This document shows, piece by piece, positions 1-64,000 of a stretch of DNA of 64,000 nt. The translations under genes were made by a program, and so were the position numbers. Position 1 is the stretch's first letter; each line of letters starts with the position of its first letter. The notes beneath the pieces were generated by a model. The model was not told the DNA's origin. It searched no databases and saw only the letters and a list, made by a program, of their open reading frames with translations. Where the stretch lies: contig OZ024756.1 in NCBI GenBank assembly GCA_964016885.1, forward strand, positions 11,036,001 to 11,100,000. Direction: 5' to 3'. Origin of the DNA: Eledone cirrhosa (Eukaryota).

Positions 1-1262
1 CACTGCTGGAGTGTTGCACTGCTTGATGTATCACTGCTGGAGTGTTGCACTGCTTGATGTATCACTGCTGGAGTGTTGCAGTGCTGGAGTGTTGCACTGC
101 TTGATGTATCACTGCTGGAGTGTTGCACTGCTGGAGTGTTGCACTGCTTGATGTATCACTGCTGGAGTGTTGCAGTGCTGGAGTGGTGCACTGCTGGAGT
201 GTTGCACTGCTGGAGTGTTGCACTGCTGGAGTGGTGCACTGCTGGAGTGTTGCACTGCTGGAGTGGTGCACTGCTGGAGTGTATCACTGCTGGAGTGTTG
301 CACTGCTGGAGTGTTGCACTGCTGGAGTGTTGCACTGCTGGAGTGTTGCACTGCTGGAGTGTTGCACTGCTTGATGTATCACTGCTGGAGTGTTGCACTG
401 CTTGATGTATCACTGCTGGAGTGTTGCAGTGCTGGAGTGTTGCACTGCTTGATGTATCACTGCTGGAGTGTTGCACTGCTGGAGTGTTGCACTGCTTGAT
501 GTATCACTGCTGGAGTGTTGCAGTGCTGGAGTGGTGCACTGCTGGAGTGTTGCACTGCTGGAGTGTTGCACTGCTGGAGTGGTGCACTGCTGGAGTGTTG
601 CACTGCTGGAGTGGTGCACTGCTGGAGTGTTGCACTGCTTGATGTATCACTGCTGGAGTGTTGCACTGCTGGAGTGTTGCACTGCTGGAGTGTTGCACTG
701 CTGGAGTGTTGCACTGCTTGATGTATCACTGCTGGAGTGTTGCACTGCTGGAGTGGTGCACTGCTGGAGTGTTGCACTGCTTGATGTATCACTGCTGGAG
801 TGTTGCACTGCTGGAGTGTTGCAGTGCTGGAGTGTTGCAGTGCTGGAGTGTTGCACTGCTGGAGTGTTGCAGTGCTGGAGTGTTGCACTGCTGGAGTGTT
901 GCACTGCTGGAGTGTTGCACTGCTGGAGTGTTGCACTGCTGGAGGGTTGCACTGCTGGAGTGGCTGGAGTGTTGCACTGCTGGAGTGGTGCACTGCTGGA
1001 GTGTTGCACTGCTGGAGTGGTGCACTGCTGGAGTGTTGCACTGCTGGAGTGTTGCACTGCTGGAGTGTTGCACTGCTGGAGTGTTGCACTGCTGGAGTGT
1101 TGCACTGCTGGAGTGTTGCACTGCTGGAGTGTTGCACTGCTGGAGTGTTATACTGCTGGAGTGTTGCACTGCTGGAGTGTTGCACTGCTGGAGTGTTGCA
1201 CTGCTGGAGTGTTGCACTGCTGGAGTGTTATACTGCTGGAGTGTTGCACTGCTGGAGTGTTT
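1..1262. repeat. 16-bp minisatellite (CACTGCTGGAGTGTTG) with a 15-bp variant unit (CACTGCTTGATGTAT); continues past the window start
   Basis: Directly visible tandem units; identical ORF translations at 62..271 and 410..619 show a 348-bp internal duplication. Confidence 0.97.
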
Positions 1263-1670
1263 TCACTGTATGGCAATTGAATATGTCAGTATTTATGGCC
1301 AACAGAGACGTGGAGGTCTAGGATGGCTAGGAATTTTCTACCTATATTAGTTTTCACATTAAGTGCAAAAGGTGGTGCAAACCATATAACATCTCTATGT
1401 CTACGTTTTTTTTTCTTTCTAGATGTAGGACGGTGATATGGAGAGTACGTGATTCTTTTAGAGAAGCCACTGTTGCTTAGTGCTGAGTAGGATGCTGCCC
1501 TATCAAAGATGGCTTTGGTAGAAGAGAGGTTGGACACCTTCTTATTAATGTTATTGATAAGATTGAGGGTTGCTAGAGTCCTTATAAATGTACTTAAGTT
1601 TCTCACTGTGTTAGTGGAAGGCTCTGTATGTGCATGTCCGTAGGTCTAAATTAACGTCTAGGAAATTAAC
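1263..1670 (-). mobile_element. Penelope-like element relic (RT C-terminus/linker before GIY-YIG endonuclease)
   Basis: ORF 1286..1606 (KVSNLSSTKAIFDRAA...ALSNSGF...VIWFAPPFALNVKTNIGRKFL...GHKY) is closely paralogous to the PLE fragment at 10408-11220. Confidence 0.85.
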
Positions 1671-1869
1671 ATCATCATCATCACCACCACCAGATTTTCT
1701 CACCCTAAACCAACCCTGGCCAACAGAACTACCTGAAAATCACCGAAATACTTGATAATTACTGAAATAATTAATCAATTAAATATATGACCTTGTTTAA
1801 CCTTCTGCTTCGGAACCTTCATCTTTCAACTGGAGATCATAACTTTATCTCTCTTTACTTTCATTTGCT

Positions 1870-2411
1870 GCCTTCTTCTTCTTCTTCTTCTTCTTTGCCT
1901 TCTTCTTCTTCTATGCCTTCTTCTTCTTTTTCTTCTTCTTCTTCTTCTTCTTCTTCGGCTTCTTTTTCTTCATCTTCTTCTTCTTTGCCATCTTTTTCTT
2001 CTTCTTCTTCTTCTTCTTCTTCTTTGCCTTCTTCTTCTTTGGCTTCTTCTTTGCCTTCTTCTTCTTCTATGCCTTCTTCTTCTTCTTTTTCTTCTTCTTT
2101 TTCTTCTTCTTCTTCTTCTTCTTTGGCTTCTTCTTTGCCTTCTTCTTTGCCTTCTTTTTCTTCATCTTCTTCTTCTTTGCCATCTTTTTCTTCTTCTTCT
2201 TCTTCTTCTTCTTCTTCTTCTTCTTCTTCTTCTTCTTCTTTGCCTTCTTCTTCTTCATCTTCTTCTTTGCCTTCTTCTTTTTCTTCTTCTTTGCCTTCTT
2301 CGTCTTATTATTATTCTTCTTATTGTTCTTCTTCTTCTTTGCCTTCTTCTTTTTCTTGTTTTTCTTTTTCTTGTTCTTCTTCTTTGCCTTCTTCTTCTCC
2401 TCCTTCTCCTT
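1870..2411. repeat. Imperfect (TCT)n microsatellite
   Basis: Direct reading; explains poly-Ser/poly-Lys ORFs. Confidence 0.95.
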
Positions 2412-2699
2412 CTTTTAATTACACCAACACACACATCTGTGGAGTACTCAGCCACTTACCCATCAATCCTTCTATAAGTCTCTTCTGTCAGTCAGTCCTT
2501 CTATAAGCAGTCTCTTCTGCCAGTCAGTCCTTCTATAAGCAGTCTCTTCTGCCAGTCAATTCACTGAAACATTCATTGTTGAATCTTGTCAAAGTTTCTT
2601 CCATTGATTTACAAATAAAATTAGATTTGGAATCTTAACATAATCCACACCCACAGCATTTTATAACTGCTTGGACTGGGATAGCCATGATAGCCATGT

Positions 2700-5600
2700 T
2701 GGTATAGACATGACTGGGTATAAGGGGAATGAGGTGTAGTGTGTAGGAGAGGAGACTGCACTGGTATAGACATGACTGGGTATAAGGGGAATGAGTTGTA
2801 GTTTGTAGGAGAGGAGACTGCACTGGTATAGACATGACTGGGTATAAGAGGAATGAGGTGTAGTGTGTAGGAGAGGAGACAGCACTGGTATAGACATGAC
2901 TGGGTATAAGGGGAATGAGGTGTAGTGTGTAGGAGAGGAGACTGCACTGGTATAGACATGACTGGGTATAAGGGCAATGAGGTGTAGTGTCTAAGAGAGG
3001 AGACTGCACTGGTATAGACATGACTGGGTATAAGGGGAATGAGGTGTAGTGTGTAGGAGAGGAGACTGCACTGGTATAGACATGACTGGGTATAAGAGGA
3101 ATGAGGTGTAGTGTGTAGGAGAGGAGACTGCACTGGTATAGACATGACTGGGTATAAGGGGAATGAGGTGTAGTGTGTAGGAGAGGAGACTGCACTGGTA
3201 TAGACATGACTGGGTGTAAGGGGAATGGGGTGTAGTGTGTAGGAGAGGAGACTGCACTGGTATAGACATGACTGGGTATAAGGGGAATGAGGTGTAGTGT
3301 GTAGGAGAGGAGACTGCACTGGTATAGACATGACTGGGTATAAGAGGAATGAGTTGTAGTTTGTAGGAGAGGAGACTGTGGTGGTATAGACATGACTGGG
3401 TATAAGGGGAATGAGGTGTAGTGTGTAGGAGAGGAGACTGCACTGGTATAGACATGACTGGGTATAAGGGGAATGAGGTGTAGTGTGTAGGAGAGGAGAC
3501 TGCACTGGTATAGACATGACTGGGTATAAGGGGAATGAGGTGTAGTGTGTAGGAGAGGAGACTGCACTGGTATAGACATGACTGGGTATAAGAGGAATGA
3601 GGTGTAGTGTGTAGGAGAGGAGACTGCACTGGTATAGACATGACTGGGTATAAGAGGAATGAGTTGTAGTTTGTAGGAGAGGAGACTGTGGTGGTATAGA
3701 CATGACTGGGTATAAGGGGAATGAGGTGTAGTGTGTAGGAGAGGAGACTGCACTGGTATAGACATGACTGGGTATAAGGGGAATGAGGTGTAGTGTGTAG
3801 GAGAGGAGACTGCACTGGTATAGACATGACTGGGTATAAGAGGAATGAGGTGTAGTGTGTAGGAGAGGAGACTGCACTGGTATAGACATGACTGGGTATA
3901 AGAGGAATGAGTTGTAGTTTGTAGGAGAGGAGACTGCACTGGTATAGACATGACTGGGTATAAGGGGAATGAGGTGTAGTGTGTAGGAGAGGAGACTGCA
4001 CTGGTATAGACATGACTGGGTATAAGGGCAATGAGGTGTAGTGTCTAAGAGAGGAGACTGCACTGGTATAGACATGACTGGGTATAAGGGGAATGAGGTG
4101 TAGTGTGTAGGAGAGGAGACTGCACTGGTATAGACATGACTGGGTATAAGAGGAATGAGGTGTAGTGTGTAGGAGAGGAGACTGCACTGGTATAGACATG
4201 ACTGGGTATAAGGGGAATGAGGTGTAGTGTGTAGGAGAGGAGACTGCACTGGTATAGACATGACTGGGTGTAAGGGGAATGGGGTGTAGTGTGTAGGAGA
4301 GGAGACTGCACTGGTATAGACATGACTGGGTATAAGAGGAATGAGTTGTAGTTTGTAGGAGAGGAGACTGCACTGGTATAGACATGACTGGGTATAAGGG
4401 GAATGGGGTGTAGTGTGTAGGAGAGGAGACTGCACTGGTATAGACATGACTGGGTATAAGGGCAATGAGGTGTAGTGTCTAAGAGAGGAGACTGCACTGG
4501 TATGGACATGACTGGGTATAAGAGGAATGAGGTGTAGTGTGTAGGAGAGGAGACTGCACTGGTATAGACATGACTGGGTATAAGAGGAATGAGGTGTAGT
4601 GTGTAGGAGAGGAGACTGCACTGGTATAGACATGACTGGGTATAAGGGGAATGAGGTGTAGTGTGTAGGAGAGGAGACTGCACTGGTATAGACATGACTG
4701 GGTATAAGGGCAATGAGGTGTAGTGTCTAAGAGAGGAGACTGCACTGGTATAGACATGACTGGGTATAAGGGGAATGAGGTGTAGTGTGTAGGAGAGGAG
4801 ACTGCACTGGTATAGACATGACTGGGTATAAGGGCAATGAGGTGTAGTGTCTAAGAGAGGAGACTGCACTGGTATAGACATGACTGGGTATAAGAGGAAT
4901 GAGGTGTAGTGTGTAGGAGAGGAGACTGCACTGGTATAGACATGACTGGGTATAAGAGGAATGAGGTGTAGTGTGTAGGAGAGGAGACTGCACTGGTATA
5001 GACATGACTGGGTATAAGGGCAATGAGGTGTAGTGTCTAAGAGAGGAGACTGCACTGGTATAGACATGACTGGGTATAAGGGGAATGGGGTGTAGTGTGT
5101 AGGAGAGGAGACTGCACTGGTATAGACATGACTGGGTATAAGAGGAATGAGGTGTAGTGTGTAGGAGAGGAGACTGCACTGGTATAGACATGACTGGGTA
5201 TAAGGGAAATGAGGTGTAGTGTGTAGGAGAGGAGACTGCACTGGTATAGACATGACTGGGTATAAGGGGAATGGGGTGTAGTTTGTAGGAGAGGAGACTG
5301 CACTGGTATAGACATGACTGGGTATAAGGGGAATGAGGTGTAGTGTGTAGGAGAGGAGACTGCACTGGTATAGACATGACTGGGTATAAGAGGAATGAGG
5401 TGTAGTGTGTAGGGGAGGAGACTGCACTGGTATAGACATGACTGGGTATAAGAGGAATGGGGTGTAGTGTGTAGGAGAGGAGACTGCACTGGTATAGACA
5501 TGACTGGGTATAAGGGGAATGAGGTGTAGTTTGTAGGAGAGGAGACTGCACTGGTATAGACATGACTGGGTATAAGAGGAATGAGGTGTAGTGTGTAGGA

Positions 5601-7725
5601 GAGGAGACTGCACTGGTATAGACATGACTGGGTATAAGGGGAATGAGGTGTAGTGTGTAGGAGAGGAGACTGCACTGGTATAGACATGACTGGGTATAAT
5701 GGGAATGATGTGTAGTGTGTAGGAGAGGAGACTGCACTGGTATAGACATGACTGGGTATAAGAGGAATGAGGTGTAGTGTGTAGGAGAGGAGACTGCACT
5801 GGTATAGACATGACTGGGTATAAGAGGAATGAGGTGTAGTTTGTAGGAGAGGAGACTGCACTGGTATAGACATGACTGGGTATAAGGGGAATGGGGTGTA
5901 GTGTGTAGGAGAGGAGACTGTGGTGGTATAGACATGACTGGGTATAAGGGGAATGGGGTGTAGTGTGTAGGAGAGGAGACTGCACTGGTATAGACATGAC
6001 TGGGTATAATGGGAATGAGTTGTAGTTTGTAGGAGAGGAGACAGCACTGGTATAGACATGACTGGGTATAAGGGGAATGGGGTGTAGTGTGGAGGAGAGG
6101 AGACTGCACTGGTATAGACATGACTGGGTATAAGAGGAATGAGGTGTAGTGTGTAGGAGAGGAGACTGCACTGGTATAGACATGACTGGGTATAAGGGGA
6201 ATGGGGTGTAGTGTGTAGGAGAGGAGACTGCACTGGTATAGACATGACTGGGTATAAGGGGAATGGGGTGTAGTGTGTAGGAGAGGAGACTGTGGTGGTA
6301 TAGACATGACTGGGTATAAGGGGAATGGGGTGTAGTGTGTAGGAGAGGAGACTGCACTGGTATAGACATGACTGGGTATAAGGGAAATGAGGTGTAGTGT
6401 GTAGGAGAGGAGACTGCACTGGTATAGACATGACTGGGTATAAGGGGAATGGGGTGTAGTTTGTAGGAGAGGAGACTGCACTGGTATAGACATGACTGGG
6501 TATAAGGGGAATGAGGTGTAGTGTGTAGGAGAGGAGACTGCACTGGTATAGACATGACTGGGTATAAGAGGAATGAGGTGTAGTGTGTAGGGGAGGAGAC
6601 TGCACTGGTATAGACATGACTGGGTATAAGAGGAATGGGGTGTAGTGTGTAGGAGAGGAGACTGCACTGGTATAGACATGACTGGGTATAAGGGGAATGA
6701 GGTGTAGTTTGTAGGAGAGGAGACTGCACTGGTATAGACATGACTGGGTATAAGAGGAATGAGGTGTAGTGTGTAGGAGAGGAGACTGCACTGGTATAGA
6801 CATGACTGGGTATAAGGGGAATGAGGTGTAGTGTGTAGGAGAGGAGACTGCACTGGTATAGACATGACTGGGTATAATGGGAATGATGTGTAGTGTGTAG
6901 GAGAGGAGACTGCACTGGTATAGACATGACTGGGTATAAGAGGAATGAGGTGTAGTGTGTAGGAGAGGAGACTGCACTGGTATAGACATGACTGGGTATA
7001 AGAGGAATGAGGTGTAGTTTGTAGGAGAGGAGACTGCACTGGTATAGACATGACTGGGTATAAGGGGAATGGGGTGTAGTGTGTAGGAGAGGAGACTGTG
7101 GTGGTATAGACATGACTGGGTATAAGGGGAATGGGGTGTAGTGTGTAGGAGAGGAGACTGCACTGGTATAGACATGACTGGGTATAATGGGAATGAGTTG
7201 TAGTTTGTAGGAGAGGAGACAGCACTGGTATAGACATGACTGGGTATAAGGGGAATGGGGTGTAGTGTGGAGGAGAGGAGACTGCACTGGTATAGACATG
7301 ACTGGGTATAAGAGGAATGAGGTGTAGTGTGTAGGAGAGGAGACTGCACTGGTATAGACATGACTGGGTATAAGGGGAATGGGGTGTAGTGTGTAGGAGA
7401 GGAGACTGCACTGGTATAGACATGACTGGGTATAAGGGGAATGGGGTGTAGTGTGTAGGAGAGGAGACTGTGGTGGTATAGACATGACTGGGTATAAGGG
7501 GAATGGGGTGTAGTGTGTAGGAGAGGAGACTGCACTGGTATAGACATGACTGGGTATAAGGGAAATGAGGTGTAGTGTGTAGGAGAGGAGACTGCACTGG
7601 TATAGACATGACTGGGTATAAGGGGAATGGGGTGTAGTGTGTAGGAGAGGAGACTGTGGTGGTATAGACATGACTGGGTATAAGGGGAATGAGGGGCAGT
7701 GTGTAGGAGAGGAGACTGTGGTGGT
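2700..7725. repeat. 62-bp minisatellite, about 81 units, derived from RTE LINE coding sequence
   Basis: Unit ACTGGGTATAAGGGGAATGAGGTGTAGTGTGTAGGAGAGGAGACTGCACTGGTATAGACATG; ungapped match to the RTE at about 56933-56994 (minus). Confidence 0.95.
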
Positions 7726-7900
7726 AAGGGTATGTGATGTATAGAGATGATGATTGTTGGGTGAAGAAGTGCTAAGAAATCAGGGCAAAACCAAGGAAGA
7801 CTTGTGTGGTGGAGTTGGGAACTGATCTGAAATGAAATCTTCTTACAATGAAGATGACACGGAACTGCAGTGGGGGATGGAGTTGTCTGCTGAATGAGAA
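7726..7900 (+). mobile_element. Degenerate RTE-clade LINE 3' end continuing from the 62-bp array
   Basis: Reads GYVMYRDDDCWVKKC*EI..PRKT, matching GHVMHMEDDRWVKKCQEI in ORF 56853..57059. Confidence 0.75.
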
Positions 7901-7972
7901 CCATTCAACATTTGCAAACATAGAAAAACAGATGTAATATGATGAAAATGGTAGTGGGGAGGGGCGGGGGTG

Positions 7973-8092
7973 CTGATGATGATGATGATGGTGATGGTGG
8001 TGATGATGATGGTGGTGATGATGACGATGATGATGGTGGTGATGGTGATTGTGACTGTGGTGATGATGATGATGATGATGATGGTGATGATA
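7973..8092. repeat. (GAT/GGT)n microsatellite
   Basis: Direct reading. Confidence 0.93.
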
Positions 8093-8904
8093 ATTTGGCA
8101 AACTTGTAGCATCTTATCATTTATAAAAATGTATTCAACTCAGTTTGAGCTGACTTTTCTTTTTTTTCTTTTCTTTTCCAAGTGAGAAAATCTGTTAATA
8201 TTCTCCCATCAAGGATGTCAGTCCTTCCTTGTCCAGTACACTTCATCCATTCTACTGACCTTCTCTGTTTCAATGTCATGTAGTTATTTCATAAGGATAA
8301 TTACTCTCCTTTGAATTTATCGGACTTAGGAGAAATCCTGCTTCTCAGCTTTCAACTCATTTGTTATTTAATGCATATTTTCAGGTCATTAGCCATGGAA
8401 CATTCTTAGAAATAGCCAGCTTTGCTTTTTTCCTTTTCTTTTCTTTTTTTTCATCCACCCCTCTCCTTGTCCTTATCTTTAATACAGAAGCTAGCTTGCT
8501 GAAGTCTGTAATTTACTGCTGTCACCTTTGTCTATGTTCTTAGGATTGGAATCTACTGATGAAGATTAAAACAGCATTAGAACCTGAACGGGTTTTATGA
8601 GATTCTCACACAAAACAAGACAGAAATTAATATGATTTCAGCTTATTGTTACTGGCAGAGAGAAAACACGAACCTGCTAAATACTGTTGATTTAGTTTTA
8701 TTGTTGCTTTGGTAACTGATACATTCATGAGTTAGTTTACTAACCGGATGCTTGTTTAATTATCAAAGTTCTTTTGTCATACATTTTGTGACCTTCTCAA
8801 TAACTATTTTTGCTCCTTTCTATCTCCTCTTTGTTTTTATCTTGTTCTATTAACTCCATCTTGTCTTTCTGTGGTATGTATGTGATAGCCCCATAACAAC
8901 CAGT

Positions 8905-9175
8905 TGGAGTTGTAGGAGAACCATACACAGGGGTTCTTGGGCATTTTAAGCCTGGTAGAGCCTAGCTCCACTCAAGGTCTGAATACAGGAGATTTCTTCT
9001 AGAGAAGAATACCGAGTGATAGAGGGGAGGTGAAAAAGTGATATAGAGGAAGGATCGGCCCCATTACTTGACTGGTACTTTATTTATTGACCTCAAAAGG
9101 ATGAAAGCAAAATTGACCATGGTGGGATTTGAACTCAGAGAGAAAAGCTAGAATGAATACTGTAAAGCATTCTAT
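8905..9175 (-). mobile_element. SINE family A variant with alternative 3' extension
   Basis: Contains ACTGGTACTTTATT...AGGATGAAAG...GGGATTTGAACTCAG like the other family A copies; 8905-9050 matches the reverse complement of about 62185-62330. Confidence 0.7.
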
Positions 9176-9204
9176 CCAACATTTTATACTTGATTTATGG
9201 AAAA

Positions 9205-9245
9205 TAGTCTTTACATTTCAGACACTAGTCCTTCATCAGAAGATA
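9205..9245 (-). ncRNA. Degenerate minimal hammerhead ribozyme motif
   Basis: Minus strand: tatctt CTGATGA a ggac tagt gtct GAAA tg TA aagacta; stems I and II pair but stem III is nearly deleted. Confidence 0.5.
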
Positions 9246-9404
9246 GTATGAGAAAGAAAAGAAATAGGATGATAGATGAGAATAAGAAAAGAAAAAGAAA
9301 ATGTAAAAAGATTTCTTTTCAAGAGGAAAACAGGTGTGTATATATATATATATATATATTATTCAAAATATTAATAAATGAAGACATTCACATAATCAAA
9401 ATAT

Positions 9405-9475
9405 ATGTTTTATTATATATATTTCGGAGGTACTGTGCTGTTTTTTTCAGTACGTCCTCATCAGATAAAATACAT
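9405..9475 (-). ncRNA. Minimal type I hammerhead ribozyme (left-arm copy)
   Basis: Reverse complement of 9612-9681 with one extra loop base. Confidence 0.8.
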
Positions 9476-9611
9476 GAATTGATGTATGACATACCTCAAC
9501 TGTGTTGATGGTTCAATTCCAGTCTTGGCAGGACTGGAATTGAACCATCAACAGTCTGCCAAGACTGGAATTGAACCATCAAGACCGTTGAGGTTTGTCA
9601 TACATCAATTC

Positions 9612-9681
9612 ATGTATTTTATCTGATGAGGACGTACTGAAAAAACAGCACAGTACCTCCGAAATATATATAATAAAACAT
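9612..9681 (+). ncRNA. Minimal type I hammerhead ribozyme
   Basis: ttttat CTGATGA gga-c-gtactg (loop) cagtac-c-tcc GAAA tatata TA ataaaa; complete core, stems I and II pair, palindromic stem III; predicted cut after 9672. Confidence 0.85.
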
Positions 9682-9839
9682 ATATTTTGATTATGTGAAT
9701 GTCTTCATTTATTAATATTTTGAATAATATTAATAACTCCAGAAAACTTCTTTGTAGAGTGCTTTTAATCTATTGTAAAACTATATTCATTGAGTAATCA
9801 ATGAACTTTATTAACATTTGGTTATATATATATATATAT

Positions 9840-9951
9840 ATATAGATGAGATTTTACAGGACTAGAACTGTTTCATTCTTTAGAAATCATCAGATTCCTG
9901 ATGATTTCTAAAGAATGAAACAGTTCTAGTCTTGTAGAATCTCATCTATAT
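9840..9951. repeat. Foldback hairpin (54-bp arms, 4-nt spacer) made of two back-to-back HHR cores
   Basis: TCATCAG-attc-CTGATGA at the centre; right arm CTGATGA tttctaaagaat GAAAC agttcta GTC; starts in (TA)n. Confidence 0.85.
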
Positions 9952-10029
9952 TAAAACTTTTATACTCTGCAATGTATTGAGTACCTTACTTACTGTGGTT
10001 ACCTCCGATTCAACCCGGAATAACGTACC

Positions 10030-10061
<32 letters not shown>

Positions 10062-10117
10062 TATATATGTATATTTAATTTTATATATATATATATATTA
10101 GATTTATATATATATCA

Positions 10118-10405
10118 TCCTCATCATCATCCTTTTACGTCCGCTTTTTCCTGATTGCAAGGGTGGGACAGGTCCTTTTCAGCACAGCATCTCTCCATTC
10201 GTCACAATCCTTTGTCAGCTTCAGCTATCTGAGGTCAGCTCTCACCACCTCCGCCCATGATTTTTGTGGTCTTCTTCTACTGCGTCTTCTTTCCACTGGG
10301 ATTTCTTGGCACTTCTTTATTCAGCGATCATCCTCCATATGCATCACACTCTTCTCTCCCGCACACTACAGCCTATCCCTCTTATACACAGTTTCACTCT
10401 CAACT
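10118..10405 (-). mobile_element. RTE-clade LINE 3' fragment with (GAT)n tail
   Basis: Closely similar to 56703-57005 (TTCAGCACAGCATCTCTCCATTCGTCA, CCACTGGGATTTCTTGGCACTTCTTTA). Confidence 0.85.
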
Positions 10406-10407
10406 CG

Positions 10408-11220
10408 TCTACATAGTCATTAACGACATTAGTAAGAGGGTTTCCAACCTCTCCTCCAGCAAAGCCATCTTTGATAGGGCAGCACCCTATTATAATTTAC
10501 CACTGAGTAACAGCGGCTTCTCCGACAAAATCACGTACTCTCCAGATCACCGCCCTACATCTAGAAAGAAAAAACCTAGACAAAAAGATATCATATGGTT
10601 CACACCACCTTTCTCAATGGGAAAACTAAGGCAGGTAAAAAATTCCTAGCTCTCATAGAATCTCCATTTCCCTGTTGGCCATAAATACCAAAAGATATTT
10701 AATTGCCATACAGTAAAAATAGGGTACTCTTGCACCAACACTATTAAATCCTACATCACCAAGAAATGCAAAAGCCCTCCACCATATGGATGCTCATGTA
10801 GAAGGCCTGAAACATGTCCACTAGACCAACAGTGCAACACTCCGGTGGTGATATACCAAGCAGAGGTTACCTCCACCAGCCAGAACCACCAAACTGAAGC
10901 ATGGACCTATGTCGGTATATCCGAGAGCCAGTTTAAAAACCGGTACCTGAATCATGAAACAACCTTCAGATATCCCGAGAAAAAACATGCCACCTGGCTT
11001 GCAAATCACATATGGAACCTTAAGAACAATGGCACACCTTTTCCCATCAAATGGAGGACGTTAGAAAGATCTACCGCCTATGTGAATGGGTCGAAATTTG
11101 TCAACTTTGTAATTCTGAAAAATGCTATATACTCTCACAATTAGCTTCAGATAAGCACTGCCTCAACACACGGCTTGATTGCTTTGGTAACTGCCTTCAT
11201 GAGAAGAGTACATTTTGAGT
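10408..11220 (+). mobile_element. 5'-truncated, frameshifted Penelope-like element: RT C-terminus, Cys linker and GIY-YIG endonuclease
   Basis: AIFDRAAPYYN, IIWFTPPFS, CSCRRPETCPLDQQC, VIYQAEV...YVGISESQFKNRYLNH, LANHIWNLK. Confidence 0.9.
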
Positions 11221-11517
11221 AAATAACTTAGACCTGACTAACATGTCTAGAAGTATACTTTGATTTTCTGACTAGTTTGTATATCAAAGAAATTGGATTC
11301 TTTGAGTCAGCTAGAAAAAATTATTTTTCTTCCATTTTTATTAAATCTTGACTGTGGTCTCTCAAGTGTTACCTCCCTTGATATTACCATCTAATTTTTT
11401 TAAATAACTACCTTTTCCTAATAAATTTTTAAATTACCTGCCTTTGATATATTTCTAAAAAGAAAGCACAATCAAGCCCAACCGGCCATCTTTATTTTTA
11501 ATTTTTCTTATGACAGA

Positions 11518-11564
11518 CTTAATGAGTTGTTGTCCAGAACCCAACGAAACTTAAGTAACTATTT
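11518..11564 (+). ncRNA. Degenerate hammerhead motif in the 3' region of the PLE
   Basis: cTTAATGA gttg (loop) caac GAAA cttaag TA actat; first box is mutated, stem II and palindromic stem III are intact. Confidence 0.55.
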
Positions 11565-11651
11565 ATGCCCTTGTTGTAATTATTTATACTAAACTCATCC
11601 TATGGACTAAATGCTTTTACCCTTGGATATTTCTACCAAACTTTTACTACA

Positions 11652-11711
<60 letters not shown>

Positions 11712-11741
11712 AGGTAAGAAGAAGCTTTTATTTTTGCAACT

Positions 11742-11802
<61 letters not shown>

Positions 11803-12399
11803 AAAGTTCTATTTAAAATTGTTGGGATACAACAAGTAAATATTTTTATAACTGATATAAAGCACTCAACAAGTATTTGGAGTAGATATACGATATTAAT
11901 AAATGGAAACTATATTTATAAAACCATATCTATTTCATTATACATATTTCAGGGATACCAAATTAAATTATGGTATGCCTTCAGACAAAATACAATATAT
12001 AACAGTTTTACAAATAAGCTTTGACGTACCCTATTAAAATGCAACCATTATTTTTGGAAGCCATCCGGATACATTTGGAAACCATACACAGACACTTACA
12101 TGTGAGAGAAATATAGGAAGTTGATGATAGCAAGCACTCCCCAACATTTCAGTTCTAGCTACATAATTATTCTTGGTGGTATTCAGACTAAAATTAAAAT
12201 TAACTTTTCTGATAGGTACAAGAGCAAGAAATTTAATTAATGTAATTTTAATTAATTTTCAATAATGAATGTTATTTAATTGATGTCAGGTGTGTTGGTA
12301 AGTTTTAATTCATCATAGCACTTTGTTAATATTTGAACTGTTATGAGTGGTTGGTTAGGATAGGATTTCACCTTTGATATTACTTTGGTCCTTAATGCT

Positions 12400-12915
12400 G
12401 GTTACTGTGGCTGTCTTAGTTGTGGTTGTTGTTATATTGAGTTTGTTGTTGTTATTAATGCTGTTGTTGGTGGTGGTGGTGGTGTTGTTGTGGTTGTTGT
12501 TGTTGCTCGTACTGCTGTTGTCATATTGGGTTTGTTGTTGTTATTAATGCTGTTGTTGTTGGTGTTGTTGTTGTAATGGTTCGTACTGCTGTTGTCATAT
12601 TGGGTTTGTTGTTGTTATTAATGCTGTTGTTGTTGGTGTTGTTGTTGTAATGGCTCATACTGCTGTTGTCATATTGGGTTTGTTGTTGTTATTAATGCTG
12701 TTATTGGTGTTGTTGTTGTTGTTGTAATGGCTCGTACTGCTGTTGTCATATTGGGTTTGTTGTTGTTATTAATGCTGTTGTTGGTGTTGTTGTTGTTGTT
12801 GTCATTACTGTTGTTGTTGGTGCTGGTGTAGTATTGAGGTAGTGCTGGTGTAGTATTGAGGTAGTGGTGGTGGTGGTGGTGTAGTCTGTAGTGGTGGTGG
12901 TGGTGGTGGTGGTGG
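12400..12915. repeat. (GTT/GGT)-rich low-complexity tract with internal repeats of about 75 bp
   Basis: Recurrent TACTGCTGTTGTCATATTGGGTTTGTTGTTGTTATTAATGCTG. Confidence 0.85.
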
Positions 12916-12924
12916 TTAGGGTTA

Positions 12925-15900
12925 TGCACACACATACACACTACCAACACGCATACATACACACTAACAACACATACACATACACACTACCAACATGCAC
13001 ACATACACACTAACAACACATACACATACACACTACCAACATGCACACATACACACTACCAACACGCACACATACACACTACCAACACGCACACATACAC
13101 ACTACCAACACACACACATACACACTACCAACACATACACATACACACTACCAACACATACACATACACACTACCAACACATACACACTAACAACACACA
13201 CACATACACACTACCAACACACACACATACACACTACCAACACATACACACTACCAACACATACACACTACCAACACATACACACTACCAACACACACAC
13301 ATACACACTACCAACACATACACATACACACTACCAACACATACACACTAACAACACACACATACACACTACCAACACACACACATACATACTACCAACA
13401 CATACACACTAACAACACACACATACACACTACCAACACACACACATACACACTACCAACACATACACATACACACTACCAACACATACACATACACACT
13501 ACCAACACATACACATACACACTAACAACAAACACATGCACACTACCAATACACACTACCAACACACATACATACTACCAACACATACACATACACACTA
13601 CCAACACGCACACATACACACTACCAACACGCACACATACACACTACCAACACACACACATACACACTACCAACACGCACACATACACACTACCAACACG
13701 CACACATACACACTACCAACACACACACATACACACTACCAACACGCACACATACACACTACCAACACGCACACATACACACTACCAACACGCACACATA
13801 CACACTACCAACACATACACATACACTCTACCAACACGCACACATACACACTACCAACATACACACATACACACTACCAACACATACACATACACACTAC
13901 CAACACATACACATACACACTACCAACACACATACACACTACCAACACATACACACTACCAACACATACACACTACCAACACACACACATACACACTACC
14001 AACACGCACACATACACACTACCAACACACACACATACACACTACCAACACATACACACTACCAACACATACACACTACCAACACACACATACACACTAC
14101 CAACACATACACACTAACAACACACACATACACACTACGAACACACACACATACACACTACCAGCACATACACATACACACTACCAACACACATACACAC
14201 TACCAACACATACACATACACACTATCAACACGCACACATACACACTACCAACACGCACACATACACACTACCAACACGCACACATACACACTACCAACA
14301 CGCACACATACACACTACCAACACGTACACATACACACTACCAACACGCACACATACACACTACCAACACGCACACATACACACTACCAACATACACACA
14401 TACACACTACCAACACATACACATACACACTACCAACACGCACACATACACACTACCAACATACACACTACCAACACGCACACATACACACTACCAACAC
14501 ATACACATACACACTACCAACACATACACACTACCAACACATACACACTAACAACACACACACATACACACTACCAACACACATACACACTACCAACACA
14601 TACACACTACCAACACATACACACTAACAACACACACATACACACTACCAACACATACACACTACCAACACACACATACACACTACCAACACATACACAT
14701 ACACACTACCAACATGCACACATACACACTACCAACACATACACACTACCAACACATACACGCTAACAACACACACATACACACTACCAACACATACACA
14801 CTACCAACACATACACACTAACAACACACACATACACACTACCAACACATACACATACACACTACCAACACATACACATACACACTACCAACACATACAC
14901 ATACACACTAACAACACACACATACACACTACCAACACACACACATACACACTACCAACACATACACATACACACTACCAACACACATACACACTACCAA
15001 CACATACACATACACACTACCAACACATACACACTACCAACACGCACACACTACCAACACACACACATACACACTACCAACACGCACACATACACACTAC
15101 CAACACATACACACTACCAACACACACACATACACACTACCAACACATACACATACACACTACCAACACGCACACATACACACTACCAACACGCACACAT
15201 ACACACTACCAACACGCACACATACACACTACTAACATACACACATACACACTACCAACACATACACATACACACTACCAACACGCACACATACACACTA
15301 CCAACATACACACATACACACTACCAACACATACACATACACACTACCAACACATACACACTACCAACACATACACATACACACTACCAACACATACACA
15401 CTACCAACACATACACATACACACTAACAACACACACGCATACACATACACACTACCAACACGCACACATACACACTACCAACACATACACACTACCAAC
15501 ACACACACACATACACACTACCAACACGCACACATACACACTACCAACACGCACACATACACACTACCAACACACACACATACACACTACCAACACGCAC
15601 ACATACACACTACCAACACGCACACATACACACTACCAACACGCACACATACACACTACCAACACGCACACATACACACTACCAACACGCACACATACAC
15701 ACTACCAACACGCACACATACACACTACCAACACATACACATACACTCTACCAACACGCACACATACACACTACCAACATACACACATACACACTACCAA
15801 CACATACACATACACACTACCAACACATACACATACACACTACCAACACACATACACACTACCAACACATACACACTACCAACACATACACACTACCAAC

Positions 15901-18900
15901 ACACACACATACACACTACCAACACGCACACATACACACTACCAACACACACACATACACACTACCAACACATACACACTACCAACACATACACACTACC
16001 AACACACACATACACACTACCAACACATACACACTAACAACACACACATACACACTACCAACACACACACATACACACTACCAGCACATACACATACACA
16101 CTACCAACACACATACACACTACCAACACATACACATACACACTACCAACACGCACACATACACACTACCAACACGCACACATACACACTACCAACACGC
16201 ACACATACACACTACCAACACGTACACATACACACTACCAACACGCACACATACACACTACCAACACGCACACATACACACTACCAACATACACACATAC
16301 ACACTACCAACACATACACATACACACTACCAACACGCACACATACACACTACCAACATACACACTACCAACACGCACACATACACACTACCAACACACA
16401 CACATACACACTACCAACACACATACACACTACCAACACATACACACTACCAACACATACACACTAACAACACACACATACACACTACCAACACATACAC
16501 ACTACCAACACACACATACACACTACCAACACATACACATACACACTACCAACATGCACACATACACACTACCAACACATACACACTACCAACACACACA
16601 CACATACACACTACCAACACGCACACATACACACTACCAACATGCACACATACACAAAACCAACACATACACACTACCAACACACACACATACACACTAC
16701 CAACACATACACATACACACTACCAACACATACACATGCACACTACCAACACGCACACATACACACTACCAACACACACACATACACACTACCAACACAT
16801 ACACACTACCAACACATACACATACACACTACCAACACATACACACTAACAACACACACACATACACATACACACTACCAACACACTACCAACACATACA
16901 CATACACACTACCAACACATACACGCTAACAACACACACATACACACTACCAACACATACACACTACCAACACATACACACTAACAACACACACATACAC
17001 ACTACCAACACATACACATACACACTACCAACACATACACATACACACTACCAACACATACACATACACACTAACAACACACACATACACACTACCAACA
17101 CACACACATACACACTACCAACACATACACATACACACTACCAACACACATACACACTACCAACACATACACATACACACTACCAACACATACACACTAC
17201 CAACACGCACACACTACCAACACACACACATACACACTACCAACACGCACACATACACACTACCAACACATACACACTACCAACACACACACATACACAC
17301 TACCAACACATACACATACACACTACCAACACGCACACATACACACTACCAACACGCACACATACACACTACCAACACGCACACATACACACTACTAACA
17401 TACACACATACACACTACCAACACATACACATACACACTACCAACACGCACACATACACACTACCAACATACACACATACACACTACCAACACATACACA
17501 TACACACTACCAACACATACACACTACCAACACATACACATACACACTACCAACACATACACACTACCAACACATACACACTAACAACACACACGCATAC
17601 ACATACACACTACCAACACGCACACATACACACTACCAACACATACACACTACCAACACACACACACATACACACTACCAACACGCACACATACACACTA
17701 CCAACACGCACAAATACACACTACCAACACACACACATACACACTACCAACACACACACATACACACTACCAACACATACACATACACACTACCAACACA
17801 TACACACTACCAACACATACACACTAACAACACACACATACACACTACCAACACATATACACTACCAACACACACATACACACTACCAACACATACACAT
17901 ACACACTACCAACATGCACACATACACACTACCAACACAAACACACTACCAACACACACACACATACACACTACCAACACGCACACATACACACTACCAA
18001 CATGCACACATACACACTACCAACACATACACACTACCAACACACACACATACACACTACCAACACATACACATACACACTACCAACACATACACATGCA
18101 CACTACCAACACGCACACATACACACTACCAACACACACACATAAACACTACCAACACATACACACTACCAACACATACACATACACACTACCAACACAT
18201 ACACACTAACAACACACACACATGCACATACACACTACCAACACACTACCAACACATACACATACACACTACCAACACATACACGCTAACAACACACACA
18301 TACACACTACCAACACATACACACTACCAACACATACACACTAACAACACACACATACACACTACCAACACATACACATACACACTACCAACACATACAC
18401 ATACACACTACCAACACATACACATACACACTAACAACACACACATACACACTACCAACACACACACATACACACTACCAACACATACACATACACACTA
18501 CCAACACACATACACACTACCAACACATACACATACACACTACCAACACATACACACTACCAACACGCACACACTACCAACACACACACATACACACTAC
18601 CAACACGCACACATACACACTACCAACACATACACACTACCAACACACACACATACACACTACCAACACATACACATACACACTACCAACACGCACACAT
18701 ACACACTACCAACACGCACACATACACACTACCAACACGCACACATACACACTACTAACATACACACATACACACTACCAACACATACACATACACACTA
18801 CCAACACGCACACATACACACTACCAACATACACACATACACACTACCAACACATACACATACACACTACCAACACATACACACTACCAACACATACACA

Positions 18901-20655
18901 TACACACTACCAACACATACACACTACCAACACATACACATACACACTAACAACACACACGCATACACATACACACTACCAACACGCACACATACACACT
19001 ACCAACACATACACACTACCAACACACACACACATACACACTACCAACACACACACATACACACTACCAACACGCACAAATACACACTACCAACACACAC
19101 ACATACACACTACCAACACACACACATACACACTACCAACACATATACACTACCAACACACACATACACACTACCAACACATACACATACACACTACCAA
19201 CATGCACACATACACACTACCAACACATACACACTACCAACACACACACATACACACTACCAACACATACACATACACACTACCAACACATACACATGCA
19301 CACTACCAACACGCACACATACACACTACCAACACACACACATACACACTACCAACACATACACATACACACTACCAACACATACACACTAACAACACAC
19401 ACACATACACATACACATTACCAACACACTACCAACACATACACATACACACTACCAACACATACACATACACACTACCAACACATACGCATACACACTA
19501 ACAACACACACATACACACTACCAACACACACACATACACACTACCAACACATACACATACACACTACCAACACACATACACACTACCAACACATACACA
19601 TACACACTACCAACACATACACACTACCAACACGCACACACTACCAACACACACACATACACACTACCAACACGCACACATACACACTACCAACACATAC
19701 ACACTACCAACACACACACATACACACTACCAACACATACACATACACACTACCAACACGCACACATACACACTACCAACACGCACACATACACACTACC
19801 AACATGCACACATACACACTACTAACATACACACATACACACTACCAACACATACACATACACACTACCAACATACACACATACACACTACCAACACATA
19901 CACATACACACTACCAACACATACACACTACCAACACATACACATACACACTACCAACACATACACACTACCAACACATACACATACACACTAACAACAC
20001 ACACGCATACACATACACACTACCAACACGCACACATACACACTACCAACACATACACACTACCAACACACACACACATACACACTACCAACACGCACAC
20101 ATACACACTACCAACACGCACAAATACACACTACCAACACACACACATACACACTACCAACACATACACATACACACTACCAACACATACACACTACCAA
20201 CACACACACAAACACACTACCAACACACACACATACACACTACCAACACATACACATACACACTACCAACACATACACATACACACTACCAACATACACA
20301 CATACACACTACCAACACATACACGTACACACTATCAACACATACACACTAACAACACACACACATACACATACACACTACCAACACACATACACACTAC
20401 CAACACATACACATACACATACACACTACTAACACATACACACTAACAACACACACATACACACTACCAACACGCACACACTACCAACACACACACATAC
20501 ACACTACCAACACGCACACCTACACACTACCAACACGCACACATACACACTAGCAACACACACATATACACACTACCAACACACACACATACACACTACC
20601 ATCACACACACATACACACTACCAACACATACACACTACCAACACACACACACCC
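12925..20655. repeat. 7.7-kb compound CA-rich minisatellite (ACACATACACACTACCAAC with variable CA spacers)
   Basis: Direct reading; explains the His/Thr-rich ORFs. Confidence 0.97.
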
Positions 20656-20842
20656 TACACCCACACCCTTACCACACTACCCCCTACGCCACCTGTTAAC
20701 CAGTTGTTTATTTCTACTCTCACATCCACCACAATCTCATTTATTTTAGCTTTGTTACCAAGGTTACTAATAACAGCTACAATTATGTTTCCTATTGTGC
20801 AAGAAACCATATTTAATCTTGAAGTAATAGAATTTTAAAAGA

Positions 20843-23800
20843 TGTCAGAGTTATTAGAACATAAGATAGAATATTGGGTGTTATTCTGGCAGTCTCTGGT
20901 CTCAGTTCAAATCTTACCAATGTCAGAGTTATTAGAACATAAGATAGAATATTGGGTGATATTCTGGCACTTTCTGGTCTCAGTTCAAATCTTACCAATG
21001 TCAGAGTTATTAGAACATAAGATAGAATATTGGGTGATATTCTGGCACTCTCTGGTCTCAGTTCAAATCTTACCAATGTCAGAGTTATTAGAACATAAGA
21101 TAGAATATTGGGTGATATTCTGGCACTCTCTGGTCTCAGTTCAAATCTTACCAATGTCAGAGTTATTAGAACATAAGATAGAATATTGGGTGATATTCTG
21201 CCACTCTCTGGTCTCAGTTCAAATCTTACCAATGTCAGAGTTATTAGAACATAAGATAGAATATTGGGTGATATTCTGGCACTTTCTGGTCTCAGTTCAA
21301 ATCTTACCAATGTCAAAGTTATTAGAACATAAGATAGAATATTGGGTGATATTCTGGCACTTTCTGGTCTCAGTTCAAATCTTACCAATGTCAGAGTTAT
21401 TAGAACATAAGATAGAATATTGGGTGATATTCTGCCACTCTCTGGTCTCAGTTCAAATCTTACCAATGTCAGAGTTATTAGAACATAAGATAGAATATTG
21501 GGTGATATTCTGGCACTTTCTGGTCTCAGTTCAAATCTTACCAATGTCAGAGTTATTAGAATATAAGATAGAATATTGGGTGATATTCTGCCACTCTCTG
21601 GTCTCAGTTCAAATCTTACCAATGTCAGAGTTATTAGAACATAAGATAGAATATTGGGTGTTATTCTGGCAGTCTCTGGTCTCAGTTCAAATCTTACCAA
21701 TGTCAGAGTTATTAGAACATAAGATAGAATATTGGGTGATATTCTGCCACTCTCTGGTCTCAGTTCAAATCTTACCAATGTCAGAGTTATTAGAACATAA
21801 GATAGAATATTGGGTGATATTCTGCCACTTTCTGGTCTCAGTTCAAATCTTACCAATGTCAGAGTTATTAGAACATAAGATAGAATATTGGGTGATATTC
21901 TGGCACTCTCTGGTCTCAGTTCAAATCTTACCAATGTCAGAGTTATTAGAACATAAGATAGAATATTGGGTGATATTCTGGCACTCTCTGGTCTCAGTTC
22001 AAATCTTACCAATGTCAGAGTTATTAGAACATAAAATAGAATATTGGGTGATATTCTGCCACTCTCTGGTCTCAGTTCAAATCTTACCAATGTCAGAGTT
22101 ATTAGAACATAAGATAGAATATTGGGTGATATTCTGGCACTTTCTGGTCTCAGTTCAAATCTTACCAATGTCAGAGTTATTAGAACATAAGATAGAATAT
22201 TGGGTGATATTCTGGCACTCTCTGGTCTCAGTTCAAATCTTACCAATGTCAGAGTTATTAGAACATAAGATAGAATATTGGGTGATATTCTGGCACTTTC
22301 TGGTCTCAGTTCAAATCTTACCAATGTCAGAGTTATTAGAACATAAGATAGAATATTGGGTGATATTCTGCCACTCTCTGGTCTCAGTTCAAATCTTACC
22401 AATGTCAGAGTTATTAGAACATAAGATAGAATATTGGGTGATATTCTGGCACTCTCTGGCCTCAGTTCAAATCTTACCAATGTCAGAGTTATTAGAACAT
22501 AAGATAGAATATTGGGTGATATTCTGCCACTTTCTGGCCTCAGTTCAAATCTTACCAATGTCAGAGTTATTAGAACATAAGATAGAATATTGGGTGATAT
22601 TCTGCCACTTTCTGGCCTCAGTTCAAATCTTACCAATGTCAGAGTTATTAGAACATAAGATAGAATATTGGGTGATATTCTGGCACTTTCTGGCCTCAGT
22701 TCAAATCTTACCAATGTCAGAGTTATTAGAACATAAGATAGAATATTGGGTGATATTCTGCCACTTTCTGGCCTCAGTTCAAATCTTACCAATGTCAGAG
22801 TTATTAGAACATAAGATAGAATATTGGGTGATATTCTGGCAGTCTCTGGCCTCAGTTCAAATCTTACCAATGTCAGAGTTATTAGAACATAAGATAGAAT
22901 ATTGGGTGATATTCTGGCACTCTCTGGTCTCAGTTCAAATCTTACCAATGTCAGAGTTATTAGAACATAAGATAGAATATTGGGTGATATTCTGCCACTC
23001 TCTGGTCTCAGTTCAAATCTTACCAATGTCAGAGTTATTAGAACATAAGATAGAATATTGGGTGATATTCTGGCAGTCTCTGGTCTCAGTTCAAATCTTA
23101 CCAATGTCAGAGTTATTAGAACATAAGATAGAATATTGGGTGATATTCTGCCACTCTCTGGTCTCAGTTCAAATCTTACCAATGTCAGAGTTATTAGAAC
23201 ATAAGATAGAATATTGGGTGATATTCTGGCACTTTCTGGTCTCAGTTCAAATCTTACCAATGTCAGAGTTATTAGAACATAAGATAGAATATTGGGTGAT
23301 ATTCTGGCACTCTCTGGTCTCAGTTCAAATCTTACCAATGTCAGAGTTATTAGAACATAAGATAGAATATTGGGTGATATTCTGGCACTCTCTGGTCTCA
23401 GTTCAAATCTTACCAATGTCAGAGTTATTAGAACATAAGATAGAATATTGGGTGATATTCTGGCACTCTCTGGTCTCAGTTCAAATCTTACCAATGTCAG
23501 AGTTATTAGAACATAAGATAGAATATTGGGTGATATTCTGGCACTTTCTGGTCTCAGTTCAAATCTTACCAATGTCAGAGTTATTAGAACATAAGATAGA
23601 ATATTGGGTGATATTCTGGCACTCTCTGGTCTCAGTTCAAATCTTACCAATGTCAGAGTTATTAGAACATAAGATAGAATATTGGGTGATATTCTGGCAC
23701 TCTCTGGTCTCAGTTCAAATCTTACCAATGTCAGAGTTATTAGAACATAAGATAGAATATTGGGTGATATTCTGGCACTCTCTGGTCTCAGTTCAAATCT

Positions 23801-25836
23801 TACCAATGTCAGAGTTATTAGAACATAAGATAGAATATTGGGTGATATTCTGGCACTCTCTGGTCTCAGTTCAAATCTTACCAATGTCAGAGTTATTAGA
23901 ACATAAGATAGAATATTGGGTGATATTCTGGCACTTTCTGGTCTCAGTTCAAATCTTACCAATGTCAGAGTTATTAGAACATAAGATAGAATATTGGGTG
24001 ATATTCTGGCACTCTCTGGTCTCAGTTCAAATCTTACCAATGTCAGAGTTATTAGAACATAAGATAGAATATTGGGTGATATTCTGCCACTCTCTGGTCT
24101 CAGTTCAAATCTTACCAATGTCAGAGTTATTAGAACATAAGATAGAATATTGGGTGATATTCTGCCACTCTCTGGTCTCAGTTCAAATCTTACCAATGTC
24201 AGAGTTATTAGAACATAAGATAGAATATTGGGTGATATTCTGGCACTTTCTGGTCTCAGTTCAAATCTTACCAATGTCAAAGTTATTAGAACATAAGATA
24301 GAATATTGGGTGATATTCTGGCACTTTCTGGTCTCAGTTCAAATCTTACCAATGTCAGAGTTATTAGAACATAAGATAGAATATTGGGTGATATTCTGCC
24401 ACTCTCTGGTCTCAGTTCAAATCTTACCAATGTCAGAGTTATTAGAACATAAGATAGAATATTGGGTGATATTCTGGCACTTTCTGGTCTCAGTTCAAAT
24501 CTTACCAATGTCAGAGTTATTAGAACATAAGATAGAATATTGGGTGATATTCTGGCACTCTCTGGTCTCAGTTCAAATCTTACCAATGTCAGAGTTATTA
24601 GAACATAAGATAGAATATTGGGTGATATTCTGGCACTTTCTGGTCTCAGTTCAAATCTTACCAATGTCAGAGTTATTAGAACATAAGATAGAATATTGGG
24701 TGATATTCTGCCACTCTCTGGTCTCAGTTCAAATCTTACCAATGTCAGAGTTATTAGAACATAAGATAGAATATTGGGTGATATTCTGGCACTCTCTGGC
24801 CTCAGTTCAAGTCTTACCAATGTCAGAGTTATTAGAACATAAGATAGAATATTGGGTGATATTCTGGCACTCTCTGGTCTCAGTTCAAATCTTACCAATG
24901 TCAGAGTTATTAGAACATAAGATAGAATATTGGGTGATATTCTGGCACTTTCTGGTCTCAGTTCAAATCTTACCAATGTCAGAGTTATTAGAACATAAGA
25001 TAGAATATTGGGTGATATTCTGCCACTTTCTGGCCTCAGTTCAAATCTTACCAATGTCAGAGTTATTAGAACATAAGATAGAATATTGGGTGATATTCTG
25101 CCACTTTCTGGCCTCAGTTCAAATCTTACCAATGTCAGAGTTATTAGAACATAAGATAGAATATTGGGTGATATTCTGCCACTTTCTGGCCTCAGTTCAA
25201 ATCTTACCAATGTCAGAGTTATTAGAACATAAGATAGAATATTGGGTGATATTCTGGCACTCTCTGGTCTCAGTTCAAGTCTTACCAATGTCAGAGTTAT
25301 TAGAACATAAGATAGAATATTGGGTGATATTCTGGCACTTTCTGGTCTCAGTTCAAATCTTACCAATGTCAGAGTTATTAGAACATAAGATAGAATACTG
25401 GGTGATATTCTGGCACTCTCTGATCTCAGTTCAAGTCTTACCAATGTCAGAGTTATTAGAACATAAGATAGAATATTGGGTGATATTCTGCCACTTTCTG
25501 GCCTCAGTTCAAATCTTACCAATGTCAAAGTTATTAGAACATAAGATAGAATATTGGGTGATATTCTGGCACTCTCTGGTCTCAGTTCAAGTCTTACCAA
25601 TGTCAGAGTTATTAGAACATAAGATAGAATATTGGATGATATTCTGCCACTCTCTGGTCTCAGTTCAAATCTTACCAATGTCAAAGTTATTAGAACATAA
25701 GATAGAATATTGGGTGATATTCTGCCACTCTCTGGTCTCAGTTCAAATCTTACCAATGTCAGAGTTATTAGAACATAAGATAGAATATTGGGTGATATTC
25801 TGGCAGTCTCTGGCCTCAGTTCAAATCTTACCAATG
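20843..25836. repeat. Homogeneous 78-bp satellite, about 64 units, resembling a SINE tRNA-like head
   Basis: Unit GTCAGAGTTATTAGAACATAAGATAGAATATTGGGTGATATTCTGGCACTCTCTGGTCTCAGTTCAAATCTTACCAAT. Confidence 0.97.
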
Positions 25837-25888
25837 TATGAATTTAACTCTCAAATCTTAAAATTATAATTAAAATATTTAATTATAA

Positions 25889-25978
25889 CACTTGTCCAAG
25901 GTGCCACACAGCAGGATAGAACTCAGGAACCTGTGGTTATGAAGCAAACCCCTTAAATCACACAGTCATACTTGCTCA
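25889..25978 (-). mobile_element. SINE head fragment, related to 53085-53180
   Basis: CACTTGTCCAAGGTGCC...GAAC shared with CACTTGTCGAAGGTGCC...GAAC near 53090. Confidence 0.55.
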
Positions 25979-26447
25979 CATATAACAATCTTAAAATTAT
26001 AATTAAAAAATGTAACTCCCTTCTTGGACAATATGAATTTTGATTAAAATACTTATTAAATTTTTAAATAGAAAGAAATATTTTCAATTCTACAACCATG
26101 TAATTTAAACTCTAATCTTATCTTAATTTTCTTAATTTGGAAAATTAATTTTTTTATTTTCTGTGAAACACAAAATTTTCATTATAAAATTTAAAAGAAA
26201 AAAACTTTATAAAAAAAAATAAATAAATTTGCGTTTCTGGGAAATAAAAATTTTCATTACAGGATATTTTAAAAATTATTAATTAGAAAAATTAATTTTA
26301 CTTTATTTTAAAAAAATATGATTTTATTATAATTCCTTCTAATTTACTAAGGCCTTCCCCACCACCCCACCGCCAACGCCCAATAACTTAACTCATCATT
26401 ATCTTGATTATTCCTTTTCTTTTAATTAAAAATTATATAATTCTATT

Positions 26448-28543
26448 GCATACAGCTAACTAACGTTACCATACAGTTAACTAACGTTACCATAGAGCTA
26501 TCTAACGTTACCATACAGTTAACTAACGTTACCATAGAGATATCTAACGTTACCATACAGCTAACGTTACTATACAGCTAACTAACGTTACCATACAGCT
26601 ATCTAACGTTACCATACAGCTATCTAACGTTACCATAGAGCTATCTAACGTTACCATACAGCTATCTAACGTTACCATAGAGCTATCTAACGTTACCATA
26701 CAGCTATCTAACGTTACCATACAGCTATCTAACGTTACCATAGAGCTATCTAACGTTACCATACAGCTATCTAACGTTACCATAGAGCTAACTAACGTTA
26801 CCATAGAGCTAACTAACGTTACCATAGAGCTATCTAACGTTACCATACAGCTATCTAACGTTACCATACAGCTATCTAACGTTACCATAGAGCTATCTAA
26901 CGTTACCATACAGCTATCTAACGTTACCATAGAGCTATCTAACGTTACCATACAGCTAACTAACGTTACCATAGAGCTATCTAACGTTACCATACAGCTA
27001 TCTAACGTTACCATAGAGCTATCTAACGTTACCATACAGCTAACTAACGTTACCATAGAGCTAACTAACGTTACCATAGAGCTATCTAACGTTACCATAC
27101 AGCTAACTAACGTTACCATAGAGCTAACTAACGTTACCATAGAGCTATCTAACGTTACCATACAGCTATCTAACGTTACCATAGAGCTATCTAACGTTAC
27201 CATACAGCTAACTAACGTTACCATAGAGCTAACTAACGTTACCATAGAGCTATCTAACGTTACCATACAGCTATCTAACGTTACCATAGAGCTATCTAAC
27301 GTTACCATACAGCTATCTAACGTTACCATACAGCTAACTAACGTTACCATAGAGCTAACGTTACCATAGAGCTATCTAACGTTACCATAGAGCTATCTAA
27401 CGTTACCATAGAGCTATCTAACGTTACCATACAGCTATCTAACGTTACCATACAGCTATCTAACGTTACCATAGAGCTATCTAACGTTACCATAGAGCTA
27501 TCTAACGTTACCATACAGCTATCTAACGTTACCATAGAGCTAACGTTACCATAGAGCTATCTAACGTTACCATAGAGCTATCTAACGTTACCATAGAGCT
27601 ATCTAACGTTACCATACAGCTATCTAACGTTACCATAGAGCTATCTAACGTTACCATAGAGCTATCTAACGTTACCATAGAGCTATCTAACGTTACCATA
27701 CAGCTAACTAACGTTACCATAGAGCTAACTAACGTTACCATACAGCTAACTAACGTTACCATACAGCTAACTAACGTTACCATAGAGCTAACTAACGTTA
27801 CCATACAGCTAACTAACGTTACCATAGAGCTATCTAACGTTACCATACAGCTATCTAACGTTACCATAGAGCTAACTAACGTTACCATACAGCTATCTAA
27901 CGTTACCATACAGCTATCTAACGTTACCATAGAGCTAACTAACGTTACCATAGAGCTAACTAACGTTACCATACAGCTAACTAACGTTACCATACAGCTA
28001 ACTAACGTTACCATACAGCTATCTAACGTTACCATACAGCTAACTAACGTTACCATAGAGCTAACTAACGTTACCATACAGCTAACTAACGTTACCATAG
28101 AGCTAACTAACGTTACCATACAGCTAACTAACGTTACCATACAGCTAACTAACGTTACCATAGAGCTAACTAACGTTACCATAGAGCTATCTAACGTTAC
28201 CATACAGCTATCTAACGTTACCATAGAGCTAACTAACGTTACCATACAGCTATCTAACGTTACCATAGAGCTATCTAACGTTACCATAGAGCTATCTAAC
28301 GTTACCATAGAGCTAACTAACGTTACCATACAGCTAACTAACGTTACCATAGAGCTATCTAACGTTACCATAGAGCTATCTAACGTTACCATAGAGCTAA
28401 CTAACGTTACCATACAGCTAACTAACGTTACCATAGAGCTATCTAACGTTACCATAGAGCTATCTAACGTTACCATACAGCTATCTAACGTTACCATAGA
28501 GCTAACTAACGTTACCATAGAGCTAACTAACGTTACCATACAG
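26448..28543. repeat. 21-bp minisatellite CTA(A/T)CTAACGTTACCATA(C/G)AG, about 100 units
   Basis: Direct reading; two dimorphic positions and three 17-bp short units. Confidence 0.97.
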
Positions 28544-28690
28544 GTAAGAAACGTTACTAACAAAGTATATTACCTGTAAATATATATACAAATACACAAT
28601 GGATATTATCATATTAGATGTAGCTTGGTGGTGGTGGAGGAGGTGGCAACACCAGTAATGATGGTTTATATACAATTTTATTTGAAATTG

Positions 28691-28750
28691 AAGTAACTTC
28701 TACAGGATCAGTACTGTTTCATTCTGTGATACAATCATCAGGAGATCTTC
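28691..28750 (-). ncRNA. Degenerate hammerhead core, same family as 9898-9940
   Basis: Minus: cCTGATGAtt..agaatGAAAcagtactgatcctgtagaa versus cCTGATGAtt..agaatGAAAcagttctagtcttgtagaa; no clear stem I. Confidence 0.45.
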
Positions 28751-28953
28751 ACAATTTTGTCACAAAATGATGCAGTACCAGTTATATAGAGGCCAGTTTT
28801 ATTTGAAGTCATCATTTACGATGAATGTATGTGTGTTGTATATATATATATATATATATAGCCTGGTCTATTCGATTTTTTATATAGTTAATTATGCTAA
28901 TTGGGAGAGGAAATGGTATATATTTTATCTTGTGTTTCTATAGACATGTTTTA

Positions 28954-28991
<38 letters not shown>

Positions 28992-29000
<9 letters not shown>

Positions 29001-29335
29001 TAAACGGAAAAGAAAATGCTGACAAATTGTTCACAGTGAAAAATAGTTTAATTAGGAATAAGTGAGAATTAGTAATAGTATTGGTTTTAAGTTTTACTGG
29101 TTGCGCATTTCTAATGCTTTTCAAAAATAATTTTGAGATAGAGCGTCCGTGATATTTGCTCTGCAGAGCAAACATCACGGACGCTCTATCTCAAAATTAT
29201 TTTTGAAAAGCATTAGAAATGCGCAACCAGTAAAACTTAAAACCAATACTATTACTAATTCTCACTTATTCCTAATTAAACTATTTTTCACTGTGAACAA
29301 TTTGTCAGCATTTTCTTTTCCGTTTACTAATATAT
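28992..29335. repeat. Spacerless 344-bp palindrome centred on CTGCAG (29161-29166)
   Basis: Arms are reverse complements with two mismatches seen; the same ORF appears on both strands; flanked by (TA)n. Confidence 0.95.
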
Positions 29336-29395
29336 CATAACTTGTGTGTTACACCTCTATTCTTTTAAATATATATATATATATATATATATATA

Positions 29396-29665
29396 ATCAT
29401 CATCATCATCATTACTGTTTAATGTCTATTTTCCATGCTTGCATCAGTTAGAGAGGTTGTTAGATTATGAAACTAGTTAGGTCAGGGGACCATGTCTTGC
29501 TCATAGGAGGCTTTTTTTTTGTTTTTCTTGGGCTTGGTTTCTCCAGTTTGATGCCTTTCCTAATGCCAACAACATTTACAGGGTGGACTGGGTGCTTTTT
29601 ATCATAGCATCAGAACAATGACTTGACAGAGTGGACTGGGGGATTTTTTTTTTTTTTTTCATCAT
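29396..29665 (-). mobile_element. SINE family B fragment with (GAT)n tail
   Basis: (CAT)n-TTTAATGTCTATTTTCCATGCTTGCAT...GGTTTCT..GATGCCTTTCCTAATGCCAAC...GTGGACTGGGTGCTTTTT; similar copies at 30463, 30800, 33830, 53930 and 55400. Confidence 0.75.
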
Positions 29666-30046
29666 GGTACCAACATACACACACACATATATGTGGAGAG
29701 AGGGGGGGGGGGGAGAGAAAGAGAGAGATGAGGGGGAGAGAGAGAGGAGAAAGAGAGGGAGAGAGAGAGATCTTTATGTTTCAATGTAGTTGTCGAATAG
29801 CGTAGATATGAATATTTGAAAAAAGAAAAAGCAAATGTTGGTAAGATTAGTTTAATAGTGTAAATATTTCTAATCTTGTTAACTACAACTACAGACATTC
29901 CAACATTTAACCACTTACAATGTTCAACACAGATACACAAATTTCTTTTATTTAATTATAATTTTAGAAGCTAAGAGTTTACAGTGTCAATACTGTATCA
30001 TGTAGTGTGTGTATCTATATATATATATATATATAAATGAGATAAT

Positions 30047-30436
30047 TGTTTCTACTTTAGGCACAAGGCCAGCAATTACCCAGTGCATTACTGGTACTTA
30101 ATTTTATCGACCCCGTAAGGATGAAAGGCAAAGTCAACCTCGGCAGGATTTGAACTCAGATCGTAAAGGGACGTAACTATGCTGGAAAGCATGGCGTCCG
30201 ACCCTCTACTGATACTGCCAATCCACCGCCCTCATATAAATGAGATAATTGTTTCTACTTTAGGCACAAGGCCAGCAATTACCCAGTACATTACTGGTAC
30301 TTTATTTTATCGACCCCGTAAGGATGAAAGGCAAAGTCAACCTCGGCGGGATTTGAACTCAGATCGTAAAGGGACGTAACTATGCTGGAAAGCATGGCGT
30401 CCGACCCTCTACTGATACTGCCAATCCACCGCCCTC
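30047..30436 (-). mobile_element. Two tandem full-length family A SINEs (203-bp period) bounded by three copies of a 16-bp target site duplication (TSD)
   Basis: ATATAAATGAGATAAT at 30031, 30234 and 30437; B-box GAGTTCAAATC on the minus strand; GCCTTTCATCCTTACGGGGTCGATAAA resembles the Deu/Nin SINE domain as I recall it. Confidence 0.88.
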
Positions 30437-30462
30437 ATATAAATGAGATAATGAGATCGAGA

Positions 30463-30717
30463 TCGTGTAGGTGTCACGAGAAAAAAAAAACACAGTTCAC
30501 GCTGTAATGTGGTTGTGTAGGTAAAAAGTTCCCAGTTCCACACTGTAAATGTGGTTGGTGTCAGGAAGGGCATCCAGCCGTAGAAAACCCGCCAGACAGT
30601 CCTATATGAGCGAGACACGGTCACCCAACCAACCTTACCTCAAGTGGGACAACTCCTGTCTAACCCATGCTAGCATGGAAAATGGACGTTAAACGAAGAT
30701 GATGATGATGATGATGA
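30463..30717 (+). mobile_element. SINE family B 3' part with (GAT)n tail
   Basis: GGTTGGTGTCAGGAAGGGCATCCAGCCGTAGAAA...CATGGAAAATGGACGTTAAACGA(GAT)n; monomer of the 139-bp array. Confidence 0.8.
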
Positions 30718-30925
30718 TATGTGTGTGTGTATGTGTATATACATACATATATATTCAATTTGGATCATCATCATTTCATTTTATATGAACTGATGCTGGC
30801 TTGATTTCTACAGCTGGATGCCCTTCCTAACACCAACCTCATTTACAGTGAGTGAGTGCTGGGTGCTTTTTTGCCGTGGCACCTCCACGACCACTTTGCA
30901 GTGGAAAGATAGGGACCCCAGTCCC

Positions 30926-31279
30926 TATCATCTCATTTCTACAGCTGAGTAAACTGGAGCAATGTGAAATAAAGTGTCTTGATCAAGGAAACAACACATC
31001 ACCCGGTCTGAGAATTGAACTCACAACCTTTCGATTGCAAGGCCAATGCTTTAACCACTAAGCCATGTGCCTCCATTACATAGCCATGTACCTCCATTCA
31101 CACAGATATATATAAATATATATATCTGTGTGAAGGTGCATGGTTTAGTGGTTAGAGCATTGGGCTTGCAATCGAAATGTTGTGAGTTCAATTCTCAGAC
31201 CAAGTGATATGTTGTTTCCTTGAGCAAGACACTTTATTTCACATTGCTCCAGTTTACTCAACTGTAGAAATGAGATGAT
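30926..31279. mobile_element. Head-to-head inverted pair of tRNA-derived CORE-like SINEs (family C)
   Basis: A-box TGGTTTAGTGG, B-box GAGTTCAATTC, CORE-like TTCCTTGAGCAAGACACTT; arms meet at a TA-rich centre near 31114. Confidence 0.85.
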
Positions 31280-31284
31280 AATAG

Positions 31285-32060
31285 CTGACTTTGTAGGCCA
31301 GCTGTAGATCTGCATGGTCTACGACACGGGTGACAGACGAGAATTGTGGTTTCCACAGGACCGGTGGGGTCACCCTGTGGAACACAATCTTTATGTACCT
31401 CCATATGTTATTTTTAGTCCGGAACTTGTTGGATATCACGTACATTGTTCGGCCGGGTCTTTGTAGAGTGGTGTTGCGGGTGGTTATCCTTTTATGTGAC
31501 TTCAGGTGATTAACATAACCATCCTTTGAGATGAGTACATGCTGACAGAAATGGCATGTCCAACTACTGATGACTTCATTAAGACTGTAAGCACAGTCCT
31601 TCCGGAGCTGACGTTTCAGTTGTTTATGATCTAGACGACATTCCTCAAAAGTTTTGCAACTGTCCTTTATGCGCTTTCTCCACTCAGCCCTATTTAGAGC
31701 TATCTCCTCCCAGTTGTCTATATCAAATGCCTGCTCTTTGAAGTTGTTCTTGATTCTGTCCTTGTACCTCATTTTCGGTTTGTGTTGAGGTCTTTTTCCA
31801 AGATGGGGTTCACCATAAAACAGTTGCTTCGGGATCCTGCTTTCTTTCAAATAGACGATATATCCAGTCCAGTACATTTGAGAAGAGGTTACTTGTGACT
31901 CAATGCTTGGACATCCTGCTTTGATAAGGATATGGATGTCAGGAGTTCTGTCTTGCCACTTGATGTTGAATATGCTCCTTAAACGTTTCTGCTGAAAGTA
32001 CTCAAGCAGTTTGATGCATTTGTGGAATAGCGTCCATGTTTCAGGCAGAACAAATGATCT
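31285..32060 (-). mobile_element. RTE-clade LINE 3' fragment with C-terminal C2H2-like finger
   Basis: ETWTL..LEYFQQKRLRSIFNIKWQD, RIPKQLFYGE, PKMRYKD, NWEEIALNRAEWR, CHFC...HLKSH. Confidence 0.88.
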
Positions 32061-32629
32061 ATTCACACATGATCTATACACCCAGTCAAATATGCATACA
32101 TACCTACCTACCTACATACATACATATATATATATTGTTATACTTTGGGAGGATCATCTTTCCTATAAAAACACACACCTGTTGGTTTTCACTTCAATTT
32201 ATTATAAACTTCCATTTGGTTATTAAAATAACCGGATGGTTGATTATTTGTTTATTGTCAAAGCTCTTTCATCACACATTCTGTGTCCTCCTCAGTGACT
32301 AATTTGTTATTTTGTATCTCTCCTTTGTTCTGTTCTACAATATCTTGTTTTTGTGCATTGTGTAGAAATAGTGTGTTTTATTAGAAGGCCACAGCAATGT
32401 AACTGGGACAATGTTAAAAATAACAATAACAAAGATGTTGGAATGTTACTTAGAAGTTACTTAGAACAGTCCTTAATATTTCAGGATAAAATACCTTCAT
32501 CAAAAGAAAAGTTGAAGAAACTAATTCTGAGCAGTATATCTTGTGTCATTTTATACTGTCATTTTTTTTATCTGAAAGTGGTGGGTTTTTTTTTTCAATG
32601 CTGGATGTAGTGAATGGATCATATGGTGT

Positions 32630-32802
32630 CTGATCTAAGCTATGTTCTGATTTAAGCTTTGTTCTGATTTAAGCTGATCTAAGCTATGGTATGATCTAAG
32701 CTATACTCTGATCTAAGCTATGTCCTGATCTAAGCTATGTCCTGATCTAAGCTCTGTCCTTATCTAATCTATGTTATGATCTAAGGTGATCTAAGCTATG
32801 TT
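32630..32802. repeat. Short imperfect tandem repeat (TGATCTAAGCTATGTYC, about 17 bp)
   Basis: Direct reading. Confidence 0.8.
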
Positions 32803-33049
32803 TGAATCTATTTTTGATGTGTCTCTGTTTGCCACTAAGGTCTTGAGTTCTAGTCTGTTGTTGATTTGGGGTTTGAGCTTGGTGCAAATGTGAATGCAGT
32901 CATACATTAATATAGGTTCTTCAACAGTTTAAGAAACAAGAGGTTAGGGTTAGCGTTATAGGTTGTTTTAAGAAACAAGAGGGCCTGTTAACCAACATAA
33001 AGCTGATTCAGAAGAGAGTAAAGGGGTTTTTGTGTTGTAAACATTTTTG

Positions 33050-33380
33050 TTTTTTAAAGCAACATTTTCTGAACTAAATATAGTGTTATTTATTTAAGTA
33101 GTTTAGTACAAAAGGATCCGAAAGTATGCTGATTTCAGGATCAATGGTTATTGAAAAGGCCAAACAGTTTGACAAAGATATAGATATGTATTGGAGAGGC
33201 TCACATATTTTCATTTTGATGATCTAGAAACTTTAAAATATGACGTTCGTAAATATAATTTCTCTGCTGAAAAGTATTGAGCAGATATTGAGGCTGCTGA
33301 AAAGCAGCTGTGATGTATTTGATGGCCAGGTTATAAAACAGGATTTAACTCTTTCTCAGATATTACAGATGATATATAGC
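33050..33380 (+). mobile_element. pogo/Tigger-like DNA transposase relic (CENP-B-type HTH region)
   Basis: Own translation: SESMLISGSMVIEKAKQF then ADIEAAEK and LTLSQI, typical of Tigger/pogo (ISGPMxxEKA, SADxEAA, QIYNADET); stops and frameshifts present. Confidence 0.65.
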
Positions 33381-33598
33381 TTTTCTTCTCATGTTTATCT
33401 CATCTTATTCTAATGCAAGCAAGGTCAGAATTCTCACATCGCTTTCTGTTCAAACTGGCTGTAATTGGTTGCTCATACTGATGTTAAGGTATTGTTGTTA
33501 AATAAATAATATCAAAATCTCATAGATTCGATATTATGTGAGATATTATGTTAAATAAAGTGTTTACCATGAAAATACAATAGTATGTATAGAATAAT

Positions 33599-33774
33599 TG
33601 TTTCTACTTTTGGCACAAGGCCAGCAATTACCCCAGTACATTACTGGTACTTTATTTTATCGACCCCGTAGGGATGAAAGGCAAAGTTAACCTCGGCGGG
33701 ATTTGAACTCAGAATGGCAAGGGTCGTAACTCTATGCGTCTGACCCTCTACCGATACTGCCAATCCACCTCCCT
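33599..33774 (-). mobile_element. Family A SINE with 18-bp TSD
   Basis: TAGTATGTATAGAATAAT at 33581 and 33775. Confidence 0.88.
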
Positions 33775-33924
33775 TAGTATGTATAGAATAATGTAAATAC
33801 TAAAGGGCTAATGTCCTGTACCACATGAAATCACATTGTATCCATGCATGTTGTAAGGAGCATCTAAAAAGGTTGGTGTCAGGAAGGGCATCTGGTTGCC
33901 TCAAAAAGTCCTCTCCAACCCATG

Positions 33925-34491
33925 CCATGATGGTGGTGATGACCACAATGATGATGATGGCGTTAGTTGTGGTGGTGGAGGTGACGATGATGATGATGGT
34001 TGTGGTGGTAGTGATAATGATGGTGATAGTGGTGATGGCAATTGTGTTAGTTGTGGTGTTGGTGGTGATGATGATGATGGTGATAGTGGTAGTGATGATG
34101 GTAGTGATGGTAGTTGTGATGATGATGATGGTGATAGTGGTAGTGAAGATGGTAGTGATGGTAGTTGTGATGATGATGTTGATGTTGGTAGTGAAGATGG
34201 TAGTGATGGTAGTTGTGATGATGATGATGGTAGTGATGATGTTGATGTTGGTGATGATGATGGTAGTGAAGGTAGTGATGATGGTGATGGTGGTGATGGT
34301 GATGATGATGATGAAGGCAGTGGTGATGATGTTGGTAGTGATGATGATGATGATGATGTTGGTAGTGATGATGGTGGTGATGGTGATGGTGGTGATGATG
34401 ATGGTGGTGGTGGTGGTGATGATGTTGGTAGTGATGGTGGTGGTGGTGATGTTGATGATGATGATGATGATGTTGGTAGTGATGGTAGTTG

Positions 34492-34522
<31 letters not shown>

Positions 34523-34672
34523 GGTGGTGGTGATGATGTTGGTAGTGATGATGATGATGATGTTGGTAGTGATGATGGTGGTGGTGGTGATGGTGGTGGT
34601 GATGTTGATAGTGATGATGATGATGAAGGCAGTGGTGATGATGGTGATGAAGATGATGATGATGTAATGATG
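33925..34672. repeat. (GAT/GGT/AGT)n microsatellite directly 3' of a family B SINE fragment
   Basis: Follows GGTTGGTGTCAGGAAGGGCATC...AACCCATGCC, where the SINE tail is expected. Confidence 0.93.
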
Positions 34673-34885
34673 GTGACACTAAATGAAGTGATATTCAATA
34701 TAGTACTACTATAAGGTCGTTAACTCAACATTTAATTAAACAATTATACTAAGTTACTTCTATCTTAATAAATGAAGTGAAATTAATATATTTCTCTGTG
34801 TTAAGTAAAGGACTTTATTTAAAGTTGAAATATCTAACGACTATTTCACTTTAATGAGTGCCGTGTAATTGATATTTTTATTATG

Positions 34886-34907
34886 TTCTCCACTATACAC
34901 ATTTCTA

Positions 34908-34957
<50 letters not shown>

Positions 34958-35025
34958 TTCTCCACTATACACATTTCTATACTATATATATATATATATA
35001 TATTTCTACACTATACACATTTCTA

Positions 35026-35063
<38 letters not shown>

Positions 35064-35085
35064 CTACATTATATACATTTTTACG

Positions 35086-35117
<32 letters not shown>

Positions 35118-35413
35118 CTCCACTATACACATTTCTATACTATATATATATATATATATATATTTCTACACTATACACATTTCTATACTATATATATATA
35201 TATATATATATTTCTACACTATACACATTTCTATACTATATATATATATATATATATATTTCTACACTATACACATTTCTATACTATATATATATATATA
35301 TATATTTCTACATTATATACATTTTTACACTATATATATATATATATATTTCTCCACTATACACATTTCTATACTATATATATATATATATTTCTACACT
35401 ATACACATTTCTA

Positions 35414-35453
<40 letters not shown>

Positions 35454-38400
35454 CTACATTATATACATTTTTACACTATATATATATATATATATATATA
35501 TTTCTCCACTATACACATTTCTATACTATATATATATATATATATATTTCTACACTATACACATTTCTATACTATATATATATATATATTTCTCCACTAT
35601 ACACGTTTCTATACTATATATATATATATATATTTCTACACTATACACATTTCTACACTATACACATTTCTATACTATATATATATATATATTTCTACAC
35701 TATACACATTTCTATACTATATATATATTTCTACACTATACACATTTCTATAATATATATACATTTCTACACTATACACATTTCTATAATATATATACAT
35801 TTCTCCACTATACACATTTCTATAATATATATATACATTACTCCACTATATATACATTTCTCCACTATACACCTTTCTATAATATATATACATTTCTCCA
35901 CTATACACATTTCTATAATATATATACATTTCTCCACTATAAACATTTCTATAATATATATACATTTCTACACTATACACATTTCTATAATATATATACA
36001 TTTCTACACTATACACATTTCTATAATATATATACATTTCTCCACTATACACATTTCTATAATATATATATACATGACTCCACTATATATACATTTCTCC
36101 ACTATACACCTTTCTATAATATATATACATTTCTCCACTATACACATTTCTATAATATATATACATTTCTCCACTATAAACATTTCTATAATATATATAC
36201 ATTTCTACACTATACACATTTCTATAATATATATACATTTCTCCACTATACACATTTCTATAATATATATACATTTCTACACTATACACATTTCTATAAT
36301 ATATATACACATTTCTATAATATATAAACATTTCTCCACTATACACATTTCTATAATATATATACATTTCTACACTATACACATTTCTATAATATATATA
36401 CATTTCTCCACTATATATACATTTCGCCACTATACACATTTCTATAATATATATACATTTCTCCACTATACACATTTCTATATTATATATACATTTCTAC
36501 ACTATACACATTTCTATAATATATATACATTTCTACACTATACACATTTCTATAATATATATAGATTTCTCCACTATATACATTTCTATAATATATATAC
36601 ATTTCTACACTATACACATTTCTATAATATATATACATTTCTGCAATATACAATTTCTATAATATATAAACATTTCTCCACTATACACATTTCTATAATA
36701 TATAAACATTTCTATAATGTATATATATATATATTTCTACACTATACACATTTCTATACTATATATATATATATATTTCTCCACTATACACATTTCTATA
36801 ATATATATACATTTCTCCACTATACACATTTCTATAATATATATATGTTTCTCCACTATACACATTTCTATAATATATATACATTTCACCATTATATACA
36901 TTTCTATAATATATATACATTTCTACACTATACACATGTCTATACTATATATATATATATATTTCTACACTATACACATTTCTATACTATATATATATAT
37001 TTCTACACTATACACATTTCTATAATATATATACATTTCTACACTATACACATTTCTATAATATATATACATTTCTCCACTATACACATTTCTATAATAT
37101 ATATACATTTCTCCACTATATATATACATTTCTCCACTATACACATTTCTATAATATATATACCTTTCTCCACTATATATACATTTCTCCACTATACACA
37201 TTTCTATAATATATATATATATATACATTTCTTCACTATACACATTTCTATAATATATATATACATTTCTCCACTATACACATTTCTATAATATATATAC
37301 ATTTCTCCACTATACACATTTCTATAATATATATACATTTCTACACTATACACATTTCTATAATATATATACATTTCTCCACTATATATAAATTTCGCCA
37401 CTATACACATTTCTATAATATATATACATTTCTACACTATAAACATTTCTATAATGTATATATATATATACATTTCTCCACTATACACATTTCCATAATA
37501 TATATACTTTTCTCCACTATACACATTTCTATAATATATATACATTTCTCCACTATAAACATTTCTATAATATATATACATTTCTACACTATACACATTT
37601 CTATAATATATATACATTTCTACACTATACACATTTCTATAATATATATACATTTCTCCACTATATATAAATTTCGCCACTATACACATTTCTATAATAT
37701 ATATACATTTCTACACTATAAACATTTCTATAATGTATATATATATATACATTTCTCCACTATACACATTTCCATAATATATATACTTTTCTCCACTATA
37801 CACATTTCTATAATATATATACATTTCTCCACTATACACATTTCAATAATATATATACATTTCTACACTATACACATTTCTATAATATATATACACATTT
37901 CTATAATATATAAACATTTCTCCACTATACACATTTCTATAATATATATACATTTCTACACTATACACATTTCTATAATATATATACATTTCTCCACTAT
38001 ATATACATTTCGCCACTATACACATTTCTATAATATATATACATTTCTCCACTATACACATTTCTATAATATATATACATTTCTACACTATACACATTTC
38101 TATAATATATATACGTTTCTACACTATACACATTTCTATAATATATATACATTTCTCCACTGTATACATTTCTATAATATATATACATTTCTCCACTATA
38201 CACATTTCTATAATATATATACATTTCTACACTATACACATTTCTATAAAATATAAACATTTCTATAATGTATATATATATATATTTCTACACTATACAC
38301 ATTTCTATACTATATATATATATATATTTCTCCGCTATACACATTTCTATAATATATATACATTTCTCCACTATACACATTTCTATAATATATATACATT

Positions 38401-38493
38401 TCTCCACTATACACATTTCTATAATATATATACATTTCTCCATTATATACATTTCTATAATATATATACATTTCTACACTATACACATTTCTA

Positions 38494-38533
<40 letters not shown>

Positions 38534-39285
38534 CTACACTATACACATTTCTATACTATATATATATATTTCTACACTATACACATTTCTATAATATATA
38601 TACATTTCTACACTATACACATTTCTATAATATATATACATTTCTCCACTATACACATTTCTATAATATATATACATTTCTCCACTATATATATACATTT
38701 CTCCACTATACACATTTCTATAATATATATATATATATATACATTTCTTCACTATACACATTTCTATAATATATATATACATTTCTCCACTATACACATT
38801 TCTATAATATATATACATTTCTCCACTATACACATTTCTATAATATATATACATTTCTACACTATACACATTTCTATAATATATATACATTTCTCCACTA
38901 CATATACATGTCACCACTATACACATTTCTATAATATATATACATTTCTACACTATAAACATTTCTATAATGTATATATATATATACATTTCTCCACTAT
39001 ACACATTTCTATAATATATATACATTTCTCCACTATACATATTTTTATAGTATATATACATTTCTTCACTATACACATTTCTATAATATATATATACATT
39101 TCTCCACTATACACATTTCTATAATATATATACATTTCTCCACTATACACATTTCTATAATATATATACATTTCTACACTATACACATTTCTATAATATA
39201 TATACATTTCTCCACTACATATACATGTCGCCACTATACACATTTCTATAATATATATACATTTCTACACTATACACATTTCTAT

Positions 39286-39346
<61 letters not shown>

Positions 39347-40763
39347 TTCTCCACTATACACATTTCTATAATATATATACATTTCTACACTATACACATT
39401 TCTATAATATATACACACATTTCTATAATATATAAACATTTCTCCACTATACACATTTCTATAATATATATACATTTCTCCACTACATATACATTTCGCC
39501 ACTATACACATTTCTATAATATATATACATTTCTCCACTATACACATTTCTATAATATATATACATTTCTACACTATACACATTTCTATAATATATATAC
39601 ATTTCTACACTATAAACATTTCTATAATATATATACATTTCTCCACTATATACATTTCTATAATATATATACATTTCTACACTATACACATTTCTATAAT
39701 ACATATACATTTCTCCACTACATATACATTTCGCCACTATACACATTTCTATAATATATATACATTTCTCCACTATACACATTTCTATAATATATATACA
39801 TTTCTACACTATACACATTTCTATAATATATATACATTTCTACACTATACACATTTCTATAATATATATACATTTCTCCACTATATACATTTCTATAATA
39901 TATATACATTTCTACACTATACACATTTCTATAATATATATACATTTCTCCAATATACAATTTCTATAATATATAAACATTTCCCAACTATACACATTTC
40001 TATAATATATAAACATTTCTATAATGTATATATATATATATTTCTACACTATACACATTTCTATACTATATATATATATATATATATTTCTCCACTATAC
40101 ACATTTCTATAATATATATACATTTCTCCACTATACACATTTCTATAATATATATACCTTTCTCCACTATATATACATTTCTCCACTATACACATTTCTA
40201 TAATATATATATATATATATATACATTTCTTCACTATACACATTTCTATAATATATATATACATTTCTCCACTATACACATTTCTATAATATATATACAT
40301 TTCTCCACTATACACATTTCTATAATATATAGACATTTCTACACTATACACATTTCTATAATATATATACATTTCTCCACTACATATACATGTCGCCACT
40401 ATACACGTTTCTATAATATATATACATTTCTACACTATAAACATTTCTATAATGTATATATATATATACATTTCTCCACTATACACATTTCTATAATATA
40501 TATACATTTCTCCACTATACATATTTTTATAATATATATACATTTCTTCACTATACACATTTCTATAATATATATATACATTTCTCCACTATACACATTT
40601 CTATAATATATATACATTTCTCCACTATACACATTTCTATAATATATATACATTTCTACACTATACACATTTCTATAATATATATACATTTCTCCACTAC
40701 ATATACATGTCGCCACTATACACATTTCTATAATATATATACATTTCTACACTATACACATTT

Positions 40764-40800
<37 letters not shown>

Positions 40801-42716
40801 TTCTCCACTATACACATATTCTATAATATATATACATTTCTACACTATACACATTTCTATAATATATACACACATTTCTATAATAAATAAACATTTCTCC
40901 ACTATACACATTTCTATAATATATATACATTTCTCCACTACATATACATTTCGCCACTATACACATTTCTATAATATATATACATTTCTCCACTATACAC
41001 ATTTCTATAATATATATACATTTCTACACTATACACATTTCTATAATATATATACATTTCTACACTATAAACATTTCTATAATATATATACATTTCTCCA
41101 CTATATACATTTCTATAATATATATACATTTCTCCACTATACACATTTCTATAATATATATACCTTTCTCCACTATATATACATTTCGCCACTATACACA
41201 TTTCTATAATATATATACATTTCTCCACTATACACATTTCTATAATATATATACATTTCTACACTATACACATTTCTATAATATATATACATTTCTACAC
41301 TATAAACATTTCTATAATATATATACATTTCTCCACTATATACATTTCTATAATATATATACATTTCTACACTATACACATTTCTATAATATATATACAT
41401 TTCTCCACTACATATACATTTCGCCACTATACACATTTCTATAATATATATACATTTCTCCACTATACACATTTCTATAATATATATACATTTTTACACT
41501 ATTCACATTTCTATAATATATATACATTTCTACACTATACACATTTCTATAATATATATACATTTCTCCACTATATACATTTCTATAATATATATACATT
41601 TCTACACTATACACATTTCTATAATATATATACATTTCTCCAATATACAATTTCTATAATATATAAACATTTCCCCACTATACACATTTCTATAATATAT
41701 AAACATTTCTATAATGTATATATATATATATTTCTACACTATACACATTTCTATACTATATATATATATATATATTTCTCCACTATACACATTTCGATAA
41801 TATATATACATTTCTCCACTATACACATTTCTATAATATATATACATTTCTCCACTATACACATTTCTATAATATATATACATTTCTCCACTATATACAT
41901 TTCTATAATATATATACATTTCTACACTATACACATTTCTATACTATATATATATAGATATATATTTCTACACTACACACATTTCTATACTATATATACA
42001 TATTTCTACACTATACACATTTCTATAATATATATACATTTCTACACTATACACATTTCTATAATATATATACATTTCTCCACTATATCTATACATTTCT
42101 CCACTATACAAATTTCTATAATATATATACCTTTCTCCACTATATATACATTTCTCCACTATACACATTTCTATAATATATATACATTTCTCCACTATAT
42201 ATACATTTCTCCACTATACACATTTCTATAATATATATACCTTTCTCCACTATATATACATTTCGCCACTATACACATTTCTATAATATATATACATTTC
42301 TCCACTATACACATTTCTATAATATATATACATTTCTCCACTATATATACATTTCTCCACTATACACATTTCTATAATATATATATATTTCTCCACTATA
42401 CACATTTCTATAATATATATACATTTCTCCACTATACACATTTCTATAATATATATACATTTCTCCACTATACATATTTTTATAATATATATACATTTCT
42501 TCACTATACACATTTCTACAATATATATATACATTTCTCCACTATACACATTTCTATAATATATATGCATTTCTCCACTATACACATTTCTATAATATAT
42601 ATACATTTCTACACTATACACATTTCTATAATATATATACATTTCTCCACTACATATACATGTCGCCACTATACACATTTCTATAATATATATACATTTC
42701 TACACTATACACATTT

Positions 42717-42787
<71 letters not shown>

Positions 42788-45700
42788 TTCTCCACTATAC
42801 ACATTTCTATAATATATATACATTTCTACACTATACACATTTCTATAATATATATATATATATATATTTCTACACTATACACATTTCTATACTATATATA
42901 TATATTTCTACACTATACACATTTCTATAATATATATACATTTCTACACTATACACATTTCTATAATATATATACATTTCTCCACTATACACATTTCTAT
43001 AATATATATACATTTCTCCACTATATATATACATTTCTCCACTATACACATTTCTATATTATATATATATATATATATACATTTCTTCACTATACACATT
43101 TCTATAATATATATATACATTTCTCCACTATACACATTTCTATAATATATATATATTTCTCCACTATACACATTTCTATAATATATATACATTTCTACAC
43201 TATACACATTTCTTTAATATATATACATTTCTCCACTACATATACATGTCACCACTATACACATTTCTATAATATATATACATTTCGACACTATAAACAT
43301 TTCTATAATGTATATATATATATACATTTCTCCACTATACACATTTCTATAATATATATACATTTCTCCACTATACATATTCTTATAATATATATACATT
43401 TCTTCACTATACACATTTCTATAATATATATATACATTTCTCCACTATACACATTTCTATAATATATATACATTTCTCCACTACATATACATGTCGCCAC
43501 TATACACATTTCTATAATATATATACATTTCTCCACTATACATATTTTTATAATATATATACATTTCTTCACTATACACATTTCTATAATATATATATAC
43601 ATTTCTCCACTATACACATTTCTATAATATATATACATTTCTCCCCTATACACATTTCTATAATATATATACATTTCTACACTATACACATTTCTATAAT
43701 ATATATACATTTCTCCACTACATATACATGTCGCCACTATACACATTTCTATAATATATATATATTTCTCCACTATACACGTTTCTATAATATATATACA
43801 TTTCTACACTATACACATTTCTATAATATATATACATTTCTCCACTATACACATTTCTATAATATATATATATTTCTCCACTATACACGTTTCTATAATA
43901 TATATACATTTCTACACTATACACATTTCTATAATATATATACATTTCTCCACTACATATACATGTCGCCACTATACACATTTTTATAATATATATACAT
44001 TTCTTCACTATACACATTTCTATAATATATATATACATGTCGCCACTATACACATTTCTATAATATATATATATTTCTCCACTATACACATTTCTATAAT
44101 ATATATACATTTCTCCACTATACACATTTCTATAATATATATACATTTCTCCACTACATATACATGTCGCCACTATACACATTTCTATAATATATATACA
44201 TTTCTACACTATACACATTTCTATAATATATATACACATTTCTATAATATATAAACATTTCTCCACTATACACATTTCTATAATATATATACATTTCTAC
44301 ACTATACACATTTCTATAATATATATACATTTCTCCACTATATATACATTTCGCCACTAGACACATTTCTATAATATATATACATTTCTCCACTATACAC
44401 ATTTCTATAATATATATACATTTCTACACTATACACATTTCTATAATATATATACATTTCTACACTATACACATTTCTATAATATATATACATTTCTACA
44501 CTATACACATTTCTATAATATATATATACATTTCTCCAATATACAATTTCTATAATATATAAACATTTTCCCACTATACACATTTCTATAATATATAAAC
44601 ATTTCTATAATGTATATATACATATATTTCTACACTATACACATTTCTATACTATATATATATATATATATATTTCTCCACTATACACATTTCTATAATA
44701 TATATACATTTCTCCACTATACACATTTCTATAATATATATACATTTCTCCACTTTACACATTTCTATAATATATATACATTTCTCCACTATACACATTT
44801 CTATAATATATATACATTTCGCCACTATACACATTTCTATAATATATATACATTTCTCCACTATATATACATTTCTCCACTATACACATTTCTATAATAT
44901 ATATACATTTCTCCACTATACACATTTCTATAATATATATATATATATACATTTCCCCACTATACACATTTCTATACTATATATACCTTTCTCCACTATA
45001 CATATTTCTATAATATATATACATTTCTCCACTATACACATTTCTATAATATATATACATTTTTCCACTATACACATTTCTATAATATATATATATACAT
45101 TTCTTCACTATACACATTTCTATAATATATATATACATTTCTCCACTATACACATTTCTATAATATATATACATTTCTCCACTATATACATTTCTATAAT
45201 ATATATACATTTCTCCACTATACACATTTCTATAATATATATACCTTTCTCCACTATATATACATTTCGCCACTATACACATTTCTATAATATATATACA
45301 TTTCTCCACTATACACATTTCTATAATATATATACATTTCTACACTATACACATTTCTATAATATATATACATTTCTCCACTATACAAATTTCTATAATA
45401 TATATACCTTTCTCCACTATATATACATTTCTCCACTATACACATTTCTATAATATATATACATTTCTCCACTATATATACATTTCTCCACTATACACAT
45501 TTCTATAATATATATACCTTTCTCCACTATATATACATTTCTCCACTATACACATTTGTATAATATATATACATTTCGCCACTATACACATTTCTATAAT
45601 ATATATACATTTCTCCACTATATATACATTTCTCCACTATACACATTTCTATAATATATATACATTTCTCCACTATACACATTTCTATAATATATATATA

Positions 45701-46885
45701 TATATATACATTTCCCCACTATACACATTTCTATACTATATATACCTTTCTCCACTATACATATTTCTATAATATATATACATTTCTCCACTATACACAT
45801 TTCTATAATATATATACATTTTTCCACTATACACATTTCTATAATATATATATATACATTTCTTCACTATACACATTTCTATAATATATATATACATTTC
45901 TCCACTATACACATTTCTATAATATATATACATTTCTCCACTATATACATTTCTATAATATATATACATTTCTCCACTATACACATTTCTATAATATATA
46001 TACCTTTCTCCACTATATATACATTTCGCCACTATACACATTTCTATAATATATATACATTTCTCCACTATACACATTTCTATAATATATATACATTTCT
46101 ACACTATACACATTTCTATAATATATATACATTTCTACACTATAAACATTTCTATAATATATATACATTTCTCCACTATATACATTTCTATAATATATAT
46201 ACATTTCTACACTATACACATTTCTATAATATATATACATTTCTCCAATATACAATTTCTATAATATATAAACATTTCTCCACTATACACATTTCTATAA
46301 TATATAAACATTTCTATAATGTATATATATATATACATTTCTCCACTATACACATTTCTATAATATATATACATTTCTCCATTATACACATTTCTATAAT
46401 ATATATATATATACATTTCTCCACTATACACATTTCTATAATATATATACATTTCTCCACTATACACATTTCTATCATATATATACATTTCTTCACTATA
46501 CACATTTCTATAATATATATACATTTCTATAATATATATACATTTCTCCACTATACACATTTCTATAATATATATACATTTCTCCACTATATACCTTTCT
46601 ATAATATATATACATTTCTACACTATACACATTTCTATAATATATATACCTTTCTCCACTATACATATTTCTATAATATATATACATTTCTCCACTATAT
46701 ACATTTCTATAATATATATACATTTCTCCACTATACACATTTCTATAATATATATACATTTCTCCACTATACACATTTGTATAATATATATATATATATA
46801 TACATTTCTTCACTATACACATTTCTATAATATATATATACATTTCTACACTATACACATATCTAAACTATATACATTTCTATAA
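34886..46885. repeat. 12-kb AT-rich satellite, 36-bp dimeric unit (ACATTTCTCCACTATAC + ACATTTCTATAATATATAT)
   Basis: Direct reading; 12-aa periodic ORFs (YYRNVYSGEMYI). Confidence 0.97.
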
Positions 46886-46929
46886 TAATATATATATATT
46901 TCTATATACTATATATATATATACATACA

Positions 46930-46971
<42 letters not shown>

Positions 46972-46977
46972 CATATT

Positions 46978-47009
<32 letters not shown>

Positions 47010-47384
47010 AAAAAGTATATATATATATAGTATAGAAAAGTATATATATATAGTATAGAAATATATATATATATAGTATAGAAATATATATAGTATAGAA
47101 AAGTATATATAGTATAGAAAAGTATATATATATATTATAGAAAAGTATATATATATAGTATAGAAAAGTATATATTATAGTATTAAAATATATATATATA
47201 GTATAGAAATATATATATAGTATAGATATATATATATATAGTATAGAAATATATATATATATATAGTATAGAAATATATATATATATAGTATAGAAATAT
47301 ATATATATATATATATATATATAGTATAGAAATATATATATATATATATATAGTATAGAAATTATATATATATAGTATAGAAAT

Positions 47385-47434
<50 letters not shown>

Positions 47435-47490
47435 ATTTCTATACTATATATATATAATTTCTATACTATATATATATATATATATTTCTA

Positions 47491-47534
<44 letters not shown>

Positions 47535-47890
47535 CTATACTATATATATATATATTTCTATACTCTATATATATATATTTCTATACTATATATATATATA
47601 TATATATATCTATACTATATATATATTTCTATACTATATATATATATTTTAATACTATAATATATACTTTTCTATACTATATATATATACTTTTCTATAA
47701 TATATATATATACTTTTCTATAATATATATATATACTTTTCTATAATATATATATATACTTTTCTATACTATATATATTTCTATACTATATATATATATA
47801 TTTCTATACTATATATATATACTTTTCTATACTATATATATATACTTTTCTATACTATATATATATACATTTCTATACTATTTCTATACT
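47010..47890. repeat. Inverted low-complexity repeat: (TAGTATAGAAA(TA)n) units mirrored by ((TA)nTTTCTATACTA) units around a (TA)n centre near 47410
   Basis: Rare variants are mirrored: AGTATTAAAA/TTTTAATACT, TAGAAATTAAA/TTTAATTTCTA. Confidence 0.85.
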
Positions 47891-47894
47891 TTCA

Positions 47895-48765
47895 TTATTT
47901 TGATGATAAGGCTGAATATTATAATGAAGCTTTAAATAGAGCAGGATTTTCAAATTAAATGAAATACATTGATAACAATAACATGGCAAATCACCCTAGT
48001 ATTAATTATATTAATAATAAACAATTTAACTTAAACACTAAACCAAACAAAAGAACTAGAACTAGAAATATTATTTGGTACTCCACCCCATTCTCATTAA
48101 GCATTAAAACACCTTTAGCAAAGCTATTTTTTAAAGCACTAGACAGATACCACACTATCTGTAACAGACATACTATAAAACTATCCTACTCTACTACTAT
48201 GAACATAGCACAAAATATAAATAGAAGTAATAATAGAAACTTAAATTTAAACACTATCCAAAATAACCAACATTGCAATAATATAATAATTCTAAGAATA
48301 TCCAGTATAATAGTACCGTTCCGAGCAACAACTCCGTAAAATGTAACTGTAGAATCAAATCAAACTGCCCTTTACAAAATAATTGTTTAGATAAAAATGT
48401 AGTTTATAAATGCACAGTTAAAATTAGAGATAATATATTTAACTATGTTGGTGCCACTTCTACAAAATTTAAAGAACGCTGGAATAACCATAATCATACT
48501 TTTAAAAGATTTGATAAAAAAATCTTCTACTTCACTTTCACATCTTATATGGAACTTAAAAAGCAAGGATATAGACTATTCAATATCTTGGAAAATTATT
48601 TCGAAGCAGCTGCCTACCGAAATATGGCTTTATCAAAATTCTGTAAATTGTGTATTGAAGAAATTTTTTATATTATTAACTGTCAAAACTCTATTAATCT
48701 CAGAACAGAATTATTTTCTTCTTGCAGACATCGCCAACATTCCCTTTTCAGAACTATGTTTAATT
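47895..48765 (+). mobile_element. 5'-truncated Penelope-like element with GIY-YIG endonuclease, frameshifted
   Basis: FDDKAEYYNEALNRAGF, IIWYSTPFS, TIKLSYS, CNCRIKSNCPLQNNC, VVYKCTV..YVGATSTKFKERWNNH, LSHLIWNLK, CKLC..CRH. Confidence 0.9.
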
Positions 48766-48917
48766 TATAATATTCCTTAAACCTTCAAAATGTTTTTATC
48801 TTCTTTAACAATTTAGAATTTTTAATATTTTAATATCTTAATATTTCTAAATGGTAATATCTTTAATATTTGTAATATTTTCACCTTTCAACAAAAATTT
48901 CTTTTAATATATATATA

Positions 48918-48984
<67 letters not shown>

Positions 48985-49037
48985 ATGTATATAATTTTAA
49001 TTTTTAATCTTTTAATTCTTACATTATTATTTTTCTA

Positions 49038-49155
49038 TGATCTGAGTTCAAATCCCGCCGAGGTTAACTTTGCCTTTCATCCTTACGGGGTCGATAAAAT
49101 AAAGTACCAGTAATGTACTGGGTAATTGCTGGCCTTGTGCCTAAAAATATAAACA
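49038..49155 (+). mobile_element. 5'-truncated family A SINE with 15-bp TSD
   Basis: ATTATTATTTTTCTA at 49023 and 49156. Confidence 0.85.
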
Positions 49156-49674
49156 ATTATTATTTTTCTAATGACACTCTCTATAAAAAATTTTTTTAGA
49201 CGTAGATTGATAATCATTAACTAACATTGAAAAATGTATTCTCTTCTCGACAGTTTCTTAGATAAACACATCATGTATCTCCTCTTTTGGTTTTTTGATT
49301 CTCAAACATTCACACATCTTCCGACTAAAATAATTAATTCATCTCACACTTCTTTAAATTCATCGATTAATAAAAAAAAAAAATTGGAGTTATCTTTCCT
49401 TTCTCAGTTATTATATACGTAACTCCGATAAATTAACAATATTATAAAACATTCTCAACGCTGAACAAAATATTCAAATCTATAAATTCATAACTTAAAC
49501 TACCTATTTATTTACATATAACTCAAAATCAACATAACTCGTATTATAAACAACTACCTAAAACTGGTACTACCTATTTACATAAAACACAAAATCAACA
49601 TCCCTCATAACTGATATTATAAACAACTAATAACTGTAAATTATCAATATCTCTTTTAATACCTATACATATGC

Positions 49675-49935
49675 AATTATTAATATATATAGATATTTAG
49701 TTATGTAATAAACAACATAAGATAATTATTTCATTTACCAGTGGTTTCTTGGAAGCAAACAAAATTTGCTTTCAGTCATCAGAATGAAAAGATCCTGGTG
49801 TATTTATTGATAGTGGATTTTAAAAACCTGATGACTGAAAGCAAATTTTGTTTGCTTCCAAGAAACCGCTGGTAAATGATATAATTATCTTATGTTGTTT
49901 ATTACATAACTAAATATCTATATATATTAATAATT
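49675..49935. repeat. Foldback inverted repeat (108-bp arms, 45-bp spacer), each arm ending at an HHR CTGATGA box
   Basis: Arms 49675-49782 and 49828-49935. Confidence 0.92.
49729..49789 (-). ncRNA. Minimal type I hammerhead ribozyme
   Basis: Minus: tttcatt CTGATGA ctgaaagcaaa ttttg tttgcttccaa GAAA ccactgg TA aatgaaa; perfect 7-bp stem I, imperfect base of stem II. Confidence 0.75.
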
Positions 49936-50351
49936 AATATATATGTAACCTACATAGAGCACTCTTTTTTCCTGGACCTTTCCGACGAAATTACTTCATT
50001 TGTGTATGTATATAATTTTAATTTTTAATATTTATACATATACAATATTTCAATAAGATAAATACTTACAAACATAATTCTCCATATAAATATAATATAA
50101 GTAAATATTCAAATTTTTTTCTTACCCCAAATTAACGTAAATATGTGGTCTTCTTTTCTTTTCATTTTTCTTCCTCTCCTAATAATACAAACATATCTAA
50201 ATTTCCCTAGCGTCTAAAATAACGATTTTTCAACTCATTTACATATTCATTAGCATACTCATCCTAACAATTTTAAATCCACTATCCAAGGAACACTTCA
50301 ACTGATATGGTATGTTCCTTGGCTATGTCAAAATTTATAAAACACACTTTG

Positions 50352-50413
50352 TATTTTATCTGATGAAAGCGTACCAAAGTTTTTGGTACCCTTGAAATAT
50401 ATATAATAGAATA
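50352..50413 (+). ncRNA. Minimal type I hammerhead ribozyme
   Basis: tattttat CTGATGA aag-c-gtaccaaa gtt tttggtac-c-ctt GAAA tatata TA atagaata; predicted cut after 50405. Confidence 0.87.
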
Positions 50414-50469
50414 AATATGGTTTTATAAATATAGTTTCCATTTATTTAATATCATTGAATATTTACTCC

Positions 50470-52600
50470 ATAAATCTGACATCAGGTTCTTTGCTATGGA
50501 GAACATACTGCCCATGCAGTGGTGTTTGCTCCCATTTAATGCACAGTCTCTGTTGGCCTTCATATTTTGCCAACACTTTGATATTCTTTGCAGCTTTAAT
50601 TGCAGAATCGCCATTATTATTTTCAAACTGTATTACCAGTTCTTCCGCAAACTTCCTACCTTCCTTTGTGACTAAATCTAACCTCTTCTTCCTTTCGTGA
50701 ACTGCGACCATTTTCATCATCCAGCCATCTGTTGTTTTAAGGCACTGATTGAAAGCTCTAGCTGTATCTTTCCTTTACCTCCATTTTATCTAGGGAGATA
50801 GAGATGATCCACATCTGCTTTTGGGTGATGTACTCTACTACAGGTCAAAAGTTTCCTGATTTTGGTGTCCACTCTCTTGTTCACGTTCCAATTGAAACTG
50901 TAGGTGACAACATGGATTGCAAATGTATTTATGGCAGATAATTTATTTCACGACTTAAGCTCTGTTTTCGTGACAGCAAGTACTCTCCGGTAGCATTCAT
51001 TTCTGATTCTCTCTTTCATGCTAGTGTGGTGAATACCTTGGCCTTCATTGATCCCTAGCTATCTGGAGGCTTGTTCTTGTTCCCTAATTACTGTATTCAC
51101 ATCTATTTCAATTGAGTCTGTGCTTGTCATTCTCCCTTTCTTGAATGTTGCTTTGGTACATTTTTCCAATCCAAACTCCATCCTGAACACCTTGGACTGT
51201 CTTCAGCAATCCTTCCAGTTCATTGTCATTTTTATCATACAGCTTCAAGTCATCCATATAAAATAGGTGTTTTATTGTTTTGCTGTTTATTTTGTATCCA
51301 TATTTTGTTTTGTTGAGTGATAAAGATAGCAGTGCGAGTGCAATGTAAAATATCTGAGGAGAAAATGAACCAGCCTGAAAAATACCACAATTTATAATTC
51401 CATCACTATGTGACAATGATAGGCTTGTATTCCATAGAGACATATTGTATTTCAGGAAGTTTGATATTACTAGGGAAATCTTCAGAACATACAAAGTTTT
51501 CAAAATCCATGTGTGGAACACTGTCAAATGCTTTCTTATAGCCAATCCAAGCAGTAGTCAGATTTCTATACATTTTATGACAGTTTTTCAGGATCATGCG
51601 GCTAATGAGAAGTTGGTCTTTGTACCTGTAAGACCCACAGCGACAACGTTTCTGCTCAATAGGGAAAAGATGATCTTCATCCCTAAATTTGTAAGTTGTC
51701 TCAGTCAAGATTGAGGTGAGAATTTTGTATGATGTCAGAAGGCAAGTGATAGGGCGATCACGATTTGGAATATTTGTTTCTGTTGATTTTGGCAAGAGAT
51801 ATGTTATACGAGTCAGGAGTTTTCTCAGGGTTGTGCATAATTTCGTTATAACATTTTACCAACATATCATGTGAAGAAGTTAGAGAAGATAACCAAATGT
51901 TTGGCACTGTATCAATGCCAGGGGATTTCAATTTCTTTGCTTTCTTTAGTGCCAACTCCAGTTCTTCCAAAGTTATGTCTTGCTAAGTTTGTCTTTCTAA
52001 ATTATCGTATGTTTCTTCCATGTTCTTTATCCATACTCCATTTGCATTATGGGATTTTTCTGTACTCCATACTGTTTTCCAGAATTCTTCAATTTCATGA
52101 ATTAAAGGGGATTCCTTCAATTCCTATAAAATCTTTTTGCATCAGACATAAACAGCTTATTTTGCCTATAAATCCTTTTTCGTTTTTTAAATCTTCTAAT
52201 TCTTTGAGCTTTCAGCTGAACTTTCTATTTCAGGGTTTCTTTGATTGATGCAATATCAGGGTTTGAAGTTACATTGTATTTCTTAACTACTTTCCTTCCT
52301 TTTCTTGACTTGAGAGACTTCCCAGCACATATTTCATCCAGGATCAATATATTTTCCCTCATCATTTCAATTTCTTTCTCAATTTTTAACTTTCAGGGTG
52401 GTTTTTTGTGAGTGTTGTGTCTTTTTTGCTTTTTCTTTAACCCACATTTCCTCTCTATTACAGTTGCTGCGGCATAAATAACCTCATTTATTTCTGATAT
52501 AGCAGACTGCATCTCTTCAATTATTGCTTTAACAGTCTAATTTCTAGTTCTTATGTGTCTTTTTTTATGGTTGTTGTTTGTCAATTATTTGCAAGGACTC
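50470..52600 (-). mobile_element. Degenerate non-LTR retrotransposon RT, R4/Dong-like
   Basis: SPGIDTVPNIWL, RPITCLLTSYKILT, EQKRCR..KDQLLI, YKKAFDSVPH, GIFQAGSFSP, HLFYMDDLKLY, WEQTPLHGQY across frameshifts. Confidence 0.82.
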
Positions 52601-52777
52601 TCTTTCACCCATACTAATGTTTTTTTTATTTTTCCAAGTTCATTGAGAATTTCTTTTGTTTATTCTATCTGATCTTTATGTTCATGAGTAGAAGTACCCT
52701 CATCCATATTGTCAACCTACCCTTCAGCTTGACCCTGCTCCAATGTGTTTTTGATACCCTCCATGTTTTGTGGAATT

Positions 52778-53030
52778 AGCTTTGCCTTTCATCCTTATAG
52801 GGTCGATAAAATAAAGCACTAGTAATATACTAGGGTTGATTTAATCGACTTTCCCTTTTCCCCGAATTGCTGGTCTTGTGCCTATAGTAGAAACATTATA
52901 TCCCTTTACGGTCTGAGTTCAAATCCCGCCAAGGTTAATTTTGCCTTTCATCCTTACGGGGTCGATAAAATAAAGTACCAGTAATATACTGGGTAATTGC
53001 TGGCCTTGTGCTTAAAGTAGAAACAATTAT
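52778..53030 (+). mobile_element. Two adjacent truncated family A SINE copies, the second with an (ATT)n tail
   Basis: TTTGCCTTTCATCCTTA..GGGTCGATAAAATAAAG present twice. Confidence 0.8.
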
Positions 53031-53304
53031 TAATATTATTAATATTATTATTATTATTACATTAGTTGGCAAGGAGGTATAGTAGAAGACACTTGTCGAA
53101 GGTGCCCCATATTGGGACTGAACCCCAAACCACATGGTTCCAAAGTAAGTTCCATACTACATAGAGATGCCTGTACCTATATGTATATAAATATATATAC
53201 ATACACACATATACACCATACACAACCCTCCCATACACAACCCCCTCCCCCACACACACACACATATACACCATACACATCCCTCCCATACACAACCCCC
53301 CCCC

Positions 53305-53351
<47 letters not shown>

Positions 53352-53752
53352 CTATATAAATAATACATTTAATGTAAACATCATGTGTTTAATATATTTT
53401 ATATTAGAAGGCGAGAGGCCTAGATACGGTAAAGCCAGGGACAACAATATAACTATAAATATTCAAATATTTCTTACAGTAACATAAAATATATGAAATA
53501 TATGCTATTTATATTAAATGTATTGTATACATTGCTTTCTATTTTTTCAGGATTAAATTCTCCCTTATGTATACAAACATTACTATGCGGCATTGATGAG
53601 TTAGAACAACTTTATATATCTTTATACATTGTCCAGCAACAGTTCAATGAGATTATATTTCTATGATAACACAGTTTTTCGTCATATTATATTCACAAAA
53701 CCATCATCAGCAACATCGTTTTAGGTCCATTTTTCCATGTTTACAGTTATAT

Positions 53753-53885
53753 GTGAAGCTGCATGGCTTAGTGGTTAGAGCATTGGACTTACAATCATCA
53801 AGTTGTGAGTTCAATTTCCAGACAGGGCAGTGTGTTGTTTCTTGAGCAAGACACTATTTCATGTTGCTCCAGTTTACTCAGCTTG
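53753..53885 (+). mobile_element. Family C (CORE-like) SINE 5' part
   Basis: Matches 31128-31260. Confidence 0.8.
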
Positions 53886-54089
53886 GTGCCAAGCTGTATC
53901 ACCTATTGCCTTTCCTTTGGACAACATATCATCATCAACACCATTTTACGTCCGTTCTTCCACACTAGCATGGGTTAGATGGGTTGTCCTGTTGTGGGCA
54001 GTGTCTGGTCAGGTGACCATGTCTTGCACATACAGAACTGATTCTGGCTTGGTTTCTACAGCTGGATGCCCTTCCTAACACCAATCTCA

Positions 54090-55120
54090 TTTACAATGTG
54101 TACTGGGTGCTTTTTGTTGTGACACCTACACAACTACTTTACTGTGTGTGCTGGTTGCTTTTTATGGTGACACCTACATGACCACTTTACAGTGTAGACT
54201 GGCTGCTTTTTGTTGTGACACCTACACAACTACTTTACTGTGTGTGCTGGTTGCTTTTTATGGTGACACCTACATGACCACTTACAGTGTAGACTGGCTG
54301 CTTTTTGTTGTGACAGCTACATGACCACTTTACAATGTAGTCAGGGTGCTTTTTGTTGTGACACCTACACAACCACTTTACAGTGTGGGCTATGTGCTTT
54401 TTGTCATGACACCTACATGACCACTTTACAGTGTGTACTGGGTGCTTTTTGCCATGACATATACATGAGCACTTTACAGTGTGGACTGGGTGCTTTTTGT
54501 CATGACACCTACATGACCACTTTACAGTGTGGGTTGGGTGCTTTTTTGTCATGACACCTACACGACCACTTTACAGTGTGGACTGGGTGCTCTTTGTCAT
54601 GACACCTACATAACCACTTTACAGTGTGGACTGGGTGCTTTTTGTCATGACACCTACATGACCACTTTACAGTGTGGACTGGGTGCTTTTTGCCATCACA
54701 TATACATGAGCACTTTACAGAGTGGACTGGGTGCTTTTTGTCATGACACCTACATGACCACTTTACAGTGTGGGTTGGGTGCTTTTTTGTCATGACACCT
54801 ACACGACCACTTTACAGTGTGGACTGGGTGCTCTTTGTCATGACACCCACATGACCACTTTACAGTGTGGGCTAGGTGCTTTTTGTCATGACACCTACAC
54901 GACCACTTTACAGTGTGGACTGGGTGCTTTTTGTCATGACACCTACATGACCACTTTACAGTGTGGACTGGGTGCTCTTTGTCATGACACCCACATGACC
55001 ACTTTACAGTGTGGGCTAGGTGCTTTTTGTCATGACACCTACATGACCACTTTACAGTGTGGGCTGGGGGCTTTTTTGCCATGACACCTACATGACCACT
55101 TTACAGTGTGGGCTGGGGGC
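54090..55120. repeat. 48-bp minisatellite grown inside a family B SINE
   Basis: Unit GACACCTACATGACCACTTTACAGTGTGGACTGGGTGCTTTTTGTCAT continues from the SINE at 53930-54115. Confidence 0.92.
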
Positions 55121-55289
55121 TTCATTAGATGCATTTATATCGGCCTGTCCTCATGGGGATGTATGGGAGGGTGGGTTGGGACATACTGTATATAAGCTTT
55201 AGCTGTGCCCATGGTCAATATCAACAAATCTATGTTCTGTATATCTGTAAATCTAAACAGTATTCCAACCAACAGTAGTCAGCAGCATC

Positions 55290-55291
55290 GC

Positions 55292-55332
<41 letters not shown>

Positions 55333-55417
55333 CCACCACCACCACCACCACCATCATCATTAATATCATCCACATCTCCATCATCATCACCACCATTATC
55401 ATCATCATCATCATCAT
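55290..55417. repeat. (CAT/CAC)n microsatellite at a SINE tail
   Basis: Direct reading; followed by TTTAACATCTATTTTCCATGC. Confidence 0.85.
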
Positions 55418-55709
55418 CGTTGTTTAACATCTATTTTCCATGCTTTCATGGATTAGACAGGTTGTCACATATTGAAGATAGACAGGTCAAATAGCCATGT
55501 CTAGCTCATACACTCCATATCAATTATAGTTGTGTATATAAATAAATATATATATATATACACACACACATGCTTGTCAACATATTAAGTTTGTCATAAA
55601 TATATATATACATAAGCACAAAATATAAATGCATCCACCCCCTCCACACCACCCCCTTTCGATGTAAAGTTATGTTGGTACCACAACATCCAGTCCGAAA
55701 CAAATGAGG

Positions 55710-56650
55710 TCGTGTAGGTGTCACGACAAAAAACACACAGTCCACGCTGTAATGTGGCCATGTAGGTAACACGGTAAAAACCTCCCAGTACACACTGTAA
55801 ACGTGGTTGGTGTTGGGAAGGGCACCCAGCCGTAGAAAACCCGCCAGACGTGTAGGTGACATGACAATAAAATACACAGTCCACGCTGTAATGTGGCCGT
55901 GTAGGTAACACGGTAAAAACCTCCCAGTACACACTGTAAACGTGGTTGGTGTTGGGAAGGGCACCCAGCCGTAGAAAACCCGCCAGACGTGTAGGTGACA
56001 TGACAATAAAATACACAGTCCACGCTGTAATGTGGCCGTGTAGGTAACACGGTAAAAACCTCCCAGTACACACTGTAAACGTGGTTGGTGTTGGGAAGGG
56101 CACCCAGCCGTAGAAAACCCGCCAGACGTGTAGGTGACATGACAATAAAATACACAGTCCACGCTGTAATGTGGCCGTGTAGGTAACACGGTAAAAACCT
56201 CCCAGTACACACTGTAAACGTGGTTGGTGTTGGGAAGGGCACCCAGCCGTAGAAAACCCGCCAGACGTGTAGGTGACATGACAATAAAATACACAGTCCA
56301 CGCTGTAATGTGGCCGTGTAGGTAACACGGTAAAAACCTCCCAGTCCACACTGTAAACATGGTTGGTGTTGGGAAGGGCACCCAGCCGTAGAAAACCCGC
56401 CAGACGTGTAGGTGACATGACAATAAAATACACAGTCCACGCTGTAATGTGGCCGTGTAGGTAACACGGTAAAAACCTCCCAGTCCACACTGTAAACATG
56501 GTTGGTGTTAGGAAGGGCATCCAGCCGTAGAAAACCCGCCAGACAGTCCTATACGAGCAAGACAACCAATCTTGCCTCAAGTGGGAAAACTCCCGCCCAA
56601 ACCCATGCTAGCGTGGAAGATGGACGTTAAACGATGATGATGATGATGAT
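55710..56650 (+). repeat. 139-bp tandem array (about 6 units) of family B SINE internal sequence, exiting into the SINE 3' end
   Basis: CCGCCAGAC at 55841, 55980, 56119 and onward; last unit continues as in 30590-30717. Confidence 0.93.
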
Positions 56651-56702
56651 ATACCCATGCAAGTGTGAAAAAACAGACTGAAAAATGATTATATATACAT
56701 AT

Positions 56703-58445
56703 ATCATCATCATTTTACATCCACTTTTCCCTGCTTGCAAGGGTGAGACGGATCCTATTCAGCACAGCATCTCTCCATTCGTCATGGTCCTTTGTCATCT
56801 CCGTGAGCTTCAGAGATCTGAGGTCTGCTCTCACCAACTCCGCCAATTATTTTCATGGTCTTCCTCTACAGCGGATTTCCACTGGGATTTCTTGGCACTT
56901 CTTTACCCAGCGGTCATCCTCCATGTGCATCACATGTCCATACCAACGCAGTTTTCTCTCCCATATACTACAGTTCATCCCTCTTATATACAGTTTCCCT
57001 CTCAACCCGTCTGTTCTTGGTTGTTCACGCACATTGACATTGCACATCCAACAGAACATGCTTGCTTCCTTTCTCTCCCGCCGTCACATATCCTCTGCAG
57101 TTGCTGCCCATGTCTCATTACCATGCAGCATCATGCATCTCACACAAGCATCATATAACAGGCCTTTCGTTCACAGGGAGAAACCCTTCTTTGTCAATGG
57201 AGGAAGCAGCTCTCTATATTTCTTCCAACCCGTTCTTATTCTAGATACTATGGCCTCGGAGCACCCTTTTCCCTTGCTAATCTGATCTCCTAGGTATCGG
57301 AAGCTATCCACCACATCTATAGATCCTACCTGCATTTGATAATGTGTCTATCACTGACACTTCTACTGTCAAATTTCCCTGAACATCTACTGCATTTGTA
57401 GTGTTCCCTACCTGTTAGTTTGCCTGCTATCCCACTACATCTGTACTCAAGATCTGCATTGTGTACATTCTATAGAGTTTATGCCAGTTCCTTTTCTACA
57501 TTTTGAACATGGCTATTTCCCTAATGGAATCAGAGTCTTGTCCTCTTTTCTACTTATCAACACTTTTGTCTTAGTTAGGTTTATTCTCAGTCCTTTTGAT
57601 TCCAACTTCTGTTTCCATAGCCAGAATTTCTTCTCTAGCTCCTCTACTGATTCTGCTATAAGAACCAGATCATCAACATAGAGAAGTTCCCATGGGCAAC
57701 CAGTCTTAAACTCCTCTGTTATGGCTTGGAGGACTATAATGGACAAGAGCAGGCTGAGGACCGAACCCTGATGTACTCCTATTTGTATCTGGAATTCCTC
57801 ACTAAACTCCATTCCTACTCTCACTTTACTGACAGCACCCCTGTATATAGCTTACACTATCCTCACAAGCCATTCCTCTACACTTAGTTTCCTTAGGGAC
57901 CACCAGATGACAGATCAGGGTGCTCTATCAAAGGCCTTCTCTAGGTCAACAAAAGCTAAGTATAGTGGCTTATTCTTCTCTAAGAACCTCTCTTGTAGTT
58001 GTCTCACTAAGAAGAGGGCATCTGTTGTACTTTTTCCAGGCACAAAACCAAACTGCATCTCATCTAATTTGACCCTTTCTCTAACTAGTTGCGCTTATAT
58101 CCTTTCTGTCACTTTCATAACCTGATCAAACAGTTTTATGCCCCTATAATTGCTCCTCTCCAGAGCATCCCCTTTACTTTTGTAGCAATTTAAGAGAATA
58201 TTGCTGCACCAGTCTTTGGGTATGACACTGCCATATAAAGCCTAATTGATGATACGTGCAACTAGTTTAGTGCCTACTTCTCCTGATGCCTTCAGCATCT
58301 CAGCAACTATCCCCGACGGTCCAGCAGCCTTCCCACTTTTCATTTACTTAATTGCCTTTTGGACCCTATAGTCGTCAATCTCAATAGCTGTCCCTCTGTC
58401 GGGTCTACTGAGGGTAATTTCTCTCTCTCTCCCATTCGTTCTCAA
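56703..58445 (-). mobile_element. RTE-clade LINE RT fragment with 3' end
   Basis: IGVHQGSVLSLLL, ELLYVDDLVLIAES, GLRINLTKTK, LRWYGHV, RGRP; (GAT)n tail. Confidence 0.9.
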
Positions 58446-58469
58446 CATCCATCAGTCTGTTTGCATTTG

Positions 58470-59440
58470 GGGCAGAGGAGGGAGTTCCTACCTTCACCTT
58501 TCCTACATACTGAGCAAGGCCATTTCCCTGAGGGGATCTGTGTTCTGTTTTCTTGTCTACTTTCGAGGACCTTAATCTTTGTCGGGTTGACTTTGATACC
58601 CTTTCTTTCTAGTCTCTACTTCCATATTAGTAATTTCTTCTCTAGTTCCACCATAGATTCAGCTATAAGTGCGAGATCATCCGCATATAGGAGTTTCCAT
58701 GGGCATCCGGTCTTAAACTCCTTTGTTATTGCCTGCAATACTATAATGAACAGGAGAGGGCTAAGAACAGAGCCCTGGTGGACACCGACCTGTATGCTAA
58801 TTCCTCGCTATAGTATAGTCATTGTTAACATTGCTGACTGCTCCCTTGTACAGCTTTCACAAGCCAGTCATCTACTCCTAGTTTTCTAAGAGCCCACCAG
58901 ATTATAGCACGGGGGACTCTATCGAAGGCTTTTCCAGATCGACAAATGCCAGGTAGAGCGGCTTACTTTTAGCTAGGTACTTTTTTTGTAACTGCCTCAC
59001 AAGGAAGAGCGCATCAGTGGTGCCTTTTCCTGGCACAAACCCAAATTGCATCTCACCTAGTTTTTTTTCGGCCCCTAATCAACTGTGCTATAACTTTTTC
59101 CATTACTTTCATGACCTGGTCAATCATCTTTATACCTCTAAAGTTTCCTCTATCTAGTGCATCACCTTTACCCTTGTAGCAGTTGACAATGATGCTGCTG
59201 CACCAATCCTTTGGTAAGACACCATCTAGTATTACCTGGTTAACAATACGTGTGGTTATGGTGTGACCTACGGACCCAGATGCTGTCAGCATCTCAGCAG
59301 CTATACCCGATGGACCAGTTGCCTTCCCAGTCTTCATATCTTTAATTGCCTTACTACGCTGCCACTGACTTGTACTGCTGGCCCCTCTATAGGGTCTACT
59401 TGGGGTAGGGTCTCTTTCTCCCATACATTCTCCTCATTTA
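58470..59440 (-). mobile_element. Second RTE-clade RT fragment
   Basis: MKTGKATGPSGIAAEML, DWCSSIIVNCYKGKGDALDRGNFRGIK; reverse-strand VHQGSVLSP and LYADDL. Confidence 0.88.
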
Positions 59441-59507
59441 GTAATCTTTCTAGTAATAATAGATTTACTAGAAAGACATTGAAAACTATGTCTAAGCCCA
59501 GCCCAAT

Positions 59508-59644
59508 AAATGGGTGGGAGGGAAGATACCTGACACAGGTGGTATGGCTAATGGGTGGGAGGGAAGATACCTGACACAGATGGTATGGCTAATGGGTGGG
59601 AGGGTATATACCTGACACAGATGGTATGGCTAATGGGTGGGAGG
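59508..59644. repeat. About 41-bp tandem repeat, 3.3 copies
   Basis: AATGGGTGGGAGGGAAGATACCTGACACAGATGGTATGGCT. Confidence 0.85.
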
Positions 59645-59824
59645 TTGCTATAGAGAATTTTGTTTTATCCAGCAATTAAAAACCTGACAGAATTAAAAAG
59701 TGAGATCCAGAATAAAATAATTATCCCCTTTATCTAGAATATTACCTTGTATCAACTGCACTTATTAACAATTATGTGATAAATGTGAGGATCACAAATA
59801 CCAGCTTGTTAGAATTGGGTTGCT

Positions 59825-60165
59825 CTGAAGGGTCTTTGGAGTAACTTTACTTGATAAAGTGCGTAGCTCAGAGATCAGAGAGTCACTCCTTGTAGAGCCG
59901 CTACTTCTCCGAATTGGGAGATCACATTTCCGAATCCTATGGACATGTCTCAGGAAAGAAAGTCTCAGGAAAGAATCACTAGACAGATTTTACAGGGAAA
60001 CCAACGAGCAAGAGACCCAGAGATAGACCCCATGGATAACATCCATGAGCTTGGCTGGTCACACTTGGGGATCCAGCTGGATCAGTTGGAGATGGTTGCT
60101 TCTGACAAGACCCATTGGAAGGAGTGTTTGAGGACTCTGCCCCAAAGACCTTTTCAGGAAGAAAT
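59825..60165 (+). mobile_element. RTE-like LINE 3' fragment
   Basis: GVTLLDKVRSSEIRESLLVEPLLLRI, YGHV, ERITRQIL, LGWSHLGI..WKECL..LPQRP. Confidence 0.75.
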
Positions 60166-60299
60166 GGAAGAAGAAGAAAAAGATGATGTTAGGATACGTG
60201 GTTTCTAGTATTTTAACCGATGGATTTTCTTTCAACAAACCAACCCCTTATTACAATATATCATTGAAATGGAGTGAATTTAAAGATATGAGTAATAAT

Positions 60300-60486
60300 T
60301 GTTTCTACTTTAGGCACAAGGCCAGCAATTACCCAGTGCATTACTGGTACTTTATTTTATCGACCCCGTAAGGATTAAAGGCAAAATCTACCTCGGCGGG
60401 ATTTGAACTCAGATCGTAAAGGGACGTAACTATGCTGGAAAGCATGGCGTCCGACCCTCTACCGATACTGCAAATCCACCGCCCTC
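60300..60486 (-). mobile_element. Full-length family A SINE with 16-bp TSD
   Basis: AGATATGAGTAATAAT at 60284 and 60487. Confidence 0.9.
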
Positions 60487-60555
60487 AGATATGAGTAATA
60501 ATACTTCTAATATACATTAAAATAGAAAATGTAGATATCATTATATAACTTAATA

Positions 60556-60644
60556 GACTTTGCCTTTCATCCTTACGGGGTCGATAAAATAAAGTACCAG
60601 TAATGCACTGGGTAATTGCTGGCCTTGTGCCTAAAGTAGAAACA
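60556..60644 (+). mobile_element. 5'-truncated family A SINE with 16-bp TSD
   Basis: ATTATATAACTTAATA at 60540 and 60645. Confidence 0.88.
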
Positions 60645-61440
60645 ATTATATAACTTAATACACACAATTTGCTTGTTCAAAAAAAGAAAGAAAAAGCTAT
60701 AACAATAAACTACTGTTTAATGACGTATATATACATTTTCTCTGAGAGACAGATACTGCAGCTACTACTACCCAGCTTATGTTTTGGTATAATTCTAAAA
60801 CACATTAAAATAGAAAATGTAAAGATCATTTGGCTTAATGCCCCATTCAATCTTATTATAAGTACACATATTGATAAACACTTTTTTAAAACTTAAGTAA
60901 ACACTTTGTGAAGAATTTTGAAATTATCAAAAGTAATAATGTTAAATTTAGCATCAGCTGTACGCACAATTTTGCTATAGAAATAGCAAACATCAATAGT
61001 AATATCTTTAAATTGCTCTATTAATACTTTTATAACTTCTCATTCATAAAACCATCTTAATCCCATAAATTGACCATTAAATCGTTTCTTTTTTGAAACC
61101 GGCAATTTATTATATTTATAACTGGTAATACAATTTCCAAAGATTATATCATGTTAACTGAAAATAATTTTAAAAGGCGATTTAATCAGCACCAATATTC
61201 CTTTATATATCTGGAGATATTTTTAGATATAAATTTATCAAAATACATGTGAGATTTGAAGAAAAAATTATTTGGAATATATTACAACATACCAAAACAG
61301 CTGGGTAACAGTAGCTGCAGTATCTGTCTCTCAGAGAAAATGAATACATATGTCATTAAATAGTAGTTTATTTTTATTGTCTTTCTTGCATTTTTTTTTT
61401 TTCGAACAAGCAAATTGTGTGTATTAAATTATATAATGAT
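60645..61440. repeat. Diverged inverted repeat (about 150-bp arms, 60645-60790 / 61289-61440) enclosing PLE endonuclease remnants
   Basis: TCTCTGAGAGACAGATACTGCAGCTACT / AGTAGCTGCAGTATCTGTCTCTCAGAGA and ACACACAATTTGCTTGTTC / GAACAAGCAAATTGTGTGT. Confidence 0.82.
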
Positions 61441-62024
61441 AATTACAAATAAAATATCAATAAAAAGAGCCAGAAAGAATAAAAAATAAGTGAGAAGACA
61501 AACTCAGTTACAGCAGAGAATGCTAGTGATGCTGAGGCAAGCCAAGACACTCATGAATATATTGTTTCATAAAAACTTCATCTGAAACATCTGTTCATAA
61601 TATATTTGTCATCATAAATCAAAGCATTTGTTAAAATATTCTAAATCAGCAAATGGCTAAAAACCAAATTGTTATCTAATACATTAATCCATACTCTAGA
61701 AAAAAAAAATCAGAAATTTTCATGAGTTAATGTGCATTAAATATTGACTATTTTTATCGTTATATATCCAAAAGACTGGTGAATGACTAACAGCTTTATA
61801 CAATAACATGCCATCTGCTTCAAAAGGTTCTATAATTTTAACATATATATTCAATGTTTTGAAATATTCTTTAAAATTTCATATAAAAATATAAAATTGT
61901 TCCATATATTTCATGTATTTCTTTTTCATGCTAGCAGGGGCTGGACAAGACTTTTTCAGGCTGTCTTCTACATCTGGATGTTCTTTCTAATGCCAACTAT
62001 TGTTTATTTTCTAAGTGTGGGAGT

Positions 62025-62335
62025 TATTCTGGTGGCAAATTAACAGAGTTGTGGGAATGACAGAATGCTTTGCAGTATTCTTTCTGTCACTCTGCTTTCT
62101 CAGTTCAAATCCTGCCAAGGTCGACTTTGCCTTTCATCCTTTCAAGGTCGATAAAAAAAAGTACCAGTCTTGTACTGGGTACGATTCTTCTTCTATATCT
62201 CTTTCACACATCTATCCGTTCTCTATGCTTCTCTGGAAGAAATCTACTGTATTCAGACCTGGAGAGAAGATGGACTCTGCCACGTTTTAAAATGGCTGCC
62301 ATATGTGAATGTGGTTCTCCTACGACTCCCCCAGG
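62025..62335 (+). mobile_element. Family A SINE variant with alternative 3' extension
   Basis: CAGTTCAAATCCTGCCAAGGTCGACTTTGCCTTTCATCC; extension matches 8905-9050. Confidence 0.72.
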
Positions 62336-62479
62336 AGGTACGGAGGAGAAGAGATGAGAGATGAGACTTATTAAACTCATCTTCACTCATCAAATTGTTA
62401 AGTCACAGGATATAAACAAACGCCAATGTTTTCGTTCATTTTTTTTTAAGTGATGTCAATATACACAGAGAAATGCACA

Positions 62480-62740
62480 TATGTACACACACACTATTGC
62501 ACACACACACACACATCATCATCATCATCATCATCATCATTTGATGTCCATACATACACATATGCACACACACACACACACATCATCATCATCATTTGAT
62601 ATCCATACATACTCACACACATACTCACACACATACTCACACACATACTCACACACATGCACACACACACACACAGATCATCATCATCATTATTTGATGT
62701 CAATACATACAGACACACACACATCATCATCATCATTTGA
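62480..62740. repeat. Mixed (CA)n/(CAT)n low-complexity tract
   Basis: Direct reading. Confidence 0.85.
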
Positions 62741-63006
62741 TGTCTATTTTTCCTTGTTAGCAATGGCTGGACAGGTCAACATCCGTTAAGCCAGTAGTTA
62801 ATCAGTGCTACTAACCTCTTAAATTGACCAAAGGTCAGCTGCATCATACTTACACGTGTTTCTGCACTCCTTAAAGTGCACTGTCTGCATTTGATCATGA
62901 CACCAGCACTAGAGAGGTTGCCATACCCCTGATACACACACACATATATGTTTTCTGGTATGCTATGTTGTTAGAGGAGATGAATTGATTGAGGTATCTA
63001 TATCTT

Positions 63007-63054
63007 ATTTAATTCTGATGACACCTCCTAGGATGAAACATATGTAAATTAAAT
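63007..63054 (+). ncRNA. Minimal type I hammerhead ribozyme
   Basis: atttaatt CTGATGA cacctcctaggat GAAA catatg TA aattaaat; perfect 8-bp stem I, palindromic stem III, weak stem II (cct/agg). Confidence 0.75.
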
Positions 63055-63086
63055 TATGATAAAATTAACAGTGTTTGGTAATATTT

Positions 63087-63100
63087 AATATATGTGTGTG

Positions 63101-63133
<33 letters not shown>

Positions 63134-63405
63134 TTATATGTGCATGTGCGTATATATAAATATATACACACACATATACATATGCACATACATATGCATA
63201 TATATACATATATATGTGTGAGTGTATATATATATGTGTGCGCACATGTGTGTGTGTGTTTGTGCATTTTTGTGTGCATGTGTATGTGTGTGTATGTGAG
63301 TGTGCGTGTGCATGTGTATATATATGTGTGTGTATGTGTGTGTGTGTATGTGAGTGTGCATGTGCATGTGTATATATGTGTGTGTGTACATGTGTATGTG
63401 TGTGT
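63087..63405. repeat. (TG/TA)n microsatellite
   Basis: Direct reading. Confidence 0.92.
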
Positions 63406-63589
63406 TTAATGAACTTGTACATAGTGTTGTTTTGTACTTTTCAAGAATGCCTTGCTAATATGGTTTCATGAGGTACTGGACATTAAGAGCCATTCCACAT
63501 TAATAAACCCCAACCAATCATCTTGAAATTGAAGGCTCCATTAGATAATGTAGTCCTTGATGTATATATCTTTTTAAAAATTTTAAATA

Positions 63590-64000
63590 TAAAGCCTTGG
63601 GTGTATCTTGAAGGCGATGCCAACATCATTTGGGCAGTGATGATGGAACATTTTCCACATCATGCAGATAATATAACGCTCACGGCGACGTTGGAGTGAG
63701 TAAAGTTTCAGGTTTTCCAATCGACCCCAGTAGTCAAGGTCTGACATGCCATCTATCTTTTTCGTGATTGCCCTTTGAGGAGCTTCAAGTTTCATGATAC
63801 TTTGTTTCGTGTGGGGAGACCACAGTGGACAACAGTATTCAAGGTGTGGTCGGGCGAAAGTAGAGAAGAGAAGGATAATGGTGCGGGAATCTCTCGACTG
63901 GAAGGTTCTGAGGATCCAGGAACACATTCTGCGGGCCATGTCAACTTTGCTGCTTATATGCGTGGTCCAGCTTATGTTGCTGTCCACGGTTACTCCCAAG
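63590..64000 (-). mobile_element. CR1/Jockey-group LINE RT C-terminal fragment; continues past the window end
   Basis: LGVTVDSNISWTTHI, RPHLEYCCPLWSP, YWGRLENLKLYSLQRRRER. Confidence 0.88.

Follow-up and report, generated by a model that had tools for sequence, protein, structure and literature searches.

Hammerhead-bearing hairpins in (TA)n runs of Eledone cirrhosa: probable extremely truncated Penelope-like insertions

Anatomy of the hairpins

The analyzed window, a 64,000-nucleotide stretch of repeat-rich animal DNA from Eledone cirrhosa, holds two consecutive hairpins set between three runs of TA. Unit 1 starts at the (TA)10 run at 9339-9358, its left target end, with a short inverted arm (9356-9531) that carries the element sense on the minus strand and whose outer end overlaps the run by 4 nt of alternating AT. 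This arm is followed by a pivot at 9532-9555 (+), consisting of a 24-nt piece duplicated (slipped) from the arm start, by the sense arm at 9556-9730 (+), and by a one-sided, multi-copy tail of about 92 nt at 9731-9822 (+). The (TA)11 run at 9823-9844 is common to both units. Unit 2 continues with a short inverted arm at 9840-9893 (-), again overlapping the TA run, here by 5 nt of alternating AT, a 4-nt pivot loop (9894-9897), a sense arm at 9898-9951 (+) and a one-sided, multi-copy tail of 78 nt at 9952-10029 (+), and ends at the (TA)11 run at 10030-10051, its right target end.

The arms of unit 1 (175 bp) are identical in 172 of 176 aligned columns, with 3 mismatches and 1 gap, and those of unit 2 (54 bp) match at 52 of 54 positions. 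The first-pass annotation had described two hairpins with the order (TA)n, inverted arm, sense arm, extension and (TA)n, and this layout was recovered in both units, with flanks of 10 or 11 TA repeats. The longest arm in 30 local shuffles of 8100-12400 measured 8-20 bp, against 90 bp observed for an ungapped half-arm. The predicted fold energies are -294 kcal/mol for unit 1 and -96 kcal/mol for unit 2, and the long dsRNA that had been anticipated is predicted for either unit if the region is transcribed. The three TA runs are nearly equal in length (20, 22 and 22 nt), as if duplicated with each insertion.

Two more foldbacks had been reported to share this layout. Unit 3 (28992-29368) does so in its 172-bp arms (170/172 matching), its tail of about 34 nt and the TA on both sides; the motif scan of the window found no CTGANGA core in it, and a PLE (Penelope-like element) origin is inferred from its geometry alone. 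Unit 4 (49675-49935) is likewise a foldback, with 108-bp arms (106/108 matching), a 45-nt spacer and a core on both arms, at 49782 (-) and 49828 (+). The resemblance at 49675-49980 goes no further, as only the left arm has a full helix I and no TA run of 6 or more units flanks the element. The four window hairpins represent four families unrelated in sequence. A foldback of different geometry from the PLE stubs lies at 30926-31280 (85%), where two inverted tRNA-derived SINE-like copies surround a short TA run.

The pivots of units 1-3 are located on micro-palindromes, whereas unit 4 has none. The pivot of unit 1 adjoins a 5-bp micro-inverted repeat and shows low read depth, and that of unit 3 is a loop-less 12-bp palindrome. 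The pivot of unit 2 is a short repeat that reaches 5 bp in family reads with an extra base at 9892 (22 contigs; 126 of 1,347 reads). In units 1, 2 and 3, the outer end of the short arm consists of alternating AT (4, 5 and 6 nt, respectively) that stays in register with the flank, a micro-homology counted at three ends and set against a background of 1.5-5% that understates the true null several-fold. The tailed ends have little AT overlap.

Hammerhead motifs

Both arms of unit 1 contain a complete type I hammerhead, at 9408-9470 (-) in the inverted arm, where the core starts at 9464 and the predicted cut falls after 9414, and at 9617-9678 (+) in the sense arm, with a predicted cut after 9672. 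The sense-arm motif has a helix I of 6 bp, a helix II of 9 bp with one C-C mismatch, and a helix III of 2-3 bp with a palindromic loop. This ribozyme is G-C-closed, unlike the Hydra-clade form of unit 2, a type I hammerhead at 9892-9942 (+) with U-U flanking helix II, an ACAG helix III and a predicted cut after 9936. A doubt over the unit 2 ribozyme, which is without G10.1-C11.1, was dropped, as the U-U form occurs among Hydra families. In the inverted arm of unit 2 the core is present and the 5' strand of helix I is missing; only the sense arm passed the helix I test, because the pivot cuts inside helix I. The proposal of a hammerhead on each arm thus holds entirely for unit 1, and for unit 2 as far as the two cores are concerned. 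In all, four arms have the core with its three helices: both of unit 1, the sense one of unit 2 and the left one of unit 4.

The motif CTGATGA-N2-30-GAAA occurs 12 times in the window, compared with 0.75 expected and a maximum of 4 in 100 shuffles. Structured type I motifs numbered 8 in the 27 kb of non-satellite DNA, while 100 shuffles gave a mean of 0.18 and a maximum of 2. No Rfam hammerhead model matched at its gathering score, the sole hammerhead match being HH9 (15.3 bits, E 4.8); the Rfam microRNA matches, far under their gathering scores, reflect hairpin shape only. An exact-motif scan of metagenome contigs returned 0 matches.

Homologues of the unit 1 family also occur unpaired. One, at 50350-50461 (+), comprises the ribozyme and an arm homologue at about 70% identity; in its helix II, 5 of the 9 pairs are changed on both sides relative to unit 1 and 0 are broken, with the C-C mismatch kept. 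The other, at 11800-11990 (-), is degenerate; its 3' end also halts at a TA run, and the fold of this 11985 copy repeats the helix II shape of unit 1 (3 bp, mismatch, 6 bp). Counting these two, five hammerhead stubs in the window are unpaired: 9216-9239 (-), 28717-28741 (-), 63015-63046 (+), 50360-50405 (+) and about 11985 (-). The stub at 9239 is itself a high-depth family, and its likeness ends 16-23 nt upstream of the core.

Folding of the hairpin RNA is predicted to compete strongly with ribozyme formation. The unpaired probability of CUGAUGA is at most 0.01 in units 1 and 2, and the same bases yield -4.8 kcal/mol as a ribozyme fold against -101.3 kcal/mol as a duplex. In read-through RNA of either strand, the ribozyme is accordingly predicted to be buried in the duplex. 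The 5' ends meet centrally and the antisense arm would be transcribed first from either side; self-cleavage would therefore not be expected.

Family depth, pivots and joints in public reads

Four of 23 candidate runs (X1, X4, X5 and X21) were aligned to 9180-10110 at 80% likeness; X6-X20, which have small shares, were left out. The candidate list contained no RNA run, which carries no information on expression. X1 is possibly the source sample, X4 belongs to the same study as X1, X21 consists of raw reduced-representation Illumina reads with the same species label from a separate study, and X5 is another organism. In X1, 14,257 contigs align on 9180-10110. Summed word depth in this run, which does not equal copy number, was 37 in the flank bin 9308-9339, 75,000-190,000 in the sense arm of unit 1, 53,000-153,000 in its tail and over 1.1 million in the arm and tail of unit 2. 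Read depth over arms and tails thereby exceeds that of the flank by 3-4 orders of magnitude. Single-copy arms had been named as the outcome that would count against the first-pass reading; the arms are instead very high-copy in X1, and their families also occur in X21 and X5. The description of the extension as unique did not hold, since by read depth the tails are as multi-copy as the arms. Depth decreases toward the 5' end, from 270,182 to 68,402 with both arms summed, the gradient that 5' truncation would produce.

The unit 1 pivot bin reached only 1.3% of the arm depth in X1 (2,452) and 1.5 reads in X21, and most of the X1 value is attributable to 8 arm positions inside the bin. Among the 15 joints listed of 47, all called at 80% likeness, at which joints can be false, 10 lead from the left arm or the pivot to different positions on the right side, 3 are opposite-strand, 1 is a tail deletion and 1 is a tandem. 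Other copies carry further sequence upstream of the pivot, or they fold back at another point. Family 2, to which unit 2 belongs, continues upstream of the pivot in 25 contigs and in 788 reads (X21) at 9891, and 189 contigs depart at 9895 with mixed sequence (agreement 0.42), departures that may reflect many independent 5' ends. One or other pivot region of the window is crossed by 6 of the 24 pieces listed, a listing that favors long pieces and is followed by 15,051 more: records 1, 2 and 6 of X1, records 9 and 14 of X4, and record 24 of X5. Record 6 of X1, with 14 differences, crosses the unit 2 pivot gap-free. Pivots are thus not purely random, and some recur near the 5' edge of the ribozyme.

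None of the records listed spans the locus. An empty (TA)n site would appear as a skipping joint, and none was present among the 15 of 47 joints listed; the reads are cut at TA runs, and a duplication is hidden in (TA)n. At the listed family-variable sites within the arms, both arms carry the window letter in 17 of 21 cases, and at 9595 and 9932 one arm carries the family letter. The shared letters therefore fit one template plus later change.

Two side observations concern family 2. A head-to-tail junction from 9956-9961 to 9891, with a period of about 78 nt, was supported in X21 by 75 reads with 17 starts and at most 66 letters on the shorter side, and in X1 by six variants among those listed; this tandem may represent two ribozymes in a row or a retrozyme-like repeat of very short length. 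In addition, CAG/G after T-rich or AT-rich sequence is found upstream of helix I in family 2 reads (9891-9898) and in the left arm of unit 4 (49783-49800). It resembles a 3' splice site and could explain why 5' ends gather there; in Drosophila virilis Penelope, the end of the intron coincides with the 5' boundary of helix I (PMC4209133).

Candidate source elements and the origin of the hairpins

The hairpins themselves encode no protein. A broken Hydra-type PLE ORF remnant at 10416-11200 (+), physically separate from the hairpins, retains the RT thumb, the CxCX5C linker and GIY-YIG. A second such remnant at 47836-48760 (+), which also has the CxCX5C linker, lies 1.6 kb upstream of the 50360 ribozyme in the same orientation. 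Broken PLE ORFs were also located at about 1290-1670 (-) and at 60893-61345. A full HMMER search with the 10677-11141 piece recovered 940 relatives at E 1e-10 or better, of which the long ones measure 600-790 aa and have YRDD, DKT (DKS in one), mostly RWK or RWR, and a cysteine-rich linker. The protein motifs of the remnants and their relatives fit the Hydra clade, almost all families of which insert into (TA)n (PMC8557442). Two word-indexed protein searches gave no matches, unlike the full HMMER search; Pfam gave only sub-threshold GIY-YIG, in 1 of 5 window pieces and 1 of 7 relatives, and a protein cluster look-up supplied no useful names.

The 70% homologue at 50360 is suggestive, though no more than that, of a link between the unit 1 family and the 47836-48760 remnant across intervening insertions; the DNA between the two is bracketed by a 36-bp repeat. 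No ORF of the same subfamily could be connected with either arm family. In units 1-3, tblastn with 21 long relatives detected no similarity to the ORF, and the tails thus gave no sign of encoding its start. Directly after the 50360 stub, broken non-LTR reverse transcriptase frames with a YMDD motif occupy 50463-51855 (-), putatively of the R4/Dong type. The hairpin layout recurs at larger size in a head-to-head pair of ORF-bearing PLEs at 60645-60878 and 60893-61437. This pair is older, with unequal 5' truncation, and a SINE-like insert abuts its left copy. Young minisatellite arrays fill about two thirds of the window (1-7718, 12927-28540 and 34886-47888), with units of 16, 62, 23/46, 78, 21 and 36 nt. 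The 16-nt array (1-1261) abuts a PLE ORF remnant and resembles the PLE stretch 10826-10863, and the 62-nt unit resembles 10342-10392; both units may therefore be repeat-derived.

The closest published counterparts are the endonuclease-bearing (EN+) PLE insertions of the Hydra clade, which share with our units an inverted 5'-truncated head-to-head copy, a one-sided tail and a (TA)n target (PMC8557442). Hydra PLEs have a type I ribozyme near the 3' end (PMC8557442); in the window, a type I hammerhead is present in the terminal repeat of units 1, 2 and 4 and absent from unit 3. The two ribozyme features of unit 2 also recur there: File S2, tallied row by row over supplement part 2, has U-U at helix II in 14 of 25 Hydra families and an ACAG helix III in 5 of 25 (PMC8557442). 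The same source records that Penelope-13_HM includes a truncated copy in inverse orientation and has one ribozyme per strand. The CxCX5C linker of the published PLEs is found here in the neighboring ORF remnants. The differences are that the units are without any ORF and that the tails of units 1 and 2 (92 and 78 nt) are longer than the published 30-40 bp (PMC8557442), the tail of unit 3 measuring about 34 nt. The supplement of that paper, or Repbase consensus sequences, may already contain these families.

Other systems resemble the units in part. In Schistosoma mansoni, opposite-strand ribozyme pairs 100-700 bp apart have been ascribed to truncated PLEs and, like unit 1, combine opposite strands with a long helix II and a short palindromic helix III; the paper devotes one sentence to them, without pivot or tail anatomy, and the cores of unit 2 are only 4 nt apart (PMC4209133). 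Penelope pLTRs of Adineta vaga share the head-to-head junction palindrome and an optional tail, for which self-priming was proposed, but these elements are low-copy and ORF-bearing with clear target duplications, while our units are very high-copy microsatellite stubs (PMC3846280). Non-LTR retrozymes are likewise short, non-coding and PLE-related with a type I ribozyme, yet they form head-to-tail tandems releasing circular RNA, whereas the units are head-to-head with a ribozyme predicted to be sequestered (PMC7229834; bioRxiv 10.64898/2026.07.22.740005). The units are not retrozymes, because no head-to-tail ribozyme tandem is present at the locus; the family 2 tandem junction occurs elsewhere.

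We consider it probable, with good confidence, that each hairpin is a one-off, extremely 5'-truncated EN+ PLE insertion, likely of the Hydra clade, which retained only the ribozyme-bearing 3' end. The first-pass annotation had left the choice between truncated PLE insertions and a non-autonomous hairpin element, and the former is favored by the head-to-head layout, the tail on one side only, the flanking TA, the high depth of the families, the mixed pivots of other copies, the micro-homologies at the joints and the unpaired stubs elsewhere in the window. Very short de novo insertions of PLEs, with a median of 128 bp, have been published from microsatellites (PMC9977147). Under this reading, the GIY-YIG domain of the element would nick a (TA)n run, and the element RT would begin cDNA at the tail end, homology not being needed. 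Once 130-270 nt were copied, synthesis would halt, in many cases close to the 5' edge of the hammerhead, whereupon the 3' end of the cDNA would fold on a micro-palindrome and copy itself into the second arm. This arm would end at ATAT or TATAT, joined (or cut and joined) to the other target end, and the tail would therefore remain on one side only. Unit 2 would have inserted into the same TA run as unit 1, and the end product would be a dead stub with its ribozyme hidden in dsRNA.

The second arm was thus probably made by cDNA fold-back, which, within the truncated-PLE reading, we prefer by a clear but not decisive degree over priming from both target strands. In the latter scheme, doubtful yet deserving of attention, both nicked target strands would prime cDNA at two start sites, with and without the tail, and the short cDNAs would be joined head-to-head by micro-homology. 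A lizard PLE protein cuts at AT-rich sites, cuts and extends both strands, and has two internal RT start sites that bound the tail (PMC11167929). Moreover, 266 of 587 X21 molecules end at 9725, near the short-arm end at 9730, although an indel at 9724 is common beside this pile and the reads are of the reduced-representation type. Breakpoints of other copies also speak for this scheme: left and right usually differ, with offsets of 28-88 nt in 6 of the 9 mappable cases (a tally that omits the extra 9878-9915 row). Against this, the arms share alleles at family-variable sites, and the short arms end on AT micro-homology while published initiation is homology-independent. The AT-ended short arms, the palindromic pivots and the shared letters therefore lead us to favor tail-end priming, early stop, fold-back and AT closure. 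Points against the overall reading are the lack of an ORF link for either arm family, pivots that are not purely random, the pivot of unit 4 without a micro-palindrome, and tails that at 92 and 78 nt are longer than the published 30-40 bp (PMC8557442).

A separate non-autonomous hairpin element, which would be transcribed as an entire foldback and re-inserted as a unit by PLE proteins, appears improbable. Non-autonomous PLE derivatives have been published (PMC8557442; bioRxiv 10.64898/2026.07.22.740005), the pivot falls at a similar position in some other copies, above all those of family 2, and the unit 2 pivot is crossed gap-free in one record, with one similar pivot in another organism. However, the four window hairpins belong to four unrelated families, arms and tails are high-copy while hardly any other copy has the unit 1 pivot, and the pivots differ among copies; in family 2, a natural micro-palindrome at the pivot could yield recurrence without copying, the predicted ribozyme, locked in the duplex, cannot fold in hairpin RNA, and the RT would have to cross a perfect duplex. 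We give a similarly small chance to the narrower idea that family 2 includes a 190-nt hairpin subfamily of its own, always pivoting at the ribozyme 5' edge and retrotransposed whole by Hydra-type proteins, alongside a 78-nt head-to-tail ribozyme repeat. If true, one PLE terminal repeat would have given rise to two non-autonomous offshoots, one of them a mobile dsRNA source. In our literature search, with most subscription papers outside its scope, none of the papers listed dealt with a PLE-derived hairpin family that is mobile. Still less credible is an assembly or library artefact produced by fold-back chimeric reads: the listed records all fall short of spanning the locus, and the best runs share only 0.58-0.70 of words, but the arms differ, end at element-internal AT sites and have one-sided tails and TA runs at three loci, and same-family fold-back joints are present in raw Illumina reads of another individual. 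The long inverted arms and TA flanks recall a MITE or foldback DNA transposon, the most remote of the explanations. The tail on one side, the unpaired copies, the fall in depth toward the 5' end and the PLE ribozymes in the arms contradict it; flush terminal inverted repeats in all copies were not observed, given these one-sided tails and unpaired copies, and the units are not MITEs because their ends are asymmetric.

As truncated PLE insertions, the hairpins are ordinary retroelement debris: the inverted truncated copy, the tail, the TA target and the paired opposite-strand ribozymes are already published PLE features. Their value is that they offer a clean record of how PLE insertion is completed, a step still unsolved. 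From the joints, we predict pivots on micro-palindromes near the ribozyme 5' edge, short arms that end in ATAT or TATAT, and arms copied from one template. Annotation will probably often mistake such structures for MITEs or microRNA hairpins. In abundant families, thousands of perfect hairpins would constitute a potential dsRNA pool for editing and small-RNA pathways, if they lie within transcripts.

Follow-up and report, generated by a model that had tools for sequence, protein, structure and literature searches.

Stem II covariation and a kept pair-4 mismatch in hammerhead motifs of probable Penelope-like element origin from Eledone cirrhosa

Two hammerhead motifs 41 kb apart in Eledone cirrhosa DNA, here called A and B, appear to be homologous type I folds at the 3' end of 5'-truncated copies derived from a Penelope-like element (PLE), with a stem II that evolved by compensatory change in active master elements; we give this reading a probability of about three in four. 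The window, that is, the whole stretch of DNA analysed, is 64,000 nt long (contig OZ024756.1), and coordinates below count from its first letter. The original prediction, which compared stem II of A and B, read the covariation correctly; it did not see that the motifs are tails of a retroelement, nor that covariation of this kind had been published for such tails (PMC4209133).

Hammerhead copies in the window

The copies discussed in this section are the following.

50352..50413, plus strand: hammerhead B, with helix I 50352-59 paired with 50406-13, core 50360-66 and stem II 50367-93
50394-97 and 50397-50404, plus strand: 3' part of hammerhead B, namely GAAA and the helix III palindrome; predicted cut after A50405
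50414..50470, plus strand: 3' terminal flank of B, homologous to the flanks of A and F and breaking off near 50470
9611..9690, plus strand: hammerhead A, with core 9623-29, stem II 9630-60 and predicted cut after A9672
9396..9476, minus strand: inverted twin of A (motif 9414-9464), the other arm of the same hairpin
9351..9735, no single strand: hairpin A (385 nt), two 5'-truncated copies in inverted, tail-to-tail arrangement with (TA)n tracts on both sides
11800..11996, minus strand: copy F (motif 11921-11996), with a core that starts at 11984 and lacks 3 nt, and a 3' end leading into (TA)n
49675..49935, no single strand: hairpin D, a separate PLE-type tail-to-tail insertion
49717-49794, minus strand: whole hammerhead of hairpin D (core 49782), with A.C at stem II pair 4
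49828, plus strand: partial hammerhead of hairpin D

As modelled, A and B are type I hammerhead folds composed of a core, stems I and II and a palindromic helix III. The core, CUGANGA ... GAAA ... UH, is intact in both (CUGAUGA, with a UA site) and lacks three letters in copy F. Helix I has 6-8 bp and helix II 3+6 to 3+8 bp; helix III consists of 2 bp plus a palindrome, the two pairs lying inside AUAUAUAU, the self-duplex of which was computed at -3.2 kcal/mol. There is no extra base between positions 9 and 10.1 in A and B, pair 1 is A-U in B and F, and helix II runs 6-8 bp beyond pair 4 without a conserved loop 2. The canonical type I arrangement of the Schistosoma type, a 4-bp helix II with a loop contacting an internal loop of helix I, is not that of A, B or F. 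Our search pattern matched three times within the window against 0.00 matches expected. The Rfam hammerhead models matched neither A nor B, at the gathering threshold or at E<=10, and their only match was a weak one to HH9 (15.3 bits) on hairpin C. Rfam miRNA-type matches, with scores below gathering, were dismissed as hairpin artefacts.

A and B are homologous along some 120 nt, a stretch that takes in the 3' flank (70% over 119 nt). Copy F, which the original prediction overlooked, is homologous at 11878-11995 on the minus strand and 82% like B. The proposed collection of homologues and building of a covariance model has been carried as far as a model from A and B, which scores copy F at 60 bits. 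Gapped alignments put the identity of the 3' flanks of A, B and F at 77-92%, and family sequence extends past the end of B near 50470 both in copy F and in loose read ends. Since the homology reaches beyond the ribozyme, letters shared by A and B can reflect shared ancestry. The three copies are independent insertions of different subfamilies.

To gauge the abundance of the family, three contig sets from one sample and one RAD read set were placed on 50030-50520 (491 bp); the contig sets contributed 6,638, 6,944 and 7,404 contigs, and the reads numbered 27,359. Summed depth, which is not copy number but shows a very abundant, 3'-biased repeat, is about 1e2-1e3 at 50115-50301 and up to 5.5e3 further upstream, compared with 4e5-3e6 at 50336-50454. 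Several joints near 50280-50385 link opposite strands, as in hairpin A. With so abundant a repeat, inserted independently, the 41-kb spacing of A and B is incidental, and we discarded the idea that it has a meaning of its own.

The same data bear on whether the 130-150-nt segment could be an element in its own right, similar to a retrozyme or a SINE, that is non-autonomous and relies on mobilisation in trans. As such an element would have it, upstream of 50320 the depth is lower by a factor of about 100 or more, 50332 is the end point of 201 X8 molecules, and no matching ORF lies near copies A and F. Like the copies described here, non-LTR retrozymes (PMC7229834; bioRxiv 10.64898/2026.07.22.740005) are non-coding, high-copy and PLE-derived and carry a type I hammerhead. 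However, they consist of tandem 170-400-nt units that give rise to circular RNA, whereas the copies here are dispersed, single or inverted, and no head-to-tail tandem array was found at any of the three copies examined in the window (A, B and F). The steady 3'-rising depth and the inverted 5'-truncated pairs are the pattern of PLEs (PMC8557442, Fig. 2 legend), and sequence upstream of B is a repeat as well, of lower depth. We therefore consider an independent element unlikely and retain the view of the copies as truncated PLE tails.

A relaxed core scan of the window also returned the twin of A (9464), hairpin C (9893/9898), hairpin D (49782/49828) and a hammerhead E (63015). Hairpin C (9827-9964) is another tail-to-tail insertion, next to (TA)n; each arm has a hammerhead core (9898 on the plus strand, 9893 on the minus strand), helix I is truncated at the hairpin centre, and pair 1 is U.U, as in many Hydra-type hammerheads; a fragment related to it lies at 28698-28748. 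Hammerhead E (63003-63064, plus strand) has an 8-bp helix I, a palindromic helix III and a short, decayed stem II. The centre of hairpin A (9503-9582) holds a nested 25-nt inverted repeat and a 31-nt direct duplication, which suggest repeated fold-back copying. The spacer of hairpin D (49809-49824) is a 16-nt inverted copy (94%) of 50271-50286, 450 bp away and upstream of B, possibly filler captured at insertion.

Compensatory change in stem II

Stem II reads GGA-c-GTACTG/CAGTAC-c-TCC in copy A (9630-9660) and AAG-c-GTACCA/TGGTAC-c-CTT in copy B (50367-50393), letter for letter as first given. Between the two, pairs 1, 2, 3, 9 and 10 are changed on both sides with pairing intact (5 of 9 pairs), as had been claimed, and all five are double transitions. 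Pairs 5-8 are identical. The C.C mismatch reported at pair 4 is there in both copies (9633/9657 in A, 50370/50390 in B), and the reported identity of the lead-in and of the GAAA-TATATATA segment holds as well. The GTAC/GTAC helix, listed among the kept parts, is the same in A and B but is not invariant, as copy F has ATAC/GTAT; read variants diverge further, and we rejected it as a conserved or dimerising element.

The probability that ten changes fall by chance as five whole pairs among nine is 0.0029, and with the added requirement of Watson-Crick pairing the joint probability is 2e-5 to 4e-4, a range set by the transition bias assumed. In an alignment of three rows, two of them the arms of one hairpin, only 1 of 500 shuffles reached as many covarying pairs, and sliding the partners by 1-3 columns in these rows left at most one covarying pair; the structure used here was drawn from the sequences tested. 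On these change-pattern, shuffle and sliding results, the covariation of stem II between A and B goes beyond chance. Registers shifted by an extra base after A9 were judged by eye to break more pairs and were rejected.

Stem II of copy F, AGG-c-ATACCA/TGGTAT-c-CCT, has its C.C at 11977/11954. Over the homologous copies A, B and F, six of the nine stem II pairs are changed and none is broken, every change being a transition. Among contig and read variants, 50367 A>G stands at 30-33% of depth with a near-constant partner in contigs, which is a G.U state at pair 1. Helix I positions 50408 and 50409 swap between U-A and U.G, and 50401 A>G retains the self-complementarity of helix III through G.U. 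These shares were computed for 11 of the 40 variant rows listed, out of 106 rows in all. Selection on RNA structure, the inference first drawn from A and B, is thus supported for the pairing of stem II, but not for a role of the mismatch.

Copying from a hairpin template, by reverse transcriptase template switching or quasi-palindrome repair, could in principle have produced double changes without structural selection. Stem II does diverge faster than the flank, with 10 of 18 paired letters differing between A and B as against 12 of 59 in the 3' flank, a difference that purifying selection alone would not predict, although the 3' flank may itself be under constraint; and the family often makes fold-back junctions. 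Templated copying would nevertheless erase the C.C mismatch, yet this remains in place amid changed pairs. At 50367 the one-sided G.U state is frequent, the exclusive occurrence of transitions among A, B and F is what a route through G.U predicts, and the core is invariant in A and B. We regard templated copying as improbable. Under compensatory change in active masters, the reading we prefer, stem II would be a structural strut of free sequence and constrained pairing that turns over through G.U intermediates.

The pair-4 mismatch and the predicted fold

Copy F keeps C.C at pair 4 despite its ATAC/GTAT helix. Consensus strings derived from loose ends, which agree at 56-95%, carry proximal helices AGG/CCT and GG/CCA and varied distal stems with the 3'-side C kept, and two of them have A instead of C at position 10.4. 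Hammerhead D (core 49782), the flanks of which have no detectable homology to those of A, B and F, also has A.C. Strict C.C is therefore not the kept state; as judged from these sequences, the kept feature is a pair-4 mismatch with C on its 3' side, C.C or A.C. None of the 40 variant rows listed concerns 50370 or 50390, and the lowest share computed (11 rows) is 28%, so that any single change at these positions is probably rarer than 28%. The free variability that the original prediction named as evidence against itself is seen in part, in that 10.4 varies between C and A while the 3'-side C is kept.

We compared other members of the clade in 89 Hydra-type loci, made up of the best 78 distinct of 399 metagenome matches and 11 genome-contig loci. 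The same descriptor found a hammerhead in 70 of the 89, some perhaps false, and yielded 71 distinct hammerhead strings, 36 of them with a stem that extends past pair 4. A pair-4 mismatch was present in only one of the 36 (locus L069), which looks like a decayed copy of a C-G family, and we dropped the idea of a clade-wide feature. Pair 1 is A-U in 2 of the 71; the extra base after position 9 is absent from most Hydra-type hammerheads as well. Our covariance model R1 found only 13 weak matches (25-35 bits) in the 89 loci. Together with its absence, by eye, from the 25 Hydra elements of File S2 of Craig et al. 2021 (PMC8557442), the one case in 36 makes the mismatch lineage-specific. Of the suggestion that C-C is a family-specific stem II feature, the mismatch at pair 4 survives and its strictly C-C form does not.

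These observations are open to two readings. The mismatch is, on the sequences compared, an ancestral mark of the A/B/F lineage that is at least tolerated; alternatively, selection actively maintains it, for instance because the protein of the element or helix I makes contact there, a reading that we consider possible, though we lean against it. Its persistence in the three copies, among which the neighbouring pairs 1-3 and 5 were replaced, in loose-end strings with other proximal helices and, as A.C, in D, its rarity in long stems elsewhere and the missing variant rows all speak for selection. Against it, a single ancestor underlies A, B, F and the read variants, and a Fisher test gives p=0.054 when they count as one lineage and 0.004 when D counts as an independent second, with 36 comparison strings that are not independent of one another. 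By our own estimate, two letters unchanged in three copies have a p of about 0.1-0.6 under neutral rates derived from stem or flank divergence; over all nulls considered, p for selection on the mismatch ranges from about 0.05 to 0.6. The variation at 10.4, the limited agreement of the consensus strings and the 40 variant rows listed out of 106 weigh on the same side.

A stronger form of the selected reading involves the lead-in. The UGUA lead-in is conserved and its helix I partners are variable; it can pair instead with GAAAUAUA, which closes the core. The predicted probability of this pairing is 0.63 in A, 0.18 in B, 0.04 in F and 0.01 in D. Random lead-ins reached the same value in 1 of 200 cases for A and 8 of 200 for B, and only 1 of the 71 other hammerheads exceeds 0.5. 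Such pairing may explain the kept lead-in noted earlier; as a single event in an ancestor, it is weak evidence. The mismatch and the lead-in pairing could then form an off-switch until dimerisation or protein binding, which the rarity of the closed fold favours; that fold is absent in F and D, however, and in B depends on the length of the sequence folded. We think a selected functional element of this kind unlikely, and a fully gated hammerhead, in which the selected C.C or A.C and the fold-back of the lead-in would hold the ribozyme off until dimerisation or the arrival of the element's protein, somewhat more unlikely still. Two other roles for the region were rejected by eye: a slip helix sequestering G8-A9, seen in A, is impossible in B, and pairing of the lead-in with the distal stem II strand has only 4 bp and is broken in read variants.

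For the monomer, the predicted pairing probability of helix III does not exceed 0.001, and the hammerhead fold is less stable than the minimum free energy (MFE) structure by 6-8 kcal/mol. The predicted double hammerheads (-20.4 and -23.4) come near two monomer MFEs (-23.6 and -23.2), although the predicted dimer MFE (-31.3 and -28.7) is a non-hammerhead fold. A weak helix III in the monomer and the near-equal energy of the double hammerhead imply that cleavage would need a tandem partner and probably the protein of the element. In a tandem or hairpin-free transcript, two AUAUAUAU palindromes would join into one 8-bp helix III, and the dimer would cut after the UA at 50404-50405 and trim the element RNA, with the element's protein assisting this predicted self-cleavage in active master elements. 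The copies in the window are probably inert products: the core of F has a deletion, B is a lone monomer, and A is zipped into a long hairpin, its read-through RNA being predicted to form a single one of -282.7 kcal/mol in which the ribozyme is masked.

The idea that cleavage leaves a (UA)n end which then primes on (TA)n targets was rejected: copies in the genome continue through the cut site, and the non-TA helix III of other Hydra-type hammerheads counts against it. There was no pile of ends at the cut site among the loose-end rows listed. For the anole Poseidon element, no reads ended at the cut site of the hammerhead (PMC11167929).

The parent element and related ribozymes

The features discussed in this section include the following.

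47845..48770, plus strand: frameshifted C-terminal part of a Hydra-type PLE ORF (relic), with thumb, CxCx5C linker and GIY-YIG endonuclease
48977..49012, plus strand, and 49998-50033: 36-bp direct duplication in the 3' UTR that separates the ORF relic from hammerhead B
30042-30368, 33593-33713, 49036-49160, 52776-53032, 60293-60649, 62098-62181 and 9060-9139: SINE-like copies

The motifs are the 3' ends of a high-copy repeat that is most likely a Hydra-clade PLE, as indicated by GIY-YIG relics, tail-to-tail hairpins and (TA)n targets. Copies A and F end in (TA)n, and A forms a tail-to-tail pair of 5'-truncated copies. Four broken ORF pieces (47845-48770, 10371-11096, about 60822-61360 and 1034-1688) match full-length reverse transcriptase (RT)-endonuclease proteins, and the relic at 10659-11141 drew 3,841 protein matches. 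The relic at 47845-48770 shows CxCx5C, CxxC and CxH and matches two long ones among these proteins, P0004 and P0034 (E 3e-16 and 5e-14). These two homologues carry RWR, DKT, YRDDG and CxCx5C, hallmarks of the Hydra clade (PMC8557442); the part with the RWR and DKT motifs of the RT is lost from the relics in the window. Pfam gave a weak GIY-YIG match (E 0.035) for one of the four pieces and no match in any of the nine relic homologues scanned.

The relic at 47845-48770 likely represents the element to which hammerhead B belongs. Hammerhead B lies 1.6 kb downstream on the same strand, with insertions in between; in 48 loci picked by hand from the 89, because the scan showed a downstream core, the median distance from ORF to hammerhead is 134 nt (range 77-1095). 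The 36-bp duplication may, to judge from the sequence, bracket about 1 kb of later insertions (a SINE and hairpin D), and subtracting these would bring the distance to about 570 nt. Our searches yielded no intact ORF carrying an A/B/F-type hammerhead, the protein search for longer forms of the relic was empty, and the family pattern was absent from the metagenome contigs searched. A locus search for viral loci was empty, and the viral pattern search gave five unrelated matches.

Other repeats were seen in the window. A second Hydra-type endonuclease relic (10371-11560, plus strand) is of a different family from A/B/F and has a decayed hammerhead-like motif with two core changes at about 11519-11557. 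Further PLE ORF fragments lie at 60700-61360, between inverted arms of about 60710-60790 and 61300-61370 (by eye), and at 1034-1688. The 125-bp SINE-like repeat has at least 10 copies (83-96% identical); a tRNA-like head is present at 31008-31065, with a relative near 53760, and a literature search for published sequences resembling the SINE motif yielded unrelated papers only. The SINEs and satellites are suggestive of an octopus genome. A decayed LINE-like reverse transcriptase on the minus strand (50470-52800, by eye), which we take to be of the RTE type, abuts the truncated end of B. Among the comparison loci, L084-L094 are Hydra-type PLE loci with hammerheads in contigs whose titles name bacterial MAGs or symbionts; this DNA most likely comes from the hosts. 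In L087 and L092, nested insertions have placed several PLE hammerheads of different kinds on both strands of an 8-kb span. One viral contig (L005:301-347, minus strand) has GTAC in stem II of a hammerhead-like motif, the flanks of which are unrelated to the A/B/F family.

Hydra-clade PLE hammerheads (PMC8557442, File S2) resemble ours in being type I and near the 3' end, in lacking an extra base after A9, in a helix III that is short and palindromic or nearly so, and in a cut site of the sequence UA or UU, and their elements share the (TA)n targets and the CxCx5C/CxxC/CxH endonuclease. None of the 25 Hydra elements in that file (26 rows, by eye) has a 1x1 stem II mismatch or a AUAUAUAU helix III, although the descriptor used there may exclude mismatched stems; Hydra-1_oBim from Octopus bimaculoides differs from A, B and F in stems II and III. 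PLE hammerheads with long helix II, palindromic helix III and opposite-strand pairs, in families full of compensatory changes, were described by Cervera and de la Pena 2014 (PMC4209133), and their minimal form shares the short palindromic helix III and long helix II. The consensus in that paper, however, has an extra base between 9 and 10.1 and G10.1-C11.1, whereas A and B lack the extra base and B and F have A-U; its D. virilis example has a bulge in mid-helix II rather than a 1x1 mismatch. Throughout the axolotl family HHR_Amex2, the base of helix II has a U.U mismatch (PMC7229834). A literature search on octopus hammerheads, stem II C-C mismatches and helix II internal loops, with Lunse et al. 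2017 outside its scope, found no such family or mismatch.

The Poseidon PAc hammerhead of Anolis is likewise a PLE hammerhead with a weak helix III, and protein-assisted cleavage has been demonstrated for it (Frangieh et al. 2024, PMC11167929). It belongs to another clade, overlaps the start of the ORF and was assayed for activity, whereas that of A and B is predicted; the ribozyme was dispensable for insertion of the anole element in vitro.

In summary, A, B and F represent a new family in an already published class, stem covariation in PLE hammerheads having been known since 2014, and as it stands one more such family matters little. Of PLE hammerheads it is known that activity is low, that protein helps and that insertion in vitro does not need them. 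The sole feature that sets this family apart from known PLE hammerheads, as far as the sequences compared indicate, is the kept pair-4 mismatch. Should the mismatch turn out to be under selection, a class of ribozymes said to have neither would probably have a protein or tertiary contact at that point, and the many variants of the family would make that contact testable from sequence alone. If the gated reading were true, the thousands of variants in one genome would amount to a natural mutational scan of protein-assisted control of a PLE ribozyme.
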